A stretch of DNA of 64,000 nucleotides, from IMG/VR virus record IMGVR_UViG_3300032092_000021, positions 11,392-75,391 of that record, one strand, 5' to 3'. The notes under the pieces are model-generated. The model saw only the letters and a program-made list of their open reading frames with translations. It made no database searches and was not told the origin of the DNA. The stretch's first letter is position 1. Each line of letters starts with the position of its first letter. This document shows positions 1 through 64,000 of the stretch, piece by piece. A program made the translations under genes and the position numbers. The DNA is from a virus.

Positions 1-28
1 GAAGCGCTTAATAAAAAACTTGAAAAAG

Positions 29-838
29 ATGCCAGTTAAATTTTTACCGCAAGAGCATAAATACGTTAGTATTGATCCTTCCGAAAATGTAAAGTGGACT
101 AGTGTTACAACTGTGATATCTAACTACAAAGAGCATTTTGATGCAGATATTATTGCTACAAAGTCTTCAAAGAATAAAAAAAGCAAGTGGTATGGTATGT
201 CTCCTAAAGAGATAAAAGATGCTTGGAAAAATGAGTCAGATAGAGCAATTAACCTAGGAACCTGGTACCATAATCAAAGGGAGTCTGATATATTAGGATG
301 CTCAACTATTAATAGAGACGGACTCGATCTTAAGATAGTAAAGTCTTTAGAGGTAGATGGTGTAAAAACAGCTCCTATTCAAAAGTTAGATAATGGTATT
401 TATCCTGAGCATTTTGTATATCTAAAATCAGCAGGTATCTGCGGACAATCCGATAGAGTAGAAATTGTAAACGGAAGAGTTGATATATATGATTACAAAA
501 CAAACAAGGAGATCAAAAAAGAATCGTACAAAAACTGGGAAGGAATATCTAAAAAAATGCTTCATCCAGTATCTCATCTTGATGATTGTAACTATAATCA
601 TTATGCTCTTCAACTTAGTCTATACCTGTATATGATTCTGAAGCATAACCCAAAACTAAAACCGGGTAAGCTGCTATTAGATCATGTAATATTTGAAGAT
701 GAAGGTGTTGACGATAAAGGTAATAAAATTCATAAATTAGATATAGAGGGTCGTCCTATTATTAAAAACATTGATAGACACGAACTACCTTATTTGAAGA
801 CTGAGGTTATTGCAATAATTAATCACATGAAAGAATGA
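29..838 (+). CDS. PD-(D/E)XK superfamily (RecB/Cas4-like) exonuclease
   Basis: Motifs GTWYH, ICGQSD, IYDYKT and YALQLSLY. ATG at 29 is preferred over TTG at 20; an upstream ORF ends at 39. Confidence 0.8.
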   Translation: MPVKFLPQEHKYVSIDPSENVKWTSVTTVISNYKEHFDADIIATKSSKNKKSKWYGMSPKEIKDAWKNESDRAINLGTWYHNQRESDILGCSTINRDGLDLKIVKSLEVDGVKTAPIQKLDNGIYPEHFVYLKSAGICGQSDRVEIVNGRVDIYDYKTNKEIKKESYKNWEGISKKMLHPVSHLDDCNYNHYALQLSLYLYMILKHNPKLKPGKLLLDHVIFEDEGVDDKGNKIHKLDIEGRPIIKNIDRHELPYLKTEVIAIINHMKE

Positions 839-1029
839 TTGTCCAATTAAATCCAATGATTCCTATAAAACGTGTAAAGGATGACATGGAAGGATATGCG
901 TTTCTTGTCATAGACTATAGTCAGGAGCACGATGTTTTATTTACATGTGCAATGGATGATGGGGAGATTTGGACACTGAGCAATAAAGAGATAAGATTTT
1001 GTAAGAATATAAGCTTAGATAGAAAATGA
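835..1029 (+). CDS. small conserved phage hypothetical protein
   Basis: 64-aa ORF with ATGA overlaps at both ends. Confidence 0.7.
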   Translation: MIVQLNPMIPIKRVKDDMEGYAFLVIDYSQEHDVLFTCAMDDGEIWTLSNKEIRFCKNISLDRK

Positions 1030-1544
1030 TTGTAAAGTTATTTGACATACAGAACGGAATAGTTATACCAACAGAACACTGCTATACTCTTACGACCTTA
1101 AAGAAAATAATGGATAATCACCCGGATGATTACCTTAAGATTTATCAGTATATATTTTATATGACATGTCCAAATCCAGATACAAATCCGTTCTTTAATT
1201 TATCTGAGGTAGACAAAGAAGAGATAATACTAACTGAAATAGATGCTGAGTTTTCTACCGATGATGCAGATATAATAGCAGCAATTAAGTTCTGCTGTGA
1301 TATGTATGAGACCCCCACGTCTAGAGCATACAGAGGTATCAAACAAATGCTAGATAAACTAGCAACTTACATGGAAAAAACTGAAATAACACACGGTAGA
1401 GATGGCAATATCAATTCACTCGTTAGCGCAGCAGCAAAGTTCCAACAAATCCGCGAGAGCTACAAAGGTGCCTACAAAGACCTCCAAGACGAACAAAAAA
1501 GTCAAGTCAGAGGGGGACAAGGACTTGCATACGACCAATTATAA
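1026..1544 (+). CDS. helical phage protein upstream of the packaging genes (possible small terminase subunit)
   Basis: 172 aa, coupled to its neighbours, coiled-coil C-terminus. Function inferred from position only. Confidence 0.45.
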   Translation: MIVKLFDIQNGIVIPTEHCYTLTTLKKIMDNHPDDYLKIYQYIFYMTCPNPDTNPFFNLSEVDKEEIILTEIDAEFSTDDADIIAAIKFCCDMYETPTSRAYRGIKQMLDKLATYMEKTEITHGRDGNINSLVSAAAKFQQIRESYKGAYKDLQDEQKSQVRGGQGLAYDQL

Positions 1545-1941
1545 AGGTAAGTTCTTTGTAATTGATGTAGAACTGTATAACTGCCAGTTTCTAGTTAGTA
1601 TAAATCAGGATAACGAAGATCTTGTCATATCTCTTATTGAAGCCCGTGTTTTATATTCTGCAGAAGATCCTGAATTAGGTTATTACATGGAGCACTTTGT
1701 AGGGATGGAAAAAAACCATCTTGCCAGAACAGTAAAACATGATAATGGAGTAATTAGCATTAAGATAAATAAGTTTGATAAGAATGACCCTAACAATATG
1801 GCGACCTTGGTTCATGAGTTATCACATGCTGTAATGTTTACCTTTGATAGAATAGGTACGCCACATAATGCAGACACTGATGAACCCTATAGTTACCTGC
1901 TAGGATTTTTAATGAAGAAGTTTTTTGAGAACGTGGGATAA
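1525..1941 (+). CDS. small zincin-like (HExxH) metallopeptidase-family protein
   Basis: LVHELSHAV followed by DEPYSYL. TTG at 1525 is in frame with the listed 1402 ORF and avoids a 143-nt overlap; the start is uncertain. Confidence 0.6.
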   Translation: MHTTNYKGKFFVIDVELYNCQFLVSINQDNEDLVISLIEARVLYSAEDPELGYYMEHFVGMEKNHLARTVKHDNGVISIKINKFDKNDPNNMATLVHELSHAVMFTFDRIGTPHNADTDEPYSYLLGFLMKKFFENVG

Positions 1942-1957
1942 CCCCTATCTTTATAGT

Positions 1958-2620
1958 ATGGCCAAGACAAACATCGAAAAGACACCCCCAAAAGGAGAGA
2001 TCAAGTTCTCAATTACTCTTTCAGAAGAGCAGAAAAAAGCTAAAGAACTGATTATCAGCACACCCTATAATTTTCTTATTGGATATGCTGGTAGTGGTAA
2101 GACTCTGGTTGCTGTACAGATAGCACTAGATCTTTACTTTAAGAGAAGAGTAAATAAAATTATTATAACCAGACCTACAGTTTCTACTGAAGATAACGGG
2201 TTTCTTCCTGGTTCTGAGAAGGAAAAAATGGAACCCTGGTTAGTTCCAATTAAGTCTAACATGAGAAAAGTCTATGACAAACCTGATATCCTAAACAGGA
2301 TGGAAGAGGAAGGTCAAATAGAACTTGTATCTCTTAGTCACTTTAGAGGAAGAACCTTTGAGAACGCTGTATGTATAATAGATGAGTTCCAGAACCTAAC
2401 TAAAGCACAATTACAAATGTGTGTAGGTAGATTAGGCAAGGGTTCTATTATGATATTTACAGGTGATTTGCAGCAGATTGACCTTAAGATAAAAAGCGAT
2501 TCTGCTATCCACGATATTCCTAAAATTGAAAAGTCAGGGTTTGTAAATAAGATAATTCTTACGGAGAACCATAGACATGAAGCTCTAAATGAGATACTTA
2601 AGTTGTTAAATGAGTACTGA
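1958..2620 (+). CDS. phoH: PhoH-family ATPase
   Basis: Walker A GYAGSGKT, ITRP, GFLPG, RGRTF, IIDEFQN, TGDLQQIDL. ATG at 1958. Confidence 0.92.
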   Translation: MAKTNIEKTPPKGEIKFSITLSEEQKKAKELIISTPYNFLIGYAGSGKTLVAVQIALDLYFKRRVNKIIITRPTVSTEDNGFLPGSEKEKMEPWLVPIKSNMRKVYDKPDILNRMEEEGQIELVSLSHFRGRTFENAVCIIDEFQNLTKAQLQMCVGRLGKGSIMIFTGDLQQIDLKIKSDSAIHDIPKIEKSGFVNKIILTENHRHEALNEILKLLNEY

Positions 2621-4826
2621 AATCTACGAACATATACCTACTTACAGCGATGGAGAATGGACCTACACAGACTTTGAAAGTAGAAAAGATTTCTATGAGT
2701 TCTGCTTGTCAATCTTTAAAGAACCTGGGGAATATGAATTTGATGAAGTATCTCAATTGTTTAATGAACAAGCACGACTGTTTAATAAAAACGGAATTTA
2801 TTGCACAGCACCATCTGGAACTAAAGACTTTATAAAATACTGGGATACAGAAAAAGAAAAGTGTAGAAAGGGTGTGATATATAAGTCAGGTACCAAAGCT
2901 TGGTACATTACCCGTGACTACTACATGTGGTTAAATTTTCTTCCCATCTTTAATAAGGAAACCCAGAAGTATGGATTTGCTGATGTAAGAGATGCACAGT
3001 ATCACATGGCATTATATGAGATACTTGCAGAACTTGACTATAAACACTGTGCTATTCTTAAGAAACGTCAGATTGCCAGCTCATATTTTCACTGTGGTAA
3101 ACTCATAAATCAAATCTGGTTTGAGGAAGGGGTTACCCTAAAGATGGGAGCTAGCCTCAAGGATTATATCAATGAAAAGGGTAGCTGGAAGTTCTTGAAT
3201 GAATACGAATCATTTTTAAATAAACATACAGCGTGGTACAGACCTATGAACCCCAACAAAACAATGTTCTGGCAACAGAAGATTGAGATATCAAACTTTG
3301 TTGGTGGACAGAAGAGAAAGACTGAGATAGGTCTAAAGGGTGTGATCCAAGCAATGTCTTTTGAGAAAAGTCCTACTACGGGTGTCGGTGGTCCTACTAA
3401 ATACTTCTTTCACGAAGAAGCTGGTATTGCACCGAAGATGAATCAGACCTACGAATACCTACGACCTGCACTTAGATCCGGTATGATTACTACTGGTACT
3501 TTTATAGCAGCTGGTTCTGTCGGTGACTTGAGTCAATGTGATCCTCTTAAGAAACTGATTCTGCACCCTGAAGCAAATGACATATACGCTGTACCATCTA
3601 CATTAATTGATAATAAAGGCACTATTGGTACCACCGGACTATTTATCCCAGAACAATGGTCAATGCCACCATATGTAGATAAGTTTGGTAATTCTCAGGT
3701 AAAAGAATCATTAGAAGCTCTTGATGAGTTATTTGCTAAATGGAAAAAAGAACTGGATCCTCAGGAATACCAACTTCGCATATCTCAGCACCCAAGAAAT
3801 GTAAAAGAAGCATTTGACTTTAGAACTTTGTCTTTATTCCCTGCACATTTGGTCACAGGTCAAATGCATAGAATAGATGATAAAGAATATCCTTACGAGT
3901 TTCTGGATATTTACAAAAACATACAGGGTGGGATTGAGGTGCAGACTACCAGCAAGTTACCTATTATGGAATTCCCGGTTACTAAAAACACCGAGGACAA
4001 AACAGGTACATTAGTAGTATGGGAAAGACCTGTAAAAGATCCAGAGTTTGGTATGTACTATGCTTCCATTGACCCTGTGTCAGAAGGTAAGACAACTACC
4101 TCGGAATCACTATGTTCCATTTATATTTATAAAAATCCAGTAGAAGTAACTAAAAACAATGGCTCTGAGATACAGACATATATTGAAAGAGACAAAATTG
4201 TAGCTGCTTGGTGTGGTCGTTTTGATGATATTAAAAAGACTCACGAAAGACTTGAATTAATTATAGAGTGGTATAACGCATGGACAATAGTGGAAAATAA
4301 TATTCCGCAGTTTATTACTTACATGATTGATAGGAAAAAGCAGCGTTATCTGGTACCCAGAAGTCAGATATTATTCTTAAAAGACATTGGTGCAAACGCT
4401 AGTGTTTATCAAGAATACGGATGGAGAAATACAGGTACTCTATTTAAGAGTCACATGATTAGTTACGCTATTGATTTTTTAACTGAGGAACTAGATCAGG
4501 AAGTTACATCAGAAGGTAAAATTGTAAAGACCACTTACGGTATAGAAAGGATACCAGATCCTATGCTTTTAAAAGAAATGATGGAGTATAGAGATGGTGT
4601 AAACGTCGATAGATTAGTATCATTTGCTGCATTAATAGCTTTTGCTAAAGTCCAACAAGCAAACAGGGGATATAAAAAGAGATACGAAGAGACCGAGAAT
4701 GTAAAAAAGTTGGATAATAATGATAAATTCAGTAAATTAATTAGGAGCCCGTTTCGTCATATTGGCGGATCTGGTAATACTTTTGGCATGAGGGTTCCTA
4801 AACAACCGTTCAGAAATTTAAGATAA
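2610..4826 (+). CDS. terL: terminase large subunit
   Basis: Walker A variant LKKRQIASS, Walker B YFFHEEAG, nuclease motifs SIDP, VENN and DRLVS. Lies directly upstream of the portal. Confidence 0.88.
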   Translation: MSTEIYEHIPTYSDGEWTYTDFESRKDFYEFCLSIFKEPGEYEFDEVSQLFNEQARLFNKNGIYCTAPSGTKDFIKYWDTEKEKCRKGVIYKSGTKAWYITRDYYMWLNFLPIFNKETQKYGFADVRDAQYHMALYEILAELDYKHCAILKKRQIASSYFHCGKLINQIWFEEGVTLKMGASLKDYINEKGSWKFLNEYESFLNKHTAWYRPMNPNKTMFWQQKIEISNFVGGQKRKTEIGLKGVIQAMSFEKSPTTGVGGPTKYFFHEEAGIAPKMNQTYEYLRPALRSGMITTGTFIAAGSVGDLSQCDPLKKLILHPEANDIYAVPSTLIDNKGTIGTTGLFIPEQWSMPPYVDKFGNSQVKESLEALDELFAKWKKELDPQEYQLRISQHPRNVKEAFDFRTLSLFPAHLVTGQMHRIDDKEYPYEFLDIYKNIQGGIEVQTTSKLPIMEFPVTKNTEDKTGTLVVWERPVKDPEFGMYYASIDPVSEGKTTTSESLCSIYIYKNPVEVTKNNGSEIQTYIERDKIVAAWCGRFDDIKKTHERLELIIEWYNAWTIVENNIPQFITYMIDRKKQRYLVPRSQILFLKDIGANASVYQEYGWRNTGTLFKSHMISYAIDFLTEELDQEVTSEGKIVKTTYGIERIPDPMLLKEMMEYRDGVNVDRLVSFAALIAFAKVQQANRGYKKRYEETENVKKLDNNDKFSKLIRSPFRHIGGSGNTFGMRVPKQPFRNLR

Positions 4827-4827
4827 T

Positions 4828-7590
4828 ATGCAAGTATATAACGCCCTACAAACTAAAGCAGGTGCTAAGACAGAGTACAACAAAATGGGTACTCTTAATC
4901 AGCCTATACAATTTTTACCTAGATCAAAAAAAGATGAAGATTGGGCAGCATGGTGTCTAGACTGGTTGGAGTGGCAAGGGTTGAAGATGGTGCGCAGAAA
5001 TGCACGTCGTCTTATGAAGAACTACAAACTTGCAAAAGGACTTATTGATAGAACTGACTATGTAATTGAAGAGGATAATGAATACGCAGATTTAATTGAT
5101 ACCCTAACTAAAGAGGATACATCTGCACTAGAATTAAAATTCTACCCTATTATTCCTAATGTAATTAATACCCTTACTTCTGAGTTTTCTAAAAGAGTCA
5201 CTAGAGTAACTTATGGTGCTGTAGACGAATACTCCTACAATGAAATGTTGGAGCAAAAGAAAGCAGAGGTAGAACAGTTATTGGTTAGCGATGCTAGACG
5301 TAAGGTAACTGAAAGAATGATTATGATGGGCGCAGACCCAGAGAGTCCTGAGTTTCAGGAACAAGTTTCTCCGGAAGCATTAAAAAGTCTACCTGAAATT
5401 GAATCTTTTTACCAGAAAGATTACCGTTCAATGATTGAACAGTGGGCAGAACATCAGCATAGGGTTGATACAGAAAGATTCTATATGGATGAATTAGAAG
5501 AACGTGGTTTTCGCGATCTTCTGATTGCTGATAGAGAATTCTGGCACTTTAAGATGATGGAGGATGACTATGAGGTAGAACTCTGGAATCCCGTACTTAC
5601 ATTCTATCAAAAAGCTCCTGAGACTAGATATATTTCCGATGGTAACTGGGTTGGTAAATATGATATGATGACTGTTGCTGATGTCATTGACAAGTATGGT
5701 TGGTTGATGACAGATAAACAAATGGAAGCAATAGAACTTATCTACCCGGTAAGATCTGCTGGTTATCCTATTCAGGGTTATCAGAATGATGGTAGTTACT
5801 ATGATGGTACTAAATCACATGCATGGAATACTAACATGCCATCGCTTGGTTATAGACAGTTCACTTCTATGTGGGATAGTGCTCAATACGGAGGTGATAT
5901 TGTAAACTGGATTATGATGGAGAATGAAGACTACCTAGACATGGGTATGTCTAACCTTCTTCGTGTTACTACAATATATTGGAAGTCACAAAGACGTGTA
6001 GGACATCTTACTAAGATTACATTATCTGGCGATGTTGTTACGGAGATTGTTGATGAAGACTATGTAATTACTGATAAACCTGAGTACAACACATCACTTA
6101 TAAAGAATAAGACTAAGCATACACTTGTATTTGGTGAGCATATTGACTGGATTTGGATTAACCAAGTATGGGGTGGTGTAAAGATTGGTCCAAACAGACC
6201 TACATTCTGGGGTACAAATAATCCTGGAGGTATTACTCCTATCTACTTAGGTGTAAATCAGAATCACATTGGACCACTTAAGTTCCAATTTAAAGGTGAT
6301 AATTCACTCTATGGTTGTAAGCTTCCTGTAGAAGGTTCAGTATTCTCTGATAGAAATACTTACTCAAGGTCTCTTGTTGACCTTATGAAACCTTTTCAGA
6401 TTGCTTACAATATTGTAAATAACCAGATTGCTGACATCCTAGTAGACGAATTGGGTACAGTAATTATGCTTGACCAGAACTCTTTACCAAGACACTCACT
6501 AGGAGAAGATTGGGGAAAGGGTAACTTTGCTAAAGCATATGTAGCAATGAAGAACTTCCAGATGTTACCTCTGGATACATCTATTACTAATACTGAGAAT
6601 GCTCTAAACTTTAACCATTTCCAGAAACTGGATATGTCACAGACTGAGCGTTTGATGTCCAGGATTCAATTAGCGCAGTACTTTAAACAGCAAGCATTTG
6701 AGGTAATTGGTATTACCCCACAGCGCTTAGGTCAAGAGATATCAAGACAAACTGCTACCGGTATAGAGCAATCTATCAACGCTAGTTACGCACAGACTGA
6801 ATCTTATTTTATTCAGCACTGTGACTACTTGATGCCTAGAGTACACCAGATGCGTACAGACTTGTCTCAGCATTATCAGTCTACAAAACCATCAGCAAGA
6901 CTTAATTATATAACCTCTCTTGATGAAAGAAAAAACTTTGAGATAAATGGTACTGATTTCTTGCTCCGCGATATTAATGTGTTTGCTACTACTAAAGCCA
7001 ACCAGAGAGCTATTCTTGAGCAGCTTAAGCAGCTTTCTCTTAACAATAACACTGCTGGTGCTAGTATCTATGATTTGGGTAATATTCTTAAGTCTGATTC
7101 TATTTCTGAAGTTACGCACATCCTCAAACAAACGGAGAAGAAAGCAGACCAAATAAGACAACAGGATATGCAGCAACAGCAACAGATGCAGGAACAAATG
7201 ATTCAAGCTAAGCAGCAAGAAGAGCAGCTTAAGAGAGAGTTTGAAGCATCTGAGAAAGATAAAGACAGACAGGCTGAAATTATAGTAGCTCAAATAAGAT
7301 CTGCAGGATATGGAGCTATGATGGACATCAATGAGAATAAGCAGTCTGATTACATGGATGCAATGGATCAAATTCAGAAGTCTGAAAACTACCAGAGCAC
7401 TATGGATCTTAATCGTGAGAAGGAAGCAAACAAGATGATGCAGTCTAGAGAGAAGTTGAACATTGAAAGAGAGAAAATAAATGCTCAGAGAGAAATAGCA
7501 AACACTCAGTTGCGGATAGCTCAAGAGAATAAGAACAGGTTTGATGCACCTAACAAAACTGAACAAAAGGACAAAAAGAAGAAGAAGTAG
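4828..7590 (+). CDS. portal protein (crAss-like)
   Basis: 920 aa between terminase and capsid genes. FYPIIPNVIN, SLVDLMKPFQ and GITPQRLG motifs; Gln-rich coiled-coil C-terminus. Confidence 0.85.
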   Translation: MQVYNALQTKAGAKTEYNKMGTLNQPIQFLPRSKKDEDWAAWCLDWLEWQGLKMVRRNARRLMKNYKLAKGLIDRTDYVIEEDNEYADLIDTLTKEDTSALELKFYPIIPNVINTLTSEFSKRVTRVTYGAVDEYSYNEMLEQKKAEVEQLLVSDARRKVTERMIMMGADPESPEFQEQVSPEALKSLPEIESFYQKDYRSMIEQWAEHQHRVDTERFYMDELEERGFRDLLIADREFWHFKMMEDDYEVELWNPVLTFYQKAPETRYISDGNWVGKYDMMTVADVIDKYGWLMTDKQMEAIELIYPVRSAGYPIQGYQNDGSYYDGTKSHAWNTNMPSLGYRQFTSMWDSAQYGGDIVNWIMMENEDYLDMGMSNLLRVTTIYWKSQRRVGHLTKITLSGDVVTEIVDEDYVITDKPEYNTSLIKNKTKHTLVFGEHIDWIWINQVWGGVKIGPNRPTFWGTNNPGGITPIYLGVNQNHIGPLKFQFKGDNSLYGCKLPVEGSVFSDRNTYSRSLVDLMKPFQIAYNIVNNQIADILVDELGTVIMLDQNSLPRHSLGEDWGKGNFAKAYVAMKNFQMLPLDTSITNTENALNFNHFQKLDMSQTERLMSRIQLAQYFKQQAFEVIGITPQRLGQEISRQTATGIEQSINASYAQTESYFIQHCDYLMPRVHQMRTDLSQHYQSTKPSARLNYITSLDERKNFEINGTDFLLRDINVFATTKANQRAILEQLKQLSLNNNTAGASIYDLGNILKSDSISEVTHILKQTEKKADQIRQQDMQQQQQMQEQMIQAKQQEEQLKREFEASEKDKDRQAEIIVAQIRSAGYGAMMDINENKQSDYMDAMDQIQKSENYQSTMDLNREKEANKMMQSREKLNIEREKINAQREIANTQLRIAQENKNRFDAPNKTEQKDKKKKK

Positions 7591-7644
7591 CTATATTCTC
7601 CGTTTTATTTACATAAAGCAAAAAATTTTTAAAGTTTAGGTGTA

Positions 7645-7652
7645 TATATTTG
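7645..7652 (+). promoter_or_regulatory. Bacteroidota -7 promoter box (TAnnTTTG) upstream of the scaffold/MCP genes
   Basis: TATATTTG in the intergenic gap. The same consensus occurs in gaps at 10618, 29038 and 41672. No clear -33 box. Confidence 0.4.
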
Positions 7653-7694
7653 TTTATATTATTAGTGTAGATTTTAATTAAACCAACAAAAAAT

Positions 7695-8918
7695 ATGAGT
7701 AACACACAAGATAATACCGTTGTTGAGCAGGTTGATTTAGACCTGGACAACATCCTTGGTATGCCCGGAGCTGAAAGCATAATGCTTCCTGAAGAAAAGA
7801 AACCTAATGTATTTTCTGCAGGTAAACCCGATCTTTCTTTTATGGAAAAATCAGAAGACAAAGACGCTTCTGGTGAAAGTAAAGAAGAGGGTGCTGAAAA
7901 GTTTACAGATGTACTCAAAGATTTAGATCCTGAAGATGCTTCTTTAGGAAAGCAATTTGACGAAGAGGATACTAAAAAAGCTCCTGGACGTGCTAAGATT
8001 GCTAAAGATGGTACAGTAGAGTTAGTAAAGAAGTTAATTGACGCAGGTCAAATAATTCCTTTTGATGACGAAAAGTCTATCGAAGACTACTCTATAAATG
8101 ATTTTGAAGAACTGCTTCAAGCAAATTTTGAAGAGAGAGAAAACAAAATTCGTCAAAGTACCCCAGCAGAGTTTTTTGAATCTCTTCCTGAAGAGCTCCA
8201 GGTAGCTGCTAAATATGTAGCTGATGGGGGTCAAGATTTAAAAGGATTGTTCAGAGTTCTTTCTCATGTAGAAGAAACATTTGAACTCAATCCTGCAGAA
8301 CCTAACCATCAGGAAAGAATTGTAAGAGAGTATCTTACAGCTACAAACTTCGGTACTTCTGAAGAAATTGAAGAAGAGATCGATAGTTGGAAAGATAGAG
8401 ATGAACTAGAATCTAAAGCTAATAAGTTCAAACCAAAGTTGGACGCTATGCAAGCTAAAGTAGTTCAACAAAAGCTTGCACAACAAGAGCAAATGAAAAG
8501 ACAACAAGCTGCACAAGCACAAGCTTATATGCAGAATGTATATAACACAATTGCTCCTGGTGAACTTAATGGTTTGAAACTAGATCGCAAAACACAAGAA
8601 ATGTTGTATGGCGGTTTGGTTCAACCATCCTATCCTAGTATTAGTGGTAGACCTACTAATTTGCTGGGACACCTTCTAGAAAAATACCAATACGTAGAAC
8701 CAGATCATTCTCTTATTGCTGAAGCTCTTTGGTTACTAGCTGATCCTCAATCTTATAAGAGTAAGATTATGGATCAAGCTCAGAAAGTGCAGGTTGAAAA
8801 AACAGCACGTATGCTAAAGACAGAAGAAGCACGCAGAACTACAGGTTCACCTATTGTAGAAAAAGAAGAAGTAAAGCAGAGAACGATTAAACGTAACAAT
8901 AACTTTTTTAAACGCTAA
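7695..8918 (+). CDS. putative capsid scaffolding protein
   Basis: Acidic low-complexity N-terminus, helical core and basic C-terminal tip; located between portal and MCP. Confidence 0.6.
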   Translation: MSNTQDNTVVEQVDLDLDNILGMPGAESIMLPEEKKPNVFSAGKPDLSFMEKSEDKDASGESKEEGAEKFTDVLKDLDPEDASLGKQFDEEDTKKAPGRAKIAKDGTVELVKKLIDAGQIIPFDDEKSIEDYSINDFEELLQANFEERENKIRQSTPAEFFESLPEELQVAAKYVADGGQDLKGLFRVLSHVEETFELNPAEPNHQERIVREYLTATNFGTSEEIEEEIDSWKDRDELESKANKFKPKLDAMQAKVVQQKLAQQEQMKRQQAAQAQAYMQNVYNTIAPGELNGLKLDRKTQEMLYGGLVQPSYPSISGRPTNLLGHLLEKYQYVEPDHSLIAEALWLLADPQSYKSKIMDQAQKVQVEKTARMLKTEEARRTTGSPIVEKEEVKQRTIKRNNNFFKR

Positions 8919-8947
8919 TTAATTAACCTTTTATAATTTAAGTTAAA

Positions 8948-10576
8948 ATGGCAACTCCAGTTTTAAATAATGGTATATTTCTACGAGATACCAACTACGC
9001 AGCTAGTTCACACGTAGATTCATACCACTTAGTTAACATGTTGAAGAATGCAGAACCAATGGACATGGGTCCAGTGGATCTGTGGGCAATGGCACAAAAA
9101 GTCGAAATGCCTCTTTACCAAATGTCTAGCTTTGGTGGTAAGAATGTAATCATGGTTGATAATGCAAGAGGTGAGTACAAGTGGCAGACTCCAGTTGTAC
9201 AAGATCTTCCTTATGTTATCGAAGACATTGAACCAAGCAATACTGTTAAAGGTATTGATGGCAGTACCTTTAAAATTAAACTTTCACGTCGTGAGTTCGG
9301 TCATGGTGATATCATCACTTATGACAAGTACAACGGTGTGGAAATGTACATTGTTCCTGATCAGGATATTCTTCCAATGGGTGATGGTTTTATTTACACA
9401 GTACAACTTGTAAATAACGACAACACTAAGTTTTTGGATAACAAGTATCTTGCATCTGGTACTAAAGTATTCCGTAAGGGTTCTGCTCGCGGAGAGTACG
9501 GTGAGAGATTCTCTGATATTCAGATCCAGTCTGGCTTCCGTGAATTCTACAACTTTGTAGGTGGAGCTGAAGCACACGTACACTATTCTGTTTCATCTCG
9601 CGCTGATCTTATGATCAAAGGTGGTATGAATGCAGATGGTACTGTACCTGTAACTGAAATCTGGAGAAACTTTGACCAGAACATGGATCCTTCTATCACT
9701 AACCTTGAGAACATGGTTAGTCGTATGGGTAAGGAGTATGTTAAAAAGGCAATGTCAAATGGTAACCTTTCTCGTACCTTCTTGACCACAATGGAAGCAG
9801 CTCACTTGAGCAAAGTTGCAAGTGACATTGAAACCTACTTGATGTGGGGACAAGGTGGTAGAGTTCGTCAGGATGGTCCAGATGATGTAAGATTGTCTGT
9901 GGGTCTTTGGAGACAGCTTGACAACTCATTCAAGCGTGTATACAACAAGTCAGGTTTCAACCTCGATTTGTTCCGTTCTGAAATCTACAACTTCTATGCT
10001 GGTAAGGTTGAGTTCAAGGGTCCAGATCCTAAGCGTCAACTTATTGTACAAACCGGTATGGGTGGTATGAGAATGGTTAACGAAGCTATCAAGAAAGAGG
10101 CAGTTAACTCAGGTTTGGTTATCCAAGCTGCTGACAATGCTGGTATCGGTGCTATCACTGGTAAGGGCATGGATCTCGGATTTGGTTTCGCATACACTTC
10201 TTACGTTATCCCATTCTTGGCAAACGTGAAGTTTGTATTGAACCCTGCTTTCGATAACATCCACACTAACGACATTGAAAACCCAATCATCGATGGTTTC
10301 CCATTGTCTTCTTACAACTTCATCATCTTTGATATCACTGACAACACTAACGACAATATCTTCTTGTTGAAGTTGTCTTGGGATAACCAATTGAAGTGGT
10401 GGTACCAAAACGGTACAATGGACTACATGGGTCGTACCCAAGGATTCCAGTCTTCTGGACAGTTCAATGGATACCGTGTATATATGACACAAACAATGCC
10501 TGCGATTTGGGTAAAAGACCCAACCAAGGTATTGAAGATCGTTATGAGAAACCCTGTAACCGGTGGATCATTCTAA
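8948..10576 (+). CDS. major capsid protein (crAss-like HK97 fold)
   Basis: 542 aa following portal and scaffold. Strongly biased codon use (TTC, AAC, ATC, GGT) and a terminator immediately downstream. Confidence 0.85.
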   Translation: MATPVLNNGIFLRDTNYAASSHVDSYHLVNMLKNAEPMDMGPVDLWAMAQKVEMPLYQMSSFGGKNVIMVDNARGEYKWQTPVVQDLPYVIEDIEPSNTVKGIDGSTFKIKLSRREFGHGDIITYDKYNGVEMYIVPDQDILPMGDGFIYTVQLVNNDNTKFLDNKYLASGTKVFRKGSARGEYGERFSDIQIQSGFREFYNFVGGAEAHVHYSVSSRADLMIKGGMNADGTVPVTEIWRNFDQNMDPSITNLENMVSRMGKEYVKKAMSNGNLSRTFLTTMEAAHLSKVASDIETYLMWGQGGRVRQDGPDDVRLSVGLWRQLDNSFKRVYNKSGFNLDLFRSEIYNFYAGKVEFKGPDPKRQLIVQTGMGGMRMVNEAIKKEAVNSGLVIQAADNAGIGAITGKGMDLGFGFAYTSYVIPFLANVKFVLNPAFDNIHTNDIENPIIDGFPLSSYNFIIFDITDNTNDNIFLLKLSWDNQLKWWYQNGTMDYMGRTQGFQSSGQFNGYRVYMTQTMPAIWVKDPTKVLKIVMRNPVTGGSF

Positions 10577-10589
10577 TGATTTTAACTAT

Positions 10590-10618
10590 AAAAGGGGGAG
10601 GGAAACCTCCCCTCTTTT
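10590..10618 (+). terminator. rho-independent terminator after MCP
   Basis: GGGGAGG-GAAA-CCTCCCC stem-loop followed by TCTTTT and preceded by an A-tract. Confidence 0.85.
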
Positions 10619-10649
10619 ATATTTGTAAAACCTTTTAACTTTTAAAACA

Positions 10650-10865
10650 ATGAACGAGTATAAAAATCCAATTAAGAAAATGTGGCAGCAAGCTAACCAA
10701 CCTATTCAGGATGGCAACAATGTACAGCTTCCACACACTTTAGGTACAGCAGCTCCTACTACAACTCCTGCTAAAATAGGTTTGCTGTTTATTAATACAG
10801 CTGGACCTGAAGTATATATTTCAACAGGAACCACATCAGATGCTGACTGGACATTACTAGTCTAA
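10650..10865 (+). CDS. small virion protein, possible head decoration/fibre
   Basis: 71 aa with a fibre-like beta motif (PAKIGLLFINT..VYISTG....W). Its leader resembles those of the MCP and 14850 genes. Confidence 0.5.
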   Translation: MNEYKNPIKKMWQQANQPIQDGNNVQLPHTLGTAAPTTTPAKIGLLFINTAGPEVYISTGTTSDADWTLLV

Positions 10866-10892
10866 TTATAAATTTTATAAACCAACAACAAA

Positions 10893-11912
10893 ATGAGTGA
10901 TACTTTTACAATGGTGCAAACGCCCGGTACTAAATCCGGACCTATTGCAATCCGTCCATTCTTTAATCAAACCGTATCTAATATGGGACTTGAGAAGTAT
11001 GGATTATCTTTATTTGAGGGAGTTTTTCATGAGGAACAACTTGCATGTATTGAGCAGAATGGTGTGAAGAGATACATTACAGGTCTGAATGAATTTGCTC
11101 CTGAGATTAAAATGATTAGAGATGAGGATCAGAAACAAGCTAGAATCCATGAGATTCGCTCTGCTGTATCTGAACTAGAAAAAGAAATGGCAGCAAATCC
11201 AATTGAGGTTTCTGACCCACATTTCTGGAGCAAAGTAAAATTATTACGCCCTGAGAATGATGATTTCTGGACCAAGATTACATTGAGGTGTGGAAACACC
11301 CCAATGTTTCTTGATCCGGTAAAAGATCCTTTTGATAGAATTAGGCTTTATGCTATTGAAGCAGGTGGGTTTAGCATTATAGCAAAGAGCTATGAGGATG
11401 CTAAAAATAGACCTACTCCGGTTAAATTCTATTTGGATAAATATGAAGAAACTGCTGGAAGCAAAACTGAAATCAAAAAACTTCGTAACAAAGCTCTTGC
11501 TGAACTTCAGAAGTTGTTTGATAAGAATCCAGTTAAGTTAATGTACGTAGCTAAGATTGTAGACATCAATAGTGTTCAGTACAAGAAGTCTACACCTAAT
11601 GATGTTATCTATGATAACATGGATATCTATATCAATGGTGAAGGTTCTGAGAAGAGTCAGACAAGAGCTGCTCAAACTTTCTTAGATGCTGTAAATTTTG
11701 ATATGGAGACACTAAAACTTAAGGCGGTTATCAGAGATGCTAGCTACCTGAGATTTATTTCTACAAAACCTGATGGATTTATTTACCATACATCGTCATC
11801 TACTATGTTAGGTAGAAATCCTGCAGATGTTTTAGAGTATCTAAAGAATCCTTTGAATGAGGAGATACTCAAAGACCTTTTGAAAGCAACCGAAAAATAC
11901 TGGAATCAATAA
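10893..11912 (+). CDS. conserved crAss-like head-module protein downstream of MCP
   Basis: 339 aa. Position matches the conserved gene after MCP in crAss-like phages. Confidence 0.6.
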   Translation: MSDTFTMVQTPGTKSGPIAIRPFFNQTVSNMGLEKYGLSLFEGVFHEEQLACIEQNGVKRYITGLNEFAPEIKMIRDEDQKQARIHEIRSAVSELEKEMAANPIEVSDPHFWSKVKLLRPENDDFWTKITLRCGNTPMFLDPVKDPFDRIRLYAIEAGGFSIIAKSYEDAKNRPTPVKFYLDKYEETAGSKTEIKKLRNKALAELQKLFDKNPVKLMYVAKIVDINSVQYKKSTPNDVIYDNMDIYINGEGSEKSQTRAAQTFLDAVNFDMETLKLKAVIRDASYLRFISTKPDGFIYHTSSSTMLGRNPADVLEYLKNPLNEEILKDLLKATEKYWNQ

Positions 11913-12076
11913 TGGGAAACATGTTATACCAAGCTTCTGACAATATGAGTACTGTCAAAGGTGATAAGACTGCTAAGTACAGCAATGCTGCTACAAATCT
12001 TTCTTTAAGAAATTCTCCAGACCTAACCAAATCTTTAGTAAATTATAGTAAAGGAAGTAATTATGGCAACAAGTAA
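11912..12076 (+). CDS. small protein (54 aa, MGNMLYQASD...YGNK), not in ORF track
   Basis: Translated by hand. TAATG coupling to the upstream gene; fills the gap. Confidence 0.5.
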   Translation: MGNMLYQASDNMSTVKGDKTAKYSNAATNLSLRNSPDLTKSLVNYSKGSNYGNK

Positions 12077-12221
12077 AAAACAAATGATTAAGCGCAAAGA
12101 TGGATCCTACAGTCAACGAGGACTGTGGGATAATATTCGCGCTAACAAAGGTTCTGGTAAGAAACCTACTGCTGAAATGCTGAAACAAGAAAAGAAAATT
12201 AAAGCTAAAACTAAAAAGTAA
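12063..12221 (+). CDS. small Lys-rich protein (52 aa, MATSKKQMIKRKDGSYSQRGLWDNIRANK...), not in ORF track
   Basis: Translated by hand. TAATG coupling to the next gene. Confidence 0.7.
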   Translation: MATSKKQMIKRKDGSYSQRGLWDNIRANKGSGKKPTAEMLKQEKKIKAKTKK

Positions 12222-12427
12222 TGGCAAAGAAACTTAAAAAATTTCAACCTGGTGGACCAACTAAAGAAGTTTCGCTTACAGAAAAAGTAAAAATAGCAAA
12301 ACAACTTTATAAAGATAATCCCGGTAAAGTTTATTTAGATGCTGTAATAAGAGCTGAGAAAAATTTAGCTGATTCTTTAGCAACACCTAAAAAAGTTATT
12401 CCTGTTGTTCCTAAAAAGAAAAAATAA
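12221..12427 (+). CDS. small Lys-rich protein with N-terminal KKFQPGG tag
   Basis: 68 aa, coupled on both sides. Confidence 0.65.
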   Translation: MAKKLKKFQPGGPTKEVSLTEKVKIAKQLYKDNPGKVYLDAVIRAEKNLADSLATPKKVIPVVPKKKK

Positions 12428-12675
12428 TGGCAAAATCACCTGCATGGCAAAGAAAAGAAGGTAAGTCAGAAAGTGGTGGACTTAACGCTAAGGGTAGAGC
12501 TTCCTACAATAAAGAAACAGGAGGTAACCTTAAAGCACCACAACCTGAAGGTGGTTCTAGAAAAAAGTCTTTTTGTGCAAGAATGTCGGGGATGAAGAAG
12601 AAACTTACTTCTAGCAAGACAGCTAATGATCCAGATAGCAGGATTAATAAAGCTTTGCGTAAATGGAAATGTTAA
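12427..12675 (+). CDS. small basic phage protein (DUF6321-like)
   Basis: AWQRKEGK..GGLNAKGRASY...RKKSFCARM...SRINKALRKWKC, a widespread phage family recognised from memory. Confidence 0.7.
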   Translation: MAKSPAWQRKEGKSESGGLNAKGRASYNKETGGNLKAPQPEGGSRKKSFCARMSGMKKKLTSSKTANDPDSRINKALRKWKC

Positions 12676-12692
12676 CGTAAATTAGTAATAGT

Positions 12693-12878
12693 ATGGCTAA
12701 GAAATCAAAGTCTTCTTTACCGAAGAAATTATTTGGAGGTGGTGATAAAAAATATAATCCCGCGGTACCAGGAATATTTAACATGGGTCAGAGAATGGAA
12801 GGTGCTGCAAATGTGTTAAGTAAAGGTGCTGTACCTGGAATGAAAAAAGGTGGTTCTACTAAATCTAAAAAAAAGTAA
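12693..12878 (+). CDS. small Lys-rich protein with KKLFGGG and MKKGG motifs
   Basis: 61-aa ORF. Confidence 0.65.
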   Translation: MAKKSKSSLPKKLFGGGDKKYNPAVPGIFNMGQRMEGAANVLSKGAVPGMKKGGSTKSKKK

Positions 12879-12882
12879 TATT

Positions 12883-13032
12883 ATGAAAAGTAAATGCATG
12901 TCTTGCGGAGGATCTATGAAAGGTTCTTCAAAAACTAAAATGGAAAAAGGTGGTAGTGCTGGGGGTACTGCACTTAAGAATGCTCTTATCAAAGCTGGTT
13001 ACAAAAAAGGTGGTTCTGTAAAGAAGAAGTAA
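12883..13032 (+). CDS. small Lys-rich protein (49 aa; CMSC, MEKGG, YKKGG)
   Basis: ATG at 12883 after an A/T-rich leader; TAATG coupling downstream. Confidence 0.65.
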   Translation: MKSKCMSCGGSMKGSSKTKMEKGGSAGGTALKNALIKAGYKKGGSVKKK

Positions 13033-13178
13033 TGGCTGAGAAAAAAGACAAGAAATGGATTCAGAAAGCTATCAATCCTGCACATAAAGGATACTGTACG
13101 CCTATGACTAAATCTACTTGTACTCCTAAGAGAAAAGCACTTGCTATTACTCTTAAGAAAATGGCTAAAAAGAGATAA
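13032..13178 (+). CDS. small basic protein (48 aa, MAEKKDKKWIQKAINPAHKG...ALAITLKKMAKKR), not in ORF track
   Basis: Translated by hand. TAATG coupling; WIQKAI...LA.TLKK pattern seen in small phage proteins. Confidence 0.7.
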   Translation: MAEKKDKKWIQKAINPAHKGYCTPMTKSTCTPKRKALAITLKKMAKKR

Positions 13179-13196
13179 CTATTAAACTTATATAAA

Positions 13197-13391
13197 ATGA
13201 AAAAGTCAGGTGGTGTTTATGTAAAACTGAACGGTAATCAAGCTGTTCAGAAAGTAGCTGGTTCTAAAGGTGCTGGTACTACTAAAAGTGTTAAGATCAA
13301 TGAAGCTCAAAAGAAGGCAGGTGGTCGTGTAGGTGGTGGTAACAAACCAGCTTCTGTTGAGCCTAAGAGCAAGAAGAAAAACGTTAAGTAA
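13197..13391 (+). CDS. small Lys/Gly-rich protein
   Basis: 64 aa with MKKSGG and KKAGG; TAATG coupling. Confidence 0.65.
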   Translation: MKKSGGVYVKLNGNQAVQKVAGSKGAGTTKSVKINEAQKKAGGRVGGGNKPASVEPKSKKKNVK

Positions 13392-13621
13392 TGAAGAAAA
13401 ACATACCTAAAATGGATATGGGAGGTCTCTACACAGGAGCATCTATGTCTCGTGACGTAGAGAACCAACCAATATCTGGGTATGGTACTTCTGAACCTAG
13501 CAGGTGTCCACCTGATTGTGGCAGTAAAACCGCTCCTAAATCTAAGAGCGGAGGCATTGACTACAAACAAAGGAGAAAACAACAGGACAAAATAAAGCCA
13601 TCAAACTGTCGTAGAAAATAA
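13391..13621 (+). CDS. small basic protein with KMDMGG motif
   Basis: 76 aa, coupled on both sides. Confidence 0.6.
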   Translation: MKKNIPKMDMGGLYTGASMSRDVENQPISGYGTSEPSRCPPDCGSKTAPKSKSGGIDYKQRRKQQDKIKPSNCRRK

Positions 13622-14325
13622 TGTTAAATAGTACCCTTAGATTAAAGATTCAACAGCGATTAAACAAACTCGCTAGTCAGGATTATGATAATATCGAGTG
13701 CTGGCAGATTGTTGAAGCTTTTAACAAAGCTCAGATTGAGTGGGTACGTAGACAGATTATGGGTCGCAATGCTGCACAAGCAGGTGCGGAGCAAACAGTA
13801 AGAAAGATTGATGATTTACAAAATCTACTTACACCCTTACCGTTAACTTCTATAAGCTCGGGTGATTACTATTTAACTCAGCCTCTACCAGATAACTATC
13901 TAGAGTATCATAAGATTGATATCACAGCTACAAAAGACTGTTGTACTGATCCTAAGAAACTTATAGTCTATTTGGTTGAGGAAGTTAATAGCAGTATACT
14001 TTTAAGAGATGAACTCCGCAAACCTAATTTTGAGTGGGCGGAGACTTTTTGCACAGTCGTAAATAATGCAATTAGGGTTTATACAAACAGAGAATTTGAT
14101 ATTAGAGATATTACTCTGATGTACTATAGACAACCCAGACGTATTGCTATTACAAACTGTGGTGACCCATATACCGGGTTAATAACAAGTACAGATGTAG
14201 AGTGTGAATTCAAAGATGATATTGCTGAGGTGATTGTAGATGCAGCAGCATCTATCTTAGCAGCTGATATAGAATCATTTAGTCAGTATACGCGCACATC
14301 TCAACAATCAGAAAATAACACATAA
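13621..14325 (+). CDS. putative head-tail ring/adaptor protein (crAss-like)
   Basis: N-terminal FNKAQ..W motif and C-terminal YYRQP...CEF....EVIVD.A pattern, typical of crAss-like ring proteins. Confidence 0.6.
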   Translation: MLNSTLRLKIQQRLNKLASQDYDNIECWQIVEAFNKAQIEWVRRQIMGRNAAQAGAEQTVRKIDDLQNLLTPLPLTSISSGDYYLTQPLPDNYLEYHKIDITATKDCCTDPKKLIVYLVEEVNSSILLRDELRKPNFEWAETFCTVVNNAIRVYTNREFDIRDITLMYYRQPRRIAITNCGDPYTGLITSTDVECEFKDDIAEVIVDAAASILAADIESFSQYTRTSQQSENNT

Positions 14326-14327
14326 TT

Positions 14328-14777
14328 ATGGAAAATAATGTTTTAAGGAGATCCCTAAAGACTGGGTCACAACAATCACAGACCGCGTCTTCTAGCACCA
14401 AAGGTGCTGACATGGGTAAACTTGTTTCAGAATTTTTGGAAGCAGTAACTTCTGTACACAAAGCTCATCTCAAAATTACAGGTCCTGGTTCATATGCTGC
14501 ACATACAGCAATGGGTGCGTTTTATGATGAAATCGGAGATCTTGCTGACTCTATTGCTGAGTCATACCAGGGAGTAACCGAGACGTTGTTGGATATTCCA
14601 GCAACTCAGCAAGCTTCTTGCAGTAGTGCTGCAGAATGTGTAAATTTTTTGAATAGTCTTTACCAAAAGGTGGATGCTGCTCAAAAAGCATGTGCTTATT
14701 CTGAGATTATTAATGACCTAGACAATGTCAAGTCACTGATTAATAGCACTAAGTATAAACTGATTTTCTTGAAATAA
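14328..14777 (+). CDS. ferritin/Dps-like four-helix-bundle protein (DUF5856-like)
   Basis: H..H....SYAAH.A....YD....L.D...E.YQG and C-terminal I......YKL.FLK. Confidence 0.7.
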   Translation: MENNVLRRSLKTGSQQSQTASSSTKGADMGKLVSEFLEAVTSVHKAHLKITGPGSYAAHTAMGAFYDEIGDLADSIAESYQGVTETLLDIPATQQASCSSAAECVNFLNSLYQKVDAAQKACAYSEIINDLDNVKSLINSTKYKLIFLK

Positions 14778-14849
14778 TTTGGAAGTGAGCTAATCATTTC
14801 CTATATTAACTATATATTTTTGTTTGTAACCCTTTAATTTTTTAAAACA

Positions 14850-16208
14850 ATGGCTTATTTTAATCATGCTTTTCACAAAGTGTTTTTAGCAACAAATGCT
14901 ACTGACCCTTATAACACAGGTGCTGGAATTTTAGCTCGTAATCTTTTACCTGCTCAAGTTGGTTTTTATGCTGCTCCAAATAAAGGAGTAACTAACAACG
15001 CAACTCCAGATGCTTTGGTTGTTCCTGGTGCTAATGACTGTCCACTTGTTTTGGCGCAAGGTTCTATCTACGCTAGCGACAAAATTGGTCCTTTCCACGG
15101 AGGATACAGAGAAACTTCAAAATCAAAAATCATCAATCCTAAGTATGTAACAGGATTTTGGAGAGTTAATGCTTGTGGTATTCGTCAAGAGTCTATTTCT
15201 GTTGGAACAACCTTTGACACTACTACTGCAACAACTATTTCTCCTTGCACTGAGGGTGCTGATTTTGAATTTCAATGTGGGGAGACCTACTACCTTCGTG
15301 TAGACCTTAAAGGTGCTCCTAACCTTCGTTACCTTTCTAGAAATAACTATCTTACAGCTAGTGCTTACACTGGTTGCTGCGATGCAAATAATACTCCAGC
15401 TAATCCTTTGCTTGTTTATATTAACTGGGCATATCAGTTGTTGAATTCTCCTTTGACGAATCCTTTTATCAGAATTAAAATTCAATACGGTGCTGCTGGT
15501 GCTAATACTTTGAATCCTGCAGGATTGGTAACAGCTAACTGGTTTACATCTGCTGCTGCTGACTTGCAAATTTTGAATAACTACATTACCGGAGCACTTG
15601 CTATTCCTGGCGCAACTATTGCTGGATTTATCATTCAGGGTGCTTATGTAGATACTCAGTTTGGTGATTGTACTTTCTACCCAAATGATGCTTTGCAAGC
15701 TTACTTGGAGCCTGTTAAGTTGTATGCATCTATGGTTGACTACAATGGTGATCCATGTGCATTTACAGGTATTTGCGTAAGAAATAGCTGTCTTGGTCGT
15801 CAAGGTATGGGTTATGGTGAAAGCATTGTTCGTCGCTTGATTTTGTCAGAAGGATATGCTCAGTCTCCTTTCTATACTGGACGTGATCTTCGTATTCGTG
15901 AGATTACTCAAGGTTACAATGTTACTGATGCAATTGACCGCGGACTTGCTACTACTGCTCAATACGACAGCGTATTTATTCAGCATAGCGTTCCACGTTT
16001 CAACAATCCTACTGGTACATTTGATAATGATCAGTATTTGTTGGAAATTGTATTCCCAACAGGTAGCGCCAGCGCTACTGAGTTTTGCACTAACGTAGGA
16101 ACTTGGATAAGTGATAATGGAGGTGCTTGTATTCTTGAAGCAGGTAGTGCAGAGGTTTATGCTTGTGAAGCTAACTCTGCTATATGTGGCAATGCAGCTT
16201 TGTCTTAA
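14850..16208 (+). CDS. abundant structural protein (auxiliary capsid-like)
   Basis: 452 aa, beta-rich, with an MCP-like leader and its own downstream terminator; position conserved in crAss-like head modules. Confidence 0.6.
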   Translation: MAYFNHAFHKVFLATNATDPYNTGAGILARNLLPAQVGFYAAPNKGVTNNATPDALVVPGANDCPLVLAQGSIYASDKIGPFHGGYRETSKSKIINPKYVTGFWRVNACGIRQESISVGTTFDTTTATTISPCTEGADFEFQCGETYYLRVDLKGAPNLRYLSRNNYLTASAYTGCCDANNTPANPLLVYINWAYQLLNSPLTNPFIRIKIQYGAAGANTLNPAGLVTANWFTSAAADLQILNNYITGALAIPGATIAGFIIQGAYVDTQFGDCTFYPNDALQAYLEPVKLYASMVDYNGDPCAFTGICVRNSCLGRQGMGYGESIVRRLILSEGYAQSPFYTGRDLRIREITQGYNVTDAIDRGLATTAQYDSVFIQHSVPRFNNPTGTFDNDQYLLEIVFPTGSASATEFCTNVGTWISDNGGACILEAGSAEVYACEANSAICGNAALS

Positions 16209-16223
16209 TATTTGACTAATAAT

Positions 16224-16260
16224 AAAAAGGGAGAGGGAGTTATACTCTCCTCTCCTTTTT
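16224..16260 (+). terminator. rho-independent terminator
   Basis: AAAAAGGGAGAGGGAGT-TAT-ACTCTCCTCTCCTTTTT imperfect hairpin with U-tract. Confidence 0.8.
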
Positions 16261-16273
16261 AATTTATATACAC

Positions 16274-16834
16274 ATGGAGAAACATCAGTTAGCTTTAGAT
16301 ATTCCTGATACCTTATCAGGTTGCATATTCCGAGTAGTTGACGCTAGTATTTATAGCTCAGCTGGAGTAGTAGATTGTACCAGATTGGATATAACTCCTC
16401 CTGGTTTTACATCTCCTTTTTATGCGTCTAACCTAGAGACAGGGTTTATTGCAAATCTTACCGCTTGCAATGTAGGACTTCAAACAGCTAACTGTGGGAA
16501 TACCTATAATGACTTTGTAGATGGTGTCTATAATGTAAAGTATAGCATCAATAACAGCACTGAGGTTTATGTTGAGTATAATCATTTGAGAATTACTTCT
16601 GCATTAAACCAGATAAATGATCTACTTTGTTGTTTAAATTTGCAAGCATGTGACCCACAAGGTCCTGTAAGAGATAAACTAAGAGAAGTTCAATTGCTTG
16701 ATACTTTTTTGAAAGCAGCTAAAGCAAAAGTAGAATACTGCAACAGTATAGACCAGGGTATGGATATGTACAGATATGTAGTAAAGAAATTAAACAAACT
16801 TGCTTGTGGCTGCGGTTGTTCATCATGTAACTAA
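16274..16834 (+). CDS. putative tail hub / fibre-attachment protein with Cys-rich C-terminus
   Basis: 186 aa; beta N-domain (DGVYNVKYSI) plus helical C-domain ending CGCGCSSCN. Confidence 0.5.
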   Translation: MEKHQLALDIPDTLSGCIFRVVDASIYSSAGVVDCTRLDITPPGFTSPFYASNLETGFIANLTACNVGLQTANCGNTYNDFVDGVYNVKYSINNSTEVYVEYNHLRITSALNQINDLLCCLNLQACDPQGPVRDKLREVQLLDTFLKAAKAKVEYCNSIDQGMDMYRYVVKKLNKLACGCGCSSCN

Positions 16835-16849
16835 TTAAACCAATATATT

Positions 16850-17002
16850 ATGTCACAGTGTCCAAATTGCGGAGCAGCTATGAGCTGCGGATGTCAAAAG
16901 AAAGTACTTCCTAATGGAAAAATAGGATGTGCTAAATGTTATAACCCAGCACCTGCTGCAACACAAACCACAACTGAAAAAATTGATAACACCAGCTCAT
17001 AA
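16850..17002 (+). CDS. small Cys-rich protein (50 aa; CPNC, CGC, CAKC), not in ORF track
   Basis: Translated by hand: MSQCPNCGAAMSCGCQKKVLPNGKIGCAKCYNP...; TAATG coupling to 17002. Confidence 0.7.
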   Translation: MSQCPNCGAAMSCGCQKKVLPNGKIGCAKCYNPAPAATQTTTEKIDNTSS

Positions 17003-18942
17003 TGGCACTTATCTATAAATTAGAATCCTGTTATCCCGATTTAAATGATGACATGTACACGTCATCAAATTTGTCGGCTTACTTAAATAAGTATATAAAT
17101 ATTTGTGGTGGGTGCTATAAGGTTTTACCGGCATCGGGAAATCCCTTTTTGTACATCATTGAATATACAGGAGCTGATTATGATACTTGTCAAGAGTGTT
17201 ATGGGAATTCTATAGATGCCGATTGTGATGAGTGTCCTCCTTCTTATACAAAGTTTGCATTAGAAAATGGAGATGCTGCTTGCAGAAATTCAGAATTTTG
17301 TGAGATAGGTTCTGAGGAACCACTACCAGGTCAAGCTGATTGTGGTAAAATTGACTTCTTTTTCTACCTAGATAACTCAGGAAGTATTTCAGATCCTAAC
17401 TGGGTTGTAATGCTGAATGGTGTAATTTCAGCAATTGATACATTTAATGCTCAAAATCAGTTTGCAAATGGCAGTCTGAGAATGGGGATTAGCTGGTTTA
17501 ATAGCTGTAATCGGATTGCTATTGCACAAGAACTAACAGGTGATTATCTTACGGTAAAGTCTACGGCGGAAAATCTTAGAGATAATAGACCTACTCAAGG
17601 AAGCACTTTTCCATATTACGGTTTTATTCTTACATACGATCATATTACAGACACCGCGTATGGAAGAGATGATGCCGATAAAATAGTATCTTTTGTTTCT
17701 GATGGTGGTTATGGTGAATGTCCTGGTACAACGCTGCAACCTCTAATAGATCAAATGAAAGCGGGGACATATTCTGGACCCGAAGCACCTTTTCCTATTT
17801 TTCCTTCAGGAACAGCAACGTGCTGTGCAAATACTACACCTTTTGAGATAAGATTTATTTCTGTAGGTATAGGTAGCGGTATTAGTCAGCCTCAGTTGCA
17901 AGCTATTGCTAGCTCACCTAATGGTTTAGGGCAAGGTAATTTTTATATAGCAGATACTTTTGAGGACTTTACTCCTATTGCGCAAGATATTGCTAATAGT
18001 CTTGTTTGTCTAAATCCATTACCTACAGTAGCTCCTGGATACAGTGTTGTTCCTGTCGGTGAATGTTGCTATAGACTAACAAATTGTGAAACGGGTATTC
18101 AGATATATTCCAATAGCGATTTAGCTCAATATGTTGGACAGACTGTAAATATTAGTGGGCAGGATGGATGTTTTACAGTAGTACTTACAGACCTTACGTG
18201 TGAGAATGCGCAGGAGGTAACTATAACTAATACTTACGGTAGCTGCGAAGTATGTTTACCATCATATAAGCTTTATAACTGTAAAGACCTAAGCGTAACT
18301 CTTCAAACAGCTAATGTACAATTTGAGACACTTTTAGGAAAAACTGTAAAGCTTGTTGAGTATCCTGTTGACTGTTGGCAAGTGGGACCTAATGAACAAA
18401 AAACATTACCACTTCAATCACTTACTCCAAGCGGTCAACCTTTTGAAACATGTATACAATGTGATCCTGAAGAATTTGGTTTAAAAAACTGTGTCAACGG
18501 GGTATCTGTATTAACTACAGTTGATCTTTCAGCCTATATAGGAAAGGTGATTAAAGTAGACAATTTCCCAGGACTTTGTTTTACAGTAGACGATAATCCA
18601 TGTGATTGCTTAGAGATAAGACTTAACAATCAAGTTTATAGTATTAACAGAGAAGCTAATCTTTTTAACGGCAGACCTTACTTTCAGTTTTCGACTATAA
18701 ATAATCTGCCTATTGTTATAGCATACGATAGTTCTCAAAACAGATGGGAAGCATATAATCCAGTTACTCAAGATATTTATTTTTATTCTAACTTAGATAT
18801 AGAATGTCCTACGACAAGTTTGTGGATAAAGTTAGATCCAAGTTTTCCTGGAAATATTACTACACAAATCTGCCCATTGCCTATATTGAATATATCACCA
18901 ACAGAAGAATTTAATGACTGTGAGTGTTGTGTAAATTGTTAA
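17002..18942 (+). CDS. Cys-rich appendage protein with a von Willebrand A (MIDAS) domain
   Basis: DFFFYLDNSGSI (DxSxS), QGST, FVSDG and SVGIG vWA motifs at about 17350-18000, flanked by Y.L.NC...CxxC repeats. Confidence 0.75.
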   Translation: MALIYKLESCYPDLNDDMYTSSNLSAYLNKYINICGGCYKVLPASGNPFLYIIEYTGADYDTCQECYGNSIDADCDECPPSYTKFALENGDAACRNSEFCEIGSEEPLPGQADCGKIDFFFYLDNSGSISDPNWVVMLNGVISAIDTFNAQNQFANGSLRMGISWFNSCNRIAIAQELTGDYLTVKSTAENLRDNRPTQGSTFPYYGFILTYDHITDTAYGRDDADKIVSFVSDGGYGECPGTTLQPLIDQMKAGTYSGPEAPFPIFPSGTATCCANTTPFEIRFISVGIGSGISQPQLQAIASSPNGLGQGNFYIADTFEDFTPIAQDIANSLVCLNPLPTVAPGYSVVPVGECCYRLTNCETGIQIYSNSDLAQYVGQTVNISGQDGCFTVVLTDLTCENAQEVTITNTYGSCEVCLPSYKLYNCKDLSVTLQTANVQFETLLGKTVKLVEYPVDCWQVGPNEQKTLPLQSLTPSGQPFETCIQCDPEEFGLKNCVNGVSVLTTVDLSAYIGKVIKVDNFPGLCFTVDDNPCDCLEIRLNNQVYSINREANLFNGRPYFQFSTINNLPIVIAYDSSQNRWEAYNPVTQDIYFYSNLDIECPTTSLWIKLDPSFPGNITTQICPLPILNISPTEEFNDCECCVNC

Positions 18943-18952
18943 AATAAAAGAA

Positions 18953-20155
18953 ATGACTACTTCCTGTATATGCGTAACTCTAAATAGTTGTTTAACGGGA
19001 TTACCTGTTTACTATTATACGTGTAAGCAGTCGTCTCAACAAACTGTTTTTATTACGGGATTAGCTCAGGGTCAGTTAATTGAAATTAATGATGCAGCTA
19101 ACTTTCCTGAGACGTATTATACTTTCCAAAGTTTTTGCACAATACCCGGCGTAATATCTAATGCATGTAGAGCATGTACCGATTCACCTAATCAAATAGA
19201 AGATGACGCAGGACTCTCTATAAGCTTTTGGAGTAAGTCTAATGAAGCAACATGCCCAACCGATAACGCATTTAATGATGTGTATGTGCTTACTAATTGC
19301 TTAGCTAATGTAATAGTTAATAACAGTAATGTAGATTCTATTCAAAACTCCCCGTTGCTAGCTTTAGTTACATCTAGTGATCTGTATCTGTATACAGATA
19401 TGATTGTTAAGCTTGACGGGTATGATGATAATTGCTATAAGGTTTCTGGTCCATTTACACCTGGCGAGGGTGCCTCACTAAGACCTACTTATACAATAGT
19501 AAATGCGTATAGTACTTGTGAGTGCTGTCTACCTTTTCCAGCAGAACCTAGTTGTTGTGAGATACCTAAGTATACACAGAAACCTGCAAAAGATTTCTTT
19601 AGAATAACAGTATCTGATGCTGAGATTAAGGCAAACACAAACTTTGCAAACAACTACTATAAGTTGTTTATGGGTATAAAGCACGGAGTTCACAGCTGTT
19701 GCACAGGTATAGACTATGATCAACTCTGGATAAATAAAGAGATAAGTGATCTAGAAAGTATTAACTATAGTACTTGTGAGGTGATTCTTCCTACTCTATG
19801 TCTGTTTGTTACTGGAAATGATATCTGTGGATCTCAGGTTGCAACTTATAATGACTTTATCAATGGTAAATGGTCATTTAAGTTTACCCGTGAAACAGGT
19901 ATAAATGGTATCATTTATTGGGACATTCAAAACAGTTATTGGGTAATTGTTAATGAGGATACAGGTGTTATAGCAGCTAAGTTGTTGATAAACAGTGATT
20001 ATCCTATTGGTACAAATGATCAATGGGTTGTTGTAAATAAGTCAGCGTGTTTGTCACCTGACTGCGGGTTATCTACATGGACAGTAGATTGTTCTTACTA
20101 TGATGCAGATCCATGCGATAATTGTAACGAACCTGAAAATGTAGTAGCAGAATAA
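18953..20155 (+). CDS. Cys-rich structural/appendage protein
   Basis: 400 aa. Shares the Y.LTNC...DL..Y....VK...C..V...TCxxC repeat and the NG..F.F...I.WD...W domain with 17002. Confidence 0.6.
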   Translation: MTTSCICVTLNSCLTGLPVYYYTCKQSSQQTVFITGLAQGQLIEINDAANFPETYYTFQSFCTIPGVISNACRACTDSPNQIEDDAGLSISFWSKSNEATCPTDNAFNDVYVLTNCLANVIVNNSNVDSIQNSPLLALVTSSDLYLYTDMIVKLDGYDDNCYKVSGPFTPGEGASLRPTYTIVNAYSTCECCLPFPAEPSCCEIPKYTQKPAKDFFRITVSDAEIKANTNFANNYYKLFMGIKHGVHSCCTGIDYDQLWINKEISDLESINYSTCEVILPTLCLFVTGNDICGSQVATYNDFINGKWSFKFTRETGINGIIYWDIQNSYWVIVNEDTGVIAAKLLINSDYPIGTNDQWVVVNKSACLSPDCGLSTWTVDCSYYDADPCDNCNEPENVVAE

Positions 20156-20179
20156 AAAAATAATTAGTATATTAAAGAT

Positions 20180-21814
20180 ATGGCAGTTCCTATTAAATCA
20201 AACAACACGCAGCAGGGATGTAATCCCATTTCATCTAACTGCGTTGTATGGCAAGGACCAGATATTCCATGCATTAACTTATGCACTGGGGATTCTGTTA
20301 GCGACGTTGTTGCTAAGATGGCAACAGAGTTATGCGAGATAGCGGATCAACTAGATATTAGTCTTTTAGATCTATCTTGTTTTAACCCGCTATGTCCAAC
20401 TCCACAGAACTTTAGGGATGTAATGCAAATCATTATTGATAAGATTTGCGCATTAGAAAACGGAACTACTACTGATGGTGTTAATACTTCAGGTTGTCCG
20501 TCTGATTGTGAGATAGCGGTAGCACCGTGTCTTCAGTACACTGACTTTCTTGGAAACACTGTTGTAAGTTTACCTATTAAGGATTATGTAATTCTGATTG
20601 GCAATAGAATTTGTACAATACTTACTAGTATTGCTAATCTTCAGACACAGATTGATAGCCTTGATACAAGAGTTACAAATCTTGAAAATGGTTCTGGTGG
20701 TGGTAGTGGGTCTTCGTTTAATGTAACAAGTCAATGTGTTACTAATGGGTCCGTTACTCTAGCAGAGTATATACCACTTTTAGATGCAGCATTTTGTGAG
20801 TTACAAGGAAACTTTGGATCTCAGCAAGATTATCTTAATGCTTCTTCAGTAGCTGCTTGTGTTACTACAAACAGTGTTCAGATGACAAATCCTCCACAAC
20901 TTGTTGGAGCTTTACAGGGATGGTTACCATCTCCACAAAGTGCTATGCAGCAAATTCAAAATTTGTGGGTTGCCATCTGTGATATTAGAACAGGACTTAC
21001 TAATCTTCAAGATCAATTGACTGAGTGTTGTGCACCAGAAGCAGCTTGTCCCACAACTCTACCTAGACCTACTGTATATGTAAATAAAACCACTCCTGAT
21101 GATTTCTTGTATTTCAGAGTTTCTGGAAATACAAATCCAGCAAATACTGGAATTGTTCTTGCTGATGGTAGCCAGTGGGCACTCGTAAGATTTGAAGGTA
21201 CAGTTACACCATCATTTAATGGAAGTAGTCAAAGCATAACGCAGAATATACCAAATCCATCACTTTCTAGCAATATTGTTGATTACACTGGTAGCGAGAA
21301 TCTTGCTAATAGATTCTTGAATGTTCCTGGAGCATCTATTTCTTTAGTTGTTTCAGTTGTTGGAACATTCTTCTATAGAAATCTTACTACAAATCAAGAA
21401 TGTAGTGTGTCAGCAGCAAATAATGCAAACATACCTAACCAAAGTATTGCTACTTGTCCACTCTTACCTGGTCAAGCCAATCAACAATTTAATGTTACAC
21501 CTGTAACTATTACTTGTAATAATCCACAAGGTTCATCAATTACAGTATCATTAGGTGTGTTCCCGCCTGTAACAGCTCCAGGTGTAACAAATGCTAACAC
21601 GCTTGTAAATATTACTTATAATAGTACAGCTACAGGTACACAAGTTACAATACCTTACTCATTTAGCAACGGTGGCAGCATTGCTCTTAATAATATTGCA
21701 TGTAACTCAAGTGTGACATTTAATGCGATTAGTACTACACAAAATGGTCAAACGGTTCAGTGTGCTAACTCTAGTTCAATACCTATTCCTCCGGACACAA
21801 CACCATTGGGATAG
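20180..21814 (+). CDS. putative tail fibre protein (Cys-rich N-domain, coiled coils)
   Basis: SNCVVWQGPDIPC...GDSVSDVV motif, heptad stretch IANLQTQIDSLDTRVTNLE and a beta-rich C-terminus. Confidence 0.6.
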   Translation: MAVPIKSNNTQQGCNPISSNCVVWQGPDIPCINLCTGDSVSDVVAKMATELCEIADQLDISLLDLSCFNPLCPTPQNFRDVMQIIIDKICALENGTTTDGVNTSGCPSDCEIAVAPCLQYTDFLGNTVVSLPIKDYVILIGNRICTILTSIANLQTQIDSLDTRVTNLENGSGGGSGSSFNVTSQCVTNGSVTLAEYIPLLDAAFCELQGNFGSQQDYLNASSVAACVTTNSVQMTNPPQLVGALQGWLPSPQSAMQQIQNLWVAICDIRTGLTNLQDQLTECCAPEAACPTTLPRPTVYVNKTTPDDFLYFRVSGNTNPANTGIVLADGSQWALVRFEGTVTPSFNGSSQSITQNIPNPSLSSNIVDYTGSENLANRFLNVPGASISLVVSVVGTFFYRNLTTNQECSVSAANNANIPNQSIATCPLLPGQANQQFNVTPVTITCNNPQGSSITVSLGVFPPVTAPGVTNANTLVNITYNSTATGTQVTIPYSFSNGGSIALNNIACNSSVTFNAISTTQNGQTVQCANSSSIPIPPDTTPLG

Positions 21815-21867
21815 ATCCGTCACCATAAGCATTTAAACTTATAAAATAGTAATTAAAAAGATATACA

Positions 21868-22425
21868 ATGGCTTGCTCAAATAATACAAGTACTAGCACA
21901 AATGGTGGATGCGGATGTGGATGTACTCCTGCTACTCAGGTAGCGCCTGCGTGTGCACCAAAATGCGCGTCATCGGTTGCAGGAAACTGCATGGAGTATG
22001 TCAATGCTGCATGTACTGTAATGAATGATAGCATACTAGAGTATAGCATTCAGAAAGGTGATACAATAGAATCGGTTCTTCAAAGACTTGTTCTTGCTAT
22101 TACTAACCCGGGATGTGTTACAGCAAATGGTATATCATATTCTCCGATTCCTTTACAAAGTACAGCGACTACAAATTCTACTGTAAATATAACTTGGGGT
22201 GCATCTGATGCTAATCCTAGTGGAGATCCTGCATATGAAGTTCAGTATAAAGTAAACGATCCTATTATAGGAACATGGACATCGCTTCCATTACAAAGTA
22301 CTACTACAGCTACAATTACAGGATTACTTGCAATGACTTCTTATGAAATACGAGTAAGACCTGTATATCCAAATACACTTAATGGAAGTTGTTTTTCAGT
22401 AACTATAATTGTAACTACCGCGTAA
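21868..22425 (+). CDS. Cys-rich protein with C-terminal fibronectin type III domain
   Basis: VNITW...AYEVQYK....W......ATITGL...TSYEIRVRPV is a canonical FN3 pattern. Confidence 0.75.
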   Translation: MACSNNTSTSTNGGCGCGCTPATQVAPACAPKCASSVAGNCMEYVNAACTVMNDSILEYSIQKGDTIESVLQRLVLAITNPGCVTANGISYSPIPLQSTATTNSTVNITWGASDANPSGDPAYEVQYKVNDPIIGTWTSLPLQSTTTATITGLLAMTSYEIRVRPVYPNTLNGSCFSVTIIVTTA

Positions 22426-22426
22426 T

Positions 22427-25400
22427 ATGGCGTTCACCGCACAACAAATTGCCGCATTAAATCCCACCAAGTATGCCGCTGGTGATTATGGTAGCGTAAC
22501 TTTAAATGGTGTTGACTATCCTACTCTTGATATAGGAAATTTAACAGTAACATGCGGAAACTTTACTGTAACAACCCTTGCTGGTATTCTTCCTGGAATT
22601 ACACATTGCATTAATGGGACACAGTGGGCAAGTGCAGCTGCTTCTAATACTCCTGCGTGTGCTTTTGTTGATCCTGTTGCAGGCGGTAATGGAAGTATTG
22701 TTAGTGATATGTCTTTATCCCAGTCAGGGACATATAGTACTAAAGTTGTTAGAGGTTTACTTTTTAATTACCATGCTATTGCGGTAATTAATGCTTATCT
22801 AGCTACTCAAGCTGGTAACTGGAGAGTACTTACAGAGTGTGACGCTAAGCATATGAAAAACGCTTGGTCATATCCTGCTGGAGGTGGTTATGGTGGTTGT
22901 TCGGGTACTACTCGTTTTAATGCTATTGGTGTATCATCAGGTAATGTAGCAGGCAATACACCTGATAGATGTGCAAATACAGGTACAGTTACTGACTCAA
23001 CTGGTTTAGGTGCAGCTTTATTTACTAAGCTTGCTATGCCTAATGTAAATGCACCTAACGCTGCTATTACTAATAATAGCGGCTATAGTTTAGTGACAAC
23101 TGGATTTATTAATGCAGGCGGTACTACATCTGGTGCGGATAATGGAAATTATTGGACTAGTACACTTGCAGATAAACAATTCAGTCCGTCACTTAATGCT
23201 GCTAATAATGCTTGGAGAGGTTTTGCTGGATATGGTGCTGGCACCACCAGAGAAACTTACATGGACCACATTCCAAGTGATACTAATGCAGGAGGTATAG
23301 ATAGGGGATATGCTATAAGACTTTGTAGAACAAAGGTAACCCCTTATGCTTTTTCGGCTAGTCAAAATGTTCCTGCTGATACTGGAACTTTAGTACAAGG
23401 TCAGGCTATAGTAGTAAATGTAGCTCTTGATACTAGTACTGTTACTAGTACTATCGCCTACACAAACAGTATGGGTACTTGGAGAATTAACAAGTGCCAA
23501 GATGTTGTAAATGGAGTTACTGCTAGAGCAGGTACTGATATTGATCCTCCTGGTTGGGATAAGTTATTAAGTCCTGATCCGGGTAGTGGTGGTCCTCCAT
23601 TATCTGGTAATATTTTAGTTAGATTCTCAGGTACTCCGGCAGCTGCAGGAACATTTACTTGGAATCTTCCTATAGGTTGTCAAACAATTTCAATAACTAG
23701 AACTGTAGAGGCTCCTGAACCTGATATATCAACATTAAACTGTGCAGGTGCAAATGGTACTCTTACTCAAGATATTATAGAGGGTATTGCTGTTTCTCCA
23801 GGTACTACATTTACTGTAACTTATACTGGTGGTAACGGTATAGCATATCCCTTACAAACTTTTAACTCTACAGGAGTTACAGGTTTAGTTGCAACTCTTG
23901 CTGCTGGAACTTTAAGTAATGGAAACGGATCTCTTACGTTTACTGTTACTGGAACTGCTTCAGCAGCTGGTACTGCTGTATTTCCTATAACATTTGCAGG
24001 AGCATCATGTAATGCAAATATTACAGTTGACCCAGATAATGGTACTATCACAGGATTGACAGGTTGTACTAATGCAACTTTAATTAACGGACCTCTTGTT
24101 GCAAATACTGCAGTTGCTCCGGGAACAAGTTTTACAATAAACTATCAGGGTAATAACGGTCTTACTTTTAACCCACAGACAGTTACGTCAACAGGTGTTA
24201 CTGGATTGACTGCAACTTTTGCTGGCGGTACTTTTCCTAGCGGTAATGGTACGTTTAGTTTTACTATTACAGGTACTCCTGTTGGTAGTGGTACTGCATC
24301 ATTTGCGGTAAGTTTTCCTAGTCCAACTGGTGGAACAGTTACTTGTACTGTTACTTTAAATGTTGATCCAGACGGACCTGCTATTACAAGTTTAATATGC
24401 TCACCAACAAATCTAGTAGGTGGTCCTATTTTAGAAGGAATTGCAATATCAGGTGCATCATTTACAATATCATATAACGGTGGAAATGGTTTATCTTATT
24501 CTAGTCAAACCATTACATCCACAGGTGTTACAGGAATAACAGCAACTCTTAGTGCAGGTACTTTAGCAAACGGTTCCGGGCAGCTTACATACAATCTTTC
24601 AGGAACACCTGCCGATAATGGTACTGCTGCGTTTCTTATAAGTTTTCCTACACCAACAGGAGGAACTACAACTTGTACAGTAATTGTACCTGTTACTCCG
24701 GTTGTTTTACTAAGCTACATAGGTTGTGATAATGCAACTTATTCTCCGTCATCTCCACCATATACTATAGATACGCCAATATCAACCAACGTATCTATAC
24801 CATATACCTCAACACAAGGTGGTATTCTTGCAGCAGTTTCATATACCTCATCAGGTGTAACGGGATTAACTCTTACGTTAAATTCTACTACGGTACAAGA
24901 TAACGCTAACGGAGTATTTACAGGAACTCTATCTGGAACACCAACTCAAACAGGAAATGCAGTATTTACAATATGTGTTGGTGGATATTTAGGTCAGGGG
25001 CAAACATGCTGCACACTGACAATACCTATAGAGATTCCTCCACCAACTATTGGTACACTAGAATGTCAAAATGCTAGCTTTAATGGACAGATTCAGTATC
25101 CTCAAAGTTATAGTGTTGGGAATAATGTTACAATTATAATTCCATATACCGATGGAAACGGTGGAGCATATCCATATACTTCTGCTACATCCACTGGTGT
25201 AACTGGACTTACGATATATACCGGTCCTGGAAACTTTGCAGGATCACCATCACTTCCTCAGAATGGTACATTTACATTTACAGTAATAGGCACACCATCT
25301 GGTCCAGGAGTAGCTAACTTTACCATCAACATAGGTGGTCAGACTTGTGAGATTTCTTTAACTGTTACAAATTTACCGGGGACAGTAAATTCTTTAAATT

Positions 25401-28400
25401 GTACAGGAGCCACAACAGATATTCCAGTACAGTCAGGTCAATCTGTTTCTGGTATAACCATGTCAATACCTTACACAGGTGGTAATGGTGGTTTTTATAA
25501 CACACAAGTACTCCAGTCTATTCCTTCAGGTGTATTTGCTACACTGCCTGCTGGTAATCTTGTTAATGGAAATGGTACACTACAGTTATCTCTTTCTGGT
25601 ACAATGCCTATTGGTTTTATACCGGTTACGTTTCTGTTTCCATTTCCTGAAGGATCTGCTCCTTGTACACTTACATTAACTCCTCCTGTTGGACCAGGAA
25701 CAGCAGACTTAGATTGTAATAGTTTAATTGTTGTAGGTTCAGTTACATATCCTGATCCAATACCGGCAAACAATCCTATCATCCTCTACATAAACTATGA
25801 TAATAGTAATGGAGGATCATATAATGCTGCAACATTCCCGTCTTCACTTGCATTTAACGGGGTGGCTGGATTAACAGCAAGTCTAGCAGCTGGTCAGTTT
25901 CAATTAGGTTCTGGTACTTTACAACTAACTGTAACAGGAACTCCTCAAAGTTCTGGAATAGCATACTTTGATGTTACAATAGGTGGAACCACATGTACTC
26001 TTGAAGTACCCGTTGGTGCACCTGCTGGTGAAATAGACACTTTAAACTGTGAACCTAGTTCAATTTCTGTAACTGGAACTTTAACCAATGGGTCACCAGC
26101 TGTAGGAGTAACATTTACGGTTCCTTATATAGGATCTAATGGTGGTACTTATTCAGGAAATACTGTTAACTCAAGTAGTATTGTAACGGGACTTACTGCT
26201 ACACTTGGACCTGGTTTATTTAACCAACCAAATGGAAGCGTTACATATACTGTATCTGGAACACCACTAGGTTCAGGTCCTGCTACATTTCCTATTACTG
26301 TTGCGAACCAGTCATGCATAATACTTCTTACAGTAGATCCTATACCAGGAACTGCTAATCTAGACTGTGCTAATTCTACGTTTAGTGCAAATCCTGTACA
26401 AGGTTTTTCTACTCTTATAACGGGAGGTATTCCTTATACCAATGGTAACGGAGGATATTATGATCCTTATACTGATACTGTAGACGGATTAACGTTAACC
26501 ATTAACGATGGGTATTTTAATAATGGTTCAGGATCTGTTCCATTTACTATATCTGGTACAGCCACTGTATCAGGACCAATTACATTTACTAATATTCAGG
26601 TAGGTGACCAAACTTGTAATTTAACTATTATTGTTTCGGATCCCCCTCCTATTATTGATGACTTACTTTGTGATCAAGCAGTAATTTCAGGGTCGTTAGT
26701 AATTAACCAATCTGCATCAGGAGTTACCATTACTATTCCATACAATGGAAGTAACGAGCAACCTTATCCTGAGGATAGCAGCAACTCTACGGGAATTCCT
26801 GGTTTAGTTGCTACTACACCTGCTGGCACATTAACTGATCCTACAGGAGTTCTTGTATACACTGTAACAGGTACTCCACTCGCATCTGGAGTTGCTACAT
26901 TTACTATTACTATAGGTACGCAGACTTGTGTAATCAGCATACCTGTAAGTCCTCCAAATTTCTTTGGTCCATCAAATCCTTCTCCTTGTCAGGAGGTAAC
27001 CTATAATGATCCTGGTTGTGAAGTACTTGCAACCACCTGTACTATTCTTTTAAATGGTACAGAAGTGTCATACAGTACACTAAGTACTACAGATCCTTGT
27101 CAGGTATCTTTCCAGGTTCCTTGTGATACTGAGCCAAACTCAATTGCTGAGGTTACCTTTTTAGATTGTGAGGATAATATAATCACGATTGAAAACTTAC
27201 CTATTGGTGATGTTTTACCTGCATATCTTCTTCAAAACTTTGGTTGTCCAGGTGATCAAATTACAATAATTGATACCGGATGCATCTATACACCCCAGGT
27301 AAATGATATAGAAGTATGTTCAACTTTAGGTTGTGTTCCAATTACTACAGGTATAAATATCTTTAATAATCCACCACTACCCTGTAGTTTTACAGTTACA
27401 TTACCTTCTGTAATACCTGTAGCATCTTATCCTGCTACAGTACAGATAGTAGTTAATGGAGTTTCCGGAGAACTATTAAGTTTAGACTTTGAGCTTCAAA
27501 ATTGCGGAACTGCTGAAAACAGTTTTGATCCTATTCAGTGTGCTCTACCCAATGCTGAGGTAACATTTACAAATCCTGGTTGTGATATAGTAAACCCTGA
27601 TCTTACTAGTATTCTTGTAGATGGGGTATCTGCTACAATTACAGATATAAATACAACATCACCGTGCTCAGTTAGTTTTGTTCTTCCTGTTGGTGCTGGA
27701 CCTGGTCCTGTTGATGTTGAGTTTTTTGATATACTGGGTAATGTTCTTGGCACAGAAACTTATTCAATAGCTGCAGAAGGTGTTGGTTCCTTATATACTG
27801 TAACATTTACTCCACAGACTGAAGGTTGTCATAGAATATACTTTAGAACTACTGAAGTAGAATACTGCTATTATCAAGCTGAAGGTCCTTTTGAGATTGG
27901 TGTACCAGTAACAGTTACAATTGATTTGCAGGATTATGCTGAGTGTTTGGTTACTACCCCTCCTACTAGTTGTGATACCTTTATAACTGTTAATGGTTAT
28001 ATACAACCATGCTGTAATGCTGAAGATACTTTAGACAATAGAGTAGAACTTAACTGTGTACAGTATCTTACAACAGATTGTGGGCTATACTCTGTAGAGT
28101 GTTTATCATCTAACTGCGGTACGTTTACTAAATCAAACTGTTTTGCCTCAGGATGCACAGGAATAAATGACTTAACTGAATATGCATTTAGAGGTAATAA
28201 GAGTATACCTAACGACAAAGTTTATGTATGCTCTGAAGGAAATGGTGTTCAAAATACACCTAACTCTACCTATACGATAACTAAACTTTCTTCTGTAAGT
28301 GCATCAATTTACGGAGATAATATATTACCAAGTTTTCCTTTTGGTCCTGCAAACTGGTCAGATGGTGGGGGTGCTGAATGGAATCCTGTTGGTGTTTGTA

Positions 28401-28960
28401 CAGATTTTCTAGGTGACCATTTATTTGTTCCAGAACTTTCTAGCACTGGTATCTCAACAACACCTGGTGCTATACTTACAAATGGACTAATATATGAGTT
28501 TACTTTTATAATGGCTTCTGTTTTTCCTACTACTATTACTTTTAGTTCAGGTATAGGAAACTCAGTACCAGTAGCTTGCCCAGGAGGTGTTTATCCACCT
28601 ACAGGAACAACTTACCAGATAACGTCGCAGAATGGTAAATTAACAATATCTATCCCTTCTATAGGAAAAGGTACATGCTTTAAACTATTATCTCTCAGAG
28701 AAGTTACACCTAATGTTAGAACTACATGCTGCACTTGTTTTGGTGGCGAAGTTCAGATAGAGTTTCCTGAAGAAGGTCCTTACTCTATAGATGTATATTA
28801 TACTCAGTGTACAGATGAAGGTCCTCAGATTGCTACTGCTACATTAACCAATACTACAAGTGTTGTGAACTGCTGTACCTATGGAAGCATATTTCCTGTA
28901 AATAAGTTTGATATTCAGTATATAACGTCAATAATTTATACAGATACTCCAGCTTGTTAA
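22427..28960 (+). CDS. giant adhesin-like fibre: N-terminal FISUMP (Fib_succ_major)-like domain, 10 Ig-like repeats, IPT/TIG-like repeats and Cys-rich C-terminus
   Basis: INGTQW, GLLFNY, GNWRV, NSGYSLV..G, GNYWTST and GYAIRLC match the FISUMP pattern; repeats read directly from the translation. Confidence 0.7.
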   Translation: MAFTAQQIAALNPTKYAAGDYGSVTLNGVDYPTLDIGNLTVTCGNFTVTTLAGILPGITHCINGTQWASAAASNTPACAFVDPVAGGNGSIVSDMSLSQSGTYSTKVVRGLLFNYHAIAVINAYLATQAGNWRVLTECDAKHMKNAWSYPAGGGYGGCSGTTRFNAIGVSSGNVAGNTPDRCANTGTVTDSTGLGAALFTKLAMPNVNAPNAAITNNSGYSLVTTGFINAGGTTSGADNGNYWTSTLADKQFSPSLNAANNAWRGFAGYGAGTTRETYMDHIPSDTNAGGIDRGYAIRLCRTKVTPYAFSASQNVPADTGTLVQGQAIVVNVALDTSTVTSTIAYTNSMGTWRINKCQDVVNGVTARAGTDIDPPGWDKLLSPDPGSGGPPLSGNILVRFSGTPAAAGTFTWNLPIGCQTISITRTVEAPEPDISTLNCAGANGTLTQDIIEGIAVSPGTTFTVTYTGGNGIAYPLQTFNSTGVTGLVATLAAGTLSNGNGSLTFTVTGTASAAGTAVFPITFAGASCNANITVDPDNGTITGLTGCTNATLINGPLVANTAVAPGTSFTINYQGNNGLTFNPQTVTSTGVTGLTATFAGGTFPSGNGTFSFTITGTPVGSGTASFAVSFPSPTGGTVTCTVTLNVDPDGPAITSLICSPTNLVGGPILEGIAISGASFTISYNGGNGLSYSSQTITSTGVTGITATLSAGTLANGSGQLTYNLSGTPADNGTAAFLISFPTPTGGTTTCTVIVPVTPVVLLSYIGCDNATYSPSSPPYTIDTPISTNVSIPYTSTQGGILAAVSYTSSGVTGLTLTLNSTTVQDNANGVFTGTLSGTPTQTGNAVFTICVGGYLGQGQTCCTLTIPIEIPPPTIGTLECQNASFNGQIQYPQSYSVGNNVTIIIPYTDGNGGAYPYTSATSTGVTGLTIYTGPGNFAGSPSLPQNGTFTFTVIGTPSGPGVANFTINIGGQTCEISLTVTNLPGTVNSLNCTGATTDIPVQSGQSVSGITMSIPYTGGNGGFYNTQVLQSIPSGVFATLPAGNLVNGNGTLQLSLSGTMPIGFIPVTFLFPFPEGSAPCTLTLTPPVGPGTADLDCNSLIVVGSVTYPDPIPANNPIILYINYDNSNGGSYNAATFPSSLAFNGVAGLTASLAAGQFQLGSGTLQLTVTGTPQSSGIAYFDVTIGGTTCTLEVPVGAPAGEIDTLNCEPSSISVTGTLTNGSPAVGVTFTVPYIGSNGGTYSGNTVNSSSIVTGLTATLGPGLFNQPNGSVTYTVSGTPLGSGPATFPITVANQSCIILLTVDPIPGTANLDCANSTFSANPVQGFSTLITGGIPYTNGNGGYYDPYTDTVDGLTLTINDGYFNNGSGSVPFTISGTATVSGPITFTNIQVGDQTCNLTIIVSDPPPIIDDLLCDQAVISGSLVINQSASGVTITIPYNGSNEQPYPEDSSNSTGIPGLVATTPAGTLTDPTGVLVYTVTGTPLASGVATFTITIGTQTCVISIPVSPPNFFGPSNPSPCQEVTYNDPGCEVLATTCTILLNGTEVSYSTLSTTDPCQVSFQVPCDTEPNSIAEVTFLDCEDNIITIENLPIGDVLPAYLLQNFGCPGDQITIIDTGCIYTPQVNDIEVCSTLGCVPITTGINIFNNPPLPCSFTVTLPSVIPVASYPATVQIVVNGVSGELLSLDFELQNCGTAENSFDPIQCALPNAEVTFTNPGCDIVNPDLTSILVDGVSATITDINTTSPCSVSFVLPVGAGPGPVDVEFFDILGNVLGTETYSIAAEGVGSLYTVTFTPQTEGCHRIYFRTTEVEYCYYQAEGPFEIGVPVTVTIDLQDYAECLVTTPPTSCDTFITVNGYIQPCCNAEDTLDNRVELNCVQYLTTDCGLYSVECLSSNCGTFTKSNCFASGCTGINDLTEYAFRGNKSIPNDKVYVCSEGNGVQNTPNSTYTITKLSSVSASIYGDNILPSFPFGPANWSDGGGAEWNPVGVCTDFLGDHLFVPELSSTGISTTPGAILTNGLIYEFTFIMASVFPTTITFSSGIGNSVPVACPGGVYPPTGTTYQITSQNGKLTISIPSIGKGTCFKLLSLREVTPNVRTTCCTCFGGEVQIEFPEEGPYSIDVYYTQCTDEGPQIATATLTNTTSVVNCCTYGSIFPVNKFDIQYITSIIYTDTPAC
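23723..26956 (+). repeat. 10 tandem ~100-115 aa repeats (L.C...Y.GGNG..Y.....STGVTGL...L..G.....G.L...V.GTP...G.A.F.I..GG.TC)
   Basis: Counted by hand in the 2177-aa protein. Diverged at DNA level; each repeat has one Cys near each end. Confidence 0.85.
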
Positions 28961-28970
28961 TATAAATATG

Positions 28971-29000
28971 AGTCTAGCTTTTGTTGGTTTAAGCAAGACT
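28971..29000 (+). ncRNA. candidate regulatory hairpin (AGTCTAGCTT-TTGTTGGTTT-AAGCAAGACT)
   Basis: Near-perfect 10-bp stem with one A/A mismatch; the loop is antisense to leaders at 7678, 10878 and 16835. Function is inferred. Confidence 0.4.
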
Positions 29001-29005
29001 GCTAC

Positions 29006-29035
29006 AAAGAGCCTTGGGTAAAACCAAGGCTTTTT
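29006..29035 (+). terminator. rho-independent terminator closing the appendage operon
   Basis: AAAGAGCCTTGG-GTAAAA-CCAAGGCTTTTT. Confidence 0.85.
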
Positions 29036-29080
29036 GGTATATTTGTTTTTATAATCGACTAAAATTTACTAAATTATATT

Positions 29081-29674
29081 ATGATGAGGAACTTTAGAAA
29101 ACCGGATCTTGGAGCTCCTAGATTTAGACCAAAAGCTTTCAATGTTTTAAACAAAGAACTCTGGAAAGAATTTAAGGAGAAGCATCCGAAGTATAAGGAT
29201 CTTACTTATATGGAATTCAAGAAGATTATAAAACTAAGTAACCAGAAGTTTTGGGAAAAAGTAATCTCTTATAGAGATGGTGTTGAGTTACCCGAGAGTC
29301 TAGGTTTTATTTTTATAGGTACGTGTACATCTCAGAACTCTAAAAGAAAAAACATAAACTACGGCAAATCAATTAAGTACGGCTTTGAGGTAAGCAATAA
29401 CAATCTTATTTCTGACGGAAAGCTAGCTAAGATTTTTTACACAAACTACGCGGTTAAGTATAAAGTTAGAGATAGAGAAATTTGGACGTTTACCCCGTGT
29501 AGATCTTTTAAGAGACAGGTTGCTAAGACATACCCAGAAAACTGGGAAAAGTATATTGAGGTTCCGGATAATCTTAAGATATCCAGATTGTATAATGAAC
29601 TGATTTCTAAAGACATAGAAAAGAAAGAAGTCTCATCAGCAATTGTAAACTATAACGAATTTGATTTAAGCTAA
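29081..29674 (+). CDS. basic IHF/HU-like protein of the crAss-like tail module
   Basis: Helix followed by GVELPESLGFIFIG (HU-like beta arm); located before the tail ring genes. Confidence 0.5.
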   Translation: MMRNFRKPDLGAPRFRPKAFNVLNKELWKEFKEKHPKYKDLTYMEFKKIIKLSNQKFWEKVISYRDGVELPESLGFIFIGTCTSQNSKRKNINYGKSIKYGFEVSNNNLISDGKLAKIFYTNYAVKYKVRDREIWTFTPCRSFKRQVAKTYPENWEKYIEVPDNLKISRLYNELISKDIEKKEVSSAIVNYNEFDLS

Positions 29675-30348
29675 TGACTACAATAGGAGAAAGCATATCA
29701 AGAGTTAGAAACTTGGTAAAAGCAGCAAAGCAAGATGCTTTTATGACTGATAGATTTATCTACAGTCTGATTGTAAAGTATGCTAAGTTGTTGATTAAGA
29801 GACAAGACGCTCTTAATGTAAGACTTAAGTTTGCAAGTCTTTTTAGAACTCTTCCTTGTGTAGAGCTAATAGAGACGGATAGAGTAGAAGCTTGCTGCGG
29901 CAGTTTACCGGACACCTGTAAAGTAATGCGTACCAGGGAAAAGATTCCTGCACCCTTTGAGGGAGCTTATGGTGCTTTTATTAGAACTGTGTCATCCATA
30001 GACGGATCGGTTGAGGTTTATAGAACCCAACCTGCTCAATTTACATCTATGACCAAGACTACCGCTTTTAAGTACAACAAGCAGAAGTACTACTGGTACA
30101 TGAACGGTTATCTGTATTTGCCTAACATTGAATGGGAAAGCGTTTTGCTAGAAGGAATCTTTGAAGAAGACATTGCGATATTTACATGTGCTTCTAACGG
30201 AATCTGTAAGATTCGTCAAGATGAAGTGTTAGGTATACCAGATGATCTCTTTGCTGAAGTAGAGCAAAATGTAATAGCACAACTTATGGGAACAGTTCAG
30301 ATTCCTAATGATACTAACAACTCTGACAAACAAAACATTCTAAGATAA
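29674..30348 (+). CDS. tail ring / tubular protein
   Basis: 224 aa; TLPCVELIE, Y.Y.NGYLY, EGIFE and C-terminal D..N pattern; synteny. Confidence 0.6.
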   Translation: MTTIGESISRVRNLVKAAKQDAFMTDRFIYSLIVKYAKLLIKRQDALNVRLKFASLFRTLPCVELIETDRVEACCGSLPDTCKVMRTREKIPAPFEGAYGAFIRTVSSIDGSVEVYRTQPAQFTSMTKTTAFKYNKQKYYWYMNGYLYLPNIEWESVLLEGIFEEDIAIFTCASNGICKIRQDEVLGIPDDLFAEVEQNVIAQLMGTVQIPNDTNNSDKQNILR

Positions 30349-31262
30349 TGGATTATAACTATACCCTGAAATACAGGACTTTTGATTCTCTTCTTGAGGA
30401 TGTTAAGATGGATCTCAGAAACTTGTCAGCTGATACAAGTATTGAACCTGCGCAGCTTATCAAAGTAGCACGTAAGTGTAACTATGATCTTGGTCTTAGA
30501 ATTCAAAAAACTAGAGAGACTGTTCTTGAGATAGAGAAAAGCAAAGCTCGTCTTCCTGAAGATTTTCAGATAATGAACTTTGCACTTATCTGCGGTAACT
30601 ATACCGTTGTAGAAGTTCCTCCACAAGGAACTAATGTTCAAGAGATTGTACCTGGATATAGACCTTGGATTGAATCTAATACTTGTTCTGACTGTAATGG
30701 TACTTCACCGGAAACAACTTGTATGACTCAATGTGGCACTGACTATACTCTTGTTCAGATGGTCAATACAGTTAGGAGAGAGTTTAGAACTTTTTCTCCC
30801 ATATCATTTAGAAGTTCTCAGTTTGTAGATGTAGAGTGTCCTAATGCATGTTCACCAAGATGGCATAACAAAGATGAAGCTTATATCAAAGATGGTTGGG
30901 TGTACACCAACTTTGAAGACGGTAATCTATATATTAATTACCAAGCAGATATGGTAGATGATGAGGGTAATATTATTGTACCAGATCATCCTATGCTTAA
31001 TGAGTATTATGAATACTCACTCAAGAAAAGAATTCTTGAGAATCTTGTAATGGATAATGTGAATGTTACAGGACAATACCAACTTATTTCTGCAGAGCAC
31101 AGAGTTGCTAGAAACGCAGCATTCAGTATTGTTAATACTCCTAACTTCTCTGAGATGATGAGGGTGTGGGCGATGAACAGAAAAGCAATGTACTCTAGGT
31201 ACTACAATATGTTTAAGAGCCACTACCATCCTTTTAATTTAAGAGTTAATAACGCTGTTTAA
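30348..31262 (+). CDS. tail tubular protein (P22 gp4-like role)
   Basis: ARLPEDF and YTNFEDG.LYINY....DDEG...VPD motifs; located immediately before the stabilization/muzzle gene. Confidence 0.6.
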   Translation: MDYNYTLKYRTFDSLLEDVKMDLRNLSADTSIEPAQLIKVARKCNYDLGLRIQKTRETVLEIEKSKARLPEDFQIMNFALICGNYTVVEVPPQGTNVQEIVPGYRPWIESNTCSDCNGTSPETTCMTQCGTDYTLVQMVNTVRREFRTFSPISFRSSQFVDVECPNACSPRWHNKDEAYIKDGWVYTNFEDGNLYINYQADMVDDEGNIIVPDHPMLNEYYEYSLKKRILENLVMDNVNVTGQYQLISAEHRVARNAAFSIVNTPNFSEMMRVWAMNRKAMYSRYYNMFKSHYHPFNLRVNNAV

Positions 31263-31264
31263 TT

Positions 31265-34200
31265 ATGGCAAAGAAACAAGGTACAACTCCCGAATCAGGG
31301 ATTAGCTCTAACTCAGGATCTTTTACCAAAGGTCTTGTAAGAGACTTCGATGAAAACTTTGATCCAGAAAGTTCATGGCCTTATGCACGTAACGCTTCAA
31401 ACAATTCTAAAGAGGGTGACGTTGGTGTTTTAGGTAACGAACCATCAAACTCTGCATGTGGAGTTGCTCCCTATACAGTTATTGGTAGAATATTTTTATT
31501 TAATGCTTACTGGGCAATATTTTCTACAAATGATAGCGAGTCTGAAATAGGTGTGTATGATGAGTCGCTCTGTCAATACAGAACTGTAGTTAACCAGAAA
31601 TGTCTAAATTTTAGGAAACTAAAATTGATAACAGGTGTAGCTAAAGAAAACTTTGATTGTCAGTGGGCAGTTTACTTTGCTGATGGTAGAAATCCTGATA
31701 GGTACATAAACTTAGGTAATCCTACATTGTGGCCAGATACAATGTATATGGGTAACAACTACTACCAAAATCAGGTACTGTGGCCAGGTGTACAGTGGGT
31801 AAAAGATTGCAAAGATGTAAACGATTGTACAATTTGTGATCTTGTAAATCAGTTAGATTGTAATCAAATAAGAATTAATAAACTAGTTAAGACCCCTTGT
31901 GTCAGACTTAGCGCTACAGAGGGTGGTGGTAACTTAGCTAATGGTTCATATGTTGCTTTTGTAGCATATCTAGAAAATGGACAGAAGTATAGTGATTATA
32001 CATCTCCTTCTAATGTTCAACCTATTTTTGATCACGATAACTTAGGTGGAGCAATTACTGCTACCATATCCAATCTTGAAAATGAATCATTTACTGAGTT
32101 TGAACTTGTCATAGCAGCAACAGTAAATGGTCAAACTGTAGCTAGAAGAATAGGAATATATGCTTGCGATGACGCTCCTGTGACAGTATATTTAGATAGC
32201 ATTAATGACTCATTGACTACAGTACCTCTTGAGTTACTTCCTATAAGAACACCTCTTTATGAAACAGCAGACTCTATTTTTGAAACAGGTAGTTATCTAC
32301 TTAAGATAGGTCCTCGTACAACATTTGATTTTAACTACCAACCCCTTGCTAACCAAATTCAAGCTAAGTGGTCTATTGTAAGGTACCCTATAAACTATTA
32401 TAAGGATGGTGGTACAAATACCGGTTATATGCGGGATGAGGTTTACTCATTTTTTATCAGATGGATTTATGTAACTGGGGAAAAATCTAGGTCATATCAT
32501 ATTCCCGGAAGAATTGCGGACAGTAAAGATCTTACTGAGTCAATAGGCATCTATCCTACTGAATTAGAGTATGGTTTTGAAAAAGAAAATACCGCATCTG
32601 TAACAAGTACCACTTCATCTACTCTTTCTGATGGAGGTGTTGTAATTGCTGAAGGACAGATGGGTTACTGGGAATCTAGTGAAAAATATCCAGATAGAAA
32701 ACCTGAAATTTGGAATTCTAGCTATGATCCTAAATTGTCTGGTACAAGTCAAACAACATGGGATCTTTGTAACAAACCTATCAGACATCATAAGATGCCT
32801 GAAGATGTTATAAATAATAATGCAAATTATTCTAGAGCTATTACATTAGATGGTTCTGGAAATGTTGTTGCAAATCCTGGTTATACTGGCGCTACTCATT
32901 TGCAAGTAGTTGGTGTCAAGTTCTCAAATGTTAAACCTCCGGTTTATATAGATGATGATGGTAACGCACAAGTTGTTCCGGGTATATCTGGTTACGAAAT
33001 ACTTCGTGGATCTAGAACAGGAAATAAATCTGTTATAGCAAAAGGTATTATAAACAACATGCGTGTCTATAAAGACATCGATGATACTTTAGGTCTTTAT
33101 GCAAACTATCCATATAATCCTGTAAAAAATGCTCCTCAACCATTTGGGTTACCGACAATAGATCCTACTCTATCATTTAAAGAAGTTAATGGTAGTGGTG
33201 GTAATTATGAAGAAGTTACCGAGGCACATGTAAAGAAAAACTTTTTTACATTCCACTCTCCAGATACTAGTTTTTACAAACCATTTCTTTCTGTAAAAGA
33301 ATTAAAAATATATACAGAGTTAGGTAACTCAAAAAATGTAAAAGGAACTTTTGACCCTGTACCAGGACACCCTAAACAAAAGTTAATAACAAATGTTGCG
33401 TCTACTGCAGCTTTACTTCTAGGTATAGCAGAAGCTGTATTTGCAATGAAGGGTGATGAAGAATGGATAGCTGAGGGTAACAGAGCTTTGAATTTAGGTT
33501 TTTATGGTGCTTTTGGTGGAGCTTTAACTGCTAATGTCGGCGCATGGTCTGCACCTTTTGTGGGTCCACAAGCTGGCGCTGCAGTACTTGCTCCTCTTCA
33601 AACTGCAGAACTAGCTGCGCAAATAGGAACCAGTACTGCAGCACAAGCTTCTTTAGGTGGCTTTAGTTCATTGGGTGGTGCTTCTTTGGTTACAGGTAAC
33701 AATGCCCGACTATACAATTTAGGTGCACAGGTAGCAAATGTAGGGTATACTGCAGCAACGGGTGGTTTTATGGGACCAGGTTTAACTAAAGTTCACAAAG
33801 AAGGTACTTTATCTGGTATGCCTACACCGATTGCTGCATTTGCGGCATTACCTACTTTGTACACATTGGCTACTGCTGCTGCAGCTAAGACACTAGATTT
33901 AATTTATGCTTTTGTAAAAGCTCGTAGTTATGTTTATAGATACGCGTCTCATGGGTTTCTTCATAAGGATAATGTACCACCTTCAAATAGAAGACATTAT
34001 ATAAATGATTCAGCTTATTTGAATGAAGGTTTTAACATGTTTGCTAATTTTAAAATTAACAACATTAATAGATTTAAAACTACATTATTAAATACTAATA
34101 CTGATGTACCTGTTCCAGCTATTACAGATAATACAGGTGTCAGTCTATCTAGAAATGTTAGTCCTAGTATTCTTGATACGTCCGATGGTAGAACTAAATA

Positions 34201-36532
34201 TTACTCAGAAGAAATTGTAAGAACTATATCTACCACCGCATCTTGTTTTTACTCAGGAATAAAAATTAGATTTAGAAATCAGTACGGACAACTAGATGCC
34301 ATCAGACAGATTCCATTACCTTGTCCTCAGATTGTAAATAATAATTTAGCAATACCCGCAACTGCTATTACATCAACTCAAACAGGAACAAATATTCCAT
34401 TAGCAGTTACACAATTTAATGTTTCTTATGAAACCGGTGTATTGTTTGGAGGAGATACCTATATAGGTAGATACACAGAAAAGAATACTTTCTTTTATTT
34501 TTATGACTGGTTGTATGGTCAGCCAGATGACACTCCTTTTAACTATAGATCTAAATACTTAGGTTTATATCCAAGATACTGGGCAGACTTTAGCAGATAC
34601 GACATAGATGGTATGATACCTTCTATGCTGCAAAGTTTGAGTAATCCTGGTTCATGGGAAACTCCAAATAATCAAGTAAATCTTGAACAAGAAGCACCTA
34701 CAGGAAGTGGTTTAACAGGACTTGTAGGATTTGTTGCAGGAGCTGTTAGTTCTGTGTTCAGTGGTCTTTTAAGTTTATTTAATCTGGGTGACAATGAAAA
34801 TCAAAATGCTGGAGGCAGTAAATTTAGTTTTAGTATTAGAAGAGGTTTCATGTATCTCTTTAACTCTGGTGTAAGAGATTTTTATGTAGAGTCAGATATT
34901 AATGTGGATCAAAGAGACTGGGGTGAGCTAGATGAGCAAAAACACTTTGAGATTCTTTCTGACCTTAAAAGATTATTTGACACTCGAATTATTAAGTTCG
35001 GTAACTACTATAAGATTGATCCATCTGTTTCATTGTCAAAGCTTTACTACAGTGTAGTATCCTGGGGTAACATGCAGGATAGAGATTACAATCCGATTGT
35101 AGCTGCGCTGTGCTATAAGTATTTACCAAACAGAGTCATCTACTCATTGCCCACAGTACTTGAAGGTAAGAAGGATGGTTGGAGATTATACTTACCAAAC
35201 AACTATAGAGACTTTAAATCTAAGGTTACTGCTATTAGACCTATAGGTAAGAATGGAGCGCTGATGCTTTTTGATAGGGATAGTCCCGTTCAGATTCAGG
35301 GTACCGAAACTCTTGAGTCCGATATGGGAACTAAGATTACAGTAGGTGACGGTGCATTGTTTAATAAACCATTACAGGCACTTATAAACACAGACCAGTC
35401 TTATGAGTACGGATCTTGTCAAGATAAGTTTTCAATTCTAAATACCCCAGCTGGCATCTACTGGGTATCCCAATCCCTAGGAAAAGTATTTACAGTAGGA
35501 AGCGGACTAGAAGAGATATCAGCATCTGGTATGCGTTGGTGGTTTAGTAAGTTTTTACCTTACAGAATACTAGAGGATTTTCCAAATTTTGAAGCTATAG
35601 ACAATCCTGTAATTGGTGTAGGTTGTCAAGCTGTTTATGATAATGACTCTTTGATGATATACTTTAGTAAGAAGGACTATGAACTTAAAAAAGATTTACC
35701 CGCAGGAATTAGTCTTACTTATGTAGGTGGTATAGATTTTCTTTTAAACACAGGGGGTTCTTCCGGAAGACCTAATGCTGCTAAAATTAAATTGGGTGAC
35801 CCTACCTACTTTAATGATGTCTCATGGACAATATCGTATGACCCTAAAGCAAAAGCTTGGGTGTCTTTCCACGATTGGCACCCTACAATGATGATTCCTA
35901 GTAACCAGAATTTTATAACTATCAATGATAATACTTTCTGGAGACATAATGATCGCACAGATAGTTTCTGTAACTACTACGGTAAAGATTACCCTTTTCA
36001 AGTAGAGTATGTAGTAGACACAGGACAAGCAGTAAATACTTTAAAAAGTATAGAATATTTACTTGAATCGTATATTTACGATATAGATGGTATAGATAGA
36101 TTCCAGATCTTAGACTTTAACTTTGACGAGCTTACTGTATATAACTCTGAGCAGGTATCCGGAAAACTTATTCTCAACATGGCACCTAAGGATAATCCTT
36201 TTGCCAGATTGAACTATCCTGCTGTAACTGGTGCAGGGATAAATATCATGTACGAGAAAGTAGAACAGAAGTTTAGAGTAAATCAGTTCTGGGATGTTAC
36301 TGCAGATAGAGGTGAATATAACGTAAACGTACAGAGACCGATATGGTTAACAGGATGGGATGGATACAGAAGAGAGCTTAATCCAGCTAACCTTAACTAT
36401 GCTAAGTCTGTATTTGAAAGAAAGAAGTTTAGACATTACTACAACAACGTTTTGTTTACCAGAAAGGTTTCAGGTAATGCTAAAATGCTAATGAAGATAT
36501 CTAATAATAAGAACTTACTCTCACCAAGATAA
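31265..36532 (+). CDS. tail stabilization / muzzle protein (P22 gp10-like role)
   Basis: 1755 aa; F.KGL..D N-terminus, GYMRDEVYSF, FGGDTYI and WTISY....AWVSFHDW.P motifs typical of crAss-like muzzle proteins. Confidence 0.75.
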   Translation: MAKKQGTTPESGISSNSGSFTKGLVRDFDENFDPESSWPYARNASNNSKEGDVGVLGNEPSNSACGVAPYTVIGRIFLFNAYWAIFSTNDSESEIGVYDESLCQYRTVVNQKCLNFRKLKLITGVAKENFDCQWAVYFADGRNPDRYINLGNPTLWPDTMYMGNNYYQNQVLWPGVQWVKDCKDVNDCTICDLVNQLDCNQIRINKLVKTPCVRLSATEGGGNLANGSYVAFVAYLENGQKYSDYTSPSNVQPIFDHDNLGGAITATISNLENESFTEFELVIAATVNGQTVARRIGIYACDDAPVTVYLDSINDSLTTVPLELLPIRTPLYETADSIFETGSYLLKIGPRTTFDFNYQPLANQIQAKWSIVRYPINYYKDGGTNTGYMRDEVYSFFIRWIYVTGEKSRSYHIPGRIADSKDLTESIGIYPTELEYGFEKENTASVTSTTSSTLSDGGVVIAEGQMGYWESSEKYPDRKPEIWNSSYDPKLSGTSQTTWDLCNKPIRHHKMPEDVINNNANYSRAITLDGSGNVVANPGYTGATHLQVVGVKFSNVKPPVYIDDDGNAQVVPGISGYEILRGSRTGNKSVIAKGIINNMRVYKDIDDTLGLYANYPYNPVKNAPQPFGLPTIDPTLSFKEVNGSGGNYEEVTEAHVKKNFFTFHSPDTSFYKPFLSVKELKIYTELGNSKNVKGTFDPVPGHPKQKLITNVASTAALLLGIAEAVFAMKGDEEWIAEGNRALNLGFYGAFGGALTANVGAWSAPFVGPQAGAAVLAPLQTAELAAQIGTSTAAQASLGGFSSLGGASLVTGNNARLYNLGAQVANVGYTAATGGFMGPGLTKVHKEGTLSGMPTPIAAFAALPTLYTLATAAAAKTLDLIYAFVKARSYVYRYASHGFLHKDNVPPSNRRHYINDSAYLNEGFNMFANFKINNINRFKTTLLNTNTDVPVPAITDNTGVSLSRNVSPSILDTSDGRTKYYSEEIVRTISTTASCFYSGIKIRFRNQYGQLDAIRQIPLPCPQIVNNNLAIPATAITSTQTGTNIPLAVTQFNVSYETGVLFGGDTYIGRYTEKNTFFYFYDWLYGQPDDTPFNYRSKYLGLYPRYWADFSRYDIDGMIPSMLQSLSNPGSWETPNNQVNLEQEAPTGSGLTGLVGFVAGAVSSVFSGLLSLFNLGDNENQNAGGSKFSFSIRRGFMYLFNSGVRDFYVESDINVDQRDWGELDEQKHFEILSDLKRLFDTRIIKFGNYYKIDPSVSLSKLYYSVVSWGNMQDRDYNPIVAALCYKYLPNRVIYSLPTVLEGKKDGWRLYLPNNYRDFKSKVTAIRPIGKNGALMLFDRDSPVQIQGTETLESDMGTKITVGDGALFNKPLQALINTDQSYEYGSCQDKFSILNTPAGIYWVSQSLGKVFTVGSGLEEISASGMRWWFSKFLPYRILEDFPNFEAIDNPVIGVGCQAVYDNDSLMIYFSKKDYELKKDLPAGISLTYVGGIDFLLNTGGSSGRPNAAKIKLGDPTYFNDVSWTISYDPKAKAWVSFHDWHPTMMIPSNQNFITINDNTFWRHNDRTDSFCNYYGKDYPFQVEYVVDTGQAVNTLKSIEYLLESYIYDIDGIDRFQILDFNFDELTVYNSEQVSGKLILNMAPKDNPFARLNYPAVTGAGINIMYEKVEQKFRVNQFWDVTADRGEYNVNVQRPIWLTGWDGYRRELNPANLNYAKSVFERKKFRHYYNNVLFTRKVSGNAKMLMKISNNKNLLSPR

Positions 36533-39500
36533 TGAATTGGCTAGATAAATTTATAGTATCCGAAAGAGGTCAGTGGGATTATCCCGGTTATCCTACAGTA
36601 ATTCCAACTAAAAATGGTAGAATAACAATGGAAGGTGTTCCATATCCTGTAATAGGATTTGTTCCTGGACAACCTCCTGTTATGATGCAACCTGGTAAAA
36701 ATTATAAATTTCCAGGTAACATGGTGTATGAAATACCTGTAACGGAAAATAAGGTTTTTAAAACCAAGGAGGATTTTTATAGAGATCTATTACTACAAAC
36801 AAGAAATAAATACTGGCCAAAAAGAGAAAGTAAACCTTTTGATTTAGGTTTTGATAGTGCGTTACCTAGAGTTGGTCCAGGACCAATTAAAATGCCTACT
36901 ATAAGATCTAGTTATACCGGCATTGCAATGAAGCAAGGTGGACATATACTTCCAGGTAGACTTAAAAACCCAGAAGGTAACTGGGTGTCAGTATATGCTA
37001 ACGGAGGAGACATATCTATCCCAGATTTGTCTAGACCTAATTGGTTAGATAAGTATCAATCTAAAACTACATCTGGTTCTGTTTCTAAATCTGGTCCAAG
37101 AATTGAAAACTTACCGATTCAGAAAGTTGATAACAAACTAGAAATAGCATATGATGGAAGCACTGTATACGTGCGTAAGATAGGTGAAGAGAAATTTACC
37201 ACGCTTAACCCGGAGAAGTCTAAAGCTTTTATTCAAAAGTACCAAGGGTTTATACCACCAACTCTAACTCAGGTTGAGGAACAGAAAAAGAAACAAGCTG
37301 CTTATAATGCAAAGATTGCCAAAGAGAAGAAAGAGTTTGATGAACTTCGCAAGGTAGATACTACTCCTAACCCTAGGGAGAAGGAGATGATGATAGAGCT
37401 TGCTAGAAAAGAAAGAGCAGAGCTAGGTGAAAAAGGTTTTCTTGAACAAGCATGGGACGCCTTACCAAATGCATCTTCTATTACAGATCCTATTAAAAGA
37501 GCATATCATGCTTTACCGGATGTTGGAGATGTATCTAAGGTTGCTAGTGGAATGATGGGTCTACCCGAAGAGCTAGCAAAACAAGGAGTAAGCTATCTTT
37601 GGAATAATTATAAAGTACCTCAGACCGATATTCCAGTTTTAAGGAGTATTGGTGAGCTTACACCAAAAGAGATATACGAAAGTTTTCAAAACAGATATGT
37701 AGAAAAAAACTTTGGTGAAGCAGGTTTGATAGGTGAATCAAATCTTGAAGAGTTTAATGTTCTTGATGAGACATCTGGCACATCTAACATGCAAGAACTA
37801 CCTAAAAGTAGAGCTAAGTACGGACCTCAAAGTTTACCATTAAGAAAAGACAGTAGAGGTAACTTGCTTCCTGCATATCAACCTATTGGTGGAAATGACT
37901 CGTTAGCTAGATTTAGTTACACATTTAACAATGACATTGCTGGTGCTGATAGTTTACCGCCAACCCACTTTGTTACTCCTAAGATAAAAGAGCTTACAGG
38001 AAATCCAGATCGCCCTAGACAATGGGACAATGCATTTGCTGTAGGTGATTTCTTGAGAGACGCAGATATAACTGAGAATCAGTTTTATCATCCCGATAAA
38101 TACTACGTGGGTACCTCTAACAGTGCATTGCGTAATAGTGATCTAGGTATAAAAAGTAATAAACTTATAAGTGCAAGTAATCAGCTAATTAACGATCCTG
38201 AAAAATACTGGGCAGTATATAAGTGGGATCCAAAAAATTCTGAAGCTGCGTGGGTTAGATACATGAAGACTGATGAGATAAAATCTAAAAAAGATGAACT
38301 TGAAAAACAAGGGTGGAGTCTAGATATGCCTGTTTCTGGTCAACACAGATTTGATGACGTAGATTGGGAGGGTAAAGGTTCAGATACAGGATACAAGGCA
38401 GACTCTGAATGGGTACCTCTTAAGAAAGGTGCAAAACAAATAAAGAGTCAGAAAGGTGTAAATCATACCTACATTCCTCAAGGTACAAGTAAGGGTCAAG
38501 ATAAAGGTACTTACAATTTATTCTCGGGAGGTTCTATAACATTTATATGGAAAGATCCAGAGACCAATGAAAGATTAGCTTCAACTTTAGCTGGATCTGT
38601 ATCTGATATGAAAGCATATGGTGAAAAGCTTAAGAAAGAATATGGTTTGAAGGAAGGTGATCTTGAGATTGTTTATCATGATACAGGATCATACTCTGCT
38701 AAACCTGCTGCTAAAGATGGTACCCTATACTACGATCAGTGGAAAAACTACAATGCGTACAACAAGGGTTACTCTGGTGCAGCACTGATAGTACCTACAC
38801 AAGATTGGTTAGAGAACTGGACTCCTAATAAGAAAGAAGGAGGACAACTAGATAAGTATCAATCTAAAGATACAGGTGCTATAAAAAAAGGATGGCATCA
38901 AAAAGTTTATAATGATCCTGATGCATTTGCAAAAGCTAATAAAGCTTTTAACGATAGTCTTAATCTTAGCAAAAGAAGTTACGAGCTTCTTAAGGATATA
39001 GCTCCTAACAGCTCATATAAAAGTAATATTCCCTATGAAGATGTATATTTTACTGCTGATGGACCAGGTGGTTATTTTATAGATAATGTTGACTTTGGTA
39101 GGCAGTTTTTAGGTTTAAATTATTTAACGGATACTAATTTTAGAATACCTGGCACAAAAGAGCAACTTATTTTAGAAGAAGCTTTTTCAAAAAGAATAAA
39201 ACCAATAGGTTTTAATACAACTGACTTTCCAGTACCTATTTATAAATGGCCAACCGAAGAGCCCGTGTATGAAGAACTTAAAAACTTACCTTATCTAGAT
39301 GCGAAACTGGAGCGTCCTGATTTTAAGTTAGATATAGGTAAACCACCGGTAAAGTCTCAGGGTATTAGAATTAGACCTATGATGACTGCCGATCAAACTA
39401 CCAGTACTGGTCAGTATCAATCCGGTAAGTATATGTGGGATCCAGAAACAAAATCCTGGAAAGTCAAAATGCTAAGTCCTGAAACTCAACAAGAAAACAG

Positions 39501-41667
39501 AAAAGAGGTTAGAATAGGGATTAAAAAATATGGAGGTTGGTTAGATAAATACCAAGATGGTAAAGAAGTAAAAACATATGCTAATGATCCTAGCTACTTT
39601 GACAATCGTGCTGTATTTGTAGATAATCCACAAGCTAATGATCTAGTTAGATCTAAGGTGTATGCCGGAACACATGGATGGGATCCTAACACCAATTCAT
39701 TAGTTAAGCTTGATAAACCAGTTGCTGTACCTAAAGCTGTGCAAGAGATGTCTACAGCAGATTGGGGTAAGAAAAGGTCTAAGGAAAGATTTGAATCTAA
39801 CACACCAGCTGGTAAAGCTACAAGAAAAGCAGTAGTTGCAAGAGATATGCAACAGATGGTACAAAACCCTGCGTTCTACGCTCCCGGTGCTATTGCAGCT
39901 GGAGCACTTGCAGCACCCGCACTTGCGGGAGTTGCGGGAACACTAACAGCACCTTTGACTATAGGATCAACTGTAGTTCCAGGAGCTACTATGGGTAATG
40001 CGTTAGCTGCAGGATTTGCTGCAGATGCACTCGTAAATAGATTGCCACAAATCCCAGGACAATTAAACAGAGGTGAATATAGTGATGCTGCTATTAATGC
40101 CGCAACAGGATTACTAGATGTGGGGTCTGCTGGTATGCTTAACTCTTTATATAAGACTGCAACAAAAGCTATTAAGTCTACATACGCTCCTTCCGAACTA
40201 GATATTATTAGAGGTCTATTAAAAAAGGGAAACCAACGCCAAATAGAAATAGAGCGTAATGTAAAACCAGTTCAGGCTACAATATCACAAAATCCATATT
40301 CAGTAACATTACCAACTCTTACAAAAGAAGAAGATCTTATAAGAGATAGTTATAATAGAAACAGATGGTCTAATGATCCCGGATTCTGGAGATGGTATAA
40401 TAAAAAACATCATGGTTTAGATTACGATAGACCTATTAAAAGATTTTTTGATCCATCAGATCCTGGACATTTGTCTGATACTGCTGATGATGCAAATAGA
40501 GTATCATTCTTTGACTCTTCCGAGATGTCAAATATAGACAGTCAAATTAAACAAGGTAATACTTGGTTACAAGATTGGTTTAAAAATCCTGCTACTGCTC
40601 AAAGAATAGCGAATACAGGGTTTGACGAGTCTTCGTTAGTTAGAAAAAACATTAACGATTTTGTAGATAATAAAAATGTTGTAAGATTTGAGCCCTCCTT
40701 AAGCTCAAAAATATGGACAGGAAATGAATTAGGAAGTTACTTTCCTAAGTCTAATAAAGCATATGTAGATGCGGAGCATTTTTCTTTTATGGATGGAACC
40801 AAATCAATACCATCAACAGTAATACATGAGGGTACGCATTTAACAAGTGCTGGAGAACTTGCTTATAATCAGAAACTAACAGATCTTACAGCTGATATAT
40901 TTAGGGGTAGTGATGCAAGTGAGTTTGCTAAAATGTTCCGTACAGAAAATGATATTAAAAAAGTTAATAAACTGACATCTCCTGCAGAAACACATGCTAG
41001 GATTATGCAAATAAGACAACAGTATAATATAAAACCAGAGCAAATAGTTGATGATACAGTTATCAATAAAATTATAGAGGACGGTCTTTCCGGTAAATTG
41101 CCCGTAAGCAAAAAATTCTTTGAGCTAATTCAAAACAAAGATGCTTTCAAAAAAGCAATGAATACTTTACCTGCAATAGGTGCGGGCGTTGCTATAGGTA
41201 CTGGAGGATTACAAGAAAAGAAAACCGGTGGATCAACAAGATGGTTAGATCGATATCAGGATGGTGGGTCTAGAGAGATGCCACTCGGACTACCCTTGAG
41301 AGAACAAAACGTTTACTTACTTCCTGAGTATAATCAACCAATGGCTAATGGTTATATTCTTCCTGATCCTAACAGACCAGAGTTAATGAATACAGGAGCT
41401 ACTGAGTATAAGTATTCATATGGAATGGACGACAGAGATGTTCAAGTTCCAAGTGTAGTAGCAGGTCAGTATATTGGAGATAGAGCTTTTGATAGATATA
41501 TGATATCCGGAGAAGAGTTTAAACCAATGGTTGACCCAAGTTCCTATAGCCAATACTACGATATGCTTAATAGATTAGGGTTAATGAAACAGAAAAAAGG
41601 AGGAGAAATGTCCCCAAGTATGGGATATTTTAACTATATTGGTGGATATGGGGGTATGTTGCCTTAA
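36532..41667 (+). CDS. modular virion cargo protein with repeated GG/WLDKYQ linkers and a zincin metallopeptidase module
   Basis: HEGTH at 40825-40839 plus ETHAR; linkers at 37042, 38830, 39523 and 41218. Confidence 0.65.
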   Translation: MNWLDKFIVSERGQWDYPGYPTVIPTKNGRITMEGVPYPVIGFVPGQPPVMMQPGKNYKFPGNMVYEIPVTENKVFKTKEDFYRDLLLQTRNKYWPKRESKPFDLGFDSALPRVGPGPIKMPTIRSSYTGIAMKQGGHILPGRLKNPEGNWVSVYANGGDISIPDLSRPNWLDKYQSKTTSGSVSKSGPRIENLPIQKVDNKLEIAYDGSTVYVRKIGEEKFTTLNPEKSKAFIQKYQGFIPPTLTQVEEQKKKQAAYNAKIAKEKKEFDELRKVDTTPNPREKEMMIELARKERAELGEKGFLEQAWDALPNASSITDPIKRAYHALPDVGDVSKVASGMMGLPEELAKQGVSYLWNNYKVPQTDIPVLRSIGELTPKEIYESFQNRYVEKNFGEAGLIGESNLEEFNVLDETSGTSNMQELPKSRAKYGPQSLPLRKDSRGNLLPAYQPIGGNDSLARFSYTFNNDIAGADSLPPTHFVTPKIKELTGNPDRPRQWDNAFAVGDFLRDADITENQFYHPDKYYVGTSNSALRNSDLGIKSNKLISASNQLINDPEKYWAVYKWDPKNSEAAWVRYMKTDEIKSKKDELEKQGWSLDMPVSGQHRFDDVDWEGKGSDTGYKADSEWVPLKKGAKQIKSQKGVNHTYIPQGTSKGQDKGTYNLFSGGSITFIWKDPETNERLASTLAGSVSDMKAYGEKLKKEYGLKEGDLEIVYHDTGSYSAKPAAKDGTLYYDQWKNYNAYNKGYSGAALIVPTQDWLENWTPNKKEGGQLDKYQSKDTGAIKKGWHQKVYNDPDAFAKANKAFNDSLNLSKRSYELLKDIAPNSSYKSNIPYEDVYFTADGPGGYFIDNVDFGRQFLGLNYLTDTNFRIPGTKEQLILEEAFSKRIKPIGFNTTDFPVPIYKWPTEEPVYEELKNLPYLDAKLERPDFKLDIGKPPVKSQGIRIRPMMTADQTTSTGQYQSGKYMWDPETKSWKVKMLSPETQQENRKEVRIGIKKYGGWLDKYQDGKEVKTYANDPSYFDNRAVFVDNPQANDLVRSKVYAGTHGWDPNTNSLVKLDKPVAVPKAVQEMSTADWGKKRSKERFESNTPAGKATRKAVVARDMQQMVQNPAFYAPGAIAAGALAAPALAGVAGTLTAPLTIGSTVVPGATMGNALAAGFAADALVNRLPQIPGQLNRGEYSDAAINAATGLLDVGSAGMLNSLYKTATKAIKSTYAPSELDIIRGLLKKGNQRQIEIERNVKPVQATISQNPYSVTLPTLTKEEDLIRDSYNRNRWSNDPGFWRWYNKKHHGLDYDRPIKRFFDPSDPGHLSDTADDANRVSFFDSSEMSNIDSQIKQGNTWLQDWFKNPATAQRIANTGFDESSLVRKNINDFVDNKNVVRFEPSLSSKIWTGNELGSYFPKSNKAYVDAEHFSFMDGTKSIPSTVIHEGTHLTSAGELAYNQKLTDLTADIFRGSDASEFAKMFRTENDIKKVNKLTSPAETHARIMQIRQQYNIKPEQIVDDTVINKIIEDGLSGKLPVSKKFFELIQNKDAFKKAMNTLPAIGAGVAIGTGGLQEKKTGGSTRWLDRYQDGGSREMPLGLPLREQNVYLLPEYNQPMANGYILPDPNRPELMNTGATEYKYSYGMDDRDVQVPSVVAGQYIGDRAFDRYMISGEEFKPMVDPSSYSQYYDMLNRLGLMKQKKGGEMSPSMGYFNYIGGYGGMLP
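37046..38868 (+). repeat. 20-nt exact direct repeat TAGATAAGTATCAATCTAAA at 37046-37065 and 38849-38868
   Basis: Read directly. Encodes LDKYQSK and brackets a ~600-codon module. Confidence 0.85.
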
Positions 41668-41698
41668 TGAGTATCTTTGACTTATAAATAATTCTAGT

Positions 41699-43954
41699 AT
41701 GAAAAAAGAATTTATGCGAATAGGGGGAGCTAAAACTGAAAAAGAGTTTTACGAAATGTACCCAACAGAAGAAGCTTTCCTTATGAAACATGGTGGCGCT
41801 ATAAATAAACTTATGGCAAAAGGTGGTGAAGCATATCCACAAACAGCTACTATGGATAACTTTTTTAGTTACGGGGTACCAGTCCCACCTACTTACTATC
41901 GTCAGGGTGGTGCATTCCCTATGGCACAACCAGAGAATCAGTTCTTCTCCCCTTTCTATGGAAACGTTCCTAACCCATACAATAAAGCTATGGGTGGAAG
42001 CTCTGAAGCATATCCCCAGTCAATGTCTTTTCCCTATGGAGACACTGGTAGAAGCACACACTTTATGATGGAAGAGGGTGGGTATATGCCTGAAGAACAA
42101 ACTCTGCCAAAGATGGGAGTCAACGGTAAACTCCTAGAGTTTGTTGGTACTATTAAAAACACAGCTACTAATAAACTAAACAGTAATCTTGCTACATACG
42201 GTAAAGTAAAGAACCCTGAGCAGTATGAATTTGAGCAAGCTAAATACGGTGGTAATCTAAAAAAATATCAGGCTGATGCTACTTCCGGAAATACACCACC
42301 TCAAGACGCTGGTGCTGTTTCTGACAAACCTGCAGGAAGCAATGTTTACAATTATTACTACGGATATGATCCTCGTCAGAATCAAGGAGCTGGTCAACTT
42401 CCTCCAGAATACTATAATGACATAGACTATTTACGTGGAAGAAGAAGACCACTCAGTGACTTTAATATTCGCGGTAGAGGTATGGCGGGTAATTATAGAG
42501 CAACTGGTTGGTTGAAAGATGAGTATGGATTGGATAGACTTAGAGAAATGGGTCTAACTAGAATGGATCAAAGTAATCCAAGATGGTGGCAGTTAATGAA
42601 GCGTCCTACACAAACTTACTATTTTGGAAATCAGGGACAAGGACCAATGGGATATGTACCAGGTCAAGTAGATCAACAAGGTATGCCTATTACAAACCAA
42701 CAAGGACCTGCTGCAGGGGGTGCAGGTACTACTGGTACTACTGGCGGCACAGGTACTACCGGTACAGGTCAACCAGATTCTACATCAGATTTAGGTTTCT
42801 TTGCTAGACTGTTTAATAGACAAGGTAATATAACTCCGCAGTCAGCAAATATTACTAGGAAACCTACAGATCTTCAAGCAGGATCTCCTGAAATGATTAG
42901 TGACGCTAACCCCTATGCTTATAACATTGCAAAGTCTGATACTTGGAACCAGATTCAACAGAATAAGAGAAAGAGAATTTTTGGAAAGCTGGATGAACTA
43001 GAAGGTCGTAAACAGTGGCAAAAAGATACTCTTGGTTTAGCTTATGACAATATGAAAAATAAACCTGTTGATCCTGTAACGGGTAAACCGTTTGATAGAG
43101 AGGAATATATGGCAGCAGGTGACCAGTTATACGGCAGGAAAAAAAGACAAGAAGATAGATTAAAGAGAAGAGAAACAAGATCAAACGATAGATTTGGCAT
43201 TTACGATGAAGGTGGCAGCACACCCCCATGTCCTCCAGGATATACTTGGAAAGGAGGACAGTGTGTAAAACAATCTAGAAAAGAAAGAAGAGAAAACCCT
43301 CAGCAATATCAATCTCATGTAGGGGAATCTTATAGAACTCCTGTTACTGCTGCTGAATATAAAAGACAAGAAGAAAGTAAAGCTAGAGAACAAGAGCTCA
43401 TGAGACAGGAAGCTGAGCAAGAAAAGTATTTAAGAGATCTTCCTACTATGGATTCTTCTGAAGAGTACCTTAAAAATAATCCTAAGGATACACCTTTTGT
43501 AAAAAATAAAGATGTTACAGTAGGGACACCCATAACAGAAGATCCATATAGAGCTTTACCGGGAGCTAATCCAGTGCTTACTTTTCCTTTAACTAGTTAT
43601 GAGCAGTTTTATCCTCAGAACATGATTAAAAGAGATGTTTATGCTCCACAGATGGAAGTACCATATGAGTTTCCTAATTACACAGATCGTGAGAGACTTT
43701 CGAATCTTTTAGATGCTGTTGATGCTGGACTTATTCCATCTAATTTTCGTACTACTGATCCAATGGAAATAGAAAGACAAAATAGAATTTCAGATGCTGT
43801 TGGTTCTGGAGTACCTTTTAATCTATCCGGTCCTAGAGAATACAGAAAAGGTGGATCTTCTAGAAATTACAATACGGGAGATGTAGTAGATATGACTCCG
43901 GAAGAACTAAAGAGATTCATTGAAATGGGTGGTCAAGTAGAATTCTTAGACTAA
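41699..43954 (+). CDS. low-complexity virion cargo protein with many xxGG motifs
   Basis: MKHGG, MAKGG, YRQGG, KAMGG, MEEGG, AKYGGNLKKYQ, YDEGG, YRKGG. Confidence 0.6.
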   Translation: MKKEFMRIGGAKTEKEFYEMYPTEEAFLMKHGGAINKLMAKGGEAYPQTATMDNFFSYGVPVPPTYYRQGGAFPMAQPENQFFSPFYGNVPNPYNKAMGGSSEAYPQSMSFPYGDTGRSTHFMMEEGGYMPEEQTLPKMGVNGKLLEFVGTIKNTATNKLNSNLATYGKVKNPEQYEFEQAKYGGNLKKYQADATSGNTPPQDAGAVSDKPAGSNVYNYYYGYDPRQNQGAGQLPPEYYNDIDYLRGRRRPLSDFNIRGRGMAGNYRATGWLKDEYGLDRLREMGLTRMDQSNPRWWQLMKRPTQTYYFGNQGQGPMGYVPGQVDQQGMPITNQQGPAAGGAGTTGTTGGTGTTGTGQPDSTSDLGFFARLFNRQGNITPQSANITRKPTDLQAGSPEMISDANPYAYNIAKSDTWNQIQQNKRKRIFGKLDELEGRKQWQKDTLGLAYDNMKNKPVDPVTGKPFDREEYMAAGDQLYGRKKRQEDRLKRRETRSNDRFGIYDEGGSTPPCPPGYTWKGGQCVKQSRKERRENPQQYQSHVGESYRTPVTAAEYKRQEESKAREQELMRQEAEQEKYLRDLPTMDSSEEYLKNNPKDTPFVKNKDVTVGTPITEDPYRALPGANPVLTFPLTSYEQFYPQNMIKRDVYAPQMEVPYEFPNYTDRERLSNLLDAVDAGLIPSNFRTTDPMEIERQNRISDAVGSGVPFNLSGPREYRKGGSSRNYNTGDVVDMTPEELKRFIEMGGQVEFLD

Positions 43955-43959
43955 TTACA

Positions 43960-46860
43960 ATGAAAGTTAGAATCACAAAAGCTCCTAAGGTTAAAAAGTA
44001 TCAAGCTTTATTTACCCCTGGTCAAGTAGAGGAGGATCCTTTTTATGTACCAAACAGTATGGATGGTCAAAGGAATTATGTAAATGCTCCTATTAATTTA
44101 CAAACTAATCAAAATGGTAGTCTTGCTGGTTCTGGTGTTTTACAACCCGGATTAGCTCTTGATAAAAACAACCAGACTGTAAATCTCAATAATGTAAACG
44201 ACAACGTTACAAATGAGCAACAAATTAGCAAAGGTTTGCAAGGTAGCATAACAGAAAAAGGTCAGTCAAAGTTTGGTCAGTTTATAAGAGGTTTAGGACC
44301 TAAAGGTGGAATGAAGGCTTATGAAAATCGTCAAGACTGGAAAGAGATTATTGCGGGGATTGCTAGCAGAAAGAGTAAAAAAGATATGGATGCGCAAGCC
44401 GTTAAAGGTTTTCATAATATGCAACCTATTGCTGCAGCAACCCAGGGTACGTTTGATCCTAATAGTATGAATAACTTTACTCCTGGTATGCTAAACACAG
44501 TACCTTCTACAGGAGATTTTGCTGCATCACCATATATGAATATGGGTTATGGAAAAAATGGTGGTCAATACATGGCATATGGTGGTAGAGTGTTTAATCA
44601 GGTAGCACCTAATGCTTTACCCGATAAAACATCTGAACCTAGAATAGCTGTATCAAATACACTACAGCCAATACCTAGAGAGTTTGCAAATATTGAAGCA
44701 GAGAAAGATGAGACTATATACTTCTTAAACAACGGTGGTCTTCCTGCACATTATAAGATTGGTGGTCAACCGCACAGCAAGGGAGGAACTCCTTTAAATG
44801 TTCCCGAAGATAGCTTTGTATTTAGTAAAGCGTTGAAGATTAAGGATAAAAGATTGTTTCCTTTTTTTGATATAAATAAACCTACCAGCTTTTCAGATGT
44901 TGCTAAAAAATACGATATAAATAAATTTAGAAAAGTATTAGCAGATCCTGATACGGACAAGTTGCAAAGAGAAACTGCCGAGAAGATGATTGGTAACTAC
45001 AATCTTAAACTCGGTATGTTAGCTTTAGCGCAAGAATCTACAAAAGGATTCCCGCAAGGTTTACCTATGATAGCTGCACCGTTTACTGCAGTTAATGCGC
45101 TAGATCCAGAAATGATTTTACCTACACCACCTCAGTCTGCTGAGATGCCGGAAGAACAATTTATGGAACAAGAGATGCCCGCTTATAAATTCGGAGGAGC
45201 TATGAGAGTTAGAATTAAATCTTTACCTAGATATCAGTCATACAATACTGGTGCTAGTGTTGCTGATGATATGATGTCAGATGCTGGTTTATCTGACCAA
45301 ACTTACGTACAAACCCCACCAGCAAATATACCCCCACCTCCACCTGTTGCTGTTGTTACACCTGCTGCACCAGCAGCACCTCCTGCAGCAACTGTAGCTA
45401 CTCCTACAGCTACTCCTCCACCTACTATTGTGGTAAATGGAGTTACAATAGATACAGCAACTAATCAACCTGTAGCTAAGTCTTCTCCTGCTAGTGACAA
45501 TAAAAAGAAAGCATCTAAATCAGAGTCTAAAAGTACCGCAGGTACATTTGATTTCAATGTAGATGTTATGGAGGGTAATCCTGACTTTTGGCAGGGTTAC
45601 ACTGATTTGGTTACATCTGGTGTTATCAAACAAGAATTAGCAACAGGGTTTGAAGATGCTGCTGTTCGTCAGCGCGAAAGTCAACAAGGTCTTAGACCAG
45701 GTACTGCAAACGTATATGGTGATAGAGATATTCATAAGGGAGAACTCTTTGATGACTTTAAGAAAAGACAAGCGTGGTATTTTCAAAATAAGAAAAACTG
45801 GAATCCTGAAAATAAAGCTGACGTAGAAGACTTTCAAAGAGAGTATTGTAAAAAAGCTGCTGAGTACGGTATGAAGTCTTGTTACTTTAATACCAAGGAT
45901 GTAAAAGATTCTAAAGGTAGAACTATAAAGGGGACTACGTTTGATGGTCTTTATGGTGAGCACACTTTTAATGCTCCAGGATTTAATAAAGCTGATGCAC
46001 AACCAGAACCTCAACCACAACCTCAACCAGAACCAGAAAAAAAACCAGAACCTATTAAGACTAATCCTTTAGATGTATCTGAGGATTATACTCGTAGAAG
46101 CGGTTATTTCCCTCAGGATCTTATAAATCTTTCTGCAGCTTTAGCTCAAAGAATTACTGTACCTGATACATGGTATGCTCCTTTACAGTTTAAAGGTGTA
46201 GACCCTGCGTATCTGGTACCGGACTATAGTCCAATCATGGAAGCTGCTAATATTAGCACTCAGGGTGTTAATGCTTATGGTTCTCGTCAAAGTGCAGATG
46301 CTTCATTTGCTCTTATTCAGGGTAAATCAGCAAGACCTTCTGCGGAACATAATCTAGCAGTTGCTAATGCTAATGCAGGTATTTACAATAACGCTCAGCA
46401 GATTAACGCACAGATAGCAAATCAAAATGCTATGTACAATAATCAGTTAGCTCAAGCAGACTTTGATGCTAATGCACTTTATGAGCAAGAAAGAATAAAA
46501 GCTCAGAATAAAAAGAGAGCGGATCTTGCTAGACTTGTAAACACCGCGATTACCAATAGAGCTACTGCAGAAACTCTTAGCGATGCATACTCCGAGTATT
46601 TCAATATAGATCCTACTCGTGGCGGACATGTTGAGTTCTACAAAGGAATTGATGAGCTTGTACCTAACGACAAAGCAGATATGGACGATCTTGCATCACT
46701 TGATAAACAGCTTACAAATCTTGGTTACACTAAAGAAGAAAAGAAAGATATTCTTAAATCTGCACTAGCCAGTAAGTATGCTACAAAGGGTACTAGGAAT
46801 CCATATCTACCTGATTACTCGCAGCTTATGTATCCATTTAACATGCAGCAGGGTTCTTAA
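43960..46860 (+). CDS. virion cargo/ejection protein with EAE..E / G..H..GG domain and a peptidoglycan-binding-like motif
   Basis: ANIEAEKDE, GGQPHSKGG, DVEDFQ...DGLYGEHT; Pro/Ala-rich and (QP/EP)n linkers; Asn/Gln/Ala-rich coiled-coil C-terminus. Confidence 0.6.
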   Translation: MKVRITKAPKVKKYQALFTPGQVEEDPFYVPNSMDGQRNYVNAPINLQTNQNGSLAGSGVLQPGLALDKNNQTVNLNNVNDNVTNEQQISKGLQGSITEKGQSKFGQFIRGLGPKGGMKAYENRQDWKEIIAGIASRKSKKDMDAQAVKGFHNMQPIAAATQGTFDPNSMNNFTPGMLNTVPSTGDFAASPYMNMGYGKNGGQYMAYGGRVFNQVAPNALPDKTSEPRIAVSNTLQPIPREFANIEAEKDETIYFLNNGGLPAHYKIGGQPHSKGGTPLNVPEDSFVFSKALKIKDKRLFPFFDINKPTSFSDVAKKYDINKFRKVLADPDTDKLQRETAEKMIGNYNLKLGMLALAQESTKGFPQGLPMIAAPFTAVNALDPEMILPTPPQSAEMPEEQFMEQEMPAYKFGGAMRVRIKSLPRYQSYNTGASVADDMMSDAGLSDQTYVQTPPANIPPPPPVAVVTPAAPAAPPAATVATPTATPPPTIVVNGVTIDTATNQPVAKSSPASDNKKKASKSESKSTAGTFDFNVDVMEGNPDFWQGYTDLVTSGVIKQELATGFEDAAVRQRESQQGLRPGTANVYGDRDIHKGELFDDFKKRQAWYFQNKKNWNPENKADVEDFQREYCKKAAEYGMKSCYFNTKDVKDSKGRTIKGTTFDGLYGEHTFNAPGFNKADAQPEPQPQPQPEPEKKPEPIKTNPLDVSEDYTRRSGYFPQDLINLSAALAQRITVPDTWYAPLQFKGVDPAYLVPDYSPIMEAANISTQGVNAYGSRQSADASFALIQGKSARPSAEHNLAVANANAGIYNNAQQINAQIANQNAMYNNQLAQADFDANALYEQERIKAQNKKRADLARLVNTAITNRATAETLSDAYSEYFNIDPTRGGHVEFYKGIDELVPNDKADMDDLASLDKQLTNLGYTKEEKKDILKSALASKYATKGTRNPYLPDYSQLMYPFNMQQGS

Positions 46861-46913
46861 ACTTTAAAAGTTTTTTAAACTTACTAGATTTTTATTGTAT
46901 ATTTATATTAATT

Positions 46914-49900
46914 ATGAGCCAGTATATACAAGGTGTTGTTGATTATATTCCGATGATTCAACCGTTTCAGCCGGACTTTAATCTTTTTCAGAATGTACTA
47001 CAAACGAAAGATGCTCAATACAAAGCTGGTTACGATAAACTTAGTACTCTATATGGCACTTTGTTAAACTCTCCTATGTCCAGGGAGGATAATATTGAGC
47101 TAAGAAATAAGTTTTTTAATGATATCTCATCTCAGATTCAAAAGATATCATCGCTAGATCTTTCTAAATCACAGAATGTTGATGCGGCGTATAAAGTATT
47201 TCAACCCTTGATTGACAATGACTATATCCTAAAGGATATGAGTTATACCAAGACCGCTTATGATCAAATGCAGTATGGCGAATCTCTTAAAAACTGTACA
47301 GATCCTAAAAAATGTCCTGGTCAATACTGGGATGGTGGTATTGAACTGATACAGTATGATGTAAATAACTTTAAAACCGCTCCTAGAGAAAAGACTTTGA
47401 ATATGCGAAACCCACGTTTCGTACCCAAAGTAAACTTAACTAAGCAAGCTTTAGACTATGCCAAGGAGATGAACTTTAAAATTACACTCCCTGAACATAG
47501 TCCTGACGGTAGATATATAGTTCATACAACCAATGGTCCTAATATGATCCCTGGTTTGACTGAAACATTTATGTCAGTGTTTGGTAATGATCCTGCAGCT
47601 GCTGATTATTATTCAGCACTAAGCGAGTTAAATAGAAATAAGTTCATTAATGATGAAGCAAATATTCAAGAGTACGGATCTAAGGACGCTGCGGAAATAT
47701 ACTATCTCGATGATGCGCACAGGAAGATAGTTGAGATGACCGAATCTCAGTTAGCTGAAGCTAGAAGACAAGAGACACTAGCATCTGGTAGAAAAGCTGT
47801 TACAGATAATATTATCATCAATAAGGGTGTAGATCCAAACGATCCTGAGGATCGAGAGGTAATTAAAGATAGATACCAAAGTATGGTTGACCAGATGATC
47901 TCTGGTTCAAATGCTGAGGTTCATGAGACTGATTTAAATAACATTACCGGTGACGGTTATGAAACACTTGATATAGACTCTAAGCGCTACAGAATAGATA
48001 ACGTTGCCGCAAGAGGTTTGATGCAAAATGATTTGTATCAAGCTGCGTCTTCGTATGCTATGCAGACAATGGATGTTAAGACAGAAGTAGATCAATATGC
48101 TTTAAAACAATTTGATCATGCTTTAGATGTAGCTCGTATGGGTTTGCAGCAGCAGTATGCCAAAGACTTAGACGACTATAAAACAGCAAATCAAAAAGAA
48201 TTATACAAATATCAAAAAGGTTTAGATCTTTTAAAGGAGACTTTTCCTAATAAGAAAAGAAACGGAGCTTTACCGGATGGTTCTAATCCTTTTAATCCGG
48301 GATATGAATCTTTACCCGCTACACCAGGTGGTAGTGTTTTAGATCCTAATCTAAGAGGGTCAGATCAAAAACAAATTGTTTCAGCTACTGAAAAAGCAAA
48401 AGCAGCAGCGGAACAAGTTATTGTAAAAGGATACGAAGAGTTAACTGCTATTATAAATACACCCATTGGTAAAAAAACTCCAGGTGGTCTTGTAATGACT
48501 CAAGACGTTAAAAATTATTACATTGCAAAAAGAGATGAGATTTTTGGTAAATCTGTAACAACTACTGGGACTTATGATAAAAATAAGTTTCCATCTATGA
48601 CAGATGCCGCAAGAGCAGTTGGAAAAGAACCTAGTCTTTTAGATAGAGGTTATACTTATGTAAGTGACTTGTGGAATGACTTTACTAGTTTATTCAGTGA
48701 TGACGAAACAGCGTATACAAAAACTTCTGGCGGTTATTTAAATAATAACAATCAACTAGAGCAAGGTTTTACGGGACGTGCTGAATATAGCGATCCTAAA
48801 TCTCCAAACTATTGGCAGAACACTGCGGATAGAGTAACCAACTTTTTTAGCAATGACGTAACAGGAAAATATGCTATTAACAGAAATGTAGAACGTGGTA
48901 AAGAAGCGGGAGTATTAGCAGCAGAAATTCAATATAATGTATCAAAACTTAACTATGATAATTTCATAAAAGCTCAAGCGAATAACAACGCTATTGTTCA
49001 TAAGCTAGTTATGAGTACAGCTGCTAAAGACGCTGTGTTTGATGAAATGAGTTCTTACAATGCTCCTACATCAGGTTCTGATTCTGGTTTGTGGGCACGT
49101 TTTGCTGGTGTTGATGCACCAGCTGCAATTAAAGATCATACAAAAGAATCTCTTTCCAGGATGCATATAAATGGTCGTGTAATGACACTTCCTGAATTTA
49201 AACAAGTTTATGCAAATAGTCCCGAAGCTAAAAGAGTAGCAGAAAGAGTTATGCAAGAATACTATCAAACTCAGCCTGGTGACCAAGGTGCCTTTGGTAG
49301 ATACAGTTATCAGTCTGGTGTTGAAAGATTGTTGGAGACAATGAATGACGACGCTGAAGATATTTATGAAGAATATATGGATCAGTTTAATATGATCTAT
49401 AATCAATCAAATGCTGCTGTTAATAAAGAAGCTGATAAAGCAGGGTTCAAACCTCTTTCTCAATTTTATCAAGTAAACGATGCTGGTGCTGGTGTTCAAT
49501 CAAATCCTGTTGTTGCTACTGTTGATCCTGCTTATCCCGGTGATATGCAAGCGATTGACTTTTTTGGTTTTAGTAATTTTATAAGATCTACTATGGGTAA
49601 AGAAACCGATGGTATTGAAGTATATAAAGGGCTAGGTGCAGATCTTACTGAAACAAGATATTTTACCGATGACGCTGATCCAGTTGATAACAAAGAAGGA
49701 GCGCTTACCGCTATTCAAGCACTTAGAACGCAATTACTTGAGGGTAGGGACGTAGAAGATAAAACTAGAGGAATCTTTGATTTTTATTTTCATCCTGTTA
49801 CTATGAATGACCAAAATAAAATGGCTTTTTCTTTTTCCTTTAGTCCTGAGTTTACAGATGCTCATTTGGGTAGCGGAGAAGCTGCCAAGTTTATGGGAAA

Positions 49901-50306
49901 AACAGATAGAGAATTTACGATTGTTGTTGATGCTGATAAAGTTCCAGAGGTTAAAAACTTAGAAATGGTCAGAAGATTAGAGCAAGGACCTTACACAATA
50001 GCAATGAGAGCTGACAACGAAATAAATCTTAATGATTTTTCTAAAGGTGGTAGCCTTACTATAAGACCAACAGCGGACGGTTCATATGTAGCTAGTGGTT
50101 TTTTAAATTATATAGATGAGGACACTTTTAAAGAAAGTCAATATCCTTATGTAGATTTTATGGGTCCTCAACAAAGTTTAGAAAACTTTGCTCAGCAGAA
50201 AAACAGCATGCTAGCAAACATACATATGCAGATGGTGAATGCTCAAGAGCAACTTAAAGCTATGAACCAGAACTTAATTCGTAATCCAGATGCTCTTAAT
50301 AACTAA
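46914..50306 (+). CDS. large putative ejection protein
   Basis: 1130 aa, helical N-half; first of the three giant genes that end in the RNAP. Confidence 0.55.
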   Translation: MSQYIQGVVDYIPMIQPFQPDFNLFQNVLQTKDAQYKAGYDKLSTLYGTLLNSPMSREDNIELRNKFFNDISSQIQKISSLDLSKSQNVDAAYKVFQPLIDNDYILKDMSYTKTAYDQMQYGESLKNCTDPKKCPGQYWDGGIELIQYDVNNFKTAPREKTLNMRNPRFVPKVNLTKQALDYAKEMNFKITLPEHSPDGRYIVHTTNGPNMIPGLTETFMSVFGNDPAAADYYSALSELNRNKFINDEANIQEYGSKDAAEIYYLDDAHRKIVEMTESQLAEARRQETLASGRKAVTDNIIINKGVDPNDPEDREVIKDRYQSMVDQMISGSNAEVHETDLNNITGDGYETLDIDSKRYRIDNVAARGLMQNDLYQAASSYAMQTMDVKTEVDQYALKQFDHALDVARMGLQQQYAKDLDDYKTANQKELYKYQKGLDLLKETFPNKKRNGALPDGSNPFNPGYESLPATPGGSVLDPNLRGSDQKQIVSATEKAKAAAEQVIVKGYEELTAIINTPIGKKTPGGLVMTQDVKNYYIAKRDEIFGKSVTTTGTYDKNKFPSMTDAARAVGKEPSLLDRGYTYVSDLWNDFTSLFSDDETAYTKTSGGYLNNNNQLEQGFTGRAEYSDPKSPNYWQNTADRVTNFFSNDVTGKYAINRNVERGKEAGVLAAEIQYNVSKLNYDNFIKAQANNNAIVHKLVMSTAAKDAVFDEMSSYNAPTSGSDSGLWARFAGVDAPAAIKDHTKESLSRMHINGRVMTLPEFKQVYANSPEAKRVAERVMQEYYQTQPGDQGAFGRYSYQSGVERLLETMNDDAEDIYEEYMDQFNMIYNQSNAAVNKEADKAGFKPLSQFYQVNDAGAGVQSNPVVATVDPAYPGDMQAIDFFGFSNFIRSTMGKETDGIEVYKGLGADLTETRYFTDDADPVDNKEGALTAIQALRTQLLEGRDVEDKTRGIFDFYFHPVTMNDQNKMAFSFSFSPEFTDAHLGSGEAAKFMGKTDREFTIVVDADKVPEVKNLEMVRRLEQGPYTIAMRADNEINLNDFSKGGSLTIRPTADGSYVASGFLNYIDEDTFKESQYPYVDFMGPQQSLENFAQQKNSMLANIHMQMVNAQEQLKAMNQNLIRNPDALNN

Positions 50307-50311
50307 AAGTT

Positions 50312-53300
50312 ATGGCGGAACCATTACCAAGACCTACAATACCGTTTACAAAAGAGTTTTCTCCATATGAGAATGCTAGTAAACCTGTAATATCTTCAGA
50401 AGATATACGTTCTAAGCTGCATCAGATTAATGATTACTTTGATAAAAACTTACCTTCTGTAATAGAGGGTATTAGTAAATATGAAGAAGACGTATTAAAC
50501 AAAGCTATTCTTGCTAAGAAGCCTTCTAGTTTTGATCAATACGCTAAGTTGCCTCAAGTCCAGAATGAGTCATCTGGTAATATTCTTACCGGACCGATAT
50601 CAGCAAAAGGTGTTTTAGACTTACCGACTTTTGATAAGGTTAATCAGATTGCTTCTCAAGCAAGATTTGAAGCTGAAGCTTCAAAGGATCCTTTTAAGTT
50701 TGCTAAACCTACATCCTTTAACGCTAGTATCTATGGTCACAACTATGACCGCTACTATAGTCATCCTAAATTTAAACAATTAGGTTTTGACTTTCGTAGA
50801 GATAATGAGTCTCTTTACAATGCGTCTTCTACATCGTTTGATGACTTTAGAAGAATGAGTTCTAAGCTTACCTCTAATATATTTTTAGCAGGTAACGACT
50901 CAGCTAAAAACTGGGGTAACTGGTTCTCTCTTACGGGAGATCCTAATAGTGCTGCACTTATGGAGCACAATATGGCATCAGGTGCTAGTAGCAAAGAAGG
51001 TGCGGGTGCTTGGGTAACAAACTTTGTAGGTAATCTGGGATATACTATAGGTACTATAGGTGAGATTTGGTTAGAAAACGCAGTAGTAGCGGCAGCAGCG
51101 GGTCTTACAAGAAATCCTACATTGATGGCAGCTGCGGGAGCAAAAACTGGTTTAGGTTTAGGTAAGTTAGCTAAGTCAATGAAAGTAATGGCTAAAACCT
51201 TAAACGATGTAAATAAAGCTAGACAGTTTAGAACAGCTGCATGGGGTGGTGTTAAAGGTGCAGCTCAAACTCTAAATCCATTTAGAGAGCTTACAGACCT
51301 AGGTATTAAAGCGGCAAACCCTAATAGTGCTTTTAATAGACTTAATGGTATGGCAAAAGCATCAAAAAGTTTTGGTGCTTTCTATAGAGGTTTGCGTGAG
51401 ATAAATGCAGTAACATCTGAGTCTAGATTAGAAGCTGCATTTGTTCAGAATAAAGTAGCTAACCAAGCTATAAATGCTTATTACAAAAAGAACGGTAAAC
51501 TTCCCGAGGGTGCTGCAGCAAACGATATTACAGAAAGATCTAAACTAGCGGGTGAAAGAACTTTTATAGCTAACGTTCCTGTTATCTATGGTAGTAACCA
51601 ATTAGTTTTAGGTACTTCTCTTAGAGGTTTTAGACCTGCATCTAAAATGATTTCAGCCAGTAATTTAAAAGGCACCTTCTTTAAAACAGTAAGGAACTTT
51701 GACTGGAAGAAAACAGGAAAGTCACCTATGGAAGTAGTAGCTAACACAGGTGCTGTTGCAAGTGCTTTTAAGTTTTTGGGTAACACCGTAAAGAAAGATT
51801 TCTGGAAAACAGTACCGTCTAAGTTAAAAGGAACCTGGGCAGGTAAACCTTTTAGTCAAGCATTAGGTAGTGGTATTAGATTCTTTAGTCAGAATCTTGC
51901 AGAAGGCTTACAAGAATCCTATCAAGAAGTTGTACAGTCTGCGGTAAGTGATTACTACTTAACTAATTACTTTGCAGATCTTTACAAAGATCCTATTCTA
52001 TCAGCTCAAAATAGTTGGGCAGCGTCTATTCAAAAAGGAGTGGGTGAGCAAATGAATGCTCAAGGTTTAGACACCTTTCTTCAAGGATTTTTAACAGGTG
52101 GTGTTGTAGGTCCTGTACAGACTAACATAATGAAATGGTTCCAGTCTGTAGACTTAAGGATGAAAGATTATAGGAATCCTGGTGAAAGAGAAAAGTTTAT
52201 AAACGACGAGAAAAAAAGACTTCAGCAATATGCTGATGCAGTAAACTCATATACTCAAGATCCAATTCTGTGGTCTAGATGGTTAAGTGAAAATGCTATA
52301 CAACAAAGAGACTTATCTGAAAAAGTAAACTTAGCAGAAGAAACAGGCAACAGAGCGGACGCTGAAGATGCTAAAGATGATTCCTTGTTTATGCACGTTG
52401 ATACATTGCTCAGAGCTGATAAGTTTAATGAGTTTATAGATCACATAGAAGGTCTTACTAGTCTTACTGACGATGAACTTAAGGACGCTTTTGAAAACTA
52501 TAATCTAGAAAGCACTGATCAAAACGAAAAGTCTTATAGAGAAAGATTAAATATTGCTATCGATAAAGCAAAAGAGATAAAGGCTAGAATAGATGAAACA
52601 AATAAAATTGAGAATATCTTCAACCCTGATTTGTTTGATCCTGCAGTAGATCCGGAAGCGTATCTAATGGAGCACATGGCGTATGACACTTTTGAGATAG
52701 CTAAACGTGCTATAGCGTTTAATGAATATACTTACAAGCGTACTGCTGATAGAATACAAAGTGTACTAAATAAGTCAGTTACTTCCGGACCACTTGGTTC
52801 TGCACTAGCTTCTGATTTCTCAATATTGTTTTCTCCTATAGGATTAAGTGATGAGACTTCAAAGGGTAAACTGTATCAGTTTGAGCAATTACTACAAGCC
52901 GAAATAAAATCCCTAAAAGTAGGTACACCTCAAGAGAAAAAGCTAGCTGAGTATAAAACACAACAGCTTGAAAAACTTAGAACGTTAAAGGCTTTCATAG
53001 TAAACTACAGAAAGAGTCGCATACTTGTAAATAAAGCTAAAGCAGCTGCACAAGATTACGCGTCCGCTCCTAAAGAAAGTCAAGAAGCATACGATTCTTT
53101 AAAAAAGATGGCTAATGTTCTTAATAAGAATTCTAAGTCTGGAACGATTGACGCTAATCTAGATGATCCTAATACACCTGTTGATGTTATTGTAGATGCG
53201 TTTATAAAAAATGAGTTATATGATGCATATAATGACTATGTAAAAGTCATTGCAAAATCTAATGATGCTACCCAGATAAAGAGTACAGTAGATAAATCAT

Positions 53301-56101
53301 TTAATGAGTTCCTTGATTACTTGCAACTTACTAGTGATCACCAACTTATGGGTGAGTTTATGACTGTACTAGCTGATCCGATGTCTGTGTATTCTATGGC
53401 ATCTAGATTATTCAATGCTCAAAAACTTATATCTGAAAAATCAGGTGAACTTCATAAGATGGGTCTTGAAGAATACATTTCAAAGATCGCAGCTCCTGAT
53501 GCTTTAATGCAAGGTCTGTTTGACATTGGAGTATACTTTGATCCTGACTTTATAGATGAGTTCTTAGGTGAGAATAAGATTCCACCATACTTTATAAGTG
53601 CAGCGGACGGATCTATTATACAAATGACTGACCCTAAGTACAATGAGATTGTAGATCTTATTGAGAAGTATGCTGCGCAAACAGGTAAGAAGTTCTCTGG
53701 TATGCCTGAGAAGTATGTTGCACCTGTAGCTAAAGAGACAGAAACACCACCGGTAACTAACGTTCCACCAGAAGATGACGAGAAAGAAACTGATGAAGAA
53801 GCTTCAGTAACAGATGCACTAACTGAACTAGCTCCTGAGTTAAGAGTGCAGTTGATAACTGCAGCTAAAGCTAAGGGTATAGATCCAGAAGAGTTTCTTC
53901 TGAATGACCCTGAAGCAGCTTTGATTATTGATAACTACAATAAGACTAAGTCTAGTTCTGTGGATATATCTTCTGTAACTGGAACTGTTACTCTTGAGAA
54001 CCCGATGTCTATTACACCTCAGATGATGCCGGGTATAGAGAATATACTACAAGCAAGTGCTGCAGAAGAATGGGTTGTAGACGAGTCGGATAAGAGATAC
54101 TATATAAGTAAAGATGGTACTAAGAGAGTACGCAGAGCTACATCACTAATAGACAAAGAGTTTACAGAGTCTACGAGATTAACAGCATATCAGAACAGAG
54201 GTAATGCTCTAGATGAACTGTTACGTATGTTCTTTGATCCTAAAGTAAAAGACGGTGTAATAACCGAGCTTGCGTTTAGAGATGTTATGATTAACATGTT
54301 TCAAGGTAAGAAAGCTGGGGTATATACTGAAGCTGCTATCAAGAATACAATTAAGAAATGGGTTAAAGATAATCTTAGTGAACAGAAAATGTTTGATGAG
54401 TTTGGTCTTAAACCTACAGAAGGTTTTTATACCGGTATTGTAAATACACTGTACGATCTGTCTTATAAGCTTGCAGATTTCAAGATTGTATCATCGTTGC
54501 CAACAATGTTTGGTATGTCTTCTACAGGTGAACTTGTTGGCGGTACTCTTGACCTTTTAGCTGAGTACAAAGATGGTACTCTGCACATTATAGATATAAA
54601 AACATACGCTAACGACAGGTCAGCTGATGAAACTAGAAACTCCGATAGAGTTCAACAGAACGTATATAGAGAAATTATAGAGGGTAACACTGATAGAAAG
54701 ATCTCTACTATGAACACAATTCAGATTAGGATTAACTTACAACAATCTGATAATCAGACAGTTACATCTGCAGAGCTTAGAAAAAATAAAGCGAACGGTA
54801 TACTTCACGACGTTAAAAAAGGAGAAGTCAAAGCTATACTTGAAGAAATAGAATCAGGTAAACCTGCTGAGACTGGTAAAGATTCTACAGATACTAGAAC
54901 TAACGAACAAAAAATTGCAGACTATAGAGCTGAAGAACAAAAAGAGTTAGCTAAAGCTATACCTGATATGGCTGTTAAGTATCCGGATACATATGGTGAA
55001 AAACAAGGTAGCATGCCAGATGATTTGTATACAATATATAAACGTATCTACGATAAGTATGATAAATTAATAAGAGCTGTTGGTCAACCAGCAGCTACTG
55101 CAGATGGTAAAGGTGCTCCTGAAGAGAAAGATATTAAGATGTTTGTACCTGGTAGGTTTGCAGGGAAACTTGTTTACATGACACCCGGGGCAGGTAAAAC
55201 AACAGCTGTACAGAAAGCTAAGAAAAAAGGTTTGAAGCTTGCTGATATGGATGACCTGTTAGTAGAAGCTATAAAAGCATCAGGTGTATCACTCAAGTCT
55301 TTAGGATTTGATGAAGTAAATAACGCTAACGTAGGTAAAGTTATTTACGAGATGTATGGTAAAGGAATGTCTAAAGAAGCTGACGGTGTCTATGATGCAG
55401 CATTTGCAAAGGCTCAAGATCTTATGAAGTCAGGATACACCGTACTTACTGGTAGTCAACGCTTTATAAGCAAAGCTGATGTTGTAGTTAGAACTGAAGA
55501 TAAAGGAAGACTTGCAGCTCAAATTTCTGCAAAGTCTGGTGAAACAGGTAGAGATGCAATTACAAAGATTCTTTCTGAAGAAGAAAAAGCGTTTGCAAAA
55601 ACTCCTGAAAAAGTAGAAGTTCTTGGGGAGACTCAGACTGCTGCTGATTTACTTTTGTCCGAATTAGAAAAAGAGGGAGACGTACCTTTCTCTGAGACTG
55701 CTGAGGTTACAAAAATGAAAGAAGCTAAATCTAAAATGGAACTTGATGCTACTCTTCAGTCTTATATGCTCAGAAAAGAACGTTACGCATATACTGGAAA
55801 AGATGGTGCCCGTAGAATTTACACACCGATGGAGATAGCAGCAATTGCAAAAGAACGCGCAAGTACATTAAAGTTAGGCTCAGATTTCTTAGATTATATA
55901 GACGACATTCTAGATTTAAAAAAGGGTCCTATATCTAAAGCTGAAGAGACTGCGATTAAAGAAAACATCGACTCAGCTGCAGAAGACACTCTAGACTCTA
56001 GTAAAGTTGACGATATAGCCAACGATGTTGCTAAAGGCAACAGTGACATAACTGATGATGATATTGACGGTTTAAATAATTGTGAAACTCCAGGGACATG
56101 A
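50312..56101 (+). CDS. giant putative ejection protein with hydrophobic helices, a PD-(D/E)XK-like domain and a P-loop domain
   Basis: Gly/Ala hydrophobic segments and EGLQESYQ; GTLDLL...IIDIKT...QQNVY at about 54540-54670; MTPGAGKTT at about 55178-55204. Confidence 0.6.
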   Translation: MAEPLPRPTIPFTKEFSPYENASKPVISSEDIRSKLHQINDYFDKNLPSVIEGISKYEEDVLNKAILAKKPSSFDQYAKLPQVQNESSGNILTGPISAKGVLDLPTFDKVNQIASQARFEAEASKDPFKFAKPTSFNASIYGHNYDRYYSHPKFKQLGFDFRRDNESLYNASSTSFDDFRRMSSKLTSNIFLAGNDSAKNWGNWFSLTGDPNSAALMEHNMASGASSKEGAGAWVTNFVGNLGYTIGTIGEIWLENAVVAAAAGLTRNPTLMAAAGAKTGLGLGKLAKSMKVMAKTLNDVNKARQFRTAAWGGVKGAAQTLNPFRELTDLGIKAANPNSAFNRLNGMAKASKSFGAFYRGLREINAVTSESRLEAAFVQNKVANQAINAYYKKNGKLPEGAAANDITERSKLAGERTFIANVPVIYGSNQLVLGTSLRGFRPASKMISASNLKGTFFKTVRNFDWKKTGKSPMEVVANTGAVASAFKFLGNTVKKDFWKTVPSKLKGTWAGKPFSQALGSGIRFFSQNLAEGLQESYQEVVQSAVSDYYLTNYFADLYKDPILSAQNSWAASIQKGVGEQMNAQGLDTFLQGFLTGGVVGPVQTNIMKWFQSVDLRMKDYRNPGEREKFINDEKKRLQQYADAVNSYTQDPILWSRWLSENAIQQRDLSEKVNLAEETGNRADAEDAKDDSLFMHVDTLLRADKFNEFIDHIEGLTSLTDDELKDAFENYNLESTDQNEKSYRERLNIAIDKAKEIKARIDETNKIENIFNPDLFDPAVDPEAYLMEHMAYDTFEIAKRAIAFNEYTYKRTADRIQSVLNKSVTSGPLGSALASDFSILFSPIGLSDETSKGKLYQFEQLLQAEIKSLKVGTPQEKKLAEYKTQQLEKLRTLKAFIVNYRKSRILVNKAKAAAQDYASAPKESQEAYDSLKKMANVLNKNSKSGTIDANLDDPNTPVDVIVDAFIKNELYDAYNDYVKVIAKSNDATQIKSTVDKSFNEFLDYLQLTSDHQLMGEFMTVLADPMSVYSMASRLFNAQKLISEKSGELHKMGLEEYISKIAAPDALMQGLFDIGVYFDPDFIDEFLGENKIPPYFISAADGSIIQMTDPKYNEIVDLIEKYAAQTGKKFSGMPEKYVAPVAKETETPPVTNVPPEDDEKETDEEASVTDALTELAPELRVQLITAAKAKGIDPEEFLLNDPEAALIIDNYNKTKSSSVDISSVTGTVTLENPMSITPQMMPGIENILQASAAEEWVVDESDKRYYISKDGTKRVRRATSLIDKEFTESTRLTAYQNRGNALDELLRMFFDPKVKDGVITELAFRDVMINMFQGKKAGVYTEAAIKNTIKKWVKDNLSEQKMFDEFGLKPTEGFYTGIVNTLYDLSYKLADFKIVSSLPTMFGMSSTGELVGGTLDLLAEYKDGTLHIIDIKTYANDRSADETRNSDRVQQNVYREIIEGNTDRKISTMNTIQIRINLQQSDNQTVTSAELRKNKANGILHDVKKGEVKAILEEIESGKPAETGKDSTDTRTNEQKIADYRAEEQKELAKAIPDMAVKYPDTYGEKQGSMPDDLYTIYKRIYDKYDKLIRAVGQPAATADGKGAPEEKDIKMFVPGRFAGKLVYMTPGAGKTTAVQKAKKKGLKLADMDDLLVEAIKASGVSLKSLGFDEVNNANVGKVIYEMYGKGMSKEADGVYDAAFAKAQDLMKSGYTVLTGSQRFISKADVVVRTEDKGRLAAQISAKSGETGRDAITKILSEEEKAFAKTPEKVEVLGETQTAADLLLSELEKEGDVPFSETAEVTKMKEAKSKMELDATLQSYMLRKERYAYTGKDGARRIYTPMEIAAIAKERASTLKLGSDFLDYIDDILDLKKGPISKAEETAIKENIDSAAEDTLDSSKVDDIANDVAKGNSDITDDDIDGLNNCETPGT

Positions 56102-59100
56102 GAATTTGTAATATAACCAGCAACCAGCAAGAGATACTACTTAAAATTATTGCGAAGAGACTTATAGATCTTGATGCTAAAAAACAACCTTTTGTTCTTA
56201 AGGACTACATGACTTCTTTGTACAAGTACCTTGATACTAAGGTAGGTGACAAAGATATGCTGATTGGTTATACAGCTTTTTCTCCGACACTGTTGTATCA
56301 ACTGGTTACTCAAAAACAATACGAATCTATTCTAGGTCCGTCTGCTGCTGAGATCTTTGATCTAAAGAAAACTTTTGCGTCTAGTCCATCTAAGGTATTT
56401 GAGTACTTCGGATTAAATTTATCTCCGCAACAGTATATAACTCAACAACTTAGAGACAATGAGATAATTAAACAGCAAGAAGCTTTAGAGGAAGCTCGTA
56501 TGAAAGAGCTTACTGCATTGTCTCTTGTATATAGATTCTCTGCTCGTCCTGATACACTGAATAGTACTACATTGGGTAATGACCCTGATGCTACCACTCC
56601 TGGTAACGCTTTTGTAGTTTCTGTTTTGAATGATTACATTTCTAGATACGGTGACTCAGGTATCGATGAGATATCTGATAGATATGCTCTTGTCCTAGTA
56701 AATGCTAAAGATTATCTGCGACCTCAAGATACTGTAGATGACTCTCTTAGAACCGGTCCAATTCTTATGATCAGTGACCCAAAGGGTAACATACTGTATT
56801 TCAATCAAGAAAAGTTATTAGGTGAAGGTGTTATCGAAGAAGTATCTGCCAATCAGGGGAGCCCTATTGTATTTAGACAAAGAAGAAATTTAGATAAAAT
56901 TCAGTCGCCAGAAGAGATTGCTAAGTCTGCTGGTATAACTACTGTAGAGGCAAAAGCTATTATAGACAGTCAGCTTGAAGAAGTCAATAAAAAGATCTAC
57001 CACGTTCTAAGTAACAAGGATGCTAAGATTCTCCATAGAATTAAATGGGGAAGTACCGGTAATCTTATTAAAAATGACTCTAATAGAAAACCTTTAAAGA
57101 ACAGTAAGCTAGACCCTGATGTATTTAGAATACTACCAGTTCTTTCTGAGGACAAGAAAAAGCCTACTATCCATTTACAGAGCTCTCACTTTGATGAGAT
57201 TATTCCTATTAGGGGTAACTACATCAATAATCCTAACACACCCGATATAAACATTGATCCGGGTTTGAGAGAAGCTATACTACAAGTTCTTCTTGGTAAT
57301 AACATCACAGTAGAAGGTGCAAGACTAGAAGGTAACAATCCTTCAGCTATTGCATTTAGATCTAGATTTGTAAACACTTATCTGGGTAATAATTATAACA
57401 TTATAATTAAAGAGGATACCGGTGAATTATATATTACCAAAGTAATTGACGGTAAAAAAACAACGTTTAAGATAACTAGGTATAATCCGTCTACAAAACA
57501 GTTTGAGTTTATAGGAGCTGCGTATAATAACAACAGCCTTCTATCTGACATATCTACTTTTACTATAAATGGTAAAGAGGCATTCCAGTCTCTCAACATT
57601 TTAGTTGATACTGAGAATACAAAACCTGTAGGTTATACTAGAGGTTCTAGCGGCGCTGTAAATTTAAAGGAGCTTACCAATAGAGAATACAAAACTCTTC
57701 TTATAAACAACGGTAACACTACTGTACAGTATAATGACGAGACCGGGGAGTATGAAAGAATGCACCCCTATTTTAAGTTTGCAGTAGATGCAGAAGACGT
57801 AACTAAGTTTTCTGATCAAGAAGTTACTACTGTCCTAGACGTAGAAGCTCCGTCGATTGAGATGATCTATGGAGAAGATCTAGAAGATGATCAGATAGAA
57901 GATATCCAGTTCCCGGATATAGATTCTTTCGATAAATTGCTTGGTCAGAAAGTAGCTCAAGCAACACCGGAGCAGATTAAAGCTGCTTACGATTGGTGGA
58001 AGAATCATCCAATGAGCTCAAAGATTCCTTTTAAAGCGGTCTTTGAGATATTTAATCCAAACAATGGTCGGTCAATTGCTACATTTAATAAGTACGGTAT
58101 TACGCTTTACAAAGGATCTGACTATTCAGATCTTTACCATGAAGCGTTTCACGCGTTTACTCAGATATTCCTAACGGATAATCAGAGACAAGATCTTTAC
58201 AAGAGTGTAAGAAGTCTCAAAGGTTCTACTACAGATTACTTAGGTAACAAGGTACCCTTTGCAGACATGGATAAAACGCAAGCTGAAGAATTCCTTGCTG
58301 AGAAGTTTAGAGAGTATATGCTCTCCGGCGGTAAGAAGTTTGGAGACAATACCCCTACTAAAGCTAAGTCAATCTTTAAGCTCATGTTCGACATACTTAA
58401 AGACATCTTTGGTTTTGCGAACATGGACATAGAAGATACTCTTGATAATTATCAAGCGAATGCTTTGATTAATGAGTACTTCTTTAATCTTAGAAAGGGT
58501 AACTTCTCTGATATAAATGCGGATCTATCTGAAGCTGAGGAGTTTAACAAACTTAGAGCAGTATCTGAAGATCAACAAGAGAAGGTAGATAAGCTAAGCT
58601 ATTCAGACTTGAAACTTTTGGTAGATACCATGAACAGCATGATGTCTACTATTATCAATAATAAAGATACCACCGGGACAGACCTGCGTTATAGCAGTAT
58701 TGTAACCGATGTAAATAAAAGAGTAGAGCTATACAACGAAGTTCTTGTAAGACTTGTAGAGAAAGCAAAAAGCATAGGTGAGCAGATTGAAGCGATAACA
58801 GATAAGACTGATATAAATAGAAAGAAGCTTATAAAGCTTTACAACATTCTTGCTATAGGTATAAACAACTACTCACCATCTCTAAAAGAGAATAACAAAG
58901 TCACAGTATCTGATGTACTGAATGGAGCAAATGCTGAGTCTACCGGTCTTATTGCATACCACATTGCTAAGTCTAAAGACTTCTTGGTAATTGATGATAC
59001 CTATAATGCTGAGGATGCATCTTCTACCGGAAAAGAGTATGTAAAGAATTCAGGAAATGAAATGTCAGCAAAAGACTTAGCGTCTGCAGATATTCACTTC

Positions 59101-62100
59101 TTAGTAAATAGTATCCAAACAACTACCCCAAATGCTTTAGGAGAACCTAAGCTGGAGGATTCTACATTTGTTTGGAACCTATTGACTCGTTTAGGTAAGG
59201 GTGTAAAGAATGCTGATGAGTATTACGAAAAGCTCCAAAACTTTTTAGCCGTTACAGATACCCGCACTAGAAACCACAACGTAGTAAAGCAGATTGTAAG
59301 TAAGCTTGGTAACCCTAAGATTACTATGACTGATGGTAAGTTTGAAGATTACATACCACAACAGAATCTGTGGACAAATCTGATAAACATCTTTACTCTA
59401 CCTAGAATCAAACTGGTCCAGCTTAACCTATCTACGTCTGTTGATGAGAATGGTGAGAGACAAGTTAGAATTCTTCCCGGTGTATCTAAGTCAGAAACAG
59501 ATCCGATTAAGAGAGCATATGATAACACATTTGCTAAAAAGAGATCTAAGTATATAAATAGATACAAGGGTCAAGGTTTAGGTATGAGGGATTCCAAGAC
59601 CGGTTACTACCTTAATCTAGTAAAGGTTATTGAAGACTTTCCTGTTGTTAATGATGCTGCTGCTAAGATTAAGTTCTTAAAAGCTATAGGTATAGATATT
59701 ACCGCAAACGATGCAATGGTTAAAAACTTTGCAGCTAGACCTAAGAATCTAGGTGCTTTTGCAACGTTGATGCATCAGAAAATAAAGAACATCTTAGAGC
59801 TAAACTATAGTCTTAAAAATCAGAATGCGCCGCAGATCTACATAACAACACCATCACAACTGGTTGAGTTAAATGTTCCCGGTACTGATCACATAAGAAA
59901 TCAGTCTACTCTTTATAGAAGTTTGCTCGAGACAGAACTAGAAACATCTGGTAAGTATACTGTAGGTATGGTCTCTAATGCTAACGGAGATCCGCAGTAC
60001 GAGATATCTTTAAAGAGCACTATTAGTGAAAAGATTGCAATGTTCAACGGAGCAAAGAGTTACGCTGAGCTTATTGCTATTCCTGAGATGTCTTACATGG
60101 ATGTTCGTAGAAATCCTTTTATAAAAAGTCTGCGGATAATGACCGAGACATTCGGTGAGGATTTTTGGAAACCTGGAAAAGGTGCTAGACAATCAAAGTC
60201 TCTATCAGTATCCGGAATAGAAAGATCTAATAGCATAGAGCTTTTAAATTCTGCAGGTGTTGCTGTAATAGAAAACGACATAAATCAGTTTGGTGTATCG
60301 TCCTATCAAGCAGATGACACTACCCAGATTCTTCAGAGCCTGTTTACTTACATGTTGTATGGTGTATCTGAAGCAACTCGTCACTCAGATAAATCAACAA
60401 CGCTGTATTACAGAACCCCTGTAAAAGGACAGTATGTAAGCTTTAATTCTTTCTTTGAGGATAAAGCTATACGTAATACAAAGATTGTCAAGTTGATGGC
60501 TGGTTACCTCTACGCTGAGGTTTCTAGAATGGTAAGACTTGCTAATGACGATGCAGCAGCAAATGTTACCGTTGGAGATAGCACGTATAAAGAAGTAGCA
60601 TCTACTATTAAAAACTTTGAGGGTATCTTAGGAGAAGAAACCAGAAAGTCTATTGAGAAGTGGGTTAACGACTATAAGGTTCTTGAAGGTAATACAGACA
60701 ACATAGAAGAAGACTTTAGACTGCAGTGGATGAGTAAGAACTACTCTACAGTGTATGGTGAAGTTGTAAATTACTTTGAGTCACAGATTGCAGAAGCTAT
60801 TTCTGATATCACAAGCACCGGTATTCTAAATAAGAACAACCCGGCGTCTGTACAGATATGGGAAAATATTAAAAACAGTGTAGGAGCATCTCAACAAGCT
60901 GATCCTAACTTTGATGATAATATCATTGCAGCTTATGTAGTTAACTCTTGGATGCACTCTTATGAAGCTACCATCATGTTTTATGGTGACCCAGCTTTGT
61001 ATAACCATCTAAAAGAAGACTTCCATAAGAGAAATCCGTTTATTGCTGCGACAGGTACCCTACCTAGAACTGATGCGTCATTCATAGACTTTGTTTCTTT
61101 CTATAAGAGAGAAGACAGATATGCATCTTCAAAATACTTTACAGGTACTCTTAGTGACAGAGCTAAGAATAAAACCTGGGGTAGAACTATGGATTCTGCA
61201 GTTCTAGAAGACACTGCATATAATTCTGCAAACTATTCCGCATATGTAGAGATTGCAGTAGAGAAAGAAAGAGCTAGACTTAAGAAACTAAATAAGGAAC
61301 TTACAGCAGAACAAGAAGCTGATATCCGTAAGGAGTTTAAAGAGTATGCTGGTTCTAAAATTGGTGACGGTCAAGGTTGGATTGGTTTTGATAGCTACAG
61401 AGATCTGATGCTATCAATGAGAAAGTGGAGCCCTTCACAAGAGAAACTGTACTGGGATATTATTAAAGGTAAAGACATTAGTGCTTTACAAGTAGTTCAG
61501 TTCTTCCCTGTTTTGAAAATGCAGTATGGTGGTGAGCTTGCTACAACTAAAGGTTTGCCCGTACAAGGATACCATAAGTTCTCTTTGATGCCTATGATAC
61601 CAAACGTTATCGCAGGATCAAAACTTGAGATTCTTCATAACAAGATGACAGAACAGGGTATTGATTACGCTTTGTTCCAGAGCGGTTCAAAGATTAATAC
61701 CATTACTAAAAACGGTACTGCAGATAAATTCTATGTAGATAAAGAGAATCTAGGTGATGTAGCTTTTGCTGATCCCGATTACCAGTTTACACTTAATACT
61801 ATCTATACAAACTTCTTTAAGCTTCAGGTTGAAACACCAGATAGTTACAAGGGTAAAGTCGTATTCTCTACACAGCTTCGTAAAATAATTGAAGAAGGTT
61901 TATATGAAGAAGGTCGCCCTAGAAGTTTTGATGGCACTAAAGAACAGTTTGAGGCTTTACCTGAGACTGAAAAGACTAAGTATAAAGAGTATGCTAAACT
62001 TACTAACTATGAGAGATTAGTCAGCACTCTTACTGAAATGAAGTATAAAGAACTTCAGAAAGATGCTGGTCTTACTTTCGAGGATGGTAAGTTTGTATTG

Positions 62101-64000
62101 TCAGAAAAACTGATAACCTATCTGAATAAGCAGCTTACCGTACAAGACGTAGCTGAACACGAGATAGACTTTATCAAGTATGATACAAGAGCTAAAAGAC
62201 TTGTGTTCGATTTGAGTATTCACCCTTCTGCAGCTATGTTGGATAAACTGCTTTCTGCACTTATCTACAAGAAGATTATCAATCAGAAGGTTAAGGGTGA
62301 GGCACTTATCCAGGTATCTGGTGCAGGTTTTGAACCAGCGGGAATAAGAAAAGCTACAGATGAGGAAAATAAACTTTATGGTAACGGTACCCTTCCTTTC
62401 TATAAATATGATAGGAATGGAACCAAAGCTATGAAAGTAAAGGTTGCTCTGCAGGGTGACTTCAAAAAACTATTGGAACATGAGCATAGAGACGGTAATA
62501 AGATTGAAACCTTAGAACGTCTTAATCAAATGCTGAAGGATGAGAAGTGGTTGAGTACAGGTAATAACCGTAAGATGGTTACTATAGCTGGTGTTCGTAT
62601 TCCTGTGCAAGGTCTCAACTCTGTAGAATTTATGGAGGTGCTTGAGTTCTTACCAGAGAATGCTGGTAATATGATTATCCTTCCTGCAGATATTGTAGCT
62701 AAGTCGGGATCAGACTTTGACATTGATAAATTGTCTTTGATGTTCCCTAACCTAAAAGTAATAGGTAAGAGCGTAAAGCTTTTGACTCATGATCCTAGTG
62801 CCGTAAAAAGAATAGACGGTAACAAAAAACTTCTAAAAGATCTTTACGAGCACCTAGATACTTTATTCGAAAAGGTTAAAGCTTTTGATTTAGATACAAA
62901 ACAAGAGGATCTATACAAAGTAATCTTAGAATATAAAGCTAAAAAAGAAGATCTTAAAGATCAGATTTGGGGAGACTTTGCTAACGTAACTGCAGATAAT
63001 TTAGAATCTCTGCACGAAGAGTTACATGATATTAAGTTTATTCTGAGTAACCTTTATAACAAGTCTAAAAATCTTTCTGCTCAGGTTCAGAAAATCTTTA
63101 ATGAAGAGATCAATCCAACATTTGCTGAGATCGATACTGTGATTGAAGATATTGCATCTGCATCATCTAAAGCAGTAGAGAATGATTTGATGTTTGCTAT
63201 TGTAGATATTGCATCTATGGAGGAAAACTTTGTAGACTTCATTACACCGAACAGCACATCTGTACTTAAACCTTATTCAGAAAACCTGAGCAAGTATTCT
63301 AAGTACGACAGATATAAAAACGGTAACGGTGAAACTTTCTATGACAGTAAAGGCAAGAAGAGAATAACCGCTACTAAGATATTTGAGTTAGGTTTTAACC
63401 GATACAAGTTAGGTTCTAACAATATCGGTATGCGAAGCTTGGGTATAGCTGCAGTTACCAATACTTATAACACAGTACTCAGCAGAGTAGGTGCTTATAT
63501 GGAAAAAGTTGTAACTCTAGGTGCTAAGAAAGGTAAACCTGAGTCTGGTTATCCTATTATACAGACATTCAGAGGCGGTATAGATTTTAATAAAACTATG
63601 CAGGATGAGATATCCTTGTCAGGTTTGTATGGCGCTGATGGCGTACACAGAATTTCTAAGTTGATATCTCAAGTTATAAACGGTACTGTAGACGTAGCTA
63701 AAGACTCATGGATCTTTGATATCCAGGGTAACCAGGAAATAGTACCGATACTTCTGTTTATGTTCCAAGCTGGTGTTCCACCTAAGCAAGCTGTGTATTT
63801 CTTGTCACAACCTATTATCAAGGAGTATGTAGAGAAGCAAAGAAATATTAAGAGTGCTTTTGCTAAACCTCTTGGTGTAGAAGCAGCTGGTACTAATATG
63901 TTTAGAGTACAAGCTAGAAGAGAGATTCTATCTAATAGCCCTGCATTAAATAATCATCTAAGAGAACAGGAGATTGATCCTGATGCTTTCAAAGCTGAGC
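56098..64000 (+). CDS. giant virion-packaged RNA polymerase (crAss-like / phi14:2 gp66 type) with N-terminal zincin domain; 3'-truncated by the window
   Basis: ATG overlaps the previous stop (ATGA). The frame is inferred open to the window end (>2630 codons) because the ORF track lists no + strand ORF here. Motifs: HEAFH at 58138-58152 plus EEFLAE, GDGQGW at about 61363-61380, RIPVQGLNS at 62596-62622, catalytic GSDFDIDK at 62707-62730. Confidence 0.92.
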   Translation, partial: MRICNITSNQQEILLKIIAKRLIDLDAKKQPFVLKDYMTSLYKYLDTKVGDKDMLIGYTAFSPTLLYQLVTQKQYESILGPSAAEIFDLKKTFASSPSKVFEYFGLNLSPQQYITQQLRDNEIIKQQEALEEARMKELTALSLVYRFSARPDTLNSTTLGNDPDATTPGNAFVVSVLNDYISRYGDSGIDEISDRYALVLVNAKDYLRPQDTVDDSLRTGPILMISDPKGNILYFNQEKLLGEGVIEEVSANQGSPIVFRQRRNLDKIQSPEEIAKSAGITTVEAKAIIDSQLEEVNKKIYHVLSNKDAKILHRIKWGSTGNLIKNDSNRKPLKNSKLDPDVFRILPVLSEDKKKPTIHLQSSHFDEIIPIRGNYINNPNTPDINIDPGLREAILQVLLGNNITVEGARLEGNNPSAIAFRSRFVNTYLGNNYNIIIKEDTGELYITKVIDGKKTTFKITRYNPSTKQFEFIGAAYNNNSLLSDISTFTINGKEAFQSLNILVDTENTKPVGYTRGSSGAVNLKELTNREYKTLLINNGNTTVQYNDETGEYERMHPYFKFAVDAEDVTKFSDQEVTTVLDVEAPSIEMIYGEDLEDDQIEDIQFPDIDSFDKLLGQKVAQATPEQIKAAYDWWKNHPMSSKIPFKAVFEIFNPNNGRSIATFNKYGITLYKGSDYSDLYHEAFHAFTQIFLTDNQRQDLYKSVRSLKGSTTDYLGNKVPFADMDKTQAEEFLAEKFREYMLSGGKKFGDNTPTKAKSIFKLMFDILKDIFGFANMDIEDTLDNYQANALINEYFFNLRKGNFSDINADLSEAEEFNKLRAVSEDQQEKVDKLSYSDLKLLVDTMNSMMSTIINNKDTTGTDLRYSSIVTDVNKRVELYNEVLVRLVEKAKSIGEQIEAITDKTDINRKKLIKLYNILAIGINNYSPSLKENNKVTVSDVLNGANAESTGLIAYHIAKSKDFLVIDDTYNAEDASSTGKEYVKNSGNEMSAKDLASADIHFLVNSIQTTTPNALGEPKLEDSTFVWNLLTRLGKGVKNADEYYEKLQNFLAVTDTRTRNHNVVKQIVSKLGNPKITMTDGKFEDYIPQQNLWTNLINIFTLPRIKLVQLNLSTSVDENGERQVRILPGVSKSETDPIKRAYDNTFAKKRSKYINRYKGQGLGMRDSKTGYYLNLVKVIEDFPVVNDAAAKIKFLKAIGIDITANDAMVKNFAARPKNLGAFATLMHQKIKNILELNYSLKNQNAPQIYITTPSQLVELNVPGTDHIRNQSTLYRSLLETELETSGKYTVGMVSNANGDPQYEISLKSTISEKIAMFNGAKSYAELIAIPEMSYMDVRRNPFIKSLRIMTETFGEDFWKPGKGARQSKSLSVSGIERSNSIELLNSAGVAVIENDINQFGVSSYQADDTTQILQSLFTYMLYGVSEATRHSDKSTTLYYRTPVKGQYVSFNSFFEDKAIRNTKIVKLMAGYLYAEVSRMVRLANDDAAANVTVGDSTYKEVASTIKNFEGILGEETRKSIEKWVNDYKVLEGNTDNIEEDFRLQWMSKNYSTVYGEVVNYFESQIAEAISDITSTGILNKNNPASVQIWENIKNSVGASQQADPNFDDNIIAAYVVNSWMHSYEATIMFYGDPALYNHLKEDFHKRNPFIAATGTLPRTDASFIDFVSFYKREDRYASSKYFTGTLSDRAKNKTWGRTMDSAVLEDTAYNSANYSAYVEIAVEKERARLKKLNKELTAEQEADIRKEFKEYAGSKIGDGQGWIGFDSYRDLMLSMRKWSPSQEKLYWDIIKGKDISALQVVQFFPVLKMQYGGELATTKGLPVQGYHKFSLMPMIPNVIAGSKLEILHNKMTEQGIDYALFQSGSKINTITKNGTADKFYVDKENLGDVAFADPDYQFTLNTIYTNFFKLQVETPDSYKGKVVFSTQLRKIIEEGLYEEGRPRSFDGTKEQFEALPETEKTKYKEYAKLTNYERLVSTLTEMKYKELQKDAGLTFEDGKFVLSEKLITYLNKQLTVQDVAEHEIDFIKYDTRAKRLVFDLSIHPSAAMLDKLLSALIYKKIINQKVKGEALIQVSGAGFEPAGIRKATDEENKLYGNGTLPFYKYDRNGTKAMKVKVALQGDFKKLLEHEHRDGNKIETLERLNQMLKDEKWLSTGNNRKMVTIAGVRIPVQGLNSVEFMEVLEFLPENAGNMIILPADIVAKSGSDFDIDKLSLMFPNLKVIGKSVKLLTHDPSAVKRIDGNKKLLKDLYEHLDTLFEKVKAFDLDTKQEDLYKVILEYKAKKEDLKDQIWGDFANVTADNLESLHEELHDIKFILSNLYNKSKNLSAQVQKIFNEEINPTFAEIDTVIEDIASASSKAVENDLMFAIVDIASMEENFVDFITPNSTSVLKPYSENLSKYSKYDRYKNGNGETFYDSKGKKRITATKIFELGFNRYKLGSNNIGMRSLGIAAVTNTYNTVLSRVGAYMEKVVTLGAKKGKPESGYPIIQTFRGGIDFNKTMQDEISLSGLYGADGVHRISKLISQVINGTVDVAKDSWIFDIQGNQEIVPILLFMFQAGVPPKQAVYFLSQPIIKEYVEKQRNIKSAFAKPLGVEAAGTNMFRVQARREILSNSPALNNHLREQEIDPDAFKAE

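Follow-up and report, generated by a model that had tools for sequence, protein, structure and literature searches.

The window analysed here, 64,000 nucleotides in length, comprises bases 11392-75391 of the genome record, a 75.4-kb phage contig, and carries all its long genes on the + strand. Family searches place the portal gene at 4828-7590 and the major capsid protein gene at 8948-10576, and the gene order of the window is that of Cellulophaga phage phi14:2, the common order being portal, ~400-aa protein, capsid protein, small genes, ~340-aa protein, tail/fibre genes and giant virion proteins. The phage is crAss-like by architecture only, the identity of its capsid protein to that of any cultured phage being very low (22-28%; 28% in the case of Leptolyngbya phage Lbo-JY46); it looks like a virulent phage, and its host probably does not rely on Shine-Dalgarno-led initiation. 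Capsid genes 70-95% identical to that of the window occur in metagenome-assembled genome (MAG) bins of many phyla (L223-L238, with labels including Micavibrio, Rickettsiales, Clostridium, Campylobacteraceae, Chitinophagaceae and Bacteroidales), probably as mis-binned phage contigs, and the 5 of 16 bins assigned to Bacteroidota give only a weak hint of host identity. No tRNA genes were found in the window; a complete 135-kb relative (G012) harbors a cluster of nine tRNA genes including tRNA-Met (CAT) (L196:16584-18125, L197:1959-2042). The features of the window on which the analysis bears, together with one site located upstream of it, are as follows.

7645-7652, + strand: promoter-like box TATATTTG upstream of p407
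7678-7691, + strand: leader box TTAAACCAACAAAA, ending 3 nt before the p407 ATG (7695), 14-nt complement of 28979-28992
7695-8918, + strand: p407, scaffold-like, between the portal and major capsid genes; predicted target
10878-10888, + strand: leader box TAAACCAACAA before the p339 ATG (10893)
10893-11912, + strand: p339, conserved protein; predicted target
16835-16843, + strand: leader box TTAAACCAA before the p50 ATG (16850)
16850-17002, + strand: p50, small Cys-rich protein, in the same operon as the hairpin; predicted target
22427-28960, + strand: last gene of the tail-fibre operon (2177 aa), ending in TAA, with the hairpin in its 3'UTR
28961-29036, + strand: whole 3'UTR element (hairpin, A-rich spacer, terminator); candidate RNA of ~65-76 nt
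28971-29000, + strand: seed hairpin AGTCTAGCTT / TTGTTGGTTT / AAGCAAGACT, arms at 28971-28980 and 28991-29000
28981-28990, + strand: hairpin loop TTGTTGGTTT, 10 nt
29005-29036, + strand: intrinsic terminator of the tail-fibre operon, 13 pairs followed by a T-run (TTTTT)
29038-29045, + strand: promoter-like box TATATTTG of the p197 operon
from 29081, + strand: p197 (197 aa), first gene of the next operon
genome C1:10393-10404: fourth site GCTTAAACCAAC, abutting the ATG of a 123-aa gene (p123)

The hairpin that an earlier note on this DNA had placed between the giant fibre gene and its terminator is indeed there: it starts 10 nt past the TAA of the 22427-28960 gene, its stem is interrupted by a single A-A mismatch, and the second hairpin, at 29005-29036, has the G+C-rich stem-loop and U-run of an intrinsic (Rho-independent) terminator. 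The fold of 28958-29045 is markedly more stable than that of shuffled sequences (z = -5.3), and the bases of the loop have a mean probability of being unpaired of 0.89. No family in Rfam 15 was matched at gathering score, the best matches reaching at most 21 bits against cut-offs of 41-100. The conserved ACAAG spacer was considered as a separate signal and dropped, as it corresponds to the A-tract pairing with the U-tract of the terminator. The sequence AAAACCAAGG, which spans the loop and 3' arm of the terminator (window 29013-29028), is one base off the leader box but is probably incidental because, although shared by L002, it is absent from most relatives.

The central claim of the earlier note concerned the antisense relationship between this hairpin and the leaders of upstream genes. 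The 14-nt perfect match before the scaffold ATG is confirmed, TTTTGTTGGTTTAA (28979-28992) being the exact reverse complement of TTAAACCAACAAAA at 7678-7691, and so are the 11-nt and 9-nt matches before the genes starting at 10893 and 16850. The description of the 14-nt stretch as the loop needs amending, as the loop has only 10 nt and the match takes 2 nt from each stem arm. Likewise, the three sites listed as targets were right, but a fourth was overlooked because it is located 1 kb before the window: GCTTAAACCAAC, before p123, pairs with 28983-28994 over 12 nt, that is, with the loop and four bases of the 3' arm. Of the targets, p407 has a putative scaffold role, deduced from gene order and composition only; the major capsid gene is not a target. 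Allowing for up to 2 mismatches, the 14-mer occurs 6 times in the window against 1.7 expected, and none of 100 shuffles reached 6. The predicted duplexes range from -11 to -23 kcal/mol, compared with -6 to -10 kcal/mol for three control leaders, and span about -18 to +6 of the start codons, with both the loop and the target sites predicted to be mostly unpaired. The 14-nt and 12-nt matches of this genome are exceptional, the typical contiguous pairing comprising 7-10 AU-rich bp.

The comparison was extended to 80 loci carrying relatives of p197 (41-97% identity) and to 18 whole related contigs. All 19 relatives examined, whose identity to the window phage is 41-60% for p197 and 60-88% for the major capsid protein, have one hairpin followed by a terminator on the structural-gene strand. 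The hairpin lies in the 3'UTR of the operon ending before the p197 block and either immediately precedes the p197 homologue or is separated from it by one gene. The loop consensus, (U)UUGUUGGUU(U), is nearly invariant, whereas the arms are wholly different among genomes yet always paired (e.g. AGTCTAGCTT, TCCGTTT, GTTACAG, ATCACG, GTAGAG, TCAGAAT, AGAGGG and GGAGG). Across 16 distinct hairpins, 79 of the 80 cells formed by the five loop-adjacent pairs are canonical, whereas shuffles yield 38 +/- 4, and each stem position shows 2-6 pair types; when 46 distinct elements with 32 arm strings are considered, the combined flank-shuffle test gives p = 1e-26. Pair counts were scripted on the arms taken from each fold, since a covariance-model search (362 kb) also caught leaders and chance matches; a MAFFT alignment failed to keep the 3' arms of the hairpins in register. 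The stem covariation that the earlier note had proposed to look for is therefore present, around a loop that hardly varies and in every relative examined. We conclude that the hairpin is a real, family-wide RNA element and that it is very probably functional. It is of note that one clade (G011, G012, G013 and G015; e.g. loci L186, L195, L201 and L212) carries a conserved ~400-aa gene between the hairpin-terminator and the p197 homologue, because of which these loci at first seemed to lack the hairpin. In G013 (L201:19405-19460, - strand), the 3'UTR with the hairpin also contains a TTAAACCAAC box ~45 nt before it; as no start codon follows this box, it might be a cis partner of the loop.

The position of the element relative to neighboring genes is also informative. 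The hairpin starts 1-16 nt past the upstream stop codon in 13 of 15 genomes, the genes upstream of it often being non-homologous among genomes; elements equivalent to that of the window measure 53-89 nt in 14 of the 15 relatives measured, and terminators follow the hairpin in relatives too. Promoter boxes occur upstream of the hairpin in only 1 of 18 genomes and downstream of the terminator in 13 of 18. The short distance to the stop codon and the lack of an upstream promoter box identify the hairpin as a 3'UTR element, and it is thus the conserved 3'UTR of whichever gene ends this operon. Of the two origins that the earlier note had envisaged for a small RNA, the 3'UTR-derived one agrees with these data (13 of 15 genomes), whereas a stand-alone gene does not, there being no promoter box for it.

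The earlier note had itself offered the alternative of one protein-binding site in inverted orientation. Read in this way, the motif would be recognised in double-stranded DNA by a DNA-binding protein of the phage or the host, with one orientation near several gene starts and the opposite one where the operon ends. Such a protein would account for the same invariant 8-11-bp sequence, free of covariation, at all sites, but a DNA site needs no flanking inverted repeat and the stems covary strongly. Moreover, G-U pairs, which make up 32 of 305 pairs, favor one strand: of 40 elements, 32 fold better as the + strand than as the - strand (p = 7e-5). This asymmetry makes sense only for RNA or a single-stranded nucleic acid and indicates that the structure is selected on the mRNA-sense RNA rather than on duplex DNA.

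The leaders complementary to the loop are conserved as well. Nearly all of 65 relatives of p407 (47-97% identity) have retained (A/T)AAACCAAC in the leader, at a distance of 0-10 nt from the start codon, and in whole genomes the box, (A)AACCAAC, precedes the orthologues of p407, p339 and p50 in nearly all cases and sometimes also p123 and a ~275-aa gene. The box is often repeated in tandem, with 2-4 copies; the capsid gene leader has no box in these whole genomes. Hairpin and AAACCAAC leaders are thus conserved together, the boxes being kept before the same orthologous genes, which is the co-conservation that the earlier note had named as a check of its proposal. The enrichment at starts that it had also called for is clear across 15 genomes: AACCAAC in sense orientation is enriched 16-fold at -25..-1 of starts (53 copies versus 236 elsewhere, p = 4e-42), with only 2 antisense copies in leaders and none of the composition-matched 7-mers coming near this enrichment. 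The leaders of p339 orthologues in G004, G006, G008 and G009 carry 2-4 tandem AAACCAACAA copies (e.g. L168:4291-4330, - strand; L177:100-149, + strand), which would let several loops, or other ligands, bind one mRNA. The box is also found at internal cistrons with no promoter in the vicinity, and its distance to promoter boxes varies, which places its function at the level of RNA or translation; on the same grounds, a role of the box as a promoter or transcription-start element was dropped. Shine-Dalgarno sequences are complementary to CCUCC at the 3' end of 16S rRNA and lie ~5-9 nt from the start codon; AAACCAAC has no CCUCC complementarity, and its spacing of 0-10 nt does not agree with such a role. 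The close tie of the boxes to start codons and not to promoters, internal cistrons included, and their bias toward the sense orientation further argue against the DNA-site alternative, which we regard as very unlikely. A more trivial possibility is that the hairpin is a mere accessory stem of the terminator and that the leader matches arose by chance in an AT-rich genome, and by our own estimate some 14-nt inverted matches are expected in a 64-kb AT-rich window; however, about 45 distinct elements share the loop sequence on completely different stems, the p407 relatives retain the leader box, and the enrichment statistics, both for the 14-mer against shuffles and for the box at start codons, speak against chance. 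Judged by sequence comparison, this explanation is already contradicted by the conservation data, and we give it hardly any credence.

In these comparisons, therefore, both motifs exist, are conserved and are complementary to each other, and the box is tied to start codons. The reading that we favor, to which we assign a probability of roughly 0.55 on comparative grounds, is that of a 3'UTR-borne antisense RNA pairing with the initiation regions of assembly genes. The last ~65-76 nt of the tail-fibre operon transcript would fold into two hairpins, the first of which would expose an unpaired loop, UUGUUGGUUU (family consensus as above). This loop would pair in trans with the (A)AACCAAC(AAA) boxes 0-10 nt upstream of the start codons of the scaffold-like p407, of p339 and of the Cys-rich p50, and in this genome also of p123. 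The 3' end of the mRNA may act as such, or a small RNA may be processed from it, and pairing over the ribosome-binding region would change translation or mRNA stability, repression being the more likely direction. A base-pairing RNA covering the ribosome-binding region would be the simplest mechanism; that loop and box actually pair, that a stable small RNA is formed and that regulation runs in the direction given are inferences. In agreement with this reading, the hairpin loop is the only conserved sequence in these genomes that is complementary to the box, with a seed core UUGGUU(U) facing (A)AACCAA, although the conserved pairing core comprises only 7-8 nt, and genome-wide scans of initiation regions for duplexes with each genome's own loop rank the p339, p407 and p50 orthologues at the top in most genomes. 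Together, the conserved hairpin, the covarying stems and the conserved start-codon boxes lend comparative support to the small RNA tuning the translation of assembly proteins in trans that the earlier note had put forward, whereas its suggestion that fibre-operon transcription is thereby coupled to head assembly is speculation.

The data can also be read in terms of a protein. According to this explanation, the hairpin is an RNA site whose loop is kept for recognition by a protein, with possible roles in 3'-end stabilisation, processing or a boxB-like control of the adjacent terminator, the complementarity to the leaders is coincidental, and the AAACCAAC box serves, independently of the hairpin, to enhance translation in a host not using Shine-Dalgarno pairing. 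A conserved loop on covarying stems is indeed also typical of protein-binding hairpins, and the box is placed where a ribosome-binding element would be. Several of our tests are in line with this explanation. A reversed loop reaches similar best duplex energies against the A-rich leaders, so that duplex energy alone is not evidence of pairing, and swapping hairpins among genomes revealed no genome-specific matching of hairpin and leader (mean rank 7.4 versus 8.0 expected, p = 0.63). Covariation between loop and leader is not seen, nor is it demonstrable because both cores are invariant; among the few loop/box variants, one is compensatory (G017, loop G to U and leader C to A) and four are uncompensated (G005, G011, G015 and G016). 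In addition, a loop made of U and G only automatically complements A/C-rich leaders in composition, which raises the odds of a chance match. On the other hand, we roughly estimate the chance of two independently conserved motifs being exactly complementary over 7-11 nt at no more than 1e-3, rising to about 1 in 56 per register with composition fixed. In this genome, moreover, genome-specific bases of the stem add to the complementarity for two targets, and the hairpin lies at the operon 3' end and not, like nut sites, near a promoter. On balance, we consider recognition by a protein with coincidental complementarity possible but unlikely. Public transcript data were also consulted: 5-8% of the words of 24000-33000 recur in four riverine metatranscriptomes, and the metatranscriptome Logan contigs matching 10600-30599 are short, 90-99% alike and of low depth, none of them bearing on 28961-29036; assembled contigs do not show transcript starts, ends or strand.

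Several known systems resemble the antisense RNA proposed here. In enterobacteria, the 3'UTR-derived small RNAs CpxQ, SroC, DapZ and RaiZ occupy the interval from a stop codon to the intrinsic terminator of the same mRNA; RNAs of the CpxQ type carry a short conserved seed, usually in a single-stranded 5' segment, target the initiation regions of other mRNAs in trans, are encoded by host genes and depend on Hfq or ProQ. The element of the window is found in the same stop-codon-to-terminator position and has a conserved short seed complementary to conserved leader sites, as expected for 3'UTR-derived RNAs, and its proposed action in trans on initiation regions is also alike; it differs in that the seed is in a hairpin loop, the RNA and all its predicted targets belong to the phage and the host probably does without Shine-Dalgarno-led initiation. 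DicF of the Qin prophage is released by cleavage from the 3' portion of an operon transcript and has a terminator at its end; it pairs with translation-initiation regions, its targets being host genes (ftsZ and others) and its source a defective prophage. The present element shares with DicF its phage origin, its place in the 3' part of an operon, the terminator end and the predicted pairing with initiation regions, whereas its predicted targets are the phage's own late genes in an apparently virulent phage. The c4 RNA of P1/P7 and the CI RNA of P4 are phage-encoded RNAs processed from an operon transcript, whose exposed loops recognise by base pairing short boxes that recur in the same phage near ribosome-binding sites or inside transcripts; they control immunity or lysogeny genes of temperate phages, with targets downstream in the same transcript. 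Phage encoding and an exposed loop facing short repeated boxes of the same phage are features in common, but the element has no sequence or structural similarity to these RNAs, nor any Rfam match. Finally, the boxB of lambda nut sites, a short hairpin close to terminators in a phage transcript, combines a conserved loop with a covarying stem; it binds protein N, is near a promoter and is paired with boxA. The hairpin described here is similarly short, with a conserved loop, a covarying stem and a terminator nearby, but it is the last operon element before the terminator, and its loop is complementary to conserved mRNA boxes, which the nut model does not explain; as to a lambda-type nut site, the hairpin is not promoter-proximal and no conserved second box was seen beside it. 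By analogy, the element would represent a new RNA family whose nearest counterparts in principle are 3'UTR-derived small RNAs, DicF, P1 c4 and P4 CI. In virulent Pseudomonas phages, the 5' and 3' UTRs of phage operons give rise to small RNAs that are conserved within genera; these candidates were found by transcript mapping and their targets are not known (PMC10914365). The element of the window, unlike them, is known from sequence alone and comes with a predicted target set.

Closer to the window phage, the search for counterparts gave little: searched with blastn and tblastn, the region and p197 had no match among 50,697 phage records, the Leptolyngbya phage Lbo-JY46 has neither the leader box nor box enrichment, and phi14:2, despite the shared gene order, has neither the leader box nor a comparable hairpin, for which reason the published phi14:2 RNA-seq is not usable for this element. 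Sequence searches of PHROGs, Pfam and PDB gave no match for p407, p339 or p50, and the AlphaFold model of p339 (pLDDT 83) had no Foldseek match in PDB at E <= 0.001.

To our knowledge, almost nothing is known about post-transcriptional control in crAss-like phages, and the same is true of phages whose hosts initiate translation without Shine-Dalgarno pairing. If the pairing is true, it would establish a conserved RNA regulator, defined by its sequence and with a definite set of targets that includes the scaffold-like gene, offer a simple explanation for the strongly conserved leader box and provide a new RNA family for which viromes can be screened. A further-reaching version, which we put forward as distinctly improbable, is that the AAACCAAC box and the loop make up a private translation-control code in which one operon-end RNA acts on all boxed assembly mRNAs. 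In a host without Shine-Dalgarno pairing, the box would mark the assembly mRNAs, the 8-nt seed would be frozen, and the operon-end RNA would serve as a shut-off timer or as an activating adaptor; such a code would be the first case of a family-wide RNA regulon that virulent phages encode and direct at their own late genes.

Other elements in the leaders deserve mention. Given the TATATTTG box at 7645-7652, the p407 leader box falls within a short 5'UTR. In nearly all relatives, p407 is preceded by a conserved promoter block, TTTTAAAGTTTA ... (TTTG) ... TATATTA (window 7625-7663; also L081-L145, around 1400-1480), and the p407 box is found downstream of this block. A tripartite host-RNA-polymerase promoter has been reported upstream of the phi14:2 gene g092, the equivalent of p407 (bioRxiv 10.1101/2020.03.07.982082), and the p407 promoter block resembles this tripartite middle/late promoter of phi14:2. 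A second type of leader, (A)ACCTTTTAAnTTTTAAAACA, stands directly before the ATG after TATATTTG boxes (window 10615-10649, 14815-14849 and 8925-8947; genome C1 about 10055-10088), preceding a 71-aa and a 452-aa gene and, in a looser form, the capsid gene; phi14:2 has a similar leader, AACTTAAACA-ATG.

What the first reader, a model, noticed from the sequence alone, without database searches (positions are those of the whole stretch)
36532..46860. Cargo proteins built as polyproteins: modules delimited by a recurring xxGG + [WL]-D/K-K-YQ tag that re-creates each protein's N-terminus
Seen: the 1711-aa protein starts MNWLDKF, and the same signal recurs internally right after di-glycine motifs: YANGG..NWLDKYQSK (36994-37065), KKEGGQLDKYQSK (38830), KKYGGWLDKYQDG (39523) and KKTGGSTRWLDRYQDGG (41218); MKQGG and KKGG also occur. 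The 751-aa neighbour has about nine [KMYE]xxGG motifs, including AKYGGNLKKYQ. The 966-aa protein begins MKVRITKAPKVKKYQ and internally has YKFGG-A-MRVRIKSLPRYQ, a second copy of its own N-terminus directly after GG. The sequences between tags look unrelated to each other. Known: di-Gly sites are the cleavage signals of adenovirus protease and ASFV pS273R polyprotein processing, and T4 internal proteins carry a short cleaved capsid-targeting sequence. Inference: a tag-and-cleave system loads diverse effectors into the head as polyproteins and releases them as separate proteins, each beginning with the same targeting peptide. I know of no description of this for crAss-like phages.
Basis: partly seen in the sequence, partly recalled or inferred. 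Interest (0 to 1): 0.9.

Follow-up and report, generated by a model that had tools for sequence, protein, structure and literature searches.

The report
Conserved peptide tags in phage cargo proteins
Three proteins that this uncultured crAss-like phage probably carries in its particle and injects are strings of unrelated modules whose ends and joints carry short conserved peptides (mainly Trp-Leu-Asp-Lys-Tyr-Gln on glycine hinges); the pattern is real, confined to these genes and undescribed, but the evidence favours uncut docking tags over a cut polyprotein.

Summary
The 1711-aa protein (36532-41667) carries five copies of [W/Q]LD[K/R][Y/F]: four LD[KR]YQ where shuffling gives 0.002. In 70 metagenomic relatives the consensus is KK-x-GG-WLDKYQ-DGG. 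It sits at N-termini, at module joints and at exact C-termini. Many relatives carry it at both ends. In four complete relatives it occurs only just downstream of the muzzle gene, the cargo position. Modules are unrelated and are swapped at the tags. One module is a zincin metallopeptidase. The 966-aa protein repeats its own N-terminal peptide (KVRI-x-K-x-P) after an internal GG, and relatives at 25-30% identity do the same.

The tag-and-cleave reading is only partly supported. GG is absent upstream of 29% of tags and its spacing varies. C-terminal tags have nothing downstream to target. No candidate protease is shared by the complete relatives. In crAss001 the look-alike joint AFGG-WLNTQ-GG lies inside the gp45 stretch (425-552) reported as resolved.

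Best reading (about 0.5): uncut docking or handling tags on glycine hinges in modular ejected proteins. Cleavage stays possible (about 0.25). This scan has already noted Gly-Gly seams in at least eight other crAss-like genomes. The WLDKYQ form, the tag at both ends and the restriction to cargo genes are what this report adds.

The parts
36532..41667 (+). P0001, 1711-aa modular cargo or ejection protein, directly downstream of the muzzle gene
   Evidence: ORF. Mosaic homology to 70 metagenomic proteins, with breakpoints at the tags.
36535..36552 (+). N-terminal W-tag variant NWLDKF (aa 2-7)
   Evidence: Relatives start MKNWLDKYQ, MNWLDKF and similar.
36553..36747 (+). M1 domain (aa 8-72; GQWxYPG..ITMxGVPYPV.G..MMxPG..YxFxG), the most widespread module
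   Evidence: Alignments. Relatives encoded in 387 viral contigs. No Pfam, PDB or gp45 match.
36994..37059 (+). Seam 2: YANGG-DISIPDLSRPN-WLDKYQ (aa 155-176)
   Evidence: HSP ends cluster at aa 128-176.
38830..38862 (+). Seam 3: KKEGG-QLDKYQ (aa 767-777)
   Evidence: 11 HSP ends fall in aa 760-779.
39523..39555 (+). Seam 4: KKYGG-WLDKYQ (aa 998-1008)
   Evidence: 20 HSP ends fall in aa 980-1019.
39874..40041 (+). Apolar Gly/Ala-rich stretch (aa 1115-1170), a possible membrane-inserting segment
   Evidence: Read from the translation. Conserved in relatives (consensus). crAss001 gp45 also has a predicted TM helix. No TM predictor was run.
40501..41178 (+). M7: zincin-like metallopeptidase module (aa 1324-1549; HEGTH at 40825-40839, third ligand E1486)
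   Evidence: 236 relatives. H1432, E1433 and H1436 are 98-99% conserved and E1486 is 100% conserved. AF2 pLDDT is above 90. The structure hits are mostly zincin peptidases, best Z 6.5 to PPEP-2.
41218..41268 (+). Seam 5: KKTGG-STR-WLDRYQ-DGG (aa 1563-1579), GG three residues from W
   Evidence: Low pLDDT with a short helix on WLDR in the AF2 model. 12 HSP ends fall in aa 1560-1579.
41269..41664 (+). M8: conserved C-terminal module (aa 1580-1711)
   Evidence: 75-83% identical at the C-termini of many relatives. Poorly modelled.
41699..43954 (+). P0002, 751-aa second cargo protein with [F/L/M]-M-x-x-GG seams and one tag, AKYGG-NLKKYQ (42254-42271)
   Evidence: Positional relatives in four complete genomes share the N-terminus and the GG excess, for example 21 against 9.7 expected.
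43960..46860 (+). P0003, 966-aa third cargo protein
   Evidence: 100 homologs, mostly full length. AF2 folds aa 230-390, about 540-680 and 710-895.
43960..44004 (+). N-terminal KVRI tag, MKVRITKAPKVKKYQ
   Evidence: Conserved as M-[KR]-(K)-V-[KR]-I-x-K-x-P in relatives. Low pLDDT.
45184..45237 (+). Internal copy after GG: YKFGG-AMRVRIKSLPRYQ (aa 409-426)
   Evidence: Conserved as KYGG-xx-KVxIKxLP and co-varies with the N-terminal copy down to 25-30% identity. It lies in the low-pLDDT linker 391-486.
31265..36532 (+). Muzzle protein gene (context: it sets the cargo position)
   Evidence: Pfam crAss_MUZ, E 1.2e-23.
29674..31262 (+). Tail ring proteins R2 (29674-30348) and R1 (30348-31262) (context)
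   Evidence: Pfam CrAss_Ring_2 E 3.5e-21 and CrAss_Ring_1 E 8.9e-12.

Best explanation
The three genes after the muzzle gene encode virion-borne cargo (ejection) proteins built as beads on a string. Unrelated, independently folding modules are joined by flexible, glycine-rich linkers. The modules include a small conserved M1 domain, an apolar segment and a zincin peptidase; relatives also carry peptidoglycan hydrolase and binding domains. The linkers, and both protein ends, carry short conserved peptides. These are the W-tag WLDKYQ in the first protein, a KVRI-x-K-x-P tag in the third, and Phi-M-x-x-GG seams in the second. I propose that the tags are not cut. They act as short linear docking or handling motifs held on Gly-Gly hinges and are read by one shared virion component. 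Candidates are the portal, the inner wall of the tail barrel, the muzzle and a scaffold. That would load the proteins into the particle and hold them in an extended, ordered state for ejection. This resembles crAss001 C1 being held at separate points in the tail and on the portal, and the terminal loading peptides of encapsulin cargo. Because every module border carries the same peptide, borders are also where modules are exchanged between phages. Shown: motif, conservation, placement, restriction to cargo genes, mosaicism, zincin fold. Inferred: packaging, docking, absence of cleavage, identity of the receptor.
For: Motif far above chance. Consensus KK-x-GG-WLDKYQ-DGG from 124 unique instances, with W 92%, L 98%, K 92% and Y 99%; 14 are N-terminal, 13 at the exact C-terminus and 97 internal. 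Many relatives carry the tag at both ends, M-x-x-WLDKY[QE]-xGG ... GGWLDKYQ*, at lengths from 258 to 1374 aa, so the ends are constant and the payload varies. In four complete genomes the tag pattern occurs only 1.8-9 kb downstream of the muzzle gene, on the same strand and nowhere else. GG is a dispensable hinge: it is adjacent in 57%, three residues away in 11%, and absent within 8 residues in 29% of non-N-terminal tags. Codons of D, K and Y in 62 tags match background usage, so selection acts on the peptide. HSP ends lie within 12 aa of tags 65 times out of 200, against 18 expected. Tags lie in low-pLDDT linkers next to high-pLDDT domains. crAss001 gp45 residues 425-552 begin AFGG-WLNTQ-GG and are reported as resolved density on the portal; a second resolved stretch, 214-245, starts just after SAYGG. 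crAss001 virion bands of 150, 270 and over 300 kDa fit uncut large cargo proteins. No shared protease was found in complete relatives.
Against: No receptor is identified. The equivalence of 'N-terminus' and 'just after GG' in two protein families, sometimes with the Met kept (GG-A-M-RVRIK), is what a GG-directed cut would predict. The crAss001 joint only resembles the tag; it is two residues shorter and comes from a distant phage. Homology of these proteins to crAss001 C1 could not be shown. The own genome is only about 63% complete. A host protease or an unknown protease fold was not testable. No virion data exist for any phage with this tag: the M1 domain, tested with the copy from relative L011, has no match in the phage collection.
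Confidence: 0.5

Rival explanations
1. Tag-and-cleave polyprotein. A protease cuts at the seams, either GG|W or after the Gln (WLDKYQ|DGG). This happens in the procapsid or after ejection and releases separate effectors. Natural termini mimic processed ends.
For: The N-terminal peptide recurs right after internal GG in two families and co-varies over deep divergence. The seams are exposed linkers. P0001 carries a zincin peptidase with intact catalytic residues, and the genome encodes an S8 subtilase. Iyer et al. 2017 (PMC5512222) predict that zincin peptidases process injected polyvalent proteins. Natural C-termini ending ...WLDKYQ* would look like products of a cut after Gln.
Against: GG is missing or displaced in about 40% of tags. 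C-terminal tags end variably, at Y, Q, QD, K or N. Neither the zincin, the S8, nor S78, ClpP, C39 or C48 proteases are present in four complete tag-bearing genomes; the own genome served as a positive control. The crAss001 look-alike joint lies inside the gp45 stretch reported as resolved in the virion. Bayfield 2023 and the 2023 Crassvirales review do not mention proteolysis.
Confidence: 0.25
2. Passive joints. The peptides are scars of repeated gene fusion and fission (old C-terminal xxGG plus old N-terminal leader). They also supply short shared DNA that promotes recombinational module shuffling. No partner reads them.
For: Breakpoints of mosaic homology coincide with the tags. Proteins of very different lengths share the ends. 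The tag DNA is often identical between genomes, for example TGGTTAGATAAATACCAA in three records. Leu codons in tags are biased to TTA.
Against: Internal tags are as conserved as terminal ones (W, L, K and Y at 92-99%) across proteins that otherwise share nothing. Synonymous sites of D, K and Y vary as in the background, and the five copies in P0001 differ at synonymous sites. Linkers under no selection would not hold a hexapeptide fixed. The tag is confined to cargo genes.
Confidence: 0.15
3. Internal translation starts. The internal copy of the N-terminal peptide in the 966-aa protein (GG-A-M-RVRIK) marks a nested in-frame gene, giving a long and a short product with the same N-terminus.
For: The Met is kept in the closer relatives. 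The Gly-Gly codons GGA GGA form a GGAGGA box 3 nt upstream of the ATG at 45202.
Against: More distant relatives keep the peptide without the Met (GG-AKKVRIK). None of the 27 real starts in the window has a GGAGG box; they have A/T-rich leaders (79% A+T against 55% here). The W-tags have no Met.
Confidence: 0.03

Closest known systems
Cargo protein C1 (gp45) of Bacteroides phage crAss001 (Bayfield et al. 2023, PMC10172136; Pfam PF25725 crAss_CARG1)
   Same: The gene lies directly after the muzzle gene. Both are long, partly disordered proteins with an apolar segment, and both have Phi-x-GG joints. The Pfam domain of gp45 begins with AFGG-WLNTQ-GG, which resembles YGG-WLDKYQ-DGG. gp45 is held at separate points in the tail barrel and on the portal, which fits a protein docked by several short elements.
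   Different: No detectable sequence or profile homology. The proteins here are much more modular. They carry the tag at both ends and include enzyme modules such as a zincin. No function has been proposed for the joints of gp45.
Polyvalent proteins of phages and conjugative elements (Iyer, Burroughs, Anand, de Souza, Aravind 2017, PMC5512222)
   Same: Many unrelated effector-like domains sit in one giant polypeptide that is thought to enter the host with the DNA. A zincin-like metallopeptidase is among the domains. Cell-wall-attacking domains occur in relatives. The architecture is extensively mosaic.
   Different: That work describes no recurring junction or terminal peptide and does not cover crAss-like phages ('crAss' occurs 0 times). 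The zincin here matches no Pfam model of that set.
Terminal targeting peptides: T4 capsid targeting sequence of internal proteins, and encapsulin cargo-loading peptides (my own knowledge)
   Same: A short conserved peptide at a protein end, on a flexible linker, shared by otherwise unrelated cargo of an HK97-fold shell.
   Different: Here the peptide is also internal, multi-copy and at both ends. No binding pocket is known, and no prohead protease of the T4 kind was found.
Gly-Gly-directed viral polyprotein processing (adenovirus protease, ASFV pS273R, Ulp1-like clan CE; my own knowledge)
   Same: Gly-Gly precedes many joints, and the sequence after the joint resembles a protein N-terminus.
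   Different: GG is dispensable and variably spaced. No C48 protease is present, and there is no evidence of cutting.

Membership tests
crAss cargo protein 1 (Pfam PF25725 crAss_CARG1) | Sequence match to the portal-binding C1 domain | tested here: not met
   No Pfam hit for P0001-P0003, whole or in pieces, up to E 5. A six-frame search of the own genome and four relatives found none. Positive control: gp45 hits at E 2.3e-66. Profile against PDB and hhalign against gp45 were not significant.
crAss cargo protein 1 (Pfam PF25725 crAss_CARG1) | Gene directly downstream of the muzzle gene in the late structural operon | tested here: met
   Muzzle at 31265-36532. P0001 starts at 36532. The order in crAss001 is gp44 then gp45.
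crAss cargo protein 1 (Pfam PF25725 crAss_CARG1) | Present in virions, spanning tail and capsid | not testable with these tools
   The phage is uncultured. The M1 domain, tested with the copy from relative L011, has no match in the GenBank phage collection.
Polyvalent proteins (Iyer et al. 2017) | Two to fifteen unrelated domains in one polypeptide of a phage or conjugative element | tested here: met
   At least eight independently exchanged modules. Relatives carry Glucosaminidase, PG_binding_1, LysM and YkuD domains.
Polyvalent proteins (Iyer et al. 2017) | Zincin-like metallopeptidase domain | tested here: inconclusive
   HExxH plus a downstream Glu are conserved, and structure matches are to zincin folds (Z at most 6.5). 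No match to any Pfam peptidase model beyond Aspzincin_M35 at E 0.1.
Polyvalent proteins (Iyer et al. 2017) | Delivered into the host with the DNA | not testable with these tools
   Inferred only from gene position.
Gly-Gly-directed polyprotein processing (clan CE: adenain, pS273R, Ulp1) | A clan CE protease encoded by the virus | tested here: not met
   PF02902 (C48) is absent from the own genome and four complete relatives, and the control genome rang. C5 adenain and the pS273R family were not searched.
Gly-Gly-directed polyprotein processing (clan CE: adenain, pS273R, Ulp1) | Invariant Gly-Gly at fixed register before the scissile bond | tested here: not met
   Of 99 non-N-terminal tags, 56 have adjacent GG, 11 have GG three residues away and 29 have none within 8 residues.
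Gly-Gly-directed polyprotein processing (clan CE: adenain, pS273R, Ulp1) | Mature products smaller than the gene product | not testable with these tools
   There are no virions. The only related structure has the look-alike joint inside the gp45 stretch reported as resolved.
T4-type capsid targeting sequence | N-terminal only, removed by a prohead protease | tested here: not met
   The tags are also internal and C-terminal. S78 and ClpP-type proteases are absent. S77 was not searched.
Encapsulin-type cargo-loading peptide | Short conserved terminal peptide on a flexible linker, shared by unrelated cargo | tested here: met
   This is a likeness of form only.
Encapsulin-type cargo-loading peptide | Binds a pocket on the inner face of the shell protein | not tested
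   No model of tag with capsid protein was made.

The most novel reading that the evidence does not exclude
The tags are the recognition code of a still unidentified protease, viral or host, that cuts the injected polyproteins at every seam. One gene would then deliver several separate effectors, each starting with the same peptide: a true tag-and-cleave payload system in the most abundant gut and aquatic phage order.
Probability: 0.2. Interest if true: 0.85.

Novelty: new variant of a known kind. Interest (0 to 1): 0.62.

Why it matters
How crAss-like phages select, store and order the several megadaltons of protein they inject is unknown. A short peptide shared by otherwise unrelated cargo modules, confined to the cargo genes and conserved across many uncultured phages, is a concrete handle on that question. 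It predicts a receptor site in the particle. It offers a way to recognise cargo genes in metagenomes, and a possible tag for loading foreign proteins into such particles. It also shows that these proteins are shuffled module by module at fixed joints, which bears on how phages diversify their injected enzymes (cell-wall hydrolases, peptidases).

Tried and rejected
- Complex prediction of ring protein 1, ring protein 2 and P0001 aa 990-1040 gave no answer (score 0.00). It is no evidence either way.
- Assigning P0003 or M1 to crAss001 C1 failed. BLASTP, profile against PDB, hhalign and Pfam were all not significant. My by-eye alignments of the GG-x-H / DY-x-F-S stretches are unsupported.
- Fold searches of the whole P0003 model returned only long-helix matches. 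Its beta domain 230-390 was not searched alone.
- P0001 and the M1 copy of relative L011 have no match in the GenBank phage collection. The M7 module has no close relative in IMG/VR by pattern scan.
- The exact tag pattern in 596 Gb of bacterial genomes gave 8 hits, the number my own estimate from the pattern's information content gives for chance. Only one is real: a 112-kb contig binned with a Sediminibacterium MAG.
- An internal start at 45202 was considered and judged unlikely.
- The supplements of Shkoporov 2018 did not yield a band-to-protein table for gp45.
- The first alignment of 37 full-length proteins failed.
Full report
**Context**

The window is the late region of a crAss-like phage. 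The genes run: terminase (2610-4826), portal (4828-7590), major capsid protein (8948-10576), tail ring proteins R2 and R1 (29674-31262), and the muzzle protein (31265-36532; Pfam crAss_MUZ, E 1.2e-23). The three genes of the finding follow the muzzle gene directly. That is the position of cargo proteins gp45 and gp46 in crAss001. The record is 75,391 bases and about 63% complete.

**Observation**

- The strong signal is not the di-glycine but the hexapeptide. LD[KR]YQ occurs 4 times in the 1711-aa protein against 0.002 in residue shuffles. L[DK][KR][YF] occurs 5 times against 0.21.
- GG alone is not enriched in that protein (13 against 11.2) and is only marginally enriched in the other two.
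- Some GG pairs in the 966-aa protein are invariant structural glycines inside a confidently folded domain.
- Self-comparison finds no significant similarity between modules. The only matches are weak ones (E 0.12-0.75), three of them at or beside seams.

**The W-tag in relatives**

- A search of 5.8 billion proteins returned 70 relatives, all metagenomic. Most share only 4-50% of the query.
- Nearly all carry the same peptide. From 124 unique instances the consensus is K-K-x-G-G-W-L-D-K-Y-Q-D-G-G, with W, L, K and Y at 92-99%.
- 14 instances are N-terminal (MKNWLDKYQ...), 97 internal and 13 at the exact C-terminus (...GGWLDKYQ*, ...SSWLNKYK*).
- A DNA pattern scan of IMG/VR found 37 stretches, mostly on contigs of 40-115 kb.
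- Many of the proteins carry the tag at both ends, at lengths from 258 to 1374 aa.
- In four complete genomes with terminal repeats, a degenerate tag pattern matches only 1.8-9 kb downstream of the muzzle gene, on the same strand. It matches nowhere else in about 112 kb.
- The gene order in those four genomes is: muzzle; a 288-aa protein; the protein tagged at both ends (286, 569, 638 or 1887 aa); a GG-rich protein of about 1000 aa that shares its N-terminus with the 751-aa protein here; then further large proteins.
- In bacterial genomes the pattern occurs at about the frequency my own estimate gives for chance. The one real hit is a 112-kb contig binned with a Sediminibacterium MAG. It hints at a Bacteroidota host.

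**Modularity**

BLAST segments between the 1711-aa protein and its relatives start and stop at about aa 72, 128-176, 763-777, 997-1026, about 1210, about 1310 and 1556-1579. Of 200 segment ends, 65 lie within 12 residues of a tag, against 18 expected. The modules are:

- **M1 (aa 8-72).** Relatives are encoded in 387 viral contigs. It sits at N-terminal, internal or C-terminal positions and is usually bounded by GG. It has no known family.
- **An apolar Gly/Ala-rich stretch (aa 1115-1170).**
- **M7 (aa 1324-1549).** It has 236 relatives. HExxH is 98-99% conserved and a downstream Glu is 100% conserved. AF2 pLDDT is above 90. The structure neighbours are mostly zincin peptidases, best PPEP-2 at Z 6.5.
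- **M8.** A conserved C-terminal module.

Relatives carry Glucosaminidase, PG_binding_1, LysM and YkuD domains, as expected of ejected proteins that breach the cell wall.

**The other two proteins**

- The 966-aa protein has 100 relatives, mostly full length.
- Its N-terminal peptide M-K-V-R-I-T-K-A-P recurs after the internal YKFGG. Relatives down to 25-30% identity keep both copies, and the two copies co-vary. Examples are MKKVKITKVP with GG-AKKVRIKQLP, and MKRRVKVTFLP with NKRRVKVTYP.
- Both copies lie in low-confidence regions of the AF2 model. Residues 230-390 and 710-895 are folded.
- The 751-aa protein and its positional relatives share [F/L/M]-M-x-x-GG seams.

**Is it cut?**

For cutting:
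- The equivalence of 'N-terminus' and 'just after GG' holds in two families.
- The seams are exposed linkers.
- The first protein contains a zincin, and the genome encodes an S8 subtilase.
- Iyer et al. 2017 predict zincin processing of injected polyvalent proteins.

Against cutting:
- Of 99 non-N-terminal tags, 56 have GG adjacent, 11 have it three residues away and 29 have none within 8 residues. This is not what a fixed cleavage site looks like.
- C-terminal tags precede nothing, and they end variably.
- The zincin (single sequence and profile, with the own genome as positive control), the S8, and S78, ClpP, C39 and C48 proteases are all absent from four complete tag-bearing genomes.
- In crAss001, Pfam's C1 domain and the resolved gp45 segment 425-552 begin AFGG-WLNTQ-GG. 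The joint that most resembles the tag therefore lies inside the stretch reported as resolved on the portal. A second resolved stretch, 214-245, starts just after SAYGG.
- crAss001 virions show bands of 150, 270 and over 300 kDa.
- Neither the structure paper nor the 2023 review mentions proteolysis.

**DNA or protein?**

The five copies in the 1711-aa protein differ at synonymous sites. In 62 tags the codons of Asp, Lys and Tyr follow background usage. Only Leu is biased, to TTA. Selection is therefore on the peptide. Shared DNA at the joints may still help recombination as a side effect.

**Conclusion**

I read the tags as uncut docking or handling peptides on glycine hinges, in modular ejected proteins (confidence about 0.5). 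A cut polyprotein remains possible (about 0.25), as do passive fusion scars or recombination joints (about 0.15). The closest known things are crAss001 C1, the polyvalent proteins of Iyer et al., and terminal cargo-loading peptides. None of these describes a recurring junction or terminal peptide. The paper library holds no occurrence of the motif and no account of cargo processing in Crassvirales.

This scan has already noted Gly-Gly seams in at least eight other crAss-like genomes. New here are the WLDKYQ form, the tag at both protein ends, its restriction to the cargo genes of complete genomes, the conserved duplication of the KVRI peptide, and the negative search for a shared protease.

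Noticed in passing
own genome G000:C1:5937-7988 (about 3.4 kb before the window's start): A 683-aa phage protein with a Peptidase_S8 (subtilase) domain, E 5.6e-38. It is absent from four complete relatives, so it is an accessory gene and not the partner of the tags.
   Followed up: partly
window 12221-13621: A run of small, very basic proteins (48-82 aa) in the head module. One starts MAKKLKKFQPGG, which resembles the LKKYQ / DKYQ-DGG tag form. Others carry KKLFGGG, KMEKGG, YKKGG and KMDMGG. They may be further packaged proteins using the same code.
   Followed up: no
window 40501-41178: The zincin module (HEGTH ... E1486, R1490, R1495) defines a family of at least 236 protein clusters with no Pfam model. 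It is usually a C-terminal module of large phage proteins, and only a third of the listed members carry a W-tag.
   Followed up: partly
window 36553-36747: The roughly 65-aa M1 domain has relatives encoded in 387 IMG/VR contigs but none in deposited phage genomes (tested with the copy from relative L011). It matches no Pfam or PDB entry. It is the only module kept in the smallest (286-aa) protein that carries the tag at both ends.
   Followed up: partly
window 45184-45204: The Gly-Gly codons GGA GGA form a GGAGGA box 3 nt before an in-frame ATG (45202). Real gene starts in this phage have A/T-rich leaders and no such box, so it is probably without function.
   Followed up: yes
L129 (Sediminibacterium sp. 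MAG contig JBBAJS010000010.1, 111,986 bp): A contig of crAss-like genome size, binned with a Chitinophagaceae MAG, encodes a W-tag protein tagged at both ends. It is likely a phage genome and a hint at the host group.
   Followed up: no
window 50312-56101: The 1929-aa protein downstream of the cargo genes has a weak PD-(D/E)XK nuclease match (E 1.9e-4, below the cut-off).
   Followed up: no
L121-L124 (complete relatives G005, G003, G010, G006): A conserved 288-aa protein (ending ...QFIxxPxQISYK) sits between the muzzle gene and the protein tagged at both ends in all four marine relatives. It is missing at that place in this window.
   Followed up: no
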